From assembly GCA_002269645.1 (NCBI GenBank), contig NIVC01002137.1:94609-158608 (forward strand): a stretch of 64,000 bases of DNA, in the 5' to 3' direction. The notes beneath the pieces were generated by a model. The model searched no databases, was not told the DNA's origin, and worked only from the letters and a program-made list of their open reading frames with translations. This DNA is from Macrostomum lignano (Eukaryota). A program made the translations under genes and the position numbers. Positions 1 through 64,000 of this stretch are shown here, piece after piece (the stretch's first letter is position 1; every line of letters begins with the position of its first letter).

Positions 1-1215
1 CATCATGAGAAATCCCAATCATCATGAGAAATCCCAATCATCAGCATGAGAAATCCCAATCATCATGAGAAATCCCATTCAATATGAGAAATCCCAATCA
101 TCAATATGAGAAATCCCAATCATCATGAGAAATCCCATTCAATATGAGAAATCCCAATCATCAATATGAGAAATCCCAATCATCAATATGAGAAATCCCC
201 AATCATCAATATGAGAAATCCCAATCATCATGAGAAATCCCATTCAATATGAGAAATCCCAATCATCAATGTGAGAAATCCCAATCATCAATATGAGAAA
301 TCCCAATCATCATGAGAAATCCCATTCAATATGAGAAATCCCAATCATCAATATGAGAAATCCCAATCATCAATATGAGAAATCCCCAATCATCAATATG
401 AGAAATCCCAATCATCATGAGAAATCCCATTCAATATGAGAAATCCCAATCATCAATGTGAGAAATCCCAATCATCAATATGAGAAATCCCAATCATCAT
501 GAGAAATCCCATTCAATATGAGAAATCCCAATCATCAATATGAGAAATCCCAATCATCAATATGAGAAATCCCAATCATCAATATGAGAAATCCCAATCA
601 TCATGAGAAATCCCATTCAATATGAGAAATCCCAATCATCAATGTGAGAAATCCCAATCATCAATATGAGAAATCCCAATCATCAATATGAGAAATCCCA
701 ATCATCAATATGAGAAATCCCAATCATCAATGTGAGAAATCCCAATTATCATCATGAGAAATCCCAATCATCTGCATGGGAAATCCCAATCATCTGCATG
801 GGAAATCCCAATCATCTGCATGGGAAATCCCAATCATCTGCATGGGAAATCCCAATCATCTGCATGGGAAATCCCAATCATCTGCATGGGAAATCCCAAT
901 CATCTGCATGGGAAATCCAAATCATCATGAGAAATCCCAATCAGCATGAGAAATCCCAATCAGCATGAGAAATCCCAATCAGCATGAGAAATCCCAATCA
1001 GCATGAGAAATCCCAATCAGCATGAGAAATCCCAATCATCAGCATGGGAAATCCCAATCATGAGAAATCCCAATCATCAGCATGGGAAATCCCAATCATG
1101 AGAAATCCCAATCATCAGCATGAGAAATCCCAAGCATCATGAGAAATCCCAGTCATCAGCATGAGAAATCCCAGTCATCAGCATGAGAAATCCCAATCAT
1201 CATCATGGGAAATCC
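1..1215. repeat. Minisatellite, ~19-25 bp units (CATGAGAAATCCCAATCAT[CAAT]); probably intronic, upstream of the TRIM exon
   Basis: Tandem units run from the window start up to the acceptor CTGCAG at 1224-1229. A CCCC variant recurs 187 bp apart (191 and 378), indicating higher-order duplication. Confidence 0.95.
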
Positions 1216-1229
1216 CACGCCCCCTGCAG

Positions 1230-4081
1230 CCGGCCAGCCGAGCTCTACTGTCCCCAGTGTGAGGTGGCCTATTGCACCGACTGCCTTCGTCGCTACCACC
1301 CGAGCCTCGGGCCCTTGCGTCGACACGCCGTAGTCCAACTAGCCGGAGACGCCGACGTTCTCAGACGCCTTAGGCGCTCCCTCCGCTATCGCCGAGGCCA
1401 GCAGCAGCCGCCGCAACCGCTGCCGCCTTCTTCGAGTGTCAACGGCGAGACGTCGAGGAGTCGCCAAAGTCAGCGCGGCGTCGGCGCCGGCGGCAGCCTC
1501 CCGCTGTGCCCCCGACATCCCGCCAACCAGATTCGACTGCACTGCGCCACCTGCGACGTCGGCGTCTGCACCGACTGTCTCGCCGTCGACGACGACAGTC
1601 CCGAATCGATATCTGCGTCGATGTCGAGATCGGCCCCGTCGACATCGACGCCAGCTGGCCGACACGCCGGCCACTCGTTGATCACACTGACAGCGGCAGC
1701 CGAAGCTCGACGTGCCAAGTGTCGACAGCTTGGCGAGAAAGCCGCCGCCCTAGCGCTGGAAGTCGACAGAGAGGCGACATCGACCAGACGGGCAAGGGAC
1801 CGGCTCAGGTCGACGATTGTCGAGGCCCGCCGCAGTCTGGAGCTGCAGAGTCGGCGGGCGGCGCTGGATTTGGCGGCGGCTGTCCGGGCGGTCCGGGCGG
1901 ACGCGGAGGACCGGGCGGCGGCGCTTGAAGATGCCGCGGAGGCGGCGGCGCGGCTGGAGAGACAGCTGGCTGCTCAGGTGAATGACGGGTCATGGATGTT
2001 GAATGACTGGTCATGCATATTGAATGACCGTTTATGGATATTGAATGACTGGTCATGCATATTGAATGACCGTTTATGGATATTGAATGACTGGTCATGC
2101 ATATTGAATGACCGTTTATGAATATTGAATGACTGGTCATGCATATTGAATGAACGTTTATGAATATTGAATGACTGGTCGTGGATATGAAATGACTGGT
2201 CATGGATGTGGAATGACTGGTCTTGCATACTGAATGACAGGTCATGCATATTGAATGACGGTTCATGCATATTAAATGACGGGTCATGGATACTGGATGA
2301 CGGGTCGTGCATATTGAATGACGGGTCTTGCATACTAAATGACGGGTCTTGCATACTGAATGACTGGTCATAGAGAATAAATAACTATAGTCATGGATAC
2401 TGAATGACTGATCTTACTTATTAAATGACGGGTCATATTCTCCAGAGTCGACTCTCCTCCCGGCTGACCCGAGTGTCCCGCCAGCTGCTGCAGTCGTCAG
2501 CCTCGCCGCCATCATCAGCCGGGACTTCCCTAGCAACCGATGCAGCCACTGACCAGACAGACCTGCAGGTGTCCGCCTACCTGGCCAGCCTTCGCCAGTT
2601 CGACCGCTGCTCCGACAAGGCGAGCTCGCTGGCCGACTCTGGCGCCGCTCTGCGCCTCGGCTTGGAGTCTCGGGCGGCCGACGCCAAGCAGCTGCCTGCA
2701 GAGTTCAACGACCGGCTGCGGCGACACCTGGCGGAGGTCTGGCTGCTGGCGGCGCCGCCGAGAGCCGGGCAGGAAGCTGACGAGGAGCGCAGGTGAGACG
2801 CGAGTGAGGTGCTGGCGGGACGGGACGTCTTGTGCTCTCTTATGGCTCTTCCCCTCCGTTTTCCCGCTTTCCCCTCCGTTTTCCCGCTTTCCCCTCCGTT
2901 TTCCCGCTTTCCCCTCCGTTTTTCCGCTTTCCCCTCCGTTTTCCCGCTTTTCCCTCCGTTTTCCCGCTTTCGCCTCCGTCTCCCCGCTTTCCCCTCCGTC
3001 TCCCGCTTTCCCCTCTGTCTCCCCACTTTCCCCTTTGTCTCCCCGCTTTCCCCTCCGTCTCCCCGCTTTCCCCTCCGTCTCCCGCTTTCCCCTCTGTCTC
3101 CCCGCTTTCCCCTCTGTCTCCCCGCTTTCCCCTCCGTCTCCCAAATTTTCCCTCCGTCTTCTTACTTTCCCCTCCCTCTCCCCACTATTCTTTCCGTTTC
3201 TCCCAACTTCTCTCCATCCTTCCATCTTCCCGTCTCTTCTGTCTCCCTGTTTCCCTTAATCCCTCAATTGCGACACGGAAGCTATCATATTCCCATTCAA
3301 TCAATCCCGCGTGCTTTGCAGCTGCCGGCCACCTGGAACTGCCGGAAGCATTCCCGAATCTCGTCCTGATACCGCTTCAACTACTCATAGTAATGGCGGC
3401 GGCGGCGGCGGCACTGGCAAGCCGTCGGCTGCGCAGGCGCTGTTCCCGCGCGAGGCGTCCACTTGGGGCTTCTCAACCGCCGTGTTCAGCCCCGACTGCC
3501 CAGTCTCTAATGGGACTTCGTGGACGATTCTGATTGGCTGGGGCCAGCACCAGCACCTGCATCAGCAGCCTCAGTGGTCGGATATTCTCGCTTCTACGGG
3601 CGTGTCAGAGCGTCCAATTTTGTCTGCTGGGAATTTTAATTCTTCTTCAAAGTCTTCTTCTTTGGCGCAGAAGCAGCAACAGCAGCAGCGACTGTTGCTT
3701 GGCGACTGCGGATTCGGACTGATTGTGACTGAGCGCTGCGTCGCTTTCATTGCTAGAGGCGGAGAGCTGGCCCAGCAGCCTGTCTGCCGGCTGCCGCTAT
3801 CGCCCGCTTCTTCTTCTTCTAGTAGCAGCAATGGCAGCGTTTCCTTGCGGGTTCGCATCCGCCTGTCCCTGCCGCCGCACGGCCCGGCTGCACTGGCTTA
3901 TGAAATCTCCGAACAACAACAGCAGCAGCAAGACTCTTCTTCTAGTAGCAGCAATGCTTCGCTTAGCGGAGTTGAACTGCTTGGCACGAGGTGCAGCAGC
4001 CTGTACCCTGTGCTGTGCGTCACCAGTCGAGTTCGAGTGCAGGTGCTCGAGCAGCCAGCTGCCGCGTTGGTTGCTAGGTGA
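1230..4081 (+). CDS. TRIM9/TRIM67/MADD-2-like protein, 3' part (B-box1, B-box2, coiled coil, divergent SPRY-like C-terminus); 5' exons lie outside the window
   Basis: Exons 1230-1977, 2446-2792 and 3322-4081 have GT-AG sites and matching phases (0, then 2). YCPQCEVAYCTDCLRRYHPSLGPLRRH matches the TRIM9-type B-box1 pattern. CPRH...HCATCDVGVCTDC...H..H is B-box2, followed by an Ala/Arg-rich coiled coil. The last exon ends in LYPVLCVTSRVRV, reminiscent of a SPRY last strand. Confidence 0.75.
1978..2435. repeat. Intronic 21-bp minisatellite (TTGAATGACTGGTCATGCATA)
   Basis: The tandem array begins at the donor GT (GTGAATGACGGGTCATG) and fills the intron. Confidence 0.9.
2848..3190. repeat. Intronic 20-bp pyrimidine-rich minisatellite (TTTTCCCGCTTTCCCCTCCG)
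   Basis: Tandem units decay toward 3190. Confidence 0.9.
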
Positions 4082-5217
4082 ACTGTTGCTCTAGATCTCA
4101 CTCTAGACTGCAGATTTTCAAACACCAGGCTTTGTCGTCAGATTTTGGCCATAGACAAAAACTCATAAAACCCCAGCTGGGTTGAGGCATTGCGGGACAA
4201 TGTTGCCTTGTTGCGAATATTTACATACTAAATAGTTATTTCATATTACATATTATTATCGTTAGTATATATTAACTCTGCCCCACAGATTCTACGATAA
4301 CTAAATGGGCCACTCAGGCACCTTTACCTAGTAAAACAGCTGTCTACTTTCAGTTCAGTAGCAAAGAAGAATGCATAAGCTATTTTATAAAAATAAAGGC
4401 GGCTAAAATAACTTTGATAAGTTTAGAAGCTGAAGCTTACAGGTTTAAACAACTTGCTAATTGGTTCAGCAATAATGTACATTAGCCAGTCCACTGAAAT
4501 GTACATGGCAGATTTAGGCTGGAATTCCGAGAAAGGCAATAAAAACTGGGGCTGGGAGGGTGGAAAGGCTCGGTTGGAGGGTTCAATAAATGAGCCTTGG
4601 CTTTAAAAATACATTAAAATGCTTCTGTTTAACTTACTACTGAACTGAAAGTAGCTCACACGCAAATTTGCTGAGTATCTATCTTAAAGTATCTATGCTC
4701 TAGCCCAATCAAAAAAATTCCTTTGATTGCTAAGCAGAAAATTTTATTGTCTTTCTTAACTGTTTAAGATTTTTTAAGCATTCCAACAGGTTCTTTAATA
4801 AAATTATTTGCCTAGCTATTAAACGATTTAATCGATTTACTGCTTGTTTTTGCATCCAACCCTTGTTATATCGGGTCACAAAACTGTAATCTCATTTCAG
4901 TTCGGTGTTTCTGCATTGACTCTCATTACTATTGTACTGAAATTAAATTCAAACTATATGCTTCGTAAAATGCGTGATCCAGTTCATAATGTAGTTCTTT
5001 TTTAACTAGGTGATGTTTTTGGCTAAGTTTTTGTTCTTCTGATCTTATTATTTATTTTTATAAACATATTTGAATTAGTTAAAATACATAATTTGACATA
5101 AGGTTTTTTTGGGTTTGTCTTTCTTGCAATTGTTAATATGAAGCACACTTTAATTTTGTTTTTTTTCTTTTTTCCTACTTTAAGTAGTGACAACTGGATT
5201 CAAATTTAGTAGTTTTT

Positions 5218-5545
5218 AGGGTGTAGGAAAGGGCGGTGGTGTGGTAGGTGTAGTAAAGAGCGGTGGGGTGGTGGGTGTAGGAAAGAGCGGTGGGGTGGTG
5301 AGTGTAGGATAGAGCGGTGGGGTGGTGGGTGTAGGATAGAGCGGTGGGGTGGTGGGTGTAGGATAGAGCGGTGGGGTGTTGGGTGTAGGATAGAGCGGTG
5401 GGGTGGTGGGTGTAGGAAAGAGCGGTGGGGTGTTGGGTGTAGGATAGAGCGGTGGGGTGGTGGGTGTAGGAAAGAGCGGTGAGTGGTGGGTGTAGGATAG
5501 AGCGGTGGGGTGGTGGGTGTAGGAAAGAGCGGTGGGGTGGTTGTT
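5218..5545. repeat. G-rich 27-bp minisatellite (GTAGGATAGAGCGGTGGGGTGGTGGGT)
   Basis: Tandem units are directly visible. Confidence 0.9.
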
Positions 5546-6259
5546 GAGTAAGGAAAGACCGGGGAGATTGAAATAGTAAGAAAAAGTGTTATTGTTGAGG
5601 AGTTGATGAAGCAGAGACTGATTACAGTGGCAGAGCAATAGGAGCAGAATTTAGATATTCAAGGCGGCTAGTTCCATTTGGTTTTGTTGGGCTTATATTG
5701 TAATTTTCTGTTTAAACAGTTGCTTGTTACAAGCATTAGAGCTGGGTAAATGCAGCGATTTATTATTTATTAAATAAACCGGTTTGATTCTAATCACAAT
5801 ATAGTAAATCTCTAAGATCTTTACCTTCTCTTACGCTTTATACACCGAGTAAGTAGTACGGTTGGCTATTTTTTCCCCAAATATAAACGGCAACGCCTAA
5901 TCAAGGAGCCAACCAATCAGCTTGCATTCCTCGGCTTGTATAAAAAAGGACAGTTTTATACAATTTAGACAGTCTCTTATGCTAAACTGCTGCCAAATAA
6001 GTTCTCAAATTTTTACTGGTAGTGCTTGCGTTGTGAGCAGTCCGGGTCCTAATTAACACTTTAAATCTAAATCTAGTATAATATGGAAGTTGCTGGAGGA
6101 GTGCTACTGTTTTAGTGTCTACTTTATCGATTAGAATTTTTCGACTATCAGACCGGTGAGTAATTGGGTGATATTTGCGGTACTAGGAGAAATTTTGGCT
6201 CTTTTCATGAGGTACTGCTTCCTTCTGCTCCCCTCATCTTGATTTCATTTTTTTCCTCC

Positions 6260-6640
6260 GCATCCTCTCCTCCCTCCACATCCTCTCCTCCCTCCACTTG
6301 GAGCATCTCCCTCCAAATCCCCTCCAGCATCCCCCGTATCCCCTCTATCTCCCCCTCCGCATCTCCGTCTCCCCCTCCCCATCCCCTCCATCTCCCCCTC
6401 CGCATCCCCTCCGTTTCCCCCTCCGCATCCCCTCCGCCTCCCCTCTGCATCCCCTCCAGCATCCCCTGTATCCCCTCCATCTCCCCCTCCGCATCCCCTC
6501 CATCTCCCCCTGCGCATCCCCTCCATCTCCCCCTGCGCATCCCCTCCGTCTCCCCCTCCGCATCCCCTCCGCCTCCCCCTTCGAATCCCCTCCATCTCCC
6601 CCTCCACATCCTCTGCATCTCCCCTGCCGTACCCCTCCTT
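6260..6640. repeat. C-rich degenerate short-unit repeat (CATCCCCTCCG/CATCTCCCCCTC)
   Basis: Low-complexity tandem units; these generate the spurious Pro/Gly-rich ORFs. Confidence 0.85.
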
Positions 6641-7364
6641 CCCTATCTATAAATCTTAGCACCTGTACAACGCTAATCTTTATCCGCTATATCATCTAAT
6701 TATCTCATGATTCTGTAAATTTATAAGATCTTAAAGCCACTCTATTATTAATATAACTAATTCATATATAGTTGGGGCTGTCAGTGCCCAGTCTGCACTT
6801 TTATATGTACATGTGAGGGAGTAAAAATGTACAGGTACACTGGCATGAGTCTAGCACCGCTATAAGTCCAATCTAAGTGCGCAGCTATTCATCAATGACC
6901 AGTCAGAGTGAGACAGGGCTATAGCTCTTATCTATTAATGGCCATTAGCTAAAACTATAGCCATCAAATTGCAATGAATTATCTGAACAGCAAAGACCAT
7001 TGAGTCAGCCGATCAATAATTCATAATGCCCAGTTGACAGCCAAACCATGCAACAGAAGCAAGCTGGCTGAAGTTAAGGCCAAATTTATTCCACTTTTTA
7101 TGCTTTTTAGTAGAAATTCGCGAGAAATGAGGAAAAACTTCGTGTTGAGATTTTTAGCAACTTCCTCTGTATTCGATAATTGATTTCATGGTTTCACAAT
7201 TCTAATTCAGAGCAAGCATTGGTTGGTGCGATGGCAACTTGCCAAGGACTGCCATTTGCAATCGGTTTATGTACATCCTGGATTTGAAAACTGTCAGACC
7301 GAAACACCGTTCATTAGCATGATTGTCTGGCCTAGAAATCAGGGCTTCTCAGTGTTACAGCTTT

Positions 7365-7795
7365 TAGGGGATGGCACCAAATTTTAATAGAGATGGCGCC
7401 GAAATATAATCGTCAGGGATGGCGCCAAATTGTAATAGTCAGAGATGGCGCCAAAATATAATCATCAGGGATGGCGCCAAAATATAATCGTCAGGAATGG
7501 GGCCAAAATATAATCGTCAGGAATGGCGCCAAAGTATAATCGTCAGGAATGGGGCCAAGTTATAATCGTCAGGAATGGCGCCAAATTATAATCGTCGGGA
7601 ATGGCGCCAAAATAGATTCGTCAGGAATGGCGCCAAAATATAATAGTCAGGAATGGCGCCAAAATATAATAGTCAGGAATGGCGCCAAAATATAATAGTC
7701 AGGAATGGCGCCAAATTATAATCGTCAGGGATGGCGCCAAAATATAAATAGTCAGGAATGGCGCTAAACGGCAATTATCAGGAATGGCGCCAAAA
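7365..7795. repeat. 26-27 bp minisatellite (GTCAGGAATGGCGCCAAAATATAATC)
   Basis: Tandem units with a GGCGCC core. Confidence 0.9.
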
Positions 7796-8359
7796 ATAGT
7801 CAGCACAGGCGCTAAAATCAAGCCCGCCGGGCGCAAATGGTTCCGAATTCCAATCCAGGTCTAGTAGTAGTCCATGGCCTCAGTCGTCCATGGCTTGTAA
7901 AAATTTTATGACTGATGATTATAAAATCGGCAAAGTCGCTGATGACTGGACTCTTGACGGCTATTAGAGCCTCCGGGTGTCCCCAGGGGCCTTGAAATTG
8001 CTTTCTACTCGATCAGTGGCTGAGTGGCCACTGCAGGCAGGCGGAGGCGCATCGAGGGAATTTCCCAGAAAAAAACAGTTTACACAATAAAATTCCAATT
8101 CGCGACTGTCGCCGCCTTTTAAATTGACTTTTCGATGCATTGCGACGCCGTCAACGAGCGAAATTGGGAAAAAATTAAATTCCCAAATCCACAATTGTCT
8201 GCGTCAATTTTTACTGGAAACCGAGCCATGTACATCAGTGTAAATAGTATCGTAAATGTACAAATCGGCATGGCTTTTACCGCAAAAAATTGAATAAAAA
8301 AAGCGCCAAAATCAGGTCGCAAACGCCGTAAATTGAGTGAAGAGAGGCACTAATATTTA

Positions 8360-11086
8360 CTGTCAAAAGAGGCGCCAGTATTGAGTAAAAAGAGGCGCCA
8401 GTATTGAGTCAAAAGAGGCGCCAGTATTGAGTCAAAAGAGGCGCCAGTATTGAGTCAAAAGAGGCGCCAGTATTGAGTCAAAAGAGACGCCAATATTGAG
8501 TCAAAAGAGACGCCAATATTGAGTCAAAAAAGGCACCAATATTGAGTCAAAGGAGGAGCCAACCAATGAGTCAAAAGAAGCGCCAGTATTGAGTCAAAAG
8601 AGACGCCAATATTGAGTCAAAAAAGGCACCAGTATTGAGTCAAAGGAGGAGCCAACCAATGAGTCAAAAGAAGCGCCAGTATTGAGTCAAAAGAGACGCC
8701 AATATTGAGTCAAAAAAGGCACCAATATTGAGTCAAAGGAGGAGCCAACCAATGAGTCAAAAGGAGCGCCAGTATTGAGTCAAAAGAGGCGCCAATATTG
8801 AGTCAAAAGAGACGCCAAAATTGAGTCAAAAGAGGGGCCAGTATTTAGTCAAAAGAGACGCCAATAGTGAGTCAAAAGAGACGCCAATATTGAGTCAAAA
8901 GAGGCCCCAGTATCAAGTCGAAAGAGACGCCAATATTGAGTCAAAAGAGACGCCAATATTGAGTCAAAAGAGACGCCAAAATCGAGTCAAAAGAGGCGCC
9001 AATATTGAGTCAAAAGAGGCGCCAGAATTTAGTCAAAAAAGACGCCAATATTGAGTCAAAGAGGAGCCAACCAATGAGTCAAAAGAGGCGCCAGTATTTA
9101 GTCAAAAGAGGCGCCAGTATTGAGTCAAAAGAGGCGCCAATATTGAGTCAAAAGAGACGCCAATATTGAGTCAAAAGAGGCGGCAGTATTTAGTCAAAAG
9201 AGTCGCCAGTATTGGGTCGAAAGAGGCGCCAGAATTTAGTCAGAAGAGACGCCAATATTGAGTCAAAAGAGACGCCAATATTGAGTCAAAAGAGACGCCA
9301 ATATTGAGTCAAAAGAGGCGCCAGAATTTAGTCAAAAGAGGCGCCAGTATTGAGTCAAAAGAGACGCCAATATTGAGTCAAAAGAGGCGCCAACCAATAT
9401 GAGTCAAAAGAGGCGCCAGTATTGTGTCAAAAGAGGCGCCAGTATTGAGTCAAAAGAGGCGCCTGTATTGGGTCAAAAGAGACGCCAATATTGAGTCAAA
9501 AGAGACGCCAATATTGAGTCAAAGGAGGAGCCAACCAATGAGTCAAAAGAGGCGCCAGTATTGAGTCAAAAGAGGCGCCAATATTGAGTCAAAAGAGACG
9601 CCAATATTGAGTCAAAAGAGGCGCCAACCAATATGAGTCAAAAGAGGCGCCAGTATTGTGTCAAAAGAGGCGCCAATATTGAGTCAGAAGAGGCGCCAGT
9701 ATTGAGTCAAAAGAGGCGCCAATATTGAGTCAGAAGAGGCGCCAGTATTGTGTCAAAAGAGGCGCCAATATTGAGTCAGAAGAGGCGCCAGTATTGAGTC
9801 AAAAAAGGCACTAATATTGAGTCAAAGGAGGAGCCAACCAATGAGTCAAAAGAGGCGCCAGTATCGAGTCGAAAGAGACGCCAATATTGAGTCAAAAGAG
9901 ACGCCAATATTGAGTCAAAAGAGACGCCAATATCGAGTCAAAAGAGGCGCCAGTATTGAGTCAAAAGAGACGCCAATATTGAGTCAAAAGAGACGCCAAT
10001 ATTGAGTCAAAAGAGGCGCCAATATTGAGTCAAAAGAGACGCCAATATTGAGTCAAAAGAGGCGCCAGTATTGTGTCAAAAGAGGCGCCAGTATTGTGTC
10101 AAAAGAGGCGCCAATATTGAGTCAGAAGAGGCGCCAGTATTGAGTCAAAAAAGGCACCAATATTGAGTCAAAGGAGGAGCCAACCAATGAGTCAAAAGAA
10201 GCGCCAGTATTGAGTCAAAAGAGGCGCCAATATTGAGTCAAAAGAGGCGCCAGTATTGTGTCAAAAGAGGCGCCAATATTGAGTCAGAAGAGGCGCCAGT
10301 ATTGAGTCAAAAAAGGCACCAATATTGAGTCAAAGGAGGAGCCAACCAATGAGTCAAAAGAGGCGCCAGTATTGAGTCAAAAGAGGCGCCAATATTGAGT
10401 CAAAAGAGGCGCCAGTATTGAGTCAAAAGAGGCGCCAGAATTTAGTCAAAAAAGACGCCAATATTGAGTCAAAAGAGACGCCAATATTGAGTCAATAGAG
10501 ACGCCAATATCGAGTCAAAAGAGGCGCCAATATTGAGTCAAAAGAGGCGCCAGAATTTAGTCAAAAAGACGCCAATATTGAGTCAAAGAGGAGCCAACCA
10601 ATGAGTCAAAAGAGGTGCCAGAATTTAGTCAGAAGAGACGCCAATATTGAGTCTAAAGAGACGCCAATATTGAGTCAAAAGAGGCGCCAGTATTGGGTCA
10701 AAAGAGGCGCCAGAATTTAGTCAGAAGAGACGCCAATATTGAGTCAAAAGAGACGCCAATATTGTGTCAAAAGAGGCGCCAATATTGAGTCAGAAGAGGC
10801 GCCAGTATTGAGTCAAAAAAGGCACTAATATTGAGTCAAAAGAGACGCCAGAATTTAATATAAAAGGCCCCAGTATCAAGTCAAAAGAGGCGCCAGTATT
10901 GAGTCAAAAAAGGCGCCAGTACTGAGTCAAGAGACGCCAGTACTGAGTCAAAAAGAGGCGCTTGAATTTAGTCAAAAAGGCCCCAGTAGCAAGTTAAAAC
11001 AGACGCAAATATTGAGTAAAATGAAGCGCCATTATTGAATCAAAAGAGGCGCTAATATTGAGTCAAGAGGCGCCAATATTGAGTCA
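8360..11086. repeat. 2.7-kb 23-bp satellite (TTGAGTCAAAAGAGGCGCCA[G/A]TA); most units carry TGAGTCA
   Basis: Continuous tandem array with an interspersed variant unit GGAGGAGCCAACCAATGAGTCA. It ends ~120 bp before the ATG at 11210. Confidence 0.95.
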
Positions 11087-11209
11087 GAAGCTGAGCCCAA
11101 AGTCAAGTCTCAAATTCGCAGTTTTATCAGTAAACTGTCTATCGCTGAACTTCCGCTCACAGAGCGCCCTCACAAGCAGCTGCCGACAGCAAGAAACTTC
11201 GCGGCCGCA

Positions 11210-13456
11210 ATGAGCAGCCGATTTGCAGGCCGTTGGTCGACTTCGCCGCCCAAAATTCGCCTCTCTCTGCTGCTCCTGGTGATGTTTGGATTCTTTGCCG
11301 GAACAGCTCAAGCTATGTGGGTGCAGGAGTACGAGCGGTTGGCCTACTCGATTCCCGAGCCGCAAGGTCAGAAATTTTACACAAGTTGTTGTGCGTGACT
11401 GACAGAGCAGCGAAATGTAATTTCGCCGTAGCTATAAGGGGCGCCAATATTTAGTGTCTCGGTTGGTGTCCTTGTCCAACAGCGAAATGTGAGATTGCTG
11501 ATTGGTTTATTTAATTTCTGACTCTTAGTTGGCGCCCCAGTCTCTTATTTGGCGCCCCAGTCTCTTATTTGGTGCCCCAGTCTCTTAGTTGGCGCCCCAG
11601 TTTCTTAGTTCGCGCCCCAGTCTTTTAGTTGGCGCCCCAGTCTCTTAGTTGGCGCCCCAGACTCTTATAGTCGGCGCCCCAGTCTCTTATTTGGCGCCTC
11701 AGTCTCTTAGTTGGCGCCACTGTCTCTTAGTTGGCGCCACTGTCTCTTAGTCGGCGCCCCTGTCTCTTGGTTGGCGCCACTGTCTCTTGGTTGGCACCCA
11801 GTTGTCTCATGGTTGGCGCCCAGTTGTCTCATGGTTGGCGCCCAGTTGTCTCATGGTTGGCGCCCAGTTGTCTCATGGTTGGCGCCCAGTTGTCTCATGG
11901 TTGGCGGCCGTCTATTGGTTGGCCCTGAACATATGTAGTTCTGTCATAAAGTTTTTCATTTTTTCCTTAATGATCCTTTATGTCACAGACCAACAGCCAG
12001 GGGGGGGGCTACATGCCGTATCTCGAATTTAGTTTTTGCCACGGGGTCAATAAACCCGACAGAACGAGCCCCTGTTCACTAGACAACTTGATCAGCATTG
12101 AGTGCACTGTGCAAATAAACGACGGTTATGCGATTAATTGCCTCAACTGATGGAGCCGCGGAAAGTTTTGTCAATCATCTCACCAAGCAGCCGGTGCAAT
12201 ATTTTTTACTTAATTGGCCAAGCAAAAATGTTTCATTCTAGGTGGGTGGCAATGTCCTTTTGGTTGCTCTGCCATTGAAACTCGAACTGGGAGCTTGTGT
12301 CGGTGTGGAGAATTGCTAACTGGGGAATTGCTGGCTGAAGAATAACTCACTGGGGAAATGCTGACTGGGGAATTGCTGTCTGGGGAATTGCTGACTGGGG
12401 AATTGCTGACTGGGAAATTGCTGTCTGGGGAATTGCTGTCTGGGTAAGAACTGACTGTGGAATTGCTGTCTGGGGAATTGCTACCTGGGGAATTGCTGGC
12501 TGAGGAATAACTCACTGGGGAATTGCTGGCTGAGAAAGAAGTGACTGGGGAATTGCTGTCTGGGGAATTGCTGGCTGAGGAAGAATTGACTGGGTAATTG
12601 CTCACTGAGGAAGAAGTGACTGGGGAATTGCTGGCTGAGGAAGAACTGACTGGGGAATTGCTGGCTGAGGAAGAACTGACTGTGGAAAGAATTGACTGGG
12701 GAATTGCTGTCTGGGGAATTGCTGACTGGGAAAGAATTGACTGGGGAATTGCTGGCTGAGGAAGAAGTGACAGGGAAATTGCTGTCTGGGGAATTGCTGT
12801 CTGGGGAATTGCTGACTGGGGAATTGCTGTGTGGGGAATTGCTGACTGGGGAATTGGTGGCTGGGAAATTGCTGACTGGGAAAGAATGGACTGGGGAATT
12901 GCTGTCTGGGGAATTGCTGACTGGGAAAGAATTGACTGGGGAATTGCTGGCTGAGGAAGAAGTGACTGGGGAATTGCTGGCTGAGGAAGAAGTGACTGGG
13001 AAATTGCTGTCTGGGGAATTGCTGACTGGGAAAGAATTGACTGGGGAATTGCTGGCTGAGGAAGAAGTGACTGGGGAATTGCTGGCTGAGGAAGAAGTGA
13101 CTGGGAAATTGCTGTCTGGGGAATTGCTGTCTGGGGAATTGCTGACTGGGGAATTGCTGTGTGGGGAATTGCTGACTGGGAAAGAATTGACTGGGGCATT
13201 GCACTTGTGTAGTTCAATAAATGCGTGCTAAACTGACTAAATAATGTTAAATTTTACAGCAATCCACCGCCGCTCTCAAACAGCTGCACCAGGCGAGGTC
13301 ATATCCTACTTTCCCTGCTCCTACGGCGGCATCCCATATCCGGTTTCCTGCGGCTCCGGCGCGGGGCCAAGAGTGTTCCGTTCTAAGAAAGGATTTCTAG
13401 TCTGTGTGTGCCTCTGCTCAGCCCAGGCCGCCGGGCCCAACTGCCTGCCTGACTGA
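11210..13456 (+). CDS. Putative secreted cysteine-rich prepropeptide, 117 aa, family unrecognised
   Basis: Exon 1 is 11210-11366 (CAAG|GTCAGA, phase 1). Exon 2 is 13260-13456 (TTTTACAG|, upstream CTGACTAA branch-like motif, phase 1). The join gives a hydrophobic signal LSLLLLVMFGFFAGTAQA, then a propeptide ending HRR, then a mature region with 6 Cys. AATAAA lies at 13548-13553. Confidence 0.65.
11522..11905. repeat. Intronic 20-bp minisatellite (TCTCTTAGTTGGCGCCCCAG); reverse complement of the family at 50445-53545
   Basis: Tandem units. GTCTCTTGGTTGGCGCC is the reverse complement of GGCGCCAACCAAGAGAC. Confidence 0.9.
12310..13197. repeat. Intronic 15-bp minisatellite (GGGGAATTGCTGACT and variants)
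   Basis: Tandem 15-mers; source of the false ORFs 12210-13217, 12602-13204 and 12692-13231. Confidence 0.93.
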
Positions 13457-13547
13457 CTGTCGGCTAATATAACACTTAATTAACTCTTAATCAAGTACCT
13501 GACCGTTCTATCAATAATTAGAAATTATTTGAAGCCTAAAGCATCAA

Positions 13548-13553
13548 AATAAA
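13548..13553 (+). promoter_or_regulatory. Candidate polyadenylation signal of the peptide gene
   Basis: AATAAA ~90 nt after the stop codon at 13456. Confidence 0.45.
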
Positions 13554-13621
13554 TATTGATTCCCTCTCCCCTATTTAGCCTGCGTTGTGTCTTAGTGAAT
13601 TTTGTGTTAAAATATGCTATA

Positions 13622-14586
13622 AATGGGAGATTAATATGTTTACTCAAAATGGCAATTATGGGAGATTAATATGTTTACTCAAAATGGCAATTATGGGAGA
13701 TTAATATGTTTACTCAAAATGGCAATTATGGGAGATTAATATGTTTACTCAAAATGGCAATTATGGGAGATTAATATGTTTACTCAAAATGGCAATTATG
13801 GGAGATTAATATGTTTACTCAAAATGGCAATTATGGGAGATTAATATGTTTACTCAAAATGGCAATTATGGGAGATTAATATGTTTACTCAAAATGGCAA
13901 TTATGGGAGATTAATATGTTTACTCAAAATGGCAATTATGGGAGATTAATATGTTTACTCAAAATGGCAATTATGGGAGATTAATATGTCTGCTCAGAAT
14001 GCCATAAATGGGAGATTAATATGTCTGCTCAAAATGCCATAAATAAGAGATTAATATGTCTGCTCAGAATGCCATAAATGAGAGATTAATATGTCTGCTC
14101 AGAATGTCATAAATGGGAGATTAATATGTCTGCTCAGAATGTCATAAATGGGAGATTAATATGTCTGCTCAGAATGTCATAAATGGGAGATTAATATGTC
14201 TGCTCAGAATGCCATAAATGGGAGATTAATATGTCTGCTCAGAATGTCATAAATGGGAGATTAATATGTCTGCTCAGAATGCCATAAATGGGAGATTAAT
14301 ATGTCTGCTCAGAATGTCATATATGGGAGATTAATATGTCTGCTCAGAATGCCATAAATGGGAGATTAATATGTCTGCTCAGAATGTCATAAATGGGAGA
14401 TTAATATGTCTGCTCAGAATGCCATAAATGGGAGATTAATATGTCTGCTCAGAATGTCATATATGGGAGATTAATATGTCTGCTCAGAATGCCATAAATG
14501 GGAGATTAATATGTCTGCTCAGAATGTCATAAATGGGAGATTAATATGTCTGCTCAGAATGTCATAAATGGGAGATTAATATGTCT
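13622..14586. repeat. 35-bp minisatellite with two sequential subtypes
   Basis: ATGGGAGATTAATATGTTTACTCAAAATGGCAATT up to ~13985, then ATGGGAGATTAATATGTCTGCTCAGAATG[C/T]CATAA. Confidence 0.93.
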
Positions 14587-15252
14587 GTGTTTTGAAGTTG
14601 AAGACAAATGAAAAATAAGTTTGAAACTTTACAAATATTTAGGGCATGAAGATATTCATAGCAAATAAATTTGGTGCATTTCAATTCACATTGGTTGTTG
14701 GGACGCTAATTCAACTTTGAAATAAATTTATTTCACTTAGCAAATGCAAATTAAAGTTAAAAAAGCAGATTACATGGCAATGGGCACTATTAGAAAAACA
14801 AAAATGTTTTTGGAATGGATTTAAACTTGCTGGTTAAATTTTGATAGGTAATAAAACTTGTGCGCCACAGTTAATGCATACACAGAAACGCATATTACTA
14901 CTAGTGGCTAGGGGACGAGTAGTATAGTCTTCGTTAAGAAGACGATGTCAATAAAAAACTAAAAAAAACACGATGAAGAATGTATTTTTAATGCAAAAAT
15001 ATTGTAATTAAACATACCATAGCACAGCTTCTCCCCTATGGTTTTGTTGACAAAATAAGCTTTAGTAAAAAATCAAGCTCACGATGCGAGTTCAGCTAAG
15101 ATCAATGGAAACTTTGCAGTTTCCTAGTAACTATTTGAAGGCTTTTAATTAATCAAGTTTCTTATTGTAAGCAGATTAAAGCTAAAGGATAAATCAGTAT
15201 AACAAAGAAAAGGACGGCATAAAAGAGAGGTGACAAGTCAAGAAGCGGTCAG

Positions 15253-18200
15253 TCAGCCACTGTCACAGCTGTCCCTATCGGAAGTCTGCTTCAACTGCTG
15301 CTGTTGTTGCCAGTTCTGCTTTTGCAAGCCGGCTAAAAGAGGCCTACAAGACAGCAGCGATAGCTCCTCAGCATCTCCAGCATCTTCAGCATCTTCAGTT
15401 GGCACCTTCATCAGTTTATCACTTTTCAATAGCGTTCTAACAGTCTCCGATACAATGGTTCTGGTGGTGGTTGATGCGGCAGCGGCGGCAGCTGGAGCAG
15501 CTGAATAATCCATATGAGTAGCGGCAGCGGACTCCTGCACAAGTCTGTACTGCTGCTGCTGATGATGCTGGTAGATGCTGGTTGTGCCATTCAATAACTG
15601 ATGCCGCATCAGGTAGTTTTTCGTGTCCAGAGTCAAATAGGTGGGCCGGTAGAGCGCGGCGGCGTCACCAATAGAGGCTGAGGTGTCGTCCCTGTTGCAG
15701 GCATATTTCTGAGCCAGCAGGCTGAACTCGTCGCATTCGGTTGTGGAGGCGGTGGCGGCCGCGGCGGCTGCGGCTGCGGCAGCTGCGGCAGCGAATAGAG
15801 AGGGTACGGCGCCGCCTGCTGGCTCGCTGTTGGCGCTGTGAATGGCGTGTTGTGGGAGTTGGATTCTTGATAGAAACCTATTCAGTGAACTCTTCTCTCG
15901 GCAAGGTAAGAGCGAGTGACAAATTAAAGAACAAATGACTAACAAGAAAGATTAAAGAGCGACATCACTAGTGACAATTGAATGAAATAGACAGTGAAAA
16001 GCGAGTGAAACTGAGAGTGAAAAGCGAGTGATACCAGAGTGACAAGCGAGTGACTTCGGAAGTGATAAGTGAATGAAATTGAGAGTGACAGTGAGTAAAA
16101 TCTAGAGTGACAAGCGAGTGACATCGGGAGTGACATGTGAATGATATCGAGAGTGAAAGTGAGTAAAATCTAGAGTGACAAGCGAGTGACATCGGGAGTG
16201 ACATGTGAATGAAATCGAGTGACAAGTGAGTGATATCGGGAGTGAAAGGTGAATTAATTAAGAGTGACATCAAACTGACACCGGGAGTGAAAGGTGACGT
16301 TGTTAGTGATGCATCAGGAGTGTCAATCGAGCAAAAGAAGACCAATTAGCAAATCAAGCAAAACAACAAAGGAAAAGCATAAAAGATTACGAACCAGAAA
16401 TCAGTGAAGTCGCAGTCAACAAGTCCATTTTGTTGGTTTAGCAAAGTTCTGCCATTGGTCAGAGACAACTGCTGCTGCTGCTGCTGAACTTCTTTCTGCT
16501 GTTGTTGCAGTTTCTGCTTTTGCTGAGCCTGTTGTTGCTTTGTTTGTTTCGGATGCTGCTGCTGTTGCTGCTGCTGTCTGAGCAGCATTTCCTCGATTGT
16601 GTTCTGTTTATGAAAAATATAGCGTAGAGAAAAGGGAATCATAACCGGGTCTACAGAGTTTGCCAGCCAAGATTTACCAGACAGACATTTGCCAGCCAAG
16701 ATTTACCAGACAGACATTTGCCAGCCAAGATTTACCAGCCAGAAATTTGCCAGTTAAGATTTACCAGCCAGACATTTGCCAGCCAAGATTTACTAGCCAG
16801 ACATTTGCCAGCCAAGATTTACCAGCCAGACATTTGCCAGCCAAGATTTACCAGCCAGACATTTGCCAGCCAAGATTTATCAGACAGACATTTGCCAGTT
16901 AAGATTTACCAGCCAGACATTTGCCAGCGAAGATTTACCAGCCAGACATTTGCCAGCCAAGATTTACCAGCCAAGATTTACCAGCCAGACATTTGCCAGC
17001 CAAGATTTACCAGCCAGACATTTGCCAGCCAAGATTTACCAGCCAGACATTTGCCAGCCAAGATTTACCAGCCAGACATTTGCCAGCCAAGATTTACCAG
17101 CCAGACATTTGCCAGCCAAGATTTACCAGCCAGACATTTGCCAGCCAAGATTTACCAGCCAGACATTTGCCAGCCAAGATTTACCAGCCAGACATTTGCC
17201 AGCCAAGATTTACCAGCCAGACATTATTTAAACAGTCACAATTTCTAAACTTCCAAGCACAGTGTATTTATATAACTATTTAGTAATGCTTTAATACAAC
17301 GGACTTGAATGGATTATTACATATTATATTTAATATTTAAAACACACTTACCAGCAAGTTTCTAAAGTACTTTTTCTGCGTGGAAGCATCCTCGCCGTCG
17401 GCTGGTGCTGACTCAGCCTCCTGGATGGCCAACTGGAATTATTTTAAAGTTTTTCTTAGTAGCCGTAATGGTATTATCAGCTGCAATGGGATTATCAGCT
17501 TCAATGGGATTATCAGCTACAATGGGATTATCAGCTACAATGGGATTATCAGCTACAATGGGATTATCAGCTACAATGGGATTATCAGCTACAATGGGAT
17601 TATCAGCTACAATGGTATTATCAGCTGCAATGGGATTATCAGCTTCAATGGGATTATCAGCTACAATGGGATTATCAGCTACAATGGGATTATCAGCTAC
17701 AATGGGATTATCAGCTACAATGGGATTATCAGCTACAATGGGATTATCAGCTACAATGGTATTATCAGCTGCAATGGTATTATCAGCTGCAATGGGATTA
17801 TCAGCCGTAATGGTATTATCAGCTACAATGGGGCTATCAGCTGCAATGGTATTATCAGCTACAATGGTATTATCAGCTGCAATGGGATTATCAGCTACAA
17901 TGGGATTATCTGCTACAATGGGATTATCAGCTACAATGGTATTATCAGCTGCAATGGTATTATCAGCTGCAATGGGATTATCAGCCGTAATGGTATTATC
18001 AGCTACAATGGGGCTATCAGCTGCAATGGTATTATCAGCTACAATGGTATTATCAGCTGCAATGGGATTATCAGCTACAATGGTATTATCAGCTACAATG
18101 GTATTATCAGCTGCAATGGGATTATTAACTACAATGGGGTTATCAGCTGCAATGGGATTATCAGCTACAATGGGGCTATCAGCTGCAATGGTATTATCAG

Positions 18201-20410
18201 CTACAATGGTATTATCAGCTGCAATGGGATTATCAGCTACAATGGGATTATCAGCTACAATGGGATTATGAGCTGCAATGGGATTATTAACTACAATGGG
18301 GTTATCAGCTGCAATGGGATTATCAGCTACGGATTAAAAGCTATCGGATTAATCGCTTGTCTCACCTTATCATGTCGCCCATTAGTCGCTGTCGGCCCAA
18401 CAACGGCACCAACTAGCGGTCCAGGTTCCGACACGGCCGCCGCTTCAACCGCATCTGCAGTGCCGACTGGGTTGGTGCCAGAAGTCGGTGCTAGGCTCTC
18501 CAGCCGGCAGTGGGTGCAGTCGCACCGAACCGCAGGTGCACCAGCGCCGTTCGCGCCGCCGGCGCCGGCGCCCACATTCCACATGTTGGCCTTGACGTTG
18601 GCGTCCACCGAATTGTCGGGCGGTCGAGAGGCGGCGGCAGCGGCTACGGGCAAATCCGACGTTGAAGTGGCCGCGTCCCTAGTCGTAACCATGGTAACCG
18701 TGTTGACGCCCACGCTGGTAACATTTCTAACGCTCGGAGTCCTTGAACCAGCAGTGGCAGCCAAGAGCTCTTCGTACCTCTGCCTGGCCGCATCCTGGTC
18801 AATAAGCAGTCGCTTGAGCTGGTCTTGAAGGTCGCGGAGTTGCTCCTCCTGCCGGAGCAGCAGACGGTACACCTCCGGCGGGGTGTCGCTGCCTGCTGCA
18901 GTCGGCTTATCGACGCAGTTCGCTGGAGCAGAGGCAGCCAGGCCTTGACGACGCGGCTTAACGGCGTGAGAGCGGGAAACAGGGAGATTAAATAAAAGCT
19001 TGTAGGTCTGACTGCATGATGTCAGACGATAGGAAACTGGGTGAGATGAGAGAGAAACTGGGTGAGATTGTGAGAGAAACTGGGTGAGATGAGAGAGAAA
19101 CTGGGTGAGATTGTGAGAGAAACTGGGTGAGATGGAGAGAGAAACGGGGTGAGATTGTGAGAGAAACTGGGTGAGATGGAGAGAGAAACTAGGTGAGATT
19201 GTGAGAGAAACTGGGTGAGATGGAGAGAGAAACTAGGTGAGATTGTGAGAGAAACTGGGTGAGATAGTGAGAGAAACTGAGTGAGATTGTGAGAGAAACT
19301 GAGTGAGATTGTGAGAGAAACTGGGTGAGATTGTGAGAGAAACTGGGTGAGATAGTGAGAGAAACTGAGTGAGATTGTGAGAGAAACTGGGAGAGATTGT
19401 GAGAGAAACTGAGTGAGATTGTGAGAGAAACTGGGTGAGATTGTGAGAGAAACTGAGTGAGATTGTGAGAGAAACTGAGTGCGATTGTGAGAGAAACTGG
19501 GTGAGATTGTGAGAGAAACTGAGTGAGGTTGTGAGAGAAACTGGGTGAGAAATTGAGAGAAATTGAGTGAGATTGAGAGAGAAACTGAGATAGTGAGAGA
19601 AACTGAGTGATATTGTGAGAGAAACTGAGTGAGATTGTGAGAGAAACTGGGTGAGATTGTGAGAAACTGGGTGAGATTGTGAGAAACTGGGTGAGATTGT
19701 GAGAGAAACGGAGTGAGGTTGTGAAATAAACTTCAAGCTTTCGAGGAATTAAATAATTTTTACACTTTCCAAGACATGGAACACTCTTCCCTACTCACAG
19801 GCTTCTCCTGTCGCAGGTAATTAGCGCTGCCTGTCTCCTGCTGTTGCTGTTGCTGAGCTCGTTTCTTCCTAGTCTTCTGTTGCTGCTGCTGCTGCTGCTG
19901 CATTTGGGCTCCTCCGTAAGCAGCCACCGCAGCAGGAGCAGCAGAAGCGAAGTACTGATCGCAGCCATTGCCGCCTCCGTTGTACTCGTAGCTGGGATAA
20001 TCGGGAGCCGCACCTGCGTGACGACTGTTAGCAGAAGCCAGTCTACTAGAAGCAACCACTCCGGCAGAAGGATGCAAAGCAGTTGACGCTACAAGCGGCA
20101 TGGGCGGCATGACCACGCAGGGATAGGCGGCTGTAGCGGTGGTGGCGCCCATGCCTGCCGGGTGCTGATAGAACACATACGGCTGTTGCTGATATTGCTG
20201 TTGCTGTTGTTGCTTTCGGTGCTTCTGCTTTTGCTGCTGCTGCTGCTGCTGCTGCTGAACGGGCTCAGTTTGGATTGGCGATATCGACAATGGGCGTCGA
20301 GGAATCGACTCGTCGCTTGAGCAGCTGTACAGCCTGGGCCGCTGCTGCTGTTGCTGAGCCATTGCGGCGCCAGTAGCTGCGGCGGCAGCGGCGTTCGGTT
20401 TGCGAGACAT
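15253..20410 (-). CDS. STIL: STIL/Ana2/SAS-5-like centriole assembly protein, ~710 aa
   Basis: Exons 20410-19799, 18956-18366, 17432-17352 and 16603-~16391 all join in phase 0; the last exon is ~15894-15253 (this last junction is uncertain). PPEVYRLLLRQEEQLRDLQDQLKRLL resembles the STIL central coiled coil. IQLP...FSLLAQKY...YLTLDTKNYLMRHQLL resembles the STAN motif. SIPRRPLSISP near the N-terminus is CR2-like. The motif comparisons are from memory, not a database search. Confidence 0.68.
16655..17225. repeat. Intronic 29-bp (14+15) minisatellite (CCAGCCAAGATTTACCAGCCAGACATTTG)
   Basis: Near-perfect tandem units. Confidence 0.93.
17465..18330. repeat. Intronic 18-bp minisatellite (AATGGGATTATCAGCTAC)
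   Basis: Tandem 18-mers; these create the false 482-aa NGIISY ORF. Confidence 0.95.
19035..19725. repeat. Intronic 22-bp purine-rich minisatellite (GAGATTGTGAGAGAAACTG[A/G]GT)
   Basis: Tandem units. Confidence 0.93.
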
Positions 20411-20488
20411 GATGCTCGACTGGCTACATGAAGTAGAAATATAAGGAAAAACAGTTTTTTTCTCAATCGTTTAAAATAACAACTAAGA

Positions 20489-20690
20489 AATCTCAGCTTG
20501 GCTCTGCTCGTGCAATAAACGGCCTTGAAGGTTAAATAAAGTTAGGGCCGCTGTACACTCCTGTGTGAGTGTGTGCCTGCGCGTATGACTGCCTACGTAT
20601 CCGCGCGCTTGTGTGCCTGCTCAGGTGGAGTCGGCGGAATGGGCAGCAATGCCTCTCGCCGGTTGTGTGGCAATGTCGCTAAAAACGTGT
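20489..20690 (+). mobile_element. Dispersed ~200-bp repeat (SINE-like body); second copy at ~57611-57810
   Basis: AATCTCAGCTTG...GGTTAAATAAAGTTAGGGCCGCTGTACACTCCTGTGTGAGTGTGTGCCTG...GGAGTCGGCGGAATGGGCAG is near-identical in both places. Confidence 0.75.
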
Positions 20691-21169
20691 GTTTTTGCAA
20701 AAAGCGAGCCTTCAAAAAATTTCTAAGAAACAACGTGTCTTAATCTTTTACTTAAAGGTAAAAAACAAAATAAAAATTAACACAATGAAGCTCAATGAAC
20801 AATAGCTACAAATGATTAAAATATATTTAATTCAAAGTTTTAAGGAAACAATTATTTATAACAAAGATAGACGCAAAAAATTTAAAACGCGTAGAAACTA
20901 TTAAATTAATGATATGACAAAACAATGGCATGAAAATTTAGCTATGCAACATTCTAAAGCACGTGACACTTGCGACACTTGGGGGAAGACATTAAAAACT
21001 GAAAGCAATAACTCATTATTGACAGATGTTTCGAATACACAATGAATATATGAATTAAGGTCATGGGCCATGGCGGGATAGCACAGATATTGATCAAAGT
21101 CCATACAATAAGTATGTGAATTGGCTCTGTACAATTAACTGTGTTTCGCTTCACAACTCCCTCTTCACA

Positions 21170-21805
21170 GTCCTTGACAATCTGCCCTCTCCCAGTTCTC
21201 GAGAATCTGCCCCCCAGTCCTTGCGAATCTGCCCCCAGTCCTTGAGAATCTGCCCCCAGTCCTTGAGAATCTGCCCCCCAGTCCTTGAGAATCTGCCCCC
21301 AGTCCTTGAGAATCTGCCCCCCAGTCCTTGAGAATCTGTCCCCAGTCCTTGACAATCTGCCCTCCCCCAGTTCTCGAGAATCTGCCCCAGTCCTTGCGAA
21401 TCTGCCCCCAGTCCTTGAGCATCTGCCCCCAGTCCTTGAGAATCTGCCCCCAGTCCTTAAGCATCTGCCCCCAGTCCTTGAGAATCTGCCCCCAGTCCTT
21501 AAGCATCTGCCCCCAGTCCTTGAGAATCTGCCCCCAGTCCTTAAGCATCTGCCCCCAGTCCTTGAGAATCTGCCCCCCAGTCCTTAAGCATCTGCCCCCA
21601 GTCCTCGAGAATCTGCCCCAGTTCTTAAGAATCTGCCATCAGTCCTTGAAAATCTGCCCCCAGTCCTTGAGAATCTGCCATCAGTCTTTGAGAATCTGCC
21701 ATCAGTTTTTGAGAATCTGCCATTAGTTCTTGTGAATCTGCCCCCAGTTCTTGAGAATCTGCCCCCAGTCCTTGTGAATCTGCCCCCAGTCCTCGAGAAT
21801 CTGCA
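21170..21805. repeat. 21-22 bp minisatellite (GAGAATCTGCCCCCAGTCCTT) just downstream of the PCYOX1 stop
   Basis: Tandem units. Confidence 0.92.
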
Positions 21806-21906
21806 TCTCCGATCTTCCCTACCGACTACTTTGAAATGTCTACTCAAATATCTTCCATCAGTTTATGGCTGAAATGAAAACATCGAACCAAACAGATAGC
21901 TAAGAG

Positions 21907-24900
21907 TCACAACTCGTCTCTCTGCACCAGCACTTGATCCGCAGGCTTCGGTTGTCCTCCGCCGCTGGGGTCCGTCAGCTCCGCAGCCTTCCCAGTCCAA
22001 TCGTTGAATGCCAACAGGGCCGCATTTCGTCCAGCAATGGCCGACATCTCCATAGCGGAGGCTGCCAACTCGATGGGGCTGGTGTGGTACAGCCCGTCAG
22101 CCAGTACAAAGCTGGCATTGATCGACAGTCCCCGACGATAAAGCGGATAAGCCAGCCAGCTCACACTGTGAGTAGACTCAACATTAGTAAACAGTTGATT
22201 AACCTGCTCAGCAGTGAGTACTCGCTGTGAGAACACTTTATAAACATTGTCGGATGGATTTTTATCAACATCGTGTTGATAGCCGATGCTGTTAAAGTCC
22301 AGCGGCGATGCAGGCGTGCCCGTGAGCACGCTGTACTCAGATTGGCGGCTTCTCAGGCCCAGCCAGTCGTGATTGAGTCGGCCTTTGACAAATGTTGCAA
22401 CCGTGGTCTGGTAGTCAACCCGGGGAACTTTAACGTCTTTTATCTGAATTGGGGGTTATGAGTAGGCTCATTGATCAGGATAATAACCCTTCGGCGACAT
22501 CTTCCCGTAACCGACGCTGACCGAAGCGCGCGAATACTGTACGCAGACAAGCACTCACAGACACGCTCACACAGGGTGCACACAGCAGCCTTGACTTTCT
22601 AATCGTCAGGCATGTGCATTCTCTGCGTCTTGAGGGCTGACTCTCATGGGATTCACAATTGATCACAAGAGGGATCACAATGGATCACAAGTGGATTCAC
22701 AATGGATCACAAGTAGATTCACAATGAATCACAATAGGATTCACAAGAATTAAGAAGATTCACAATGGATCACAAGAGGATTCACAATGGATCACAAGAG
22801 GATTCACAATGAATCACAAGAGGATTCACAATGAATCACAAGAGGATTCACAAGAATTAAGAGGATTCACAAGAATTAAGAGGATTCACAAGAATTAAAA
22901 GAGGAATCAAAAGAATTAAAAGAGGATTCACAAGAATTAAAAGAGGATTCACAATGAATCACAAGAGGATTCACAATGGATCACAAGAGGATTCACAGTG
23001 AATCACAATGAATCACAAGAGGATTCACAGTGAATCACAATGAATCACAAGAGGATTCACAGTGAATCACAATGAATCACAAGAGGATTCACAGTGAATC
23101 ACAATGAATCACAAGAGGATTCACAGTGAATCACAATGAATCACAAGAGGATTCACAGTGAATCACAATGAATCACAAGAGGATTCACAGTGAATCACAA
23201 TGAATCACAAGAGGATTCACAGTGAATCACAATGAATCACAAGAGGATTCACAGTGAATCACAATGAATCACAAGAGGATTCACAATGAATCACAATGAA
23301 TCACAAGAGGGTTTAGAATGAATCACAAGAGGGTTCACAATGAATCACAATGAATCACAGCATGATTCACATGTACTCTGATTTGAAAGTTATGAAAGGC
23401 TATTGCAACAAAGCATCCATTTAAAGTAGGGAATAAACCTATACATCTCTCCGACAATTTTACCTCAATATTAAAGTGCTGACTCGGTGGCACAGTCAGG
23501 ATCACTTGATCATATTGCTCAACCACTGTTGACCTGCTGGCATCCGTGCTGGTCACAGTCCAACCTTCGCGATCCTTAGCAATCTGAGTAACTCGACTAT
23601 TGAGCAGCAGCCTGACCTTGCCAGATTCTGCTTCATCCGCTTGCTGAGACTGAGCCAGCCTGCTAAGCAGATTAGCCACAATCAGCCGGTTGCCGCCTCT
23701 GACCGACCAGAGACCGCCTTCGGCGCCAGCCAACGACACTGCGCCAACGAAGCCGTGAATGCTCACATTCTGACCGTAGTTGTTGCGCATCGCCCCAGCA
23801 ACCAGTTCGTTGATGAACTCGGAGCTGAAGCCGCTGGACTCCAGCAGCTGGAGTGATTTAATTAAATAATTTGTTTACTTTTGATTCTGCGCCTTTGATC
23901 AAGCAGTGCTTGGGAATCTGCCCTTCATTTACCCTCTGTTACTTGAATCTACCCTTCATCTACCCTCTGTTACTTGAATCTACCCTTCATCTACCCTCTG
24001 TTACTTGAATCTACCCTTCATCTACCCTCTGTTACTTGAATCTACCCTTCATCTACCCTCTGTTCCTTGAATCTGCCCTTCATCTACCCTCTGTTACTTG
24101 AATCTGCCCTTCATTTACCCTCTGTTACTTGAATCTACCCTTCATCTACCCTCTGTTACTTGAATCTGCCCTTCATCTACCCTCTGTTACTTGAATCTGC
24201 CCTTCATCTACCCTCTGTTCCTTGAGAATCTGCCCTTCATCTACCCTCTTTTCCTTGAATCTGCCCTTTATCTACCCTCTGTTCCTTAAATCTGCCCTTC
24301 ATCTACCCTCTGTTCCTTGAATCTGCCCTTTATCTACCCTCTGTTCCTTGAATCTGCCCTTCATCTACCCTCTGTTCCTTGAGAATCTGCCCTTCATCTA
24401 CCCTCTGTTCCTTGAATCTGCTCTTCATCTACCCTCTGTTCCTTGAGAATCTGCCCTTCATCTACCCTCTGTTCCTTGAATCTGCCCTTTATCTACCCTC
24501 TGTTACTTGAGAATCTGCCCTTCATCTACCCTCTGTTCCTTGAATCTGCCCTTCATCTACCCTCTGTTCCTTGAGAATCTGCCCTTCATTTACCCTCTGT
24601 TCCTTGAATCTGCCCTTCATCTACCCTCTGTTCCTTGAATCTGCCCTTCATCTACCCTCTGTTCCTTGAGAATCTGCCCTTCATCTACCCTGTTCCTTGA
24701 ATCTGCCCTTCATCTACCCTCTGTTACTTGAGAATCTGCCCTTCATCTACCCTCTGTTCCTTGAATCTGCCCTTCATCTACCCTCTGTTCCTTGAATCTG
24801 CCCTTCATCTACCCTCTGTTCCTTGAGAATCTGCCCTTCATTTACCCTCTGTTCCTTGAATCTGCCCTTCATCTACCCTCTGTTCCTTGAATCTGCCCTT

Positions 24901-27094
24901 CATCTACCCTCTGTTCCTTGAATCTGCCCTTCATCTACCCCCTGTTCCTTGAATCTGCCCTTTATCTTCCCTCTGTTCCTTGAGAAACTGCCCTTCATCT
25001 ACCCTCTGTTCCTTGAATCTACCCTTCATCTACCCTCTGTTACTTGAATCTACCCTTCATCTACCCTCTGTTACTTGAATCTACCCTTCATCTACCCTCT
25101 GTTCCTTGAATCTGCCCTTCATCTACCCTCTGTTACTTGAATCTGCCCTTCATTTACCCTCTGTTACTTGAATCTACCCTTCATCTACCCTCTGTTACTT
25201 GAATCTGCCCTTTATCTACCCCCTGTTCCTTGAATCTGCCCTTCATCTACCCTCTGTTCCTTGAGAATCTGCCCTTTATCTACCCTCTTTTCCTTGAATC
25301 TGCCCTTTATCTACCCTCTGTTCCTTGAATCTGCCCTTCATCTACCCTCTGTTCCTTGAATCTGCTCTTCATCTACCCTCTGTTCCTTGAGAATCTGCCC
25401 TTCATCTACCCTCTGTTCCTTGAATCTGCCCTTTATCTACCCTCTGTTACTTGAGAATCTGCCCTTCATCTACCCTCTGTTCCTTGAATCTGCCCTTCAT
25501 CTACCCTCTGTTCCTTGAGAATCGGCCCTTCATTTACCCTCTGTTCCTTGAATCTGCCCTTCATCTACCCTCTGTTCCTTGAATCTGCCCTTCATCTACC
25601 CTCTGTTCCTTGAGAATCTGCCCTTCATCTACCCTGTTCCTTGAATCTGCCCTTCATCTACCCTCTGTTACTTGAGAATCTGCCCTTCATCTACCCTCTG
25701 TTCCTTGAATCTGCCCTTCATCTACCCTCTGTTCCTTGAATCTGCCCTTCATCTACCCTCTGTTCCTTGAGAATCTGCCCTTCATTTACCCTCTGTTCCT
25801 TGAATCTGCCCTTCATCTACCCTCTGTTCCTTGAATCTGCCCTTCATCTACCCTCTGTTCCTTGAATCTGCCCTTCATCTACCCCCTGTTCCTTGAATCT
25901 GCCCTTTATCTTCCCTCTGTTCCTTGAGAAACTGCCCTTCATCTACCCTCTGTTCCTTGAATCTGCCCTTCATCTACCCTCTGTTCCTTGAGAATCTGCC
26001 CTTCATCTACCCTCTGTTCCTTGAGAATCTGCCCTTCATCTACCCCCTGTTCCTTGAATCTGCCCTTTATCTTCCCTCTGTTCCTTGAGAAACTGCCCTT
26101 CATCTACCCTCTGTTCCTTGAATCTGCCCTTCATCTACCCTCTGTTCCTTGAATCTGCCCTTCATCTACCCCCTGTTCCTTGAATCTGCCCTTTATCTTC
26201 CCTCTGTTCCTTGAGAAACTGCCCTTCATCTACCCTCTGTTCCTTGAATCTGCCCTTCATCTACCCTCTGTTCCTTGAGAAACTGCCCTTCATCTACCCT
26301 TGTTCTTTGGGAATCTACCCTTCATTTACCCTCTGTTCCTTGAATCTGCCTCTCTACCCCCTAAAATAATAATTTCCCAGTGTAAAAACTGCAAGTTAAA
26401 AGCCAGATCCCACCTTCTCAATGGTCTCAGTCGCCATAGCCGGGAAGCTGTCAGACATGGCAGACAGAAGACCCAGCACATTGGTGTAAGCTTGCCCAGC
26501 ATTCTGTCTAGCATAGACACGGCCGAAATCTTCCATCATGCCGGATACAAATTTTCTTAGCTGAACAAAAGCAGCTAATCCGTACCTATGCAAAAGCTGC
26601 ACCATCTTAACCAGGTACCAATCGCTAGTGTCCAACACAGTGTCTCGGCCATTGAACACAGCTAATCTAGTCTCTTCTCCGTGATACAGTCTGCTCAATC
26701 CAAGCACATCTGCGAAATGTCGCATATACAAATTCTTATCGTGTATAATTGATCCGCCAGATTCGAACTTGCGACCATCGAAATTAGCTACACCAAGACG
26801 GCCACCAACTAATGTAGCAGAGGACTCGTCCGTGACAATGTCCATTCTACAGTTGGAGCCGAATTTGTCTCTAAGGAAATAGGCGGCACTGGCCGCGGCT
26901 ACTCCGCTACCAATGATGGCAATACGGGGACCCGGCCGCTTCAAGTCTCTGCTTTTATCTTCACTCTGAGCTGCCTGAACCGACGCTGATGTGCCAGAGG
27001 AGAGCAGCGCCAAACTCGGCAGCAATAGGCAGGAGGTCAAGGTGAGCTGATGAGGCAGTCTCAGTGCCCAGTGTCTTGCAGACAGGCAAAGCAT
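21907..27094 (-). CDS. PCYOX1: Prenylcysteine oxidase 1 family flavoprotein, 533 aa
   Basis: Exons 27094-26414, 23847-23464 and 22443-21907, all phase 0 with GT-AG. It has a signal peptide and the FAD-binding motif RIAIIGSGVAAASAAYFL. Family motifs include FESGGSIIH, GAMRNNYGQ...HGFVGAVSLAG, LWSVRGGN, YQTTVATFVKGRLN and IELAASAMEMSAIAGRNAALL. The C-terminus is RDEL. Confidence 0.92.
22645..23365. repeat. Intronic GAATCACAA[T]/GAGGATTCACA minisatellite (~22 and 32 bp periods)
   Basis: Tandem units in PCYOX1 intron 2. Confidence 0.9.
23905..26350. repeat. 2.4-kb intronic 31/33-bp satellite (TTGA[GA]ATCTGCCCTTCATCTACCCTCTGTTCC)
   Basis: Fills almost all of PCYOX1 intron 1; variant blocks recur, implying block duplication. 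Confidence 0.95.
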
Positions 27095-27261
27095 TTCAGT
27101 ACAGTGTGCTGAGGGTCTAAAAAAGGTATAAAAGGTATTTATTACAAAGAAACATTGCAGTAAAGGATGATTGTACTAGCTGAGAGAGGAACAATTGCAC
27201 TAACTTAGGAAATTGTTGCACTAGGGGCCTAAATACTTGCTATCTGGGGGATGCTTACTAT

Positions 27262-27484
27262 CATACATGCTCAACCTCCGAAATTCGGTCGGCCTTGCGA
27301 CTTAGTTTTAACAAAAATGCGACGTAGTTTTTGGCCAAAAATGCGACTGACACGTAAAAAAACCTTCAGCAAAATTAACGCAACTTTGGGTAAACGGCAG
27401 GAGTAACTATGACTGTCGTATTAGGCCGAAATGCCTCGTCAGCTATTTAGTACTACTACTTTGGTGTTTTTTCGGGTGGGCATT
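27262..27484 (-). mobile_element. Partial inverted copy of the MITE at 30627-30924
   Basis: Reverse complement of 30704-30924, including GGGTAAACGGCAGGAGTAACTATGACTG and TTTTGGCCAAAAATGCGAC. Confidence 0.75.
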
Positions 27485-29039
27485 ATCTAGGGGACGCATA
27501 CTATTTGGGGATGCTTACACTTGCTGATAGGGGGATGTTTGCTATCACTATTGGGGGAATACTAGCTATTTTGGGGGTAATTGCTATTTTGAAAATGCTT
27601 GCTATATGGGAGATGCTTATTATTAGAGGGCTGCTTGCTATTTGGGGGGGGGAGGGGGGGAAGAAGGTACTTGATATCTAGATGATGCTTGCTCTTGGAC
27701 CATACTTTGGATCATGTAGGATATGCCTATAAATTTGGGCTTGGCATACATTACTATTAAGAAATAAATCTTAGTGATTATTGATATTTCATCATGAACT
27801 TTATAGCCAAAAAATTAAAAACCAAAAAAATTTATAACCTTTGAATTTGTCTTAATATATATTTGTTTGTGCATTTGAATTTTCATTGGCTAGTACTTTT
27901 CATTTTTAGCTGGCATCTATATTTCAGAAGGTTACATGTATGCTAGAAATTTGTATCATACCAGTAGATAGCTTAGATGTTTTGGTATACCACTTTGGCA
28001 TACCACTTTGAGCTTGAGTTAATTTTTGGCACACCAACTTATATTCAAAACTTTAAAAAATTAAAATTACACATTGCAATTTTTTTTTCTTTTGTAAAAG
28101 TATATATAGTATGACTATTAGGAAAACAATATTTTATGTAGTTTGATGGTTGAGTATACTATAGGCTGGCATAAATTTAAAACTTTTGGTGTGCACTTAT
28201 AATTGTTTAATATTTTTGGTATGCACCTACTATGATCTAGAAAATAGCTCTTAGAGAGGGGTACTTGCTATCTTGGGATAGGGGGTGCTTGCTATCTTGG
28301 GATAAGAGACTTTTTACTATCCAGGGAGGCTTGCTAATATAAGGATCTGGCCTGGGTTTTTAGTATACAGAGTATACATATATATATTGAATTTAGATTC
28401 TTGAAACTGTACCCTGAAATTAAAAAGTAGATATGCAATTTAGATAAGCCTACAGTATCACAACCTATTTTCCTTTTAAGCCTCATTTACACTGCCTTAA
28501 AATAAGATCTAGAAAACAAGATAAGAGGTCAAGGTAAACCGAGGCCTATTTTGGACACAAGAAATCATGTGTAATATGCTTATATTATATTCCCAGTTTT
28601 CAAAAGTAACAGAAATCACACTCTGAGCTTTAAAATTACACTTGCAAAAAACCTAGGTGGGGGATGCTTTCTATTAAAAAGGAATGCCTACTAGGCCTAT
28701 TTTTTAGAAGGCAATATTTTATTGTGTCCTTTTGTTAGGGGCCTACTTTAAAAAAAGGGGTCTCCCTAAAACATGCACTGCACCACCATACATGCGCAAC
28801 TTGCGGATTCTGAACCCATGAAATTCCAATCCCCGAAATTATTTTCACATGTATTCTAAAATTTAAATTCATACTCAAACAAAAACTTGTTAATAGTTAG
28901 GATGGAGATTAACATAAAATGGAGTAAATTTGTGTAAAATTAAGATTTGAGGCAAGCATTGATCTTGTTGGCTGGGGTGATGTGCAGAATATCAGGCAAT
29001 GTGGATCTAAAACATGTATTGGAAAAGTCAGGAAAACTC

Positions 29040-30530
29040 TGACCTCTGCCTCTCTCTACATGTACATCCTTTGAAACTTCTATCTTCATTTCTGTTTCCT
29101 CTTTTCTCTCTCATCTTTTGCCTTTCCTATCATCTCTTCTTTCCTCTTTCTTCTCTCTTTTCTCCCATTTTCTTTTGTCTCTTCCCCTACCTCTCTTCTC
29201 TTATGTCTTTTCTGTCATTCCTCCTTTCTCTTCTTTTATCTCTGCTCTCTTATCTCTGAATTCACATTTCTCTTTTTTTCTTGCCTCTCTTCTCTTATCT
29301 CATCCCTGTTTTTTCCTCTCCTCTTTCCTCACTCTTTTCTCTCTGCTCTCCTCTCTCCTCTCTCCCCTCTACTCTCGTCTCTTCCCTTTCCTCTTTTTTC
29401 TTTTCTCTTCTCTCTCATCTTTCTCATCTCATATCTTCTCTTTTATTTCCTCTCTCCTCTTACTTATCTTTCTGCTCTCCACTCCCCATCTCTCTTCTTT
29501 TTACTTTCTCCCCTTTCCATTCTCTTCTTTCCTCTCCTCTTTCTTCCCTGTTGTCAATTCTCTTCCCTTTTCTCTCCTTATTCCACTTCTTTCTCCATTT
29601 GTCTCTTCTCTGCTCTCAGACATTTCTTTTCTCCCTACTCTCTCCTCTTATCTCCATAATATCTTATCTCTCCTTCATTCTCTCTACTCTCTTATCTCTT
29701 GTCTGTTTACTCTCAACTCTGTTTTCTCTTCTCCTCTTTCTCTTCTGTCAACTTTATTCTCTTATATGTTCTCTCATGTCTTTCCCCTGTACTCTTTTCT
29801 TTCCCATGTTTGACTGTTCTCTTTCTTTTCTCCTCTCTTCATTTCTCTTGTCTCTTCTCTTCTCTTTACACTTTCCTCTCTCTTCTCTTTCATTTCTCAT
29901 CTCTCATTTCTTATTTCTCCTGCCATCTCTACCACCTTATCTATTTTCTCTTAACTTTACTCTCTTGTTTTTCATTTTTCTTCTTTTACTTATCTCTGCT
30001 TGCTCTCTTATTTCTTCTCATTTCTCTCTGCTCTCTACTCTCTCCCTTCTTCTCACTCCTCTCTCCCCCCTCTCATAACTTCCCTCCTCTTCTCTCTTTC
30101 CTTTCTTCTTTCTACTTCTCTGCTCTCATTTCTCATCTCTTCTAACATCTCTATTCTCTCTCCTTTCTTGTCTCGATCTTCTCTCCTATCTATCTCCTCT
30201 CTCCCTCATCTCTCCTCTCTGCTTGCTTATCTCCACCCTATAATCTCTCCTTTCTCCACTCTCATCTCTCTACTCTCTCCTACCTACTCTCTCCTCTCTC
30301 ATATCTACTCTCTTCTATCTGCTCTCTACTTTCTCCTATCTATTCTCTCCTCTCTCATCTCTACTCTTTTCTATTTCCTCTCTACTTTATCTTATCCACT
30401 CTCTCTTCTCTCATCTCATCTCTCTTATCTCTCCTCTTTTTACCTCTATTCTCTCCTCCCATTTCTCCCTCCCTACTCTCTCCCTTTCTTCTCTGCCTTC
30501 TCTTCTCACTTCTCCTCTTTTCTCACAGTA
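29040..30530. repeat. 1.5-kb CT-rich polypyrimidine low-complexity tract
   Basis: Almost only C/T on the + strand; the Ser/Leu/Phe ORFs here are artefacts. Confidence 0.92.
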
Positions 30531-30626
30531 AAAATAATACAATACAGAGATTAGCCAATAATTAAATGAATTAACCGTTTTTTTATGAGTCTGCCAGAAA
30601 AAGTAAATTATAAAGTTAAATGAATT

Positions 30627-30924
30627 CATACATGCGCAACAGTCGGCCGAGTCGGCCGATCCGGCCGACCGATTTGGCGGCCAATCAAGGAAGTCGCAAA
30701 AATGCCCACCCAAAAAATAACCTGAAGAGTAGTACTAAGTAGCTGACGAGGCATTTTAGGTTAATAAAACAGTCATAGTTACTCCTGCCGTTTACCCAAA
30801 GTTGCGTTAATTTTGCTTTCGGGTTTTTTTATATGTAAGTCGCATTTTTGGCCAAAAACTACGTCGCATTTTTGTTAAAACTAAGTCGCACGGCTGACCG
30901 AATTTTGGAGGTTGCACATGTATG
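30627..30924. mobile_element. ~300-bp MITE-like element with CATACATG(C/T)GCAAC termini
   Basis: CATACATGCGCAAC at 30627 and GTTGCACATGTATG ending at 30924. No clear TSD. Confidence 0.6.
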
Positions 30925-31004
30925 AATGAATTTGTGTTTAGCTTTCTATTAAAATTTTTTCCAATTGTAAATCCTAAAAAGTGTTCTTAGGCAAAAAAAA
31001 TTTA

Positions 31005-31783
31005 GGGCCATTCCATATAATTATGGTTGTAACATGACAGACTATTTTTACTTATAAAATGAAATCTAATAATAGAATATACTAAACCAATATTTCGAAA
31101 GAAAGATTATTTTGTCAAGAATATGTTTTTAAAGTTTCATATAGATATCATCAATAGTATAGATGCTATTAAACCTTAAAAGGCACTTATGGTCGTAACA
31201 ACAGGATTTTTGACATATAGAAACTAAAAGGTAAAAGTCTTATAACATTTTTCATTTTTTATATTTTGCAATATTTTTTTAATTTGATTAAGAACATCTT
31301 TAGAAGTCATACTCTTTTATTAGAATATATAAACTCAAAAAGGCAACAAAGATACAAAAGAAAAGGCAGCTTTATGGTCGTAACATTATGGTTGTAACAT
31401 ATTTTTTTCTGTCAATGCAGTAACTTTAAGGTACTAATATATTAAAAATATAATAAATTATATGGTTGCTAATGTTTTTATCTGATGATGCAAGTACTAT
31501 AATTTTATATATAGTTTGTTTTAACCTTCTAAAGCTTTTTATTTGTTTTTAAAAGGTACATAAACTTAATGATGTCTTTTGCTTAGAAATTTCCAATTTT
31601 ACAAAAATAACTTTTTGCCAATTGATAACATACTAATCCAACATTTTATCATTTATTTATTCTTAGATTGTATACATTACATATAAAAAAGATTTGGTAA
31701 AAAAAATTGGCTGATAAGGCAATGACAAGCAAAAATATTGACTTTTTCTATTTTCCAAATGTCTATCTTATATGGAATGGGCC
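31005..31783. mobile_element. AT-rich MITE with 16-bp TIRs, possibly PIF/Harbinger-like
   Basis: GGGCCATTCCATATAA ... TTATATGGAATGGGCC (1 mismatch), flanked on both sides by TTTA. Internal TTATGGT[CT]GTAACA repeats. Confidence 0.7.
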
Positions 31784-31850
31784 TTTAGAATGTTAGTTAA
31801 ATCAACTTAGCTATTGCATTTATTCTTTGCAAGATTTTTTTGGAATGCAT

Positions 31851-33752
31851 GCAAATTCAGCGACAAACAAATTTGGCCAGAGAAATTTAACATGGACAAA
31901 TTGGGCAAAAGCAAATTCGGCAAGAATCTAAGCAAAGTTGGTGATGTCTTGGTCTTGGTGATAGCAGCATTTGCCGTGCCATCACAGGTGCGTACCCGTC
32001 TACCCCTTACGAGGGGCTGAACACTATCCTTAACCTGCCTCCGCTTCACCTATTTATTAGGGTGGAGGCTATGAAGTCTGCCTCCCGGCTTATCAGAGAT
32101 AAAACGTTAAATAACGCACCCTCTGGCTTTATGCCAATGAAAACATTAATCCCGCATATGGACTTTGTCCGCCGCGACCTCAACAACATCCACATGGACC
32201 TGGGCAATGTGGATAGTCGACCTCCCGCCCTCAACATCAGGAGGGGCTTCAAGACCGCCATCCCTGGCCGAGACAATCTTCCGCTGGATGTCGGTGTGAA
32301 CCGGCGCAGCCAGGGCATTCACTGCTTCACCGACGGCTCGCTGTTCAACGGCCGCGCTGGAGCGGGTATTGCCATTTTCCACGAGGGTAAGATGCTTTTC
32401 CAGGAAAGTCTGCACCTCGGTGAGAACACCTCAGTTTTCCAAGCTGAAATTTGCGCCATTGAGCAGTGTGCCCAGCAACTGCTTCAGGCGAACATTAATA
32501 ACTTTGACATTAATTTCTACACTGATAGCCAAGCTGCTATTAAGGCCTTAACCACTGAGAATATCTCCGCTGCTACAGTATCTCAATGCCACCGCAGTGT
32601 GCAATCTCTCTCAGTCCTTAACAGGATTAGAATTATCTGGACACCTGGTCACAGCAACATCCTGGGCAACGAGCTCGCGGACTCTCTCGCCAAGGAGGGC
32701 AGCAACCCAGACGGCAACCACTGTCTGATGAGGCTACCCACCCCCAGGTCGCAAGTCACCCGCCATATCAACAGGTGGCTCCATCAGCAGCACCAGCTCC
32801 ACTGGAACAGCTGCACCGAGTACAGGCAGAGCCGCTCTGCCATGCCTAACCTGAACAGGAAAGTCTCTGATTATCTGATTTCGCTTAACAGAACCGACCT
32901 CAGGGAGATGTGCATGGTCCTAACCGGCCATGGATTCTTCCAGAGACATATATCGTTGCAAACCGGTTGCCCTCCCACCTGTCCTTTCTGTGGCATAGGA
33001 GAGGAGACCGCGGAGCATCACGTCACCTTCTGCCCTTACTTCAACAAGGCGCGGCACAAATACCTCGGCCACCCCAGCGGATGGACGAGCTGACCACCCC
33101 GGACAATATCCGTGACCTGCGCGCCTTCGTCCGGGACTCCGGCCGGATGAGGGTCGCCGATGCCTCCACTGCCAACCTGCCGACTACTGGCGGGGACTGG
33201 GCGCACCCCCAGGGTTAATCCTTGTGCTCTTTTACCTTGGGGTTGCGATAGGGGCCTCGCGGCCTATTCGCGGCGCCTGCACCCCCCATCAGTAGTAAGT
33301 AAGTAAGTGGTGATGTCTTTTTATAGCTAAAGACAATTAAGTTAAAGCAAACTACATATAATAAAGGCCTAAGTCCCTGACATTGTAACCAATAGAAGAA
33401 CCTTATTAGACATACAAGAAAATTGATTCTCTTGTTTTTTCTAAGTCTCAAAGGTTTTTGCTTATTACGAGGCTGCCGAACCTTAAATTAACAAACATTT
33501 CTTAGAAAGGACTTTCAATACTTACAAGGATAAATGATAGATAATTGATAAAACAAACTAAATTAAAAGGGAAAGCTAATATGCATTGAAGAATACCATT
33601 GACCATTGTACTAAATGAATTATCCAAATTATACAGAATTTTTTCCTTGTATTAATTTTTGCTAAATTTGCCTGGATTGTTGCCAAATTTGTTTTTGCCA
33701 AATTGGTCCATTGTGAATCTTTGTTGCCAAATTTGTTTGTTGCCAAATTGGT
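31851..33752. mobile_element. Foldback/TIR element with ~86-bp imperfect inverted arms of ~15-bp units, interrupted by a LINE fragment
   Basis: 31851-31936 aligns colinearly with the reverse complement of 33667-33752 (CAAACAAATTTGGC ... ATGGAC.AATT.GGCAAAA.CAAATT.GGCAA). Confidence 0.6.
31951..33307 (+). mobile_element. 5'-truncated non-LTR retrotransposon (I-group: R1/LOA/Tad1 type) with end of RT-linker, RNase H and CCHC knuckle
   Basis: The frame is open from 31951 ([23 protein letters not shown]). RNase H motifs are FTDGS, VFQAEI, YTDSQAA and [13 protein letters not shown], followed by [16 protein letters not shown]. There is a (TAAG)n tail and a 12-bp TSD TGGTGATGTCTT at 31939-31950 and 33308-33319. 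Confidence 0.92.
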
Positions 33753-33866
33753 CAGCACCATCTTTTTTGGAAGTCATTTATACTTTTTAGTAAAAATTAG
33801 CTTTTATAATAATTAAAAAACTCAATTCAAGATGTTGGCATTGCCTTTTCAGTTTACTGGGCCCTA

Positions 33867-34432
33867 GGCCCCATAGTCAGGAAAGTAGCCTCTGAGGGGG
33901 AAAATTCCCGCGTACACAAAGGGTCTTGGCATACATTGGCACACAAGCGCAGCACACACAAGGGGTCCTTGGCACACTTGGCGCACAATCATGGCGCACA
34001 CTGAGGTCCCTAGCACATGCGGCGCATTATTGTGGCACATAAGGTCCCTGACATGCATGAAAATTGTAATGCAAATTAACAATTTTACGTAAAATAAAGG
34101 AGATTTATAGAGTCTAGAAAGTCAGTGATAAACTTTTTGCTTCTTTAAAATTAAAAGTAAATAAAATTAGTATAAATTATTGCTAAAAACGTCAATTTTG
34201 CATTACTCTATTTGTAAGTATAATTTAAGTTTGTTTAAAATGAAAATATGCGTAACATTATAAAAAGGCTTTTTGTACGAAGGCCTTTCTTAGAAAACTC
34301 TACTCATGAAGAGTGGCGCACAGATGGCGCACAGACAGCGCACAAATGGCACATAGATGGCGCATAGACAGCGCACAAATCGTCCCAAAAAATTATTCCA
34401 GCGCACACTGTGTCACCTTCCTGACTATGGCC
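33867..34432. mobile_element. ~570-bp MITE with GGCC...ATAGTCAGGAA termini and TA flanks
   Basis: TA|GGCCCCATAGTCAGGAAAGT ... ACCTTCCTGACTATGGCC|TA. Confidence 0.65.
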
Positions 34433-34994
34433 TAAGCCTAACTGGTTCCCTTATCCTAAAACCTCTAGTCTAGATGCACCCCTGACAGAAAACACATTTT
34501 GAAATGTCTTCAGTTATAGTCCAATTTGTTTTAATGTGAAGGCCTAGCGCTGCAGGGTGGTGCAGTGCGTGTTTTAGGGAGACCCAAAAAAGAGATTTTT
34601 ATTTAGCAAACATCTAGTGTTTGTGACAAATTTTAAATTTTAGGGCCTATAAAACTTAAAAGTAGACCCTAAAGTAATTTATAAAACTAAGGAAGGAATT
34701 TGTACTTAGGAAACTTTTCTTTTTAAATGGATTTGTATAAATAAATTTTGCTCCTTACTTATTAATAGCCACAAAGGGGGCACTAGATTACTAGTTAATC
34801 CACAATTTGTATCATATAGGCCCTGGCCTAGTATACGCCCAAAAATTCAGGCATGCATTGGCCTTGTATACCAAAAGTAGGCGTGCACAGTTGGTGTGCA
34901 TCACTTTTAAGTAAATAGTATGCTGCACACCACAACTAAGTCTCAAAGGTTCGGTAGTCACACACACCACACCTAAAGAAACGACTACAATAAT

Positions 34995-36502
34995 TGTAAC
35001 ATATCTGCGTATGTAATTTAAAAGTAAATAATTTCGTATTTACTCTTATCAGGTTGTATTGGTATTATAGTATTTATATTGTATTTATCTCACTGTACTT
35101 TTTACTGTATGTAATTTATGTTATTTTGCAAGATAATTTTATAATGAAACTTTTGTTTTAATGACTGATAAGTAACCAATATAAATATAAATCATCGATT
35201 GTTAATAAGAGTTCGCGCTCTGACTTGGCACTCTCGACGGCTGAAAGTTCAAGTGACAGTCCTCGGCATTCATTTCGTTACAATGGCGACCACGCCAGGA
35301 CTCGGATTCCATGAAGGACTCCGCTGAATCTTCTGATCGACCGCAAATGTACAGCAACGCAGCCAATCACATCAGCATGCAGCGCGCGTCCAGCTAGCCG
35401 ACGCCAACCAGTATGTCAGCCAGCCGCGAGCCAGGCCAACAAAATCACAGGTGCCGAAGATGCTGCCAAAGGACAGGTGCTGCAGATACTGTCAGTCGCT
35501 GAGTGATTTCGAATATTATATTTGTTTTCTTAAAAGCATCTATGTTCAAATACAATACTAGCTGTAGAATGTACATGTAGATGTGTACCCAGTTCAGAGC
35601 AAAATTTTGTTTTTAAATTTGTAATTATGCTGTTCTAAAGTCCAGAACCAGGAAGCTGCATTTTCCAATTCCTATGCTTTGTTGATTGATTTTAATGTAA
35701 TTGTACTTAATTGTTAATTTATATACTTACTGTAATTCCTTCATATGTACTTTATACTGTATTTTGGCAATTGCCATGATGTACTTTACTTTTCAAATAA
35801 TTTTTCAATGTTGTACTGTATTTTCTTCTGTGTTTTGTAAGGTTTCACCCAATGGCAGTGTATCACAATAGTGTGCACAGGCAAATTCCTTTTATTAATA
35901 AAGTGTTTTTTGCTTCATTCATGCTGTGCTCTGCACTGGTTGTGGTGGGGAGAACCCAGGGCTCTGCTAACCCTGTTGGGTTCTGGTTTTTGTGTTGGTT
36001 AACTAGCTTCTCTTTTGGTCCAGACCATTGTTTTAAAATGTGTTCTGTCACCTCATTGCGATGTCTAGTTGGGAATGCGAGTTCAATCTTTTTTTTGCTC
36101 AAAATTTAGCATGTACTGTATATTTAATAGTTATTTTCTATACTTTGTATTCTACTCTTTTGTTAATTGTACTTTTGACAATGTGGACATTGTCTTTTTC
36201 TAAGAGGAGGATAATGTAACATATCTGCGTATGTAATTTAAAAGTAAATAATTTCGTATTTACTCTTATCAGGTTGTATTGGTATTATAGTATTTATATT
36301 GTATTTATCTCACTGTACTTTTTACTGTATGTAATTTATGTTATTTTGCAAGATAATTTTATAATGAAACTTTTGTTTTAATGACTGATAAGTAACCAAT
36401 ATAAATATAAATCATCGATTGTTAATAAGAGTTCGCGCTCTGACTTGGCACTCTCGACGGCTGAAAGTTCAAGTGACAGTCCTCGGCATTCATTTCGTTA
36501 CA
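34995..36502 (+). mobile_element. Miniature non-autonomous LTR retroelement (TRIM-type / internally deleted Gypsy-like)
   Basis: Two 288-bp LTRs (34995-35282 and 36215-36502), TGTAAC...GTTACA, identical by eye. PBS TGGCGACCACGCCAGGA at 35284, PPT AAGAGGAGGA just before the 3' LTR, and 4-bp TSD TAAT. The 932-bp interior has no retroviral ORF. Confidence 0.93.
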
Positions 36503-38616
36503 TAATGCGCATTCAAAAGTAGTACCGCTTCTATGAAAAAAATGACACAAGTTAAACAAAAAGACATTTCTTATTGGGTATAGTTTTACTATTATACGTA
36601 CTGTCTTTCAATATTTAATAAATTTTATTAGTTCTTTAACAAAAATAAAAAGTTATAAGCTAAATATTATCAGTAAATGAATTGTGAAAACTTGTTCTCG
36701 GGTAACTGCTACAGATGCATTAACAAAAATACTCAGGATGCACCAACTCAGCCTTGGAAACACTGCATAACATGAATAATGCATGCAGTATATATGCGTG
36801 AACGCAAAAAGTATTATTGTTGGTATTGTACTTGAAACTTTTGCAGTCTTACTGTACATAGTTTGCCTAAAGCAACACCACTCATATTTCTTGAATTTCT
36901 AGACTCAGTTTGTCCAAGGAATTCTTGCCTTTTTTGACACACTAGTACATGTTCACTGCGACAGTGCGAACGACTCTACACGATGTACTGCATGACATTA
37001 CAGCAATTTCAGTTCCAAACTTGCACAAATAAAAGAACTTATTTTAGTGAGTCTGTATTTGGTTCCTTATTTCTTAGCTGTGCTGGTATTCACTACATGG
37101 CCACTGAACTGAAGAGAGAAATCCGACTTTGGTTGCCATAAGGAATAGGCACGTGTATCGCTACAGGACTATCTGCGTGAATGCATATATATTGTACATA
37201 CATGTAGTACATTCGAATGGATTCGAAGAATTCATGCACTTACTGCACAGGGAATGTACTTTTGCTGGGTGATAACGTTCATCATTTTTGAGCATTTTTG
37301 CTGTTCCATCAGAATTTCTAAGCTGATAAAGTACTATACATGTTTAAGTTTCTGTATAAGAGGGCCGGCAACACATTCTCTGCATTTTTGCTTCCGTCGA
37401 TCCATGCTTTTCTCTCCAGCTTCTCTTTCCAAGCTTTCTTTACTTTTCCATCCTATCTCGTCCACAGGCGCGGCGAAGGGGTGATATGCCTACCCAATCA
37501 TTTTGTGGGGGGGGGGGGGCATTGCCTTCCCAATGTTTCGATCACATCAGTATGATGGAGGCACGTCCTGTGGGCCTCCACTGAATTTTTCGCACCCTCC
37601 CTTCCTCCCTGTGATTTCTGTGTGGAGGACTCATGCTCATGCTTATCGATCAATCATGAGTGACAGCTTTACGACCCTCTATCTCCCCAAGCTTTTCCCG
37701 CCTGCTATGCAGTCCTTCATTACTAATCATTTCTCTCCGCTGTGTCCAACCCGAATTTCTTGTCCAATTGTGCGCGGCTGGCGGGTTACGTCATTAGGGT
37801 TGCTTGGCAACGGAGGTCCAAGGACAGGTCACCGTTTTCAATATCACGCATCACGATCCTTCTAGCAGAACTTTTTAAAACCTTAAGATCCGCACGGATT
37901 GTATGAACGATCATTGTTTCTTTCGAGTCATTTCAACTATTAAAGTAGTCATGCAGCAGTCATCTGCGCATACAACAAGTTTGATCAGTTTACTCGACTA
38001 TATTTATGTACTGTAGCTATAACGTTCAATATAATATGACTGTTAGCTTCACTCATGTATTTTTAGGCATTTTTACAAAATGGTTTCCACAATAAACGCA
38101 AGTTATTCTACGTAAAATGCTAATACAGGCCGTTATATTGCAAAGGCAATTATCATAGTATGAATGTAAAAGTACACTGGCGTAAAAAATTGCGACCTTA
38201 AAGGTTTATCATACGATCATACGTGTATACTTATGCGCAATACAAGTTGAATTCTACAAATAAATTCTGTAAAAAGCATACGAGTATTCAGCTAAACAAA
38301 ACAACCCAATTAAAACGCTTGTTTTTCACAAGCACTCAAACATAGAGTCGTAATGTACACTGTTCTGTTACTAGCTACATGAGCCAGTAAGTCCAGGTTA
38401 GTCTCTGCCATTCTATCTGCAGTAAAATCTGCGAACGCATCGCGTAACTACACGCAACTTAATTCTATAAAATGCACGAAACAAGCTGAGGCAAAGTAAA
38501 ACTACGAGTATCACGGAAGGTGACTGCCAGCTAGTAGGACTTTTGACGATCTAGTAAATGAAAGTAAAAAGTAAAATCGATAAGCTGATGATGCAACATA
38601 ACTAGTCTTGTAGATT

Positions 38617-41050
38617 TTAACAGTTGAGTGGCCTTGAGATATCGCTGAACACAGTCGCTGGTTTGTAGTTGTGAGGCATGAGTAGGCACAGGTGAAAGCT
38701 GCGATACTTGACGCGGTCACTAATGCTTGCCTGTCCCGCGGTGTCGCTGATCATCCGCATTGCGGCGTTGGCTCGGCCGTGGCTTTGATCCGGCCGCACC
38801 ACCAAGCCGAAGGTCGGCCGTGGTACTCCAACAAGCAGCTGCAGTTTTCGCCGATTGCTAGCCGTCTGGGCGGTCTCAGCTGATGACTGCGCTATCGCTA
38901 GAGTAGACGGCGAGTTGACGGTGGCACCGCAAGTGGCCGCGTCCGAGGCGACCCCAGAGCCGCAACCAGGCGGCAAGACTTCGATGCTGCACTGGCAGCA
39001 CTTTTCAATCTTTCTTAAGCAGTTGGTCTTCATCAGCGATCTGCTCTTCTCTGTCACCGGGGCGCGCGCTTCAAAAGAAAGTACGCGCAAATCTTTGACG
39101 TACTGATAAAACTTTTTATAGTCGTTAAGCGGCACGCAAATAGTCAAGTTAAGCGGGCAGGTGATTGCGCCCTCGGGGTAGGCATCACGATTGAGCACGC
39201 GATGGATTTGAGTTAACTCTAGGATCAGGCAACCTTGAGGATGAGCGCGCAGCAGGTCAGAGTACTGTCTCGAGCGGATATACAGGAGACGCAAACGCAG
39301 CAGGTTAAGCATTGGCACAGGACCACAATTAGCCAACCGATTGATCAGGCGTTGAAGATCTGAACGCAGTCGCGCAGACAGCACGCTGGAATCCTGCGCC
39401 AGCTGGTAGAGATACAACCTAGCGAGCACCGAATCCACAAGGCTCAGCGTCGGCTCCCGGTACTCGGCCGCCGTCTGCGTTTCTACAAGGTACGCGGTTC
39501 GCTCTTCTGAAGGTACCATCAGCTTGGCAACTTCAATTAGATCCCAAGTGGTCTCCGACTCGCTGTATAAACGCTTCACACCGTTGCTCTCGGTTCGAAG
39601 TTTCTGCGCGCTATCGAACTTCTCTTTAATGGCCGTCACCCGGCGCTCCAAGCTACGATTCGCGCAGCCGCTACAGGCCCGACGCCACCACTCAAACAGA
39701 GCGTTAAATGCCGTCTTGAACTCCTGGTTGTCAACCCGTTCATTGGGTCGAAAGCTAGATAGTAGACCTTCGAGGCGCTCCATGAACTGAATTGAAAAAG
39801 CCTCTTCCGGTTCGATCAACGAGTTGACAGTAGACTCAATGGCCGCTTCCTGGTTGTTTTCAGCAACTTCGGTTGTATGCCGGGGATCTTCATCGAAGCG
39901 TTCGGTGCCTTCATTGTCCGAGACAGGCTCCATGGCAGCCTGTGGTTCCAATAAAAAGTCTGGCTCCAAAAAGGAAGCGGGTGGTGGCGGCAACCGTGAA
40001 GGCGTGTCACCTCGAACGACGTCTCTGACGCATTCCTCATCGTCGCTATCCAACCCATCGGTAGCTGGCGTCGGGCTGGCTGGTCTCGGAATGTTATCGC
40101 CGCTGTTACTATTGCCGCATCCAACGGAGCCTACGCTGCCGGCCAGGCAGGTAAAACAGGCCAGCATGTCGTCGAACAGAGTGACAACCGTCTTGCGTAG
40201 TGAGCCATCACCGACTCCGTCGCTAGGGCTACATGCTACGAAGCCCATGACTGTTGTTGCCAGGCTCTGCATCCTATCGAGCACCAGTTGACGCCGACGT
40301 TCAACTGTCCGGGCGTAGCGACCGATCGCAGCGGTGAGGACCGCAGCTCGTCGAGCCGCATATTTAGAAACATTACTGAGGCGTCCCGAGCTACTTCCTC
40401 CGGCCGAAGAAGAACTGAGATCCCGGTCCACTTGCTCGGCGAATGTCATCAGCAGACTGGACAGTTCGGCATCGTCAACTTCGGCGAGGGTGGCGTCCGT
40501 GTCCAGGAACAGGCGCATCTGCAGGTGGATCGAGCGCAAGTCGGCGAGACCCTGGCGCAGCAGCAGCTCCGAGTCGCTTGTCGACTATGGATAAAGGAAA
40601 CTTTTCGTTAATGATGCTTTTCTTTCCCATGTTTGTAACTAAAACAAGTCTACATGCAAAAATTGCATGACTTTAGGATTCAATAGTGCAACATTCTTCT
40701 GTATTAGCTGGTAAAAGCTTTTTGCTTAAAATAAAAAACACTCACAGAATGATTCCCAGCCAGCAGGTTAAACATTTCGAGCATCTCCGGCTGGCTGAAT
40801 GGGAACGCCGTTCGAAATTGCAGCCGAAAAACTCTGTCGCCGAATTCGTAAACAAACGGATGCAACGATTCAGTGATTGCTGCAGCATCTATGCATTGAT
40901 TAGCCGGCTTCGTACAATTGCTTTGTCTCCGGGTTTGTTCTTCTGCTTTGGCTACTTGGTCCAGCATTGAACCAATAAGACAGCAGAGCTTATTTTCTTC
41001 GTCAAAGTCTTCTTCTGGGGCTGGGTATGTCGATGTCGCTGGTGGCAGCG

Positions 41051-41084
<34 letters not shown>

Positions 41085-42223
41085 TTTAGCTTGGCGTCGT
41101 TTCGTTGAGATTTGATCGTCGAGACAGCTGCTGTCACCATCGGCACTACTGAGTCGATCCTGTTCGTCGATAAGTTTATAGTTTATTTATTCAGTTTGAT
41201 AGCAGCTTTGGGCACTACCAAGGCGACAATCAACTGCCACGCAGAAAGAATCCTAAATGCACAATCACACCAACATACACAGAGAGTACAGCGGTCTTGA
41301 CTTTCTAATTGTCGGGAATGCTCAGGGAGTTAAACCTACAAAGTATGAACCGTACGACAAGTCCCACGACAATTTCTGTGCTCTTACAGTGTATGTCCCT
41401 GAGAATGGTGGTCTCATGGTGGTTGGGATTTGAAGATCAAGCTGAAGGACAGCTCTTCTCTCCTCTCGGGTTGTTATAAAAATGATCAGGGAAGGAGGCT
41501 TGGCAGTTTTGTTCATGTACGTCAACTCTCGGCCCAATGCTGAAATTAACATGTCTGCCTCTCGCACCGCAGTACCTACAGAGAAGGTTCTGTGCGCGGC
41601 CAAATTATCTTTGGTCTTGTCGTACGATTTACCCCTAAAGAGCCCTGAACTGAAGTGTTGTTGTTTACAAGCCTAGATAACTGCTTTACCTCGATGGCTC
41701 AAAAGTTGCCCAAAAAGCCTCTCTGATCTATCAGTAAACCTGCTCACCCAATGCTTGTGCAGCCTGACAAACTCACCATTGACGACCGACGATGCTCTGA
41801 TCTTCGATGTCGCGACCGCTTCACCGTAGAACCCGCAGCGTCAGAGAGCCCCAGATACTTGGCGAAGTCATCGTCGGACTGTTTGGCGGCCGAGACTGCA
41901 GACGGCTTCTGCGAATGCTTTGGCGGCTTTTGCGTCATCGGTTGCGGCAGTCGGCTGGGCAGCCGCGCAGACCTCGCTTCGCACAGGATCGTTCTGGCGT
42001 CGGATACAAGCTCTTGCAGAGCGCGCAGGCCGGAAGACTTTGATCTACGATTGCTGCCGTCGGTGTAAAACGTCCTCGCGTCGGATTCCTTCACCACCTG
42101 TGACTCGCTGGACTCTGTGTCGTGATCGAAATGATTGGTTGAGAAACTTCTCTCTTTGCGGCGGCTGCGCAACTTTGAAGATTGATTTGAACTTGACAAC
42201 GGTCCTGTTCGTGCATCTGCCAT
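38617..42223 (-). CDS. Uncharacterised ~942-aa protein, possible degenerate KH-like domain near the C-terminus
   Basis: Exons 42223-41777 (ATG|GTGAGT), 41159-40746 (TCT|GTGAGT) and 40584-38617, all phase 0. The last exon is a 1968-nt open frame in non-repetitive DNA. SLMKTNCLRKIEKCCQCSIEV resembles a KH helix-strand lacking GxxG. Confidence 0.7.
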
Positions 42224-43519
42224 CGCGAGGCAAGCCGATCTGTCTTGTAGCCTTACTTTAACTGTTTTGATGGATCTTGTTTAATAACTAGTGCTTTCTT
42301 CTTAAAAGGCTATAAATTATCATGATCTGCTGTTTTTGTGATAAATCTGCGAGAGCGTACCTGTCCACTCCGTAAATGCTGACAATGGTCTATGGCATAG
42401 ACTATATTTTTGTATATTTTTCTATACTAGTATCTTAATACTGGTATATCTAATTCGAATTCAACCTTCTTTTGCGTCTTAATAACTTCCCAAAATAATT
42501 TCGTTTTCCCCACGATCGCTAGTAAACTTGTACAGTTGAACATTCCCCAATGAAAGAAAAGGAGTGGAACGAAGAAAAAGAAGTCACAAAATTCACTGAA
42601 GATTCGTGAAGCTGGTGGTTTCATCGACAAGCCAAGGGAGAATTTCTATTTGTGCAGCAACTCTGATATGCATCATAGTTTTTGACGTCATTCGAGCATC
42701 TAACGTGTGAATTTTACGGTTGGAATACAGATTTTGGTCATCAGACTTCAGACCAAAAAAACAGCTATGATGATTTCCAATGCAGTATTAACGTCATCGT
42801 CTTACCAATATCATCACAATCTACTATTTTAGCTAATCATATTCCATTATATCATCACGGATGTGACCTGCAAATCCCATTAGCCAAAGAACAGAAACAA
42901 GAAACTAACACAGAGTCAATAGTTTAAGAGTTCGCCCCTTAAAGCCTGACTGGAAGCACCTTCTCCATTTTCTGTAAACGCTGAATACTGCATTTATTAC
43001 AGGCTTTACCATTACAGTTTATAACAACTTCTAAACATGCCAAAAGTGGAATGTCAAAAACGAAAACTTACTCAAGAAAACACATTTAAACATTTTTGCA
43101 TACAGAATGAGCTCGTGTTAAATGAAAGCAACTATTTATAACCGAGCTTAATTTAAAAGAAATAAATAAACCTTGTTTTGTAGGTAAGAGAACAATGGCA
43201 GTATTTAAACAAAAATTGAAATATTTATCGAAAATAAGTTAACAGAATATCTATGTAGTGCGAAGAAGCCTTTCTCTGCAACGTACGCGGACAAGCGAGT
43301 ACGCGCAAACACATGAGCATCTTTACAAAGGACTGCTCCTATGCTAGAATGAGACCCAATGACCTTTCAGGTTTTTACAGCACAGCTGGCTCTGAAAAAA
43401 TCTTGCAACAACTCCGAGTCTTTCAAAGTAATTCTGCCTCTGTTTAGAAACATTTTCTTAACGCGTTAAACCTGCAGTTACCATGACGACAGAATCAGAA
43501 GAGGGGACTGGCTGGGTGC

Positions 43520-46500
43520 TCAGGACATGCTCTCTCTTGATGTCTCCTCAACAACGCTGAGACGTCGAGTAGAAGGTGATTTTGGCGATGTCGCTTCGAA
43601 CGCGTCTTCCGTTTTCGCAACATCCGGTACGACAGCTGCTGCTACAGCATCCGTGTTGCTTTTATTCTTCGGGCCCGCCGCTTTCGCGTCCTTGCCCTTC
43701 TTTTTCTTCTTACCCTTTGTCTTCTCCTTTTGCATATAGCCCTTGTTACGGGTGTAATAATCGGGAAATATGCGGAACATGTCGCAGCGATTGTCGTTAA
43801 CGTAGATTTCTGTACAGTTCTTCTTGTACAGGTCGCTGGCTATCTCTCGGGTGGTCAGCTCCTCAGCGACTGCGGGTTTCGTGTGTACGAGTATGAATTA
43901 CTAAAACAGGTGTGTATGAGTTACTAAAACAGGTGTGTATGAGTATGAGTTACCAAAACAGGTGTGTACGAGTATGAGTTACTAAAACAGGTGTGTATAA
44001 GTTACTAAAACAGGTGTGTATGAGTATGAGTTACCAAAACAGGTGTGTACGAGTATGAGTTACCAAAACAGGTGTGTATGAGTATGAGTTACTAAAACAG
44101 GTGTGTACGAGTATGAGTTACTAAAACAGGTGTGTATGAGTATGAGTTACTAAAACAGGTGTGCACGAGTATGAGTTACTAAAACAGGTGTGTATGAGTT
44201 ACCAAAACAGGTGTGCACGAGTTACCCAAACAGGTGTGCACGAGTTACCCAAACAGGTGTGCACGAGTTAACCAAACAGGTGTGTTTGAGTACAAAAACA
44301 AGTGTGTAAGAGTGACAGACGCCAAAATTGGTCATTGATCAAAGCACCGAAAAGCATGACTCACGATTCGGCACGCCCATAATCTTGGCTTTGCCGGCTC
44401 GTTTGTCGTAATTGAAGCAGCCGATGGTGAATAAGAAGTCAGCTCGACGATCCAGACCGATCCGAGCGAACACCGGGTCAATGATGTCTCTCACAGTGGC
44501 CCAAGGCCTCGCGTACACAGCGATGCAGAAGGACCAGATGTCTTGGAATGCGAACACGTACTTGTCGTTGGGCTGCAGAGAATGCGGGAGACAGTTGTTG
44601 ATAAATTTGATTTTTTCTTGGTTCAACTGGTACTTTCTGAATGCGGTTCAGGCCTATGGACTTGCTAGGGTAGGATTTGTTCTGTAGATATGATACTTGC
44701 CAATAGACTTTACTAAATATGAGTAGCTAAGCATTTCTATGCATTCAAATCTATAAATCTGAACCTGACTCTAAAGATGCAAGCTTAATCGAATCTAACT
44801 CAGATCAAATCCCAACCGAATCTGTAGATCAAATCCCAACCAAATCTATAGACCAAATCCCAACCAAATCTATAGATCAACTCCAAACCGAATCTGTAGA
44901 TGGACCCCCAACCGAATCTGTAGATCAACTCCCAACCAAATCTATAGATTGACCCCAACCGAATCTGTAGATCCACACCCAACCGAATCTATAGATCAAC
45001 CCCCAACCGAATCTATAGATCAACACCCAACTGAATCTATACATCACCTCCCAACCGAATCTATAGATCAAATCCCAACCTAATCTATAGATCCACTCCC
45101 AACCGAATCTATAGATCAAATCCCAACCGAATCTATAGATCAAATTCCAACCGAATCTATAGAACAAATCCCCACCGAATCTATAGATCAACCCCAACCG
45201 AATCTATAGATCAACCCCAACCGAATCTATAGAACAAATCCCAACCTAATCTATAGATCAACCCCAACCGAATCTATAGATCAACCCCAACCGAATCTAT
45301 AGATCAACCCCAACCGAATCTATAGATCAACCCCAACCGAATCTATAGATCAACCCCAACCGAATCTATAGATCAACCCCAACCGAATCTATAGAACAAA
45401 TCCCAACCTAATCTATAGATCAACTCCCAACCGAATCTATAGATCAACCCCAACCGAATCTATAGATCAAATTCCAACCTAATCTATAGATCAACCCCAA
45501 CCAAATCTATACATCAACCCCAACCGAATCTATAGAACAAATCCCAACCGAATCTATACATCAACCCCAACCGAATCTATAGAACAAATCCCAACCGAAT
45601 CTATAGATCAACTCCCAACCGAATCTATAGATCAACCCCAACCGAATCTATAGATCAACCCCAACCGAATCTATAGAACAAATCCCAACCGAATCTATAG
45701 ATCAACTCCCAACCGAATCTATAGATCAACCCCAACCGAATCTATAGATCAAATTCCAACCTAATCTATAGATCAACCCCAACCAAATCTATACATCAAC
45801 CCCAACCGAATCTATAGAACAAATCCCAACCGAATCTATAGATCAACCCCAACCAAATCTATACATCAACCCCAACCGAATCTATACATCAACCCCAACC
45901 GAATCTATAGATCAACCCCAACCGAATCTATAGATCAACCCCAACCGAATCTATAGATCAACCCCAACCAAATCTATAGATCAACCCCAACCAAATCTAT
46001 ACATCAAATCCAAACAGACCTTCGGCACCGGTCCGGCGCCCTTTTTCCCAGTGAGTTTTTTCTGTTTCTTCCGAAAAGCCAGATAATCGTTCCAGCGTTT
46101 CTCGGAATTCTCCTTCCTGAACCGGACGGTGAAACGGATAAAGTCGGGATAGTGAGGCTCGGACTCCTCGCCCTTCTTTTCCTTTTTCTTGACGGCGTTA
46201 TTACGATAGTCTTCAATTAGCTTCTTCATTTTCACTTGGTCGTTATACGAGAAGCCATAGTCGACATTGCGCCAGCGATCGATAATTTTCTGAGTTGGAT
46301 GCTCGTGCGCTTTGATTAACAGAAAGTTGGTGTCCACTGTGCCTTTGTCCAGCTCGTTGAACTTCATGTTGAGCAGGGCGCGAAGGCGCCTGGCGTAAGC
46401 GAACGTTTTCTCGTAGTCGTCGATCATTTTGCGGTCTGAAGTGGGGTCAGGATTGGCGCTCATTGGGACGGCGCTGGTTGGGTGGCGCTAGTTGGAATTG

Positions 46501-48779
46501 GCGCTGATTGGGGTGGCGCTGGTTGGGGTGGCGCTAGTTGGGATTGGCGCTGATTGGGATGGCGCTGGTTGGGGTGGCGCTGGTTGGGGTGGCGCTGGTT
46601 GGGGTGGCGCTGGTTGGGGTGGCGCCGGTTGGGGTGGCGCTGATTGGGGTGGCGCTGGTTGGGGTTGGCGCTGATGGGGTGGCGCTGGTTGGGGTGGCGC
46701 TGGTTGGGGTGGCGCTGGTTGGGGTGGCGCCGGTTGGGGTGGCGCTGATTGGGGTGGCGCTGGTTGGGGTGGCGCTGATTGGGATTGGCGCTGATTGGGA
46801 TGGCGCTGGTTGGGGTGGCGCTGGTTGGGGTGGCGCTGGTTGGGGTGGCGCTGATTGGGATTGGCGCTAGTTGGGGTGGCGCTGATTGGGGTGGCGCTGG
46901 TTGGGGTGGCGCTGATTGGGATTGGCGCTGATTGGGATGGCGCTGGTTGGGGTGGCGCTGGTTGGGGTGGCGCTGGTTGGGGTGGCGCTGGTTGGGGTGG
47001 CGCTGGTTGGGGTGGCGCTGGTTGGGGTGGCGCTGGTTGGGGTGGCGCTGATTGGGATTGGCGCTGATTGGGATGGCGCTGATTGGGGTGGCGCTGGTTG
47101 GGGTGGCGCTGGTTGGGGTGGCGCTGATTGGGATGACGCTGATTGGCAATATAAGTCGCCAACTGACAGACCACAAGTATCGCTGACCACAAGTTAAGCT
47201 GAGTAGCCGCGGTTAGTACGCTAGGATTAATTGGACCAATCGCTAGGTGAGATGCAATAAGATTCACCCTACTGTGAGCAGCTCTGAAACACACTGTAGG
47301 CAAGTGCATCCAGCTCTTACCTTGATCTTCGAATATCTCGGGTTCTTCGATGTATTCAGTGGACACTTTGCCTTCCTCCACCAGCTTGGATGTGTCGATA
47401 ATCTCAGTTTGTCGAGACAGCGCGCTCTTCACCATGGCATCGGCGCCTGGAGCCGGGGGAGCAGGGAAAAGATGTCATCAATTATTGTCAGTACAAATAA
47501 TCGAATGCACTTGAGGGATAAATTAATCAAGGAAGTCTTCACTCACCCCTGGCGAGTGCGCTGGTGTTCTCCAGACCTGTAATATTGCATGCATAGTTTG
47601 AGCTGATTAGTATTAAAGATTCATGGTTTGCTGTGTTTCTACTAGTAGTAGTAGACAACGTGCAAATAATATGCGACGAAAATTTCGACGATAAAATCCT
47701 AATTTCTATAAGTTTAAGCACAGAGCAGCACTGAGGCAATTCTGACCATTCCGCTGACTCCTGAGCACATACAGGCACACCAGTACTGTACTCAGGCACG
47801 CACTCACACACGCTCACGCAGGCCTCGACTTTCTAATCGTCAGGCATGTTCACTCTAGGCGCTCTGGACGTTGGCCCTCAATGACTGTGAATCGCACCAG
47901 GGCGAGAGTCAGACGTCACTTCCTGTGCAACACTGACTGCCTGACAGCGCAGATGCACTATTTTATTGTTGCGCGCTGTTGCATCATAAAAAAACTCCCC
48001 AGCTCACTCACTGTTCATTTCGGTCAAATCCGACACGATCTCGTAGTCGCCCGAGCTGCCGCTGCTGACGTCGCTGCGGTTGGCCGCCCACCTGCTGCCC
48101 CTCCGGCTGTTGTTGGTTTGCGTCGCATCCGACGGTGAAGCATCGAATGCGACTCGACGAACGACTTTGCCTTTATGACTGGCTGGCAACGTCGAGTCTA
48201 TCCGAGTGACAGCTCGAGCAATTGAGCCGAACGTGGAGGCGTCAGCGTCAGATTCCGCTTCCGGGCTGGGCGAGTTCATCCAAAGGCATCCGGAAACGCT
48301 TGAGCTCTTCGATGCAGCCGCTGCGGCACTGTGGCTGAGTTTTCGGAACATTAAAACACGTACAGGTAATCCTGCATTAACTTATTCGGAGACATTAGTT
48401 GAAGGGCCACGTCTTCCATTGGCATGGACCTAGGCCTAAAGTTCTGTATTCAATTCAGATAGGTACTCAATTTTACAGACTCACCTTTCGTTTTTGTTAT
48501 TGTTTGTCTGAAAGTCCGATTGCAGAGTTTGCTGGATCACGCGATCGATTGCTTCGCCATCAGCAGCAGGCGGTGCATCTGGTTGTTGCTGTTGTTGGTT
48601 ATCAGTTTTGCTTGGTAGACTCAACCAAAGCGCATTGTTAACGCCTGCGTACTTTGATGTCGCGGCAGCAGTGCAGCTGTATTGGAGCAGTTTTTAAAAC
48701 AAATAATGCCATGGTGTTATCAGTAAGGTTTAGGTATGACAAAAACGCAAACATCTACTTACCTGTTCATTGAGCGCAT
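43520..48779 (-). CDS. Uncharacterised ~551-aa protein with Lys-rich C-terminus and possible ubiquitin-like/RBD-like segment
   Basis: Exons 48779-48763, 48676-48485, 48328-48012, 47576-47547, 47446-47321, 46435-46020, 44572-44365 and 43869-43520. Phases match at every junction and the total is 1656 nt. The 5' part (upstream of 47446) is less certain and could be a separate gene. Confidence 0.6.
43880..44295. repeat. Intronic 29-bp minisatellite (GAGTATGAGTTACTAAAACAGGTGTGTAT)
   Basis: Tandem units abutting the acceptor at 43870. Confidence 0.92.
44790..46015. repeat. Intronic 23-bp minisatellite (TCTATAGATCAACCCCAACCGAA)
   Basis: Tandem units starting right at the donor at 46019. Confidence 0.94.
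46452..47145. repeat. Intronic 15-bp G-rich minisatellite (GGGGTGGCGCTGGTT)
   Basis: Tandem 15-mers; false NQRHP/QPAPP ORFs. Confidence 0.94.
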
Positions 48780-48964
48780 TTTCAAAGGTCAACCTCTGCT
48801 CTAGGCTGAGTAAAATCGATTGATGCGTCTGCTCGATGCAAGTTCTATTGATATTTCATATGGAGAGGACAGTGAACAAGAAATCGAAGCTTGCTTGAGT
48901 TTTTAGGCCATAAACTATGGCTAAATCTCTGCGCTAAAGGATATCGGTGCCTGAAATAAAATTG

Positions 48965-49575
48965 CATAAAAGTTTGACTGATTTTTATTGATCTTTGTCT
49001 CAGTTTGCCTGACTTCGATTGATCTTCGTCTCAGTTTGACTGACTTTGATTGATCTATGTCTCAGTTTGACCGACTTTGATTGATCTTTGTCTCAGTTTG
49101 ACCGACTTTGATTGATATTTGTCTCAGTTTGCCTGACTTTGATTGATCTTCGTCTCAGTTTGACCGACTTTGATTGATATTTGTCTCAGTTTGCCTGACT
49201 TTGATTGATCTTTGTCTCAGTTTGCCTGACTTTGATTGATCTTTGGCTCAGTTTGACTGACTTTGATTGATATTTGTCTCAGTTTGCCTGACTTTGATTG
49301 ATCTTTGTCTCAGTTTGACTGACTTTGATTGATCTATGTCTCAGTTTGACTGACTTTGATTGATCTTCGTCTCAGTTTGACCGACTTTGATTGATCTTCG
49401 TCTCTGTTTGACCGACTTTGATTGATCTTTGTCTCAGTTTGCCTGACTTTGATTGATTTTTGGCTCAGTTTGACTGACTTTGATTGATATTTGTCTCAGT
49501 TTGCCTGACTTTGATTGATATTTGTCTCAGTTTGACTGACTTTAATTGATATTTGTCTCAGTTTGACTTGACTGA
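48965..49575. repeat. 31-bp minisatellite (TTTGATTGATCTTTGTCTCAGTTTGACTGAC)
   Basis: Tandem units. Confidence 0.92.
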
Positions 49576-50444
49576 TTTTGATTTTGTAGGGTTGCATCCT
49601 ACAGAAAGACAAAGAATACAAAGAGATGATGCAAAAAACCATAAAAAATCACAGCAAAGGAAGTGTGACAGACAGCCCATAAGCCAGTGCCAGTACCACA
49701 GTTTTAATATTTTTTTGCGTGCACAACATGCGACCTATACCACCTGTTCATTCCGAAACCATAAGCTTCCCTAAGCGGAGCTCTTATTTGGGAAACGAGA
49801 TTAGAGAAATTCCTTCTGTCCAACTAGCTTAATTCTATAACTCTACTATATTGTATAAAGCAAGTTGCATGGCTCGAGAGGGATTCAAGACCCACTAAAC
49901 TTGAGTGAGTGAGCTGAATAATAAAACTCCATACCGCCTGCCTATCTATTGAGTATAGATCCTGCACACTCGCTTATGACTGCCAACGCTTTGTGTTTTA
50001 GCTGAGTAAGATAGAAGGGGGTTGCGGAAGAAAAAAGCTGCGATCACACAATCAGCCCAGCTCTAGGGAGAGAGAGAGTGTGTGTGCCGGACCTCTTTCA
50101 CAGTTCCTTGAGCAGCCGACCTCAAAGTCACCCCTAAGCTTCACCCGCGCACGCACGTTCAGTGCACCTTCCATGCGCCCCCCCGTGAATCCTTCAGAAT
50201 AAGAATCCGATGGTCCTGATTCACACCCATGATCGGGCCGGCCCCCTGTGTGAGCGTGTGTACGAGTGCTTGTATTGTACCAAGCTTATATGTGCTCAGA
50301 AGTCACCGGAATGAACAGAATTGCCTCAGCGCCGATTGTGTGGGGCGCCATTGCGCCATTGTGCCAGCAGCCCTCCTGCGAATATTTTTTGCTTCTGACC
50401 AAACAGGCTGTATTTGAAGTATCCATGGGAGACACAGAATCTTC

Positions 50445-53400
50445 AAGAGACAGGGCCGCCCACCAAGAGACAGGGCCGCCCACCAAGAGACAGGGCCGCC
50501 CACCAAGGAGACAGGGCCGCCCACCAAGAGACAGGGCCGCCCACCAAGAGACAGGGCCGCCCACCAAGAGACAGGGCCGCCCACCAAGGAGACAGGGCCG
50601 CCCACCAAGAGACAGGGCCGCCCACCAAGAGGCAGGGGCGCGCACCAAGAGACAGGGGCGCTAACCAAAGAGACAGGGGCGCCCACCAAGAGACAGGGGC
50701 GCCCACCAAGAGACAGGGGCGCGCACCAAGAGACAGGGGCGCCCACCAAGAGACAGGGGCGCTAACCAAAGAGACAGGGGTGCCCACCAAGAGACAGGGG
50801 CGCCCACCAAGAGACAGGGCCGCCCACCAAGACACAGTGGCGCGCACCAAGAGACAGGGGCGCCCACCAAGAGACAGGGGCGCCCACCAAGAGACAGGGC
50901 CGCCCACCAAGACACAGTGGCGCGCACCAAGAGACAGGGGCGCCAACCAAGAGACAGGGGCGCTAACCAAAGAGACAGGGGCGCAAACCAAGAAACAGGG
51001 GCGCTAACCAAAGAGACAGGGGCGCCAACCAAGAGACAGGGGCGCCCACCAAGAGACAGGGGCGCTAACCAAAGAGACAGGGGCGCCAATCAAAGAGACA
51101 GGGGCGCTAAGCAAGGAGACAGGGGCGCTAACCAAGAGACAGGGGCGCCCACCAAGAGACAGGGGCGCTAACCAAAGAGACAGGGGCGCCAACCAAGAAA
51201 CAGGGGCGCCAACCAAGAAACAGGGGCGCTAACCAAGGAGACAGGGGCGCCAACCAAGAGACAGGGCCGCCCACCAAGACACAGGGGCGCCCACCAAGAG
51301 ACAGGGGCGCTAACCAAAGAGACAGGGGCGCCAATCAAAGAGACAGGGGCGCTAAGCAAGGAGACAGGGGCGCTAACCAAGAGACAGGGGCGCCCACCAA
51401 GAGACAGGGGCGCTAACCAAAGAGACAGGGGCGCAAACCAAGAAACAGGGGCGCTAACCAAAGAGACAGGGGCGCCAACCAAGAGACAGGGGCGCTCACC
51501 AAGAGACAGGGGCGCTAACCAAGGAGACAGGGGCGCCAACCAAGAGACAGGGCCGCCCGCCAAGACACAGGGGCGCCCACCAAGAGACAGGGGCGCTAAC
51601 CAAAGAGACAGGGGCGCCAATCAAAGAGACAGGGGCGCTAAGCAAGGAGACAGGGGCGCTAACCAAGAGACAGGGGCGCCCACCAAGAGACAGGGGCGCT
51701 AACCAAAGAGACAGGGGCGCAAACCAAGAAACAGGGGCGCTAACCAAGGAGACAGGGGCGCCAACCAAGAGACAGGGGCGCGCACCAAGAGACAGGGGCG
51801 CCCACCAAGAGACAGGGGCGCTAACCAAAGAGACAGGGGCGCCAATCAAAGAGACAGGGGCGCTAAGCAAGGAGACAGGGGCGCTAACCAAGAGACAGGG
51901 GCGCCCACCAAGAGACAGGGGCGCTAACCAAAGAGACAGGGGCGCCAACCAAGAAACAGGGGCGCCAACCAAGAAACAGGGGCGCTAACCAAGGAGACAG
52001 GGGCGCCAACCAAGAGACAGGGCCGCCCACCAAGACACAGGGGCGCCCACCAAGAGACAGGGGCGCTAACCAAAGAGACAGGGGCGCCAATCAAAGAGAC
52101 AGGGGCGCTAAGCAAGGAGACAGGGGCGCTAACCAAGAGACAGGGGCGCCCACCAAGAGACAGGGGCGCTAACCAAAGAGACAGGGGCGCCAACCAAGAA
52201 ACAGGGGCGCTAACCAAGGAGACAGGGGCGCCAACCAAGAGACAGGGCCGCCCACCAAGAAACAGGGGCGCCCACCAAGAGACAGGGGCGCTAACCAAAG
52301 AGACAGGGGCGCCAATCAAAGAGACAGGGGCGCTAAGCAAGGAGACAGGGGCGCTAACCAAGAGACAGGGGCGCCCACCAAGAGACAGGGGCGCTAACCA
52401 AAGAGACAGGGGCGCCAACCAAGAAACAGGGGCGCTAACCAAAGAGACAGGGGCGCTAACCAAAGAGACAGGGGCGCTAACCAAGAGACAGGGGCGCGCA
52501 CCAAGAGACAGGGGCGCCCACCAAGAGACAGGGGCGCTAACCAAAGAGACAGGGGCGCCAATCAAAGAGACAGGGGCGCTAAGCAAGGAGACAGGGGCGC
52601 TAACCAAGAGACAGGGGCGCCCACCAAGAGACAGGGGCGCTAACTAAAGAGACAGGGGCGCCAACCAAGAAACAGGGGCGCTAACCAAAGAGACAGGGGC
52701 GCCAATCAAAGAGACAGGGGCGCTAAGCAAGGAGACAGGGGCGCTAACCAAGAGACAGGGGCGCCCACCAAGAGACAGGGGCGCTAACCAAAGAGACAGG
52801 GGCGCCAACCAAGAAACAGGGGCGCTAACCAAGGAGACAGGGGCGCCAACCAAGAGACAGGGCCGCCCACCAAGACACAGTGGCGCGCACCAAGAGACAG
52901 GGGCGCTAACCAAAGAGACAGGGGCGCCAATCAAAGAGACAGGGGCGCTAAGCAAGGAGACAGGGGCGCTAACCAAGAGACAGGGGCGCCCACCAAGAGA
53001 CAGGGGCGCTAACCAAAGAGACAGGGGCGCAAACCAAGAAACAGGGGCGCTAACCAAGGAGACAGGGGCGCCAACCAAGAGACAGGGGCGCGCACCAAGA
53101 GACAGGGGCGCCCACCAAGAGACAGGGGCGCTAACCAAAGAGACAGGGGCGCCAATCAAAGAGACAGGGGCGCTAAGCAAGGAGACAGGGGCGCTAACCA
53201 AGAGATAGGGGCGCCCACCAAGAGACAGGGGCGCTAACTAAAGTGACAGGGGCGCCAACCAAGAAACAGGGGCGCTAACCAAGGAGACAGGGGGCGCCAA
53301 CCAAGAGACAGGGCCGCCCACCAAGACACAGGGGCGCTAACCAAAGAGACAGGGGCGCCAACCAAGAAACAGGGGCGCTAACCAAGGAGACAGGGGCGCC

Positions 53401-53545
53401 AACCAAGAGACAGGGGCGCCCACCAAGAGACAGGGCCGCCCACCAAGACACAGGGGCGCCCACCAAGAGACAGGGGCGCGCACCAAGAGACAGGGGCGCG
53501 CACCAAGAGACAGGGGCGCTAACCAAAGAGACAGGGGCGCCCACC
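50445..53545. repeat. 3.1-kb 20-21 bp GC-rich satellite (CCAAGAGACAGGGGCGC[CC/TA]A) with higher-order blocks
   Basis: Tandem units with a recurring variant order (CCAATCAAAGAG, CTAAGCAAGGAG, CTAACCAAGAG, CCCACCAAGAG). Confidence 0.95.
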
Positions 53546-54194
53546 TAGAGACCGGGGGTCAACCAAGACACGCCCTCCAATTAAGAGTCTTGCGTCAAGA
53601 CGCCACTGGACCAGACTGCGATAGCTTCCCACGAGTCCTAACAAAACGAGTCTTTTTGGACCGGTAGATCGAGTTGGCACTCTTCCAGATTCTATGCATT
53701 TCGTTCTCCCTGATCTGACAGCTCAAGCGCTTTTAATCGCAAACTACGAGGCGTACACGAGACGCGGCATTGCAACAGGCGCCATACATAACCCCCCCCC
53801 ACCTCCCCAGTCGGAATACTGGCGCTAGCGCAAGGAACCCGTAGCTACTGCGCAGGTTGGGAATTTGTAAAATTGTCAGCCAATAAGAATAATTATAGAA
53901 TATAGAACTATGCGAGTTTCTGCGTATGAGTGGAGCAGCAGTCTATAATATAAGGCTTTCGATCTTGCTCTGCGCTGCAGACAGAAGATTTACAGATTTA
54001 GTGGAAATTTAAAACCAACGACGACTAACGAAAATTGGTTAACTATTTTAAGCAATCGGCTACTAAATAAGGTGAGCACAGCTGGAGTACTGATGATACT
54101 TTATAAATCATTTATGGTTTGTGGAACTGTGTTTTAATTCTGGAGTCCTAATAAATTTGCTAAAAAATCTTTCGAGATTAAAATGGAGCTTATG

Positions 54195-54500
<306 letters not shown>

Positions 54501-55177
54501 AAGACACTAAGACGATAGGGAGAATCTTTGCATTCAGAAAGCTCCCAAAAAATGTCGACTCGGCCTGAGGGCTGCCTTAGACAGCTCAGAACAGTCGCTG
54601 TCAAAGCCAGAGTGTGGGGTTCGTTAGTCCGGTTGCCTCCCCTTGCCCCTGCCCCCGCCCCCAGTGAAAACAGTCGTGGCCTGAGCAGCTGAGCACACAT
54701 TTCAATAGTGGGACTCAAAAGTAACAGGAGCGGCCCATGGAGGTGACTCAAACGAGATTGGGCAGACAAAGACGGGTGAATTTCTTCTATGATAATTGGA
54801 ACACTTAGAAACTAAATTAGATTCAGAAGCACGAATTGACTAAGGAATTTTTTGTTTTAATAATGCAATTAACCTGTCTATCGAATCCATGGGTTGGCTG
54901 TGCCGATCAGTTTTATGCTGGTTATATCAATGCCTGTGATCAGTGGCTGATCTTGTCATCTTAAGCCTCTTAAATCTTCTTGCAAGCTTCAACGAAGCCA
55001 CTTATCTGTTTTTCATTTCTTTCTGTTTTGTAACCGTTGCCTGGCCGAAATCTTCTGATTTATATGAAGCATGAAAGATGATATTGACATTCAGGCTGAA
55101 CCTCTTAATATGGAGATTTACTCGTATGATAACAAATATTACAGTAATTAACTGCAGAATTCTGATTCTGTTGTCAG

Positions 55178-55460
55178 GCGTGATGACTAGATAATCTCAG
55201 GTGTGATGACTAGATAAACTCAGATGCGATGACTAGATAAACTCAGGTGTGATGACTGATAAACTCAGGTGTGATGACTAGATAAACTTAGGTGCGATGA
55301 CTGATAAACTCAGGTGTGATGACTAGATAATATCAGGTGTGATGACTGATAATCTCAGATGCGATGACTAGATAATATCAGGTGTGATGACTAGATAATA
55401 TCAGGTGTGATGACTGATAAACTCAGGTGTGATGATGACTAGATAATCTCAGGTGTGATG
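55178..55460. repeat. ~23-bp minisatellite (GATGACTAGATAAACTCAGGTGT) upstream of the protocadherin ATG
   Basis: Tandem units. Confidence 0.9.
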
Positions 55461-55612
55461 AGCACAATGTTGTCCAGATAGCTCAGAAAAAAATCATTTA
55501 ATCTTTAGATGTTTAGATGTAAAAAAGTTTATAAATAAGCCACATCTGATATTGTTTGACACTTAAAGAATAATCATGATGAACTAATTGACTAATCTTC
55601 ATCAGATCTGAC

Positions 55613-58600
55613 ATGCCGCACCTGTGCCGGCTAGCAGCTCTGTTCCTAGCGATGGCTGTGGTCTCTGCCAGCCAGCCAAAGCAATCAGACATTCAATTTT
55701 ACGCAATGGAGGACGACAAAAAATCGGTCCATTTTGGTTTGCTACGCGACAAGCTGCCCAAAAGCTTAGCCGATAAATTTTCGGATGACTGGAGTGACGT
55801 AACGTACCAGATAGCGCAGGCTGATGAGATTGTCCGGGTGGACTCCGGCGGAAATTTGACTTCTATCGGACCTTTAATCCGCGAGAAAGCCTGCAGTTCT
55901 TACAGCAATCCAAACTGTGACGAGGAGACAGCCAAGGACGTCTGCCAGATCAAGACCGAGGTGTTCATGAGCAACTCCAGGGAGCAGAGGGTCCCCAAGC
56001 TTGTCGACGTGATAATCCAGGTGGACGATCAGAACAACTCGCCGCCGAACTTCGGTCCGTACCAGGAGGTGGAAGTGCAGGAGAGCGCTGAACACGGAGC
56101 AAAGCTCAGCCTGCCGAAGGCGGAGGACGCCGATAAGAGAGGCTTCGCCAGCTGCCACCTGAGCTACCGTCTGGAGTCGTGCACTCCGGGCAAGCCGGCC
56201 GACCCGACTTTTGCTCTCGAACTGCAAAACAACAGCAACGGCGGGCCCAGGGACGTGTATCTCAAGCTGTTGGACGGACTTGACCGGGAAAAGATCGAGC
56301 AGTACGCCTACTGTTTGATTGCCTCGGACGGGCGTCACACTGCCAGCCTCACCGTCAGCGTCCGCGTCATTGACGTCAACGACAATGCGCCTAAGTGGAG
56401 CCCCAACCAGAAATTTAACGTCAGCGTGTCGGAGACCAATCCGCCGAATCCGCTGTTGCGTTTGAATGCCACCGACGCTGACTCGAAGTACGGCCAGGTG
56501 CACTACACGTTAGTGTCGGATAAAAACAACCTCTTCAGCCTCACCAGACGCGGCAGTTTGACGCTGAAGAACCCCAGGGAGTTAGACTATGATCAGCAGA
56601 TTAAGGAGCATCGCGTTGTGGTCGCGGCAGTGGACAACGGAAAGCCGCCAAAGTCCGCAACGGCCACTGTGACGATCATTGTTTTAGACGAGAATGACAA
56701 CCCGCCTCAGATTAAAATCAGAAATCATCACGTGTCCATCACTGAGAACAATAAAGTACCACTTCACATTCTCAACATTATAGCCGGTGATTTAGACACC
56801 GGCGCTGGAGGCATTGTTACCTGCTCGCTGCAGCCGGACGGGTTTAACCCGCCCAGGTTTTTACTGACAGCAGTTCGGCTCCGTCATCGCCGGTGTCCTA
56901 CGAATTGAATGCAACCTACTCGCTAGACAGAGAAGAACGCAGTAGATACGTGGTGGGGATTCAATGCTACGACGGTGGAACTCCGCAGAAAACAAGCACA
57001 CAGAAAGTTTACATTGCAGTGCTGGATCAGAATGACAATGCGCCCAAGTTTGAGGTGACGCCAATCGACTTTAGCATTTCAGAGGACACGAAAGAGTCGT
57101 CCCGAGTCTATAATGTAAGTGTTTATAAGCAAAACTGCAAACTGCATGAATGGGTCGCTTTTCACAGCTTTACGAGCTAAATTTATTTCGTTGAGGACAG
57201 TAAACTTGATATACTAATGAGCTCAGAACTTCACATTGTCCAAATCGTTTGAGTTGTGGGTTGGCAAAAATTACTTAGCAAGTCCTGGCTTGTAAAAGAT
57301 TCTGTCATTCCAGAGCATAAAAATTTTAGGTTATTAAGCGCCCCTAACTAATTGAGGTGCAGTCAAGGACCACTAGAAGTTACCGTTGTACGTACATCGT
57401 ACGTAACAGTCGTAAATATTGTAAAATATTTTGAAGGCCAGCTTTGCATTGCTCACAACTCTGTATCTCAGTTGCACTCAAAATTACAACGGTAACTTCT
57501 TAGTGGTCCTTGGTTGCAACTTAGCCGTCTAGCGCGGCACTCTCGCTTGTATATGCTAGCGGCCCAGGCTCGATTCTAAGTGCAGTCGCCATAATATGGG
57601 GCTAAATTGTAATCTCAGCTTGTCTCTGCTCGTGCAATTAACGGCCTTCAAGGTTAAATAAAGTTAGGGCCGCTGTACACTCCTGTGTGAGTGTGTGCCT
57701 GTGCGTATGACTGCGTACGTATCCGCGCGCTTGTGTGTCTGCTCTCAGGAGAGTCGGCGGAATGGGCAGTTGTGTAATGCCTGTCGCCGGTTGTGTGACA
57801 ATGTCGCCTAAAGTGCACACAGCTCCCTGGCTATAAAAATGCACCAATTAAATAAACTTATAACCCTAACCTCCGCAGTTCCGCATCCACGATCCTGATT
57901 ACGACGGTCAGAACCGGGCCAATCGTCGTTTTGAAATCCGAGGCGACGGCGCATCGAAATTCCAAGTTGACTACGACCGCAACAACAGCTATTCGCTCAC
58001 TACTACGGATAAGTTTGATCGCGAGACCAAAGACACTTTCAGTTTTAGCCTTGTCGTCCAGGACATTGATGCAACTCATGATGGAGCCGTCATCCACCAG
58101 GCTGAGACCAACGTCTCCATTCGAATTCTCGACGCCAATGACTGCTATCCGAGGTTTCTGATTAATCTAAGTGATCCACAGGCAGTTGCTGGTTGCAGTT
58201 CACAAGGCTTGCCTGAATGGCTACCGCCAGTCACCGTGCTAGAAAATGCCACTATCGGCTCGATAGTGACAAAAGTCGCTGCCATTGACGGCGACTTGGG
58301 CCTGAACGGTACTGTGACGTACAGGCTGCGTGGCTCGCCGACCTTTCGTGTGGACGGCTCCGGTCAGGTGCTGCTCAACCGTCAACTTGACGCAGACATG
58401 CCGCATGGTCAAAGCTCGTTCACTCTGGAGCTGCTGGCGGTGGATAGCGGAACGGTGCGACGGCTAACGGGCACAGCCAGCCTGATTGTCCGCTTGGCCG
58501 ACGTAAACGACAACTTTCCAGAGTTTGTGCACACGCAGCCACTGAGGCTCAACGTCAGCTGCGACCGAGCTTTGACAGGTAATTGCCTGACGACTGCTGA

Positions 58601-61600
58601 TGACGTTGCGGCCAACGATGCTGACGCCGTCGCTGAGCACCGTCAAATGGGCTACCGGCTAGTAGACCGGGGTTCGAGCTCGCAGTTGCACACCTTCCAA
58701 ATCGATTCGAATTCCGGCGACGTGTGCCTGAATTCCACGCCGAAATTGTGCACCGCCGGTGTCTACCGATTTCAGCTGGAGGTCTTCGACAAGGACAGGC
58801 CGCGCGGCCGCGTCAGTCGGAAGCTGGTGATCGTCACTTTCGAGGGCGGCGGTCGGCGACCGGGCAGTTCAGTCGCTGCTAATGACAACCGGTGGCTGTC
58901 AGGCCACGGCAACGATCCGACACTGTCGGCCGGAGGTGGCGCCGCTGACGGCGAGAATTTCAACGGGAGCGAAAGAGATGCCAAGCCGGCAGTGCTGGCT
59001 TCGGTGCTAATCGTGTTCCTGGTGGCTCTGGTGGGCCTGACCACTTTGGTGGTGATTATTCTGCTGCGCTGGTGCGCGGGTCACCGTCATAAAAGTGCAC
59101 CTAGTGAGTGACGCCTCAACGATAAGAGCTCTTGGTTGTGGGAGCATATCGTCGAAGGCTTTGCGCCAGGGTGTCCAAAACAGTCGTACTTTTATATTCT
59201 GTTCCAACAAGAGCGGAAATTGTAATGAGGAGCCAAAATAGAAAATAGGATTATATCTGAGCATTCGGGTATTACAGGTAGTAATGTTGGAAACTTCTGA
59301 AGCCTATAACTTCAAAAAGCTAAATATTGACGCTTATAAAAGCTCTATTTAAATGGGTCTTTCAACACTGTGGAGTTTGACTATATAAACTTTAACTTTC
59401 GAATTTATGAAAGCCTAAAGCCTGAAGCTTACGCAATGAAAAATTAGTTTTTCTGTTAATTTTTTTAGTATCAAAAGTCCTAGAAGAAGCATGCCTTATA
59501 CTCGTACTATAGTATTGCCATCGATTTTTTCCTTTTTTCGTGAATCTGCCTTTTGTAAGCTGCCTGATCAGTTGTGGTCTTTTTCCAATGCACTCGGTCT
59601 CAAGTCACACCGAGCGAGAGGAAGAGAGAGAAGTGGAAAAAATGAGCAATTCTTGCGGTAAGTAAAAGAAGGATTTTCTGAATAATGCTCATCTGAGCAG
59701 CTGTAGCTAACGGCTGAGCTCACGACTGAGCACATTAATCCAAGACTGACTATGCGGAATGCTGCATTGGATAGTCAGGGGCCTTGATTCAGATGGGGGC
59801 AGATTATCTTATTTAGTGGGTTTCTTGTCTTAGTAAAATGAAATATCAATGCAATTTTGTTTATTTTAAACATTTTCGATGATTAATTAAAAGATAAGAT
59901 TGTATCATCGTTTGTGTCAATAATTTCGGTTACGCCTGACTACATCATCCTGTCAAATTTCAGACGACAATCGCTCAAGAACACAGGGCACATCGGTGGT
60001 GAGTTCGTCAACTCAACAGAATCAGCAGAGGCAGCTGCAACAGTCAATAGGCTGCCTGTCTCCCATGGATGTTTCCGCGAGCAGTTCAGAGAGAGTCTTG
60101 CTTGATAAACAGTATGCCATGGTGAGCAGAGCTCTTCATGTCTGTCACTCCAGTATCACTCTTGAGTGTCTGTCACTCCATGCAGTATCAGTCTCGGTGC
60201 CTGTCACTCCAGTATCACTCTTGAGTTTCTGTCACTCCATGCAGTATCAGTTTCGGTGCCTGTCACTCCATGCAGTATCAGTCTCGGTGCCTGTCACTCC
60301 ATGCATTATCAGTCTCGGTGCCTGTCACTCCAGTATCAGTCTCGGTGTCTGTCACTCCAGTATCAGTCTCGGTGTCTGTCACTCCAGTATCAGTCTCGGT
60401 GTCTGTTCACTCCAGTATCAGTCTCAGTGCCTGTCACTCCAGTATCAGTCTCAGTGCCTGTCACTCCAGTATCAGTCTCGGTGTCTGTCACTCCAGTATC
60501 AGTCTCGGTGCCTGTCACTCCAGTATCAGTCTCGGTGTCTGTTCACTCCAGTATCAGTCTCGGTGCCTGTCACTCCATGCAGTATCAGTCTCGGTGTCTG
60601 TCACTCCAGTATCAGTCTCGGTGCCTGTCACTCCAGTATCAGTCTCGGTGTCTGTCACTCCAGTATCAGTCTCGGTGCCTGTAACTCCAGTATCAGTCTC
60701 GGTGCCTGTAACTCCAGTATCAGTCTCAGTGCCTGTCACTCCAGTATCAGTTTCGGTGCCTGTCACTCCAGTATCAGTATCGGTGCCTGTCACTCCAGTA
60801 TCAGTCTCGGTGCCTGTCGCTCCGCAGGTAGCGATGCCAGGCGCAGGAGGCGGTGGTTCGCATCGATATGACAGCCTCGGCAGGCAGCAGCCGCACCGGC
60901 ATCCGCAGCGACACCGCAACGCCTCGTTGAACAACGGCGACGACCTTAGCTCTGTAGAAGATGATCCAGACGCCGCCGCCGCCGCCGCCGTTGCTGCAGC
61001 AAACGCAAGCAGAACGATGCGTGAGTTATCGATCGTGCTCGTTTCCTGGACACACATTTATCGCATAACGATTAAAAGCGAATTATTAACAAATCGGGTT
61101 AGCGGTATGGGGTTAGCGGTGTGGAGTTAGCGGTGTGGGGTTAGCGGTGCGGGGTTAGTTGTGTGGGGTTAGCGGTGCGGGGTTAGTTGTGTGGAGTTAG
61201 CGGTGTGGGGTTAGTGGTGTGGGGTTAGCGGTGTGGGGTTAGCGCGGTGTGGGGTTAGTGGTGTGGGGTTAGCGGTGTGGGGTTAGCGCGGTGTGGGGTT
61301 AGCGGTGTGGGGTTAGCGCGGTGTGGGGTTAGTTGTGTTGGGTTAGTGGTGTGGGGTTAGTGGTGTGGGGTTAGCGGTGTGGGGTTAGCGCGGTGTGGGG
61401 TTCGTTGTGTGGGGTTAGCGGTGTGGGGTTAGCGGTGTGGGGTTAGCGGTGTGGGGTTAGCGGTGTAGGGTTAGCGGTGTGGGGTTAGCGGTGTAGGGTT
61501 AGCGGTGTGGGGTTAGCGGTGTGGGGTTAGCGGTGTGGGGTTAGCGCGGTGTGGGGTTAGCGGTGTAGGGTTAGCGTGTGGGGTTAGCGGTGTGGGGTTA

Positions 61601-62178
61601 GCGGTGTGGGGTTAGCGCGGTGTGGGGTTAGTTGTGTTGGGTTAGTGGTGTGGGGTTAGTGGTGTGGGGTTAGCGGTGTGGGGTTAGCGGTGTGGGGTTA
61701 GCGGTGTGGGGTTCAGAGACTTATGAAATCAAAATAGTAAATTTATCTTCAATTTGAAAACCACCTTCTATGCAACTGGTAAGTCATCGCATTCATTCGC
61801 CACAATGATGCCCTCTCAGCTACGAAGGTCATCAGCTCAAGCAGCAGTAGAAACTACCGCAGCCAGCAGCAGCTGTTGTTGCACTATCAGGGTCAGCAGC
61901 ACCAGCGGGCAGCCTACCAGGAGCTCACCCAGCCTCTGCCGCCGCATCACTCCGGCAGTGAGGGCTACATGGCCTGCCAGCAGTTCCAGTTCCAGGTGCC
62001 GAGCTGCGTCTCCAGGCCAAGGATTAACGCCGATGGCGCCAGCAGCAGCGGCCAGTCGATGATGAACGCAGCCGAGCCGCTGGCGCAGAGCCGCTCGTGC
62101 TCCAGAATGATCGATTCGAAGCGGCCGAGCCAGCCGTCGTCTTTGAAGTCGTCATATTTAACAATTAGCCACGTGTAG
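55613..62178 (+). CDS. Protocadherin, 7 extracellular cadherin repeats + TM + cytoplasmic tail (delta-protocadherin-like layout); one frame break near 56860-56893
   Basis: It has a signal peptide, repeated DxNDNxP linkers and LDRE/DxD motifs. The TM segment is PAVLASVLIVFLVALVGLTTLVVIILL. Exons 55613-57114, 57879-59103, 59964-60121, 60828-61020 and 61820-62178 have matching phases 0, 1, 0, 1. Confidence 0.88.
57359..57517. mobile_element. ~160-bp hairpin/MITE in protocadherin intron 1
   Basis: GCAGTCAAGGACCACTAGAAGTTACCGTTGTA ... TACAACGGTAACTTCTTAGTGGTCCTTGGTTGC inverted arms. Confidence 0.7.
57520..57810 (+). mobile_element. Possible tRNA-derived SINE (degenerate tRNA-like head + body shared with 20489-20690)
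   Basis: A-box-like TAGCCGTCTAGCGCGG and B-box-like GGCTCGATTCT ending GTCGCCA. It does not fold as a full tRNA. Confidence 0.4.
60140..60822. repeat. Intronic 27-bp minisatellite (CAGTATCAGTCTCGGTG[CT]CTGTCACTC)
   Basis: Tandem units ending at the acceptor at 60827. Confidence 0.93.
61098..61712. repeat. Intronic 14-bp G-rich minisatellite (GCGGTGTGGGGTTA)
   Basis: Tandem units containing GGGGTTAG. Confidence 0.94.
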
Positions 62179-62521
62179 ATTTTGATGCAAGTGGTACATA
62201 TAGGTGGAACATTAACAATAAGAATAATAATATACAGGCGCTATACTGAAGGCTGCGTTGGCTGTTCAGTCCAAGGACTTGGGGGGGGGGGTCTCCACAT
62301 GCACCCTCGACCAAGCAGAGTTTTCGACGGATGTCTTATGAAGCCTCCCATTTTGTAGCTGAGTGAACTACTGAATTGCAATGTAGAGTTAAATGTCTTG
62401 CGACCTTCTGAATTGCCACTCCGACGCTCTAAACTAGCAGGCTACAACCCCTTACGTAGGTGAGAGGACTTACTATAATTATCTGATAATAAAAACCAAT
62501 AGAAGTTTTAATTAAATTAAT

Positions 62522-63176
62522 CGGGAGCACGAAAAATTCCCGCAGGAGAATAGCCCGCAGGAGAATTGCCCGCAGAAGAATTGCCCGCGGGAATTGCCCG
62601 CAGGAGAGTTGCCCGCAGAAAAATTCCGCGCAGGAGAATTGCCCGCGGAGAATTGCCCGCAGGAGAATTGCCCGCGGGAGAATTGCCCGCAGGAGAATTG
62701 CCCGCAGAAGAATTGCCCGCAGAAGAATTGCTCGCAGGAGAATTGCCCGCTGGAGAATTGCCCGCAGGAGAATTGCCCGCAGAAGAATTGCCCGCAGAAG
62801 AATTGCTCGCAGGAGAATTGCCCGCAGAAGAATTGCCCGCGGGAGAATTGCCCGCAGGAGAGTTGCCCGCAGAAAAATTCCCGCAGGAGAATTGCCCGCA
62901 AAGCTTTTTTCCTGCAGCGCATTTTGGCAGCCAAATTCGATCTGTCTGCACTGCCCCCGCAAAATATGCATTTGATATGCAGTTACCATCAAAACGTTTG
63001 ATCGGGAAATTCTCTTTATTAAGACTTACTAAGCATTGGGGAGGCAATTCAGACAAAATCTACCGCGTGGCCAAATGCAATTGCGGGCAAACCTTGGCGG
63101 GAAAAAAACTCGGCGGGCAATTCGCTCGCGGCAATTCTCTTGCGGGCAATTCGTCTGCAGGCAATTCTCATGGATC
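62522..63176. mobile_element. Foldback-like element: expanded left arm of 15-bp GGAGAATTGCCCGCA units, spacer, short inverted right arm
   Basis: Direct array at 62530-62900 and reverse-complement units (TGCGGGCAATT, GGCAATTCTC) at 63080-63170. Confidence 0.6.
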
Positions 63177-64000
63177 CAAATTATAAATCATTTGGACTTA
63201 AAAAGTTTGTGTAATATCGATATACATGTAAATATTCAATATATTTTTATCTATACATTTACTTCATCTTACTACTCGCAGTAAAATATTTCCAGTAGTC
63301 ATCTCAGCTGGCTATACGATCTCTTCCAGAAATATTTTGCATACTGTAACTATCGTCTCAATTAAATCAATTAAATTTAAAACGTAATTAATCCGGGCTT
63401 TTATTTCTCTTTAGACTTTAGATCGACGTGTGCACTATATGTATTCTGAAAAAATATCTTGCTAATCGAATTATTGAATCTCGTGTTGCAGAATAATATA
63501 TACATGTATTCCAACAAATATTTTTCTGGTTATTATATTTCCATAAATATATTTTGCTTCCTATTTAAAACGCTCAAAAAAATTCCTAATTCTCTAGTTT
63601 ATTATTTTACTAGAGAGAATTCTTCTATTTTATTGTCATTTACTGTTGCTCGTTAAATCATCGCACGTCGACAGGTTGGTGCCTGCATGTATGGTCTTTG
63701 CTTAAACGGGGCCAGCAATTGGTGAGCAGCAGCTAAATGAAAGACGTGTAGTGCTATATATAATTTAATTGTAGGCTTGTCAAGAAGACTCGACACAAAA
63801 TCACGTGACCCATCTGTTGCAAACGCCGCAGGCGTTTGTTCCACCTAAGTATTGTTTGGTTAGATGTTCATGTCGCTGCTAGGCCCCTTCGGCAGCTATA
63901 GCTATTTCAAATTTAAGGCCTGATCGTTGTCTTGATTATCTTACATGACCATTCTCAAAAGGCCGCGCGAGAAGCAGCTGCACCGAGTAGTCGAGTCTAG

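Follow-up and report, generated by a model that had tools for sequence, protein, structure and literature searches.

A Two-Exon Gene of Macrostomum lignano for a Small Secreted Peptide With a Divergent EGF-Like Cysteine Domain

The Gene and Its Surroundings

The 64,000-nucleotide stretch of Macrostomum lignano DNA analyzed here (the window) is eukaryotic and dense in tandem arrays. On its forward strand, two exons at 11210-11366 and 13260-13456 join to encode a prepropeptide of 117 aa. In the list of open reading frames each half has a short entry of its own (62 aa at 11210-11398; 70 aa at 13244-13456), and a preliminary description of this DNA had proposed that they are phase-matched exons of one gene; joining them reproduces the peptide of that description exactly. 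The features it had listed are likewise all present in the spliced product, namely the cysteine spacing C-x10-C-x17-CxCxC-x8-C, an RR pair at residues 56-57 and a KK pair at residues 95-96.

Exon 1 (11210..11366, +) contains the ATG, the signal peptide and propeptide residues 1-17, and it ends 1 base into codon 53; its product equals the N-terminus of UniProt A0A1I8G223. The intron that follows (11367..13259, +) is 1893 nt long, of the GT..AG type and in phase 1, with the donor CAAG/GTCAGA and the acceptor TTTTACAG/CA (the slash marks the junction). Exon 2 opens with the end of the propeptide, (A)IHRR (13260..13273, +), in which the RR convertase-type site occupies 13268-13273, and it continues through the predicted mature peptide (13274..13453, +; 60 aa, ~6.1 kDa, pI 8.3) to a TGA stop codon read in the sequence at 13454..13456 (+). 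Within the mature part, the six-Cys core lies at 13316-13444 (+; aa 72-114) and carries an EGF-type tail, CLCSAQAAGPNC, at its 3' end. A candidate polyadenylation signal, AATAAA, can be read at 13548..13553 (+), 92 nt past the stop.

The 1.9-kb intron is nearly all satellite DNA. One array, with a unit of 20-22 bp, spans 11522-11923; the other, with a unit of 15/30 bp, spans 12306-13202 and occupies the 3' half of the intron. The long ORFs found in the intron on either strand (e.g., 12210-13217, minus) are translations of repeats. The 20-bp satellite at 11522-11923 (+), with the unit GTTGGCGCCCCAGTCTCTTA, has a relative of one repeat family with it on the other strand, 40 kb distant, in an array of ~3 kb at 50646-53544 (-). 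When up to 3 mismatches are allowed, this unit gives 95 matches vs. 0 expected, and translation of the distant array accounts for the long "ORFs" at 50-53 kb. Tandem repeats also border the gene on both sides. Upstream, ~90 copies of a 23-bp unit (9000-11090) stop 120 bp before the ATG, and downstream, ~28 copies of a 35-bp unit (13619-14587) begin 160 bp after the stop. A GGCGCC core is common to the upstream 23-bp unit and the intron unit.

A tblastn search of the 64-kb window with the peptide found no second copy. Other features of the window include three or more exons of a gene for a prenylcysteine lyase/oxidase-like flavoprotein at 21907-27094 (-; Pfam Prenylcys_lyase, E down to 8e-31) and cadherin-repeat exons at 55613-56908 and 58209-59111 (+), which start with a signal peptide, end with a transmembrane-like stretch and probably belong to one protocadherin-type gene. 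The ORF at 32062-33093 (+) carries RNase H and RT-like domains and is probably the remnant of a retrotransposon, and a TRIM-like ORF with two B-box zinc-finger domains at 1183-2121 (+) continues into a tandem repeat. The longest non-repeat ORF of the window, an unbroken 640-aa frame at 38617-40539 (-), has no Pfam match.

Copies and Paralogues in M. lignano

The gene model itself is not new, as its exact product has already been deposited in UniProt under the name "Secreted protein" (A0A1I8G223, here P0004), identical to the spliced product at 117 of 117 residues. A search of 5.8 billion clustered proteins matched only proteins of M. lignano. Among them are two more copies of 120 and 121 aa, both with ~88% identity and both covering the exon junction. 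M. lignano also has a more divergent paralogue (NCBI PAA47331/PAA49465, BOX15_Mlig026996g1/g2), whose Cys-rich part is ~61% identical. The NCBI protein of this paralogue can be rebuilt exactly from three exons of its locus (L001). Its last intron is also a phase-1 GT..AG intron, one residue upstream of an EKR site, and the window intron, three residues upstream of RR, is found in the equivalent place. A chimeric model of the paralogue (P0006) carries the UniProt name "EGF-like domain-containing protein."

The spliced match exceeds what chance would produce, since the product is 100% identical to a deposited model, two copies at ~88% identity extend across the junction, the last intron of the paralogue agrees in place and phase, and the six-Cys frame recurs in three other lineages. 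Taken together, these comparisons indicate that the M. lignano locus is a real two-exon gene for a small secreted peptide.

The Mlig_3_7 models in GenBank come from RNA-seq-guided transcript assembly (PMC5730564), and one of the two M. lignano paralogue groups, Mlig026996, is transcript-backed through this RNA-seq-based annotation (PMC5730564). Only UniProt's ML2-derived set contains the product of the window gene; the GenBank Mlig_3_7 proteins do not. Before GenBank submission, transcripts that overlap annotated repeats were taken out (PMC5730564), and it is plausible that the window gene is missing from the GenBank set because of this removal and its repeat-filled intron. A search of the full text and supplements of M. 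lignano papers for the identifier Mlig026996 returned no expression data, and the M. lignano literature that was consulted yielded no information on expression, localization or phenotype for either the gene or its paralogue.

Precursor Architecture and Proposed Processing

The N-terminus consists of a charged, basic n-region followed by a 12-residue hydrophobic core, LSLLLLVMFGFF (mean Kyte-Doolittle 2.69), and a signal peptide is predicted at aa 1-35 (nt 11210-11314), with cleavage after AQA. These features bear out the earlier proposal of a secreted prepropeptide. The dibasic site that had been pointed out ahead of the Cys-rich part also holds up, as basic counterparts of the RR pair stand at the corresponding position in the paralogue (EKR) and in two relatives from other lineages, L005 (QKR) and L006 (FKR). 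More generally, KR or RR is found 8-16 residues upstream of the first Cys in four of the five lineages. The lineage represented by L003 and L004 has no dibasic site ahead of the domain, and its processing may differ. The linker of this wastewater-metagenome relative is rich in His and Gln (HHHH, QQQQQQQ) and is not an acidic propeptide.

From this architecture, a route of maturation can be proposed. Signal peptidase would cut after AQA, and a proprotein convertase would cut after RR or KR, thereby removing a 22-aa propeptide that in the window protein ends in RR; in some relatives, the peptide would be trimmed further at a C-terminal RKR or RRR. The product would be one chain of ~6.1 kDa with three disulfides and a pI of ~8.3. 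The window protein stops 3 residues past the last Cys and has no transmembrane segment. Across the family, the mature peptides have a pI of 8.3-9.1 and a net charge of +1.4 to +4.7.

Relatives in Other Lineages and a Conserved Cysteine Frame

When 1.84 billion representatives were searched exhaustively with a profile, the only matches were M. lignano proteins, one chimeric model and one further protein (P0008), whose cluster mates come from one SRA assembly and one JGI metagenome; JGI 3300056599 is the metagenome of a wastewater nutrient-removal plant. A profile word search added P0011, and a single-sequence metagenome scan added L006, while a scan of JGI metagenomes with the family alignment gave no confirmed match. 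A repeat protein of 948 aa (P0007), which had an E-value of 5e-4 in the profile search, was rejected as a low-complexity repeat match that does not have the Cys frame.

The relatives are listed as prokaryote-style ORF calls; their contigs are animal, with PHYHIP and PEX11 among the neighboring genes. For L004 and L005, spliced models could be built in which a signal-peptide exon is followed by a GT..AG phase-1 intron and then by a linker and the domain. L006 begins at a phase-1 acceptor, with FKR preceding the domain and RKR after it. On its contig (JAAUYG010003231.1), at L006 304-444, RKR and then a tail of 36 residues, SHGAMLRENAYSPNALESWRSRNAWSDLFNRPRAQ, come after the Cys domain. This tail may be released as a second peptide; an extension of this kind is not present in the M. 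lignano genes.

The frame C-x8-10-C-x17-18-C-x-C-x-C-x5-G-x2-C is invariant in all six family sequences, and so are the motifs F-[PA]-C, G-x-G-P-[RK] and G-P-x-C. By sequence comparison, the gene is thus a member of a small uncharacterized family that comprises two M. lignano paralogue groups and at least three other metazoan lineages. All members share a signal peptide and a linker, usually have KR or RR just ahead of the domain, and encode the domain in an exon that follows a phase-1 intron.

The C-terminal domain is also the part of the precursor that changes least. When the M. lignano copies are compared, 7 of the 52 prepro residues differ but just 1 of about 50 in the domain. A comparison of L003 with L004 gives identity at 162 of 165 nt of the domain, with three substitutions of which one is non-synonymous, and the whole aligned stretch, which is mostly non-coding, has ~86% identity with many indels. 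This pattern of substitutions shows purifying selection on the C-terminal domain, which is thus the selected product.

Likeness to EGF Domains

EGF-like domains hold six conserved Cys in ~35-60 residues and are described by the PROSITE EGF_1 signature C-x-C-x5-G-x2-C. In their canonical form the first four Cys are spaced approximately C-x4-8-C-x3-6-C-x8-13-C, the six Cys pair 1-3, 2-4 and 5-6, and the modules are typically preceded by a phase-1 intron. The mature part of the family has six Cys conserved in all six sequences, as an EGF-like domain demands, and a regular-expression search finds the EGF_1 signature in every member. The best PDB sequence matches of the family profile are isolated EGF repeats, 5ky5_B (EGF(+)) and 5l0t_B (E ~0.009), in which vCLCpkeaqGPeCkd is aligned with TCLCPPGFTGPNCED of the family; the tail of the relatives takes the form C-P-x-x-W-x-G-P-x-C. 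In hhalign, comparison with a 12-sequence EGF alignment (typed by hand and including EGF, TGF-alpha, HB-EGF and NRG1) gives a probability of 77% over 14 columns only, and the N-terminal two-thirds of the domain (40 residues) fail to align.

Domain searches place the family below the level at which EGF domains are called. Pfam EGF_2 is sub-threshold in three of the six members (best E 0.036) and EGF_Teneurin reaches 0.25 in one, and none of the six family domains passes a Pfam cut-off. The window protein on its own matches nothing in Pfam at E<=10, and as a single query against PDB sequences it gave a chance match only. The spacing of the first four Cys, C-x8-10-C-x17-18-C-x-C, is not that of a canonical EGF domain. 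In the reading preferred here, the C-terminal third is an EGF-type sub-domain, C-x-C-x5-G-x2-C, and the Cys that normally lies 8-13 residues ahead of "C4" sits just two before it, giving CxCxC.

The window peptide and the L005 peptide, two members that are ~35% identical, were modeled with AlphaFold (pLDDT 76 and 77, respectively); the models are of moderate confidence, with an alignment of six sequences underneath. Neither contains a helix, and both are all-beta, running from an N-terminal strand through a central hairpin to a tiny hairpin at the C-terminus; at that confidence, the layout is compatible with EGF. When these two models were compared with the PDB by Foldseek, the best E-values were 0.5 and 2.0, with no EGF match and nothing significant. 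Foldseek is weak on tiny disulfide-rich domains. The preliminary description had looked to structure prediction and Foldseek to place the peptide; the first supplied consistent all-beta models, and the second found no significant match to any solved structure. On the basis of the models, the mature domain would most likely form a single-chain, all-beta mini-protein with three disulfides, in which the second strand of the central hairpin bears the CxCxC ladder and the last disulfide closes a small C-terminal loop.

With the EGF-like superfamily, the family thus shares a small secreted six-Cys domain, the last three Cys and the Gly, the upstream phase-1 intron and, in the models, a predicted central beta-hairpin and small C-terminal loop. 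It differs in its first half, which does not align, and in its third Cys, which comes two residues before the fourth rather than at the start of the hairpin. We therefore call the domain a divergent EGF-like variant rather than a canonical EGF domain or an EGFR ligand, a label chosen because the tail matches EGF but the Pfam thresholds, the canonical spacing and Foldseek all fail. The preliminary description had recognized no family. This is correct insofar as no curated family claims the domain in Pfam, PDB sequence or Foldseek searches, but the tail is an EGF-type signature.

Comparison With Insulin and Relaxin

The preliminary description had further considered that cleavage at RR and KK could leave disulfide-linked 2-Cys and 4-Cys chains, as in an insulin/relaxin-like hormone. 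Insulin/relaxin peptides combine a helical 2-Cys B chain (C-x11-C, then a conserved Gly) with a 4-Cys A chain (CC-x3-C-x8-C); basic cleavage sites flank their C-peptide, and their fold consists of three helices. They share with the window protein the number of Cys (six), basic sites in the prepropeptide and C-x8-C at the end. The window protein does contain both RR and KK, its cysteines could formally be divided 2+4 with C-x8-C at the end, and the KK (13385..13390, +) falls in an exposed turn of the model, where it would be accessible. This KK, which the preliminary description had proposed as the inter-chain cleavage site, is however present only in near-identical copies, and the relatives have RNR, TYGR, NKGR or KSGR in its place, so that a second cleavage site is not conserved. 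There is also no C-peptide that could be excised. The model of the window peptide places KK at a hairpin turn (mature residues 37-41) between the strands RVFR and LVCVCLCS. The interval between the first two Cys is 8-10 residues long and Pro/Gly-rich instead of a helix of fixed length, and neither AlphaFold model, both being all-beta, has a helix at all. Pfam Insulin matched neither the whole precursor nor any of the six family domains, and hhalign against an insulin/IGF/relaxin/INSL3 alignment typed by hand gave a probability of 0.04% (E 0.91). The reservation already attached to the proposal, that CxCxC and a Pro-rich first part are unlike insulin, was well founded, as CxCxC-x8-C, rather than CC-x3-C, is found in all members.

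Possible Functions of the Peptide

The explanation that best accounts for the observations as a whole is that of a gene for a secreted prepropeptide, with a one-chain, EGF-tailed domain that belongs to a small family and has a speculative role as a ligand. We give this reading a probability of roughly 0.7. In its functional part, the mature peptide would be an extracellular ligand, growth-factor-like or hormone-like, for a conserved endogenous partner. This is speculative but preferred over a fast-evolving toxin, antimicrobial or seminal-fluid effector on the grounds of strong constraint on the mature part, few gene copies and basic processing sites on either side of the domain. The ligand role is argued from this pattern of conservation and from the architecture of the precursor.

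The alternative that fares best, although we consider it improbable, is an effector of defense or offense released from gland cells, i.e., an antimicrobial peptide, toxin or protease inhibitor. A signal peptide, an acidic propeptide and a dibasic site ahead of a Cys-rich peptide are also typical of defensins and venom peptides, and the window precursor follows this order, ending in a small cationic disulfide-rich peptide with the pI and charge given above for the family. The same layout of signal peptide, short and often acidic propeptide, KR or RR and C-terminal disulfide-rich peptide is seen in convertase-processed prepropeptides such as invertebrate defensins and conopeptide precursors. The charge of the family is modest, however, and its mature domain is the most conserved part of the precursor, not the most variable, in contrast to the hypervariable mature regions of that type of precursor. 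Only two paralogue groups exist, with no expansion of the gene family. Searches of Pfam, PDB sequence and Foldseek gave no match to known toxin, antimicrobial peptide or inhibitor families, the Cys framework matches none of the precursors of this type that were found, and we know of no convertase-processed Cys-rich peptide that shares it.

A bona fide soluble EGF-receptor ligand is a less probable identity still. Ligands of the EGF/TGF-alpha/neuregulin type carry the canonical EGF motif in full, in most cases within a transmembrane precursor, and use an Arg just before the last Cys. The window peptide has the EGF-type C-terminal signature and is a secreted form with no transmembrane segment, but it has neither the full EGF motif nor a transmembrane precursor, and the residue preceding its last Cys is N or E in the family, not Arg. 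Only the last 14 columns align with EGF ligands, the N-terminal two-thirds remaining unaligned, with C-x8-10-C-x17-18-C-x-C vs. C-x7-C-x4-5-C-x10-13-C, and Pfam EGF stays under threshold. Secreted EGF-type ligands with no transmembrane segment do occur in flatworms, and 8 EGFRs are present in M. lignano (PMC4914847). Two of the flatworm EGFR ligands, Smed-egf-6 as well as Smed-egf-7 (PMC4914847), share with the window peptide a signal peptide, a single EGF-type module and the lack of a transmembrane segment, but they carry a canonical EGF domain that domain searches recognize and the window peptide does not. The family appears to be missing from the published survey of EGF ligands.

Comparably doubtful is a reproductive or structural gland product, for example in seminal fluid (prostate), eggshell or cement, adhesive or mucus. 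The glands of M. lignano express many small lineage-restricted secreted proteins, and among 1.84 billion representatives the window protein has no named relatives beyond M. lignano. Reproduction-related genes of Macrostomum are reported to evolve rapidly (PMC7336406), whereas the domain described here is under strong constraint and is common to distant lineages at ~35% identity. Finally, the two-chain insulin-like hormone, rejected for an unconserved KK that lies in a hairpin turn, for the lack of a helix and for the hhalign probability, has next to no chance of being correct, and the main practical outcome of the analysis is accordingly negative in that there is no new insulin-like hormone at this locus.

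Significance

At present, the ligand role being speculative, the gene stands as one more lineage-restricted small secreted Cys-rich protein, an unnamed model in UniProt. A bolder view, to which we attach a tentative minority probability, higher than that of any single alternative above, is that the family constitutes an undescribed class of invertebrate peptide signal. Its members would be EGF-derived mini-domains in which one disulfide has moved to create the CxCxC ladder, and they would be released by prohormone convertases and act on a conserved receptor. Macrostomid flatworms would share them with one or more other groups of small aquatic metazoans. If the peptide is a signaling molecule, it would represent a new ligand family for a transgenic, regeneration-competent flatworm model and, at the same time, a natural EGF-type scaffold with a shifted disulfide.
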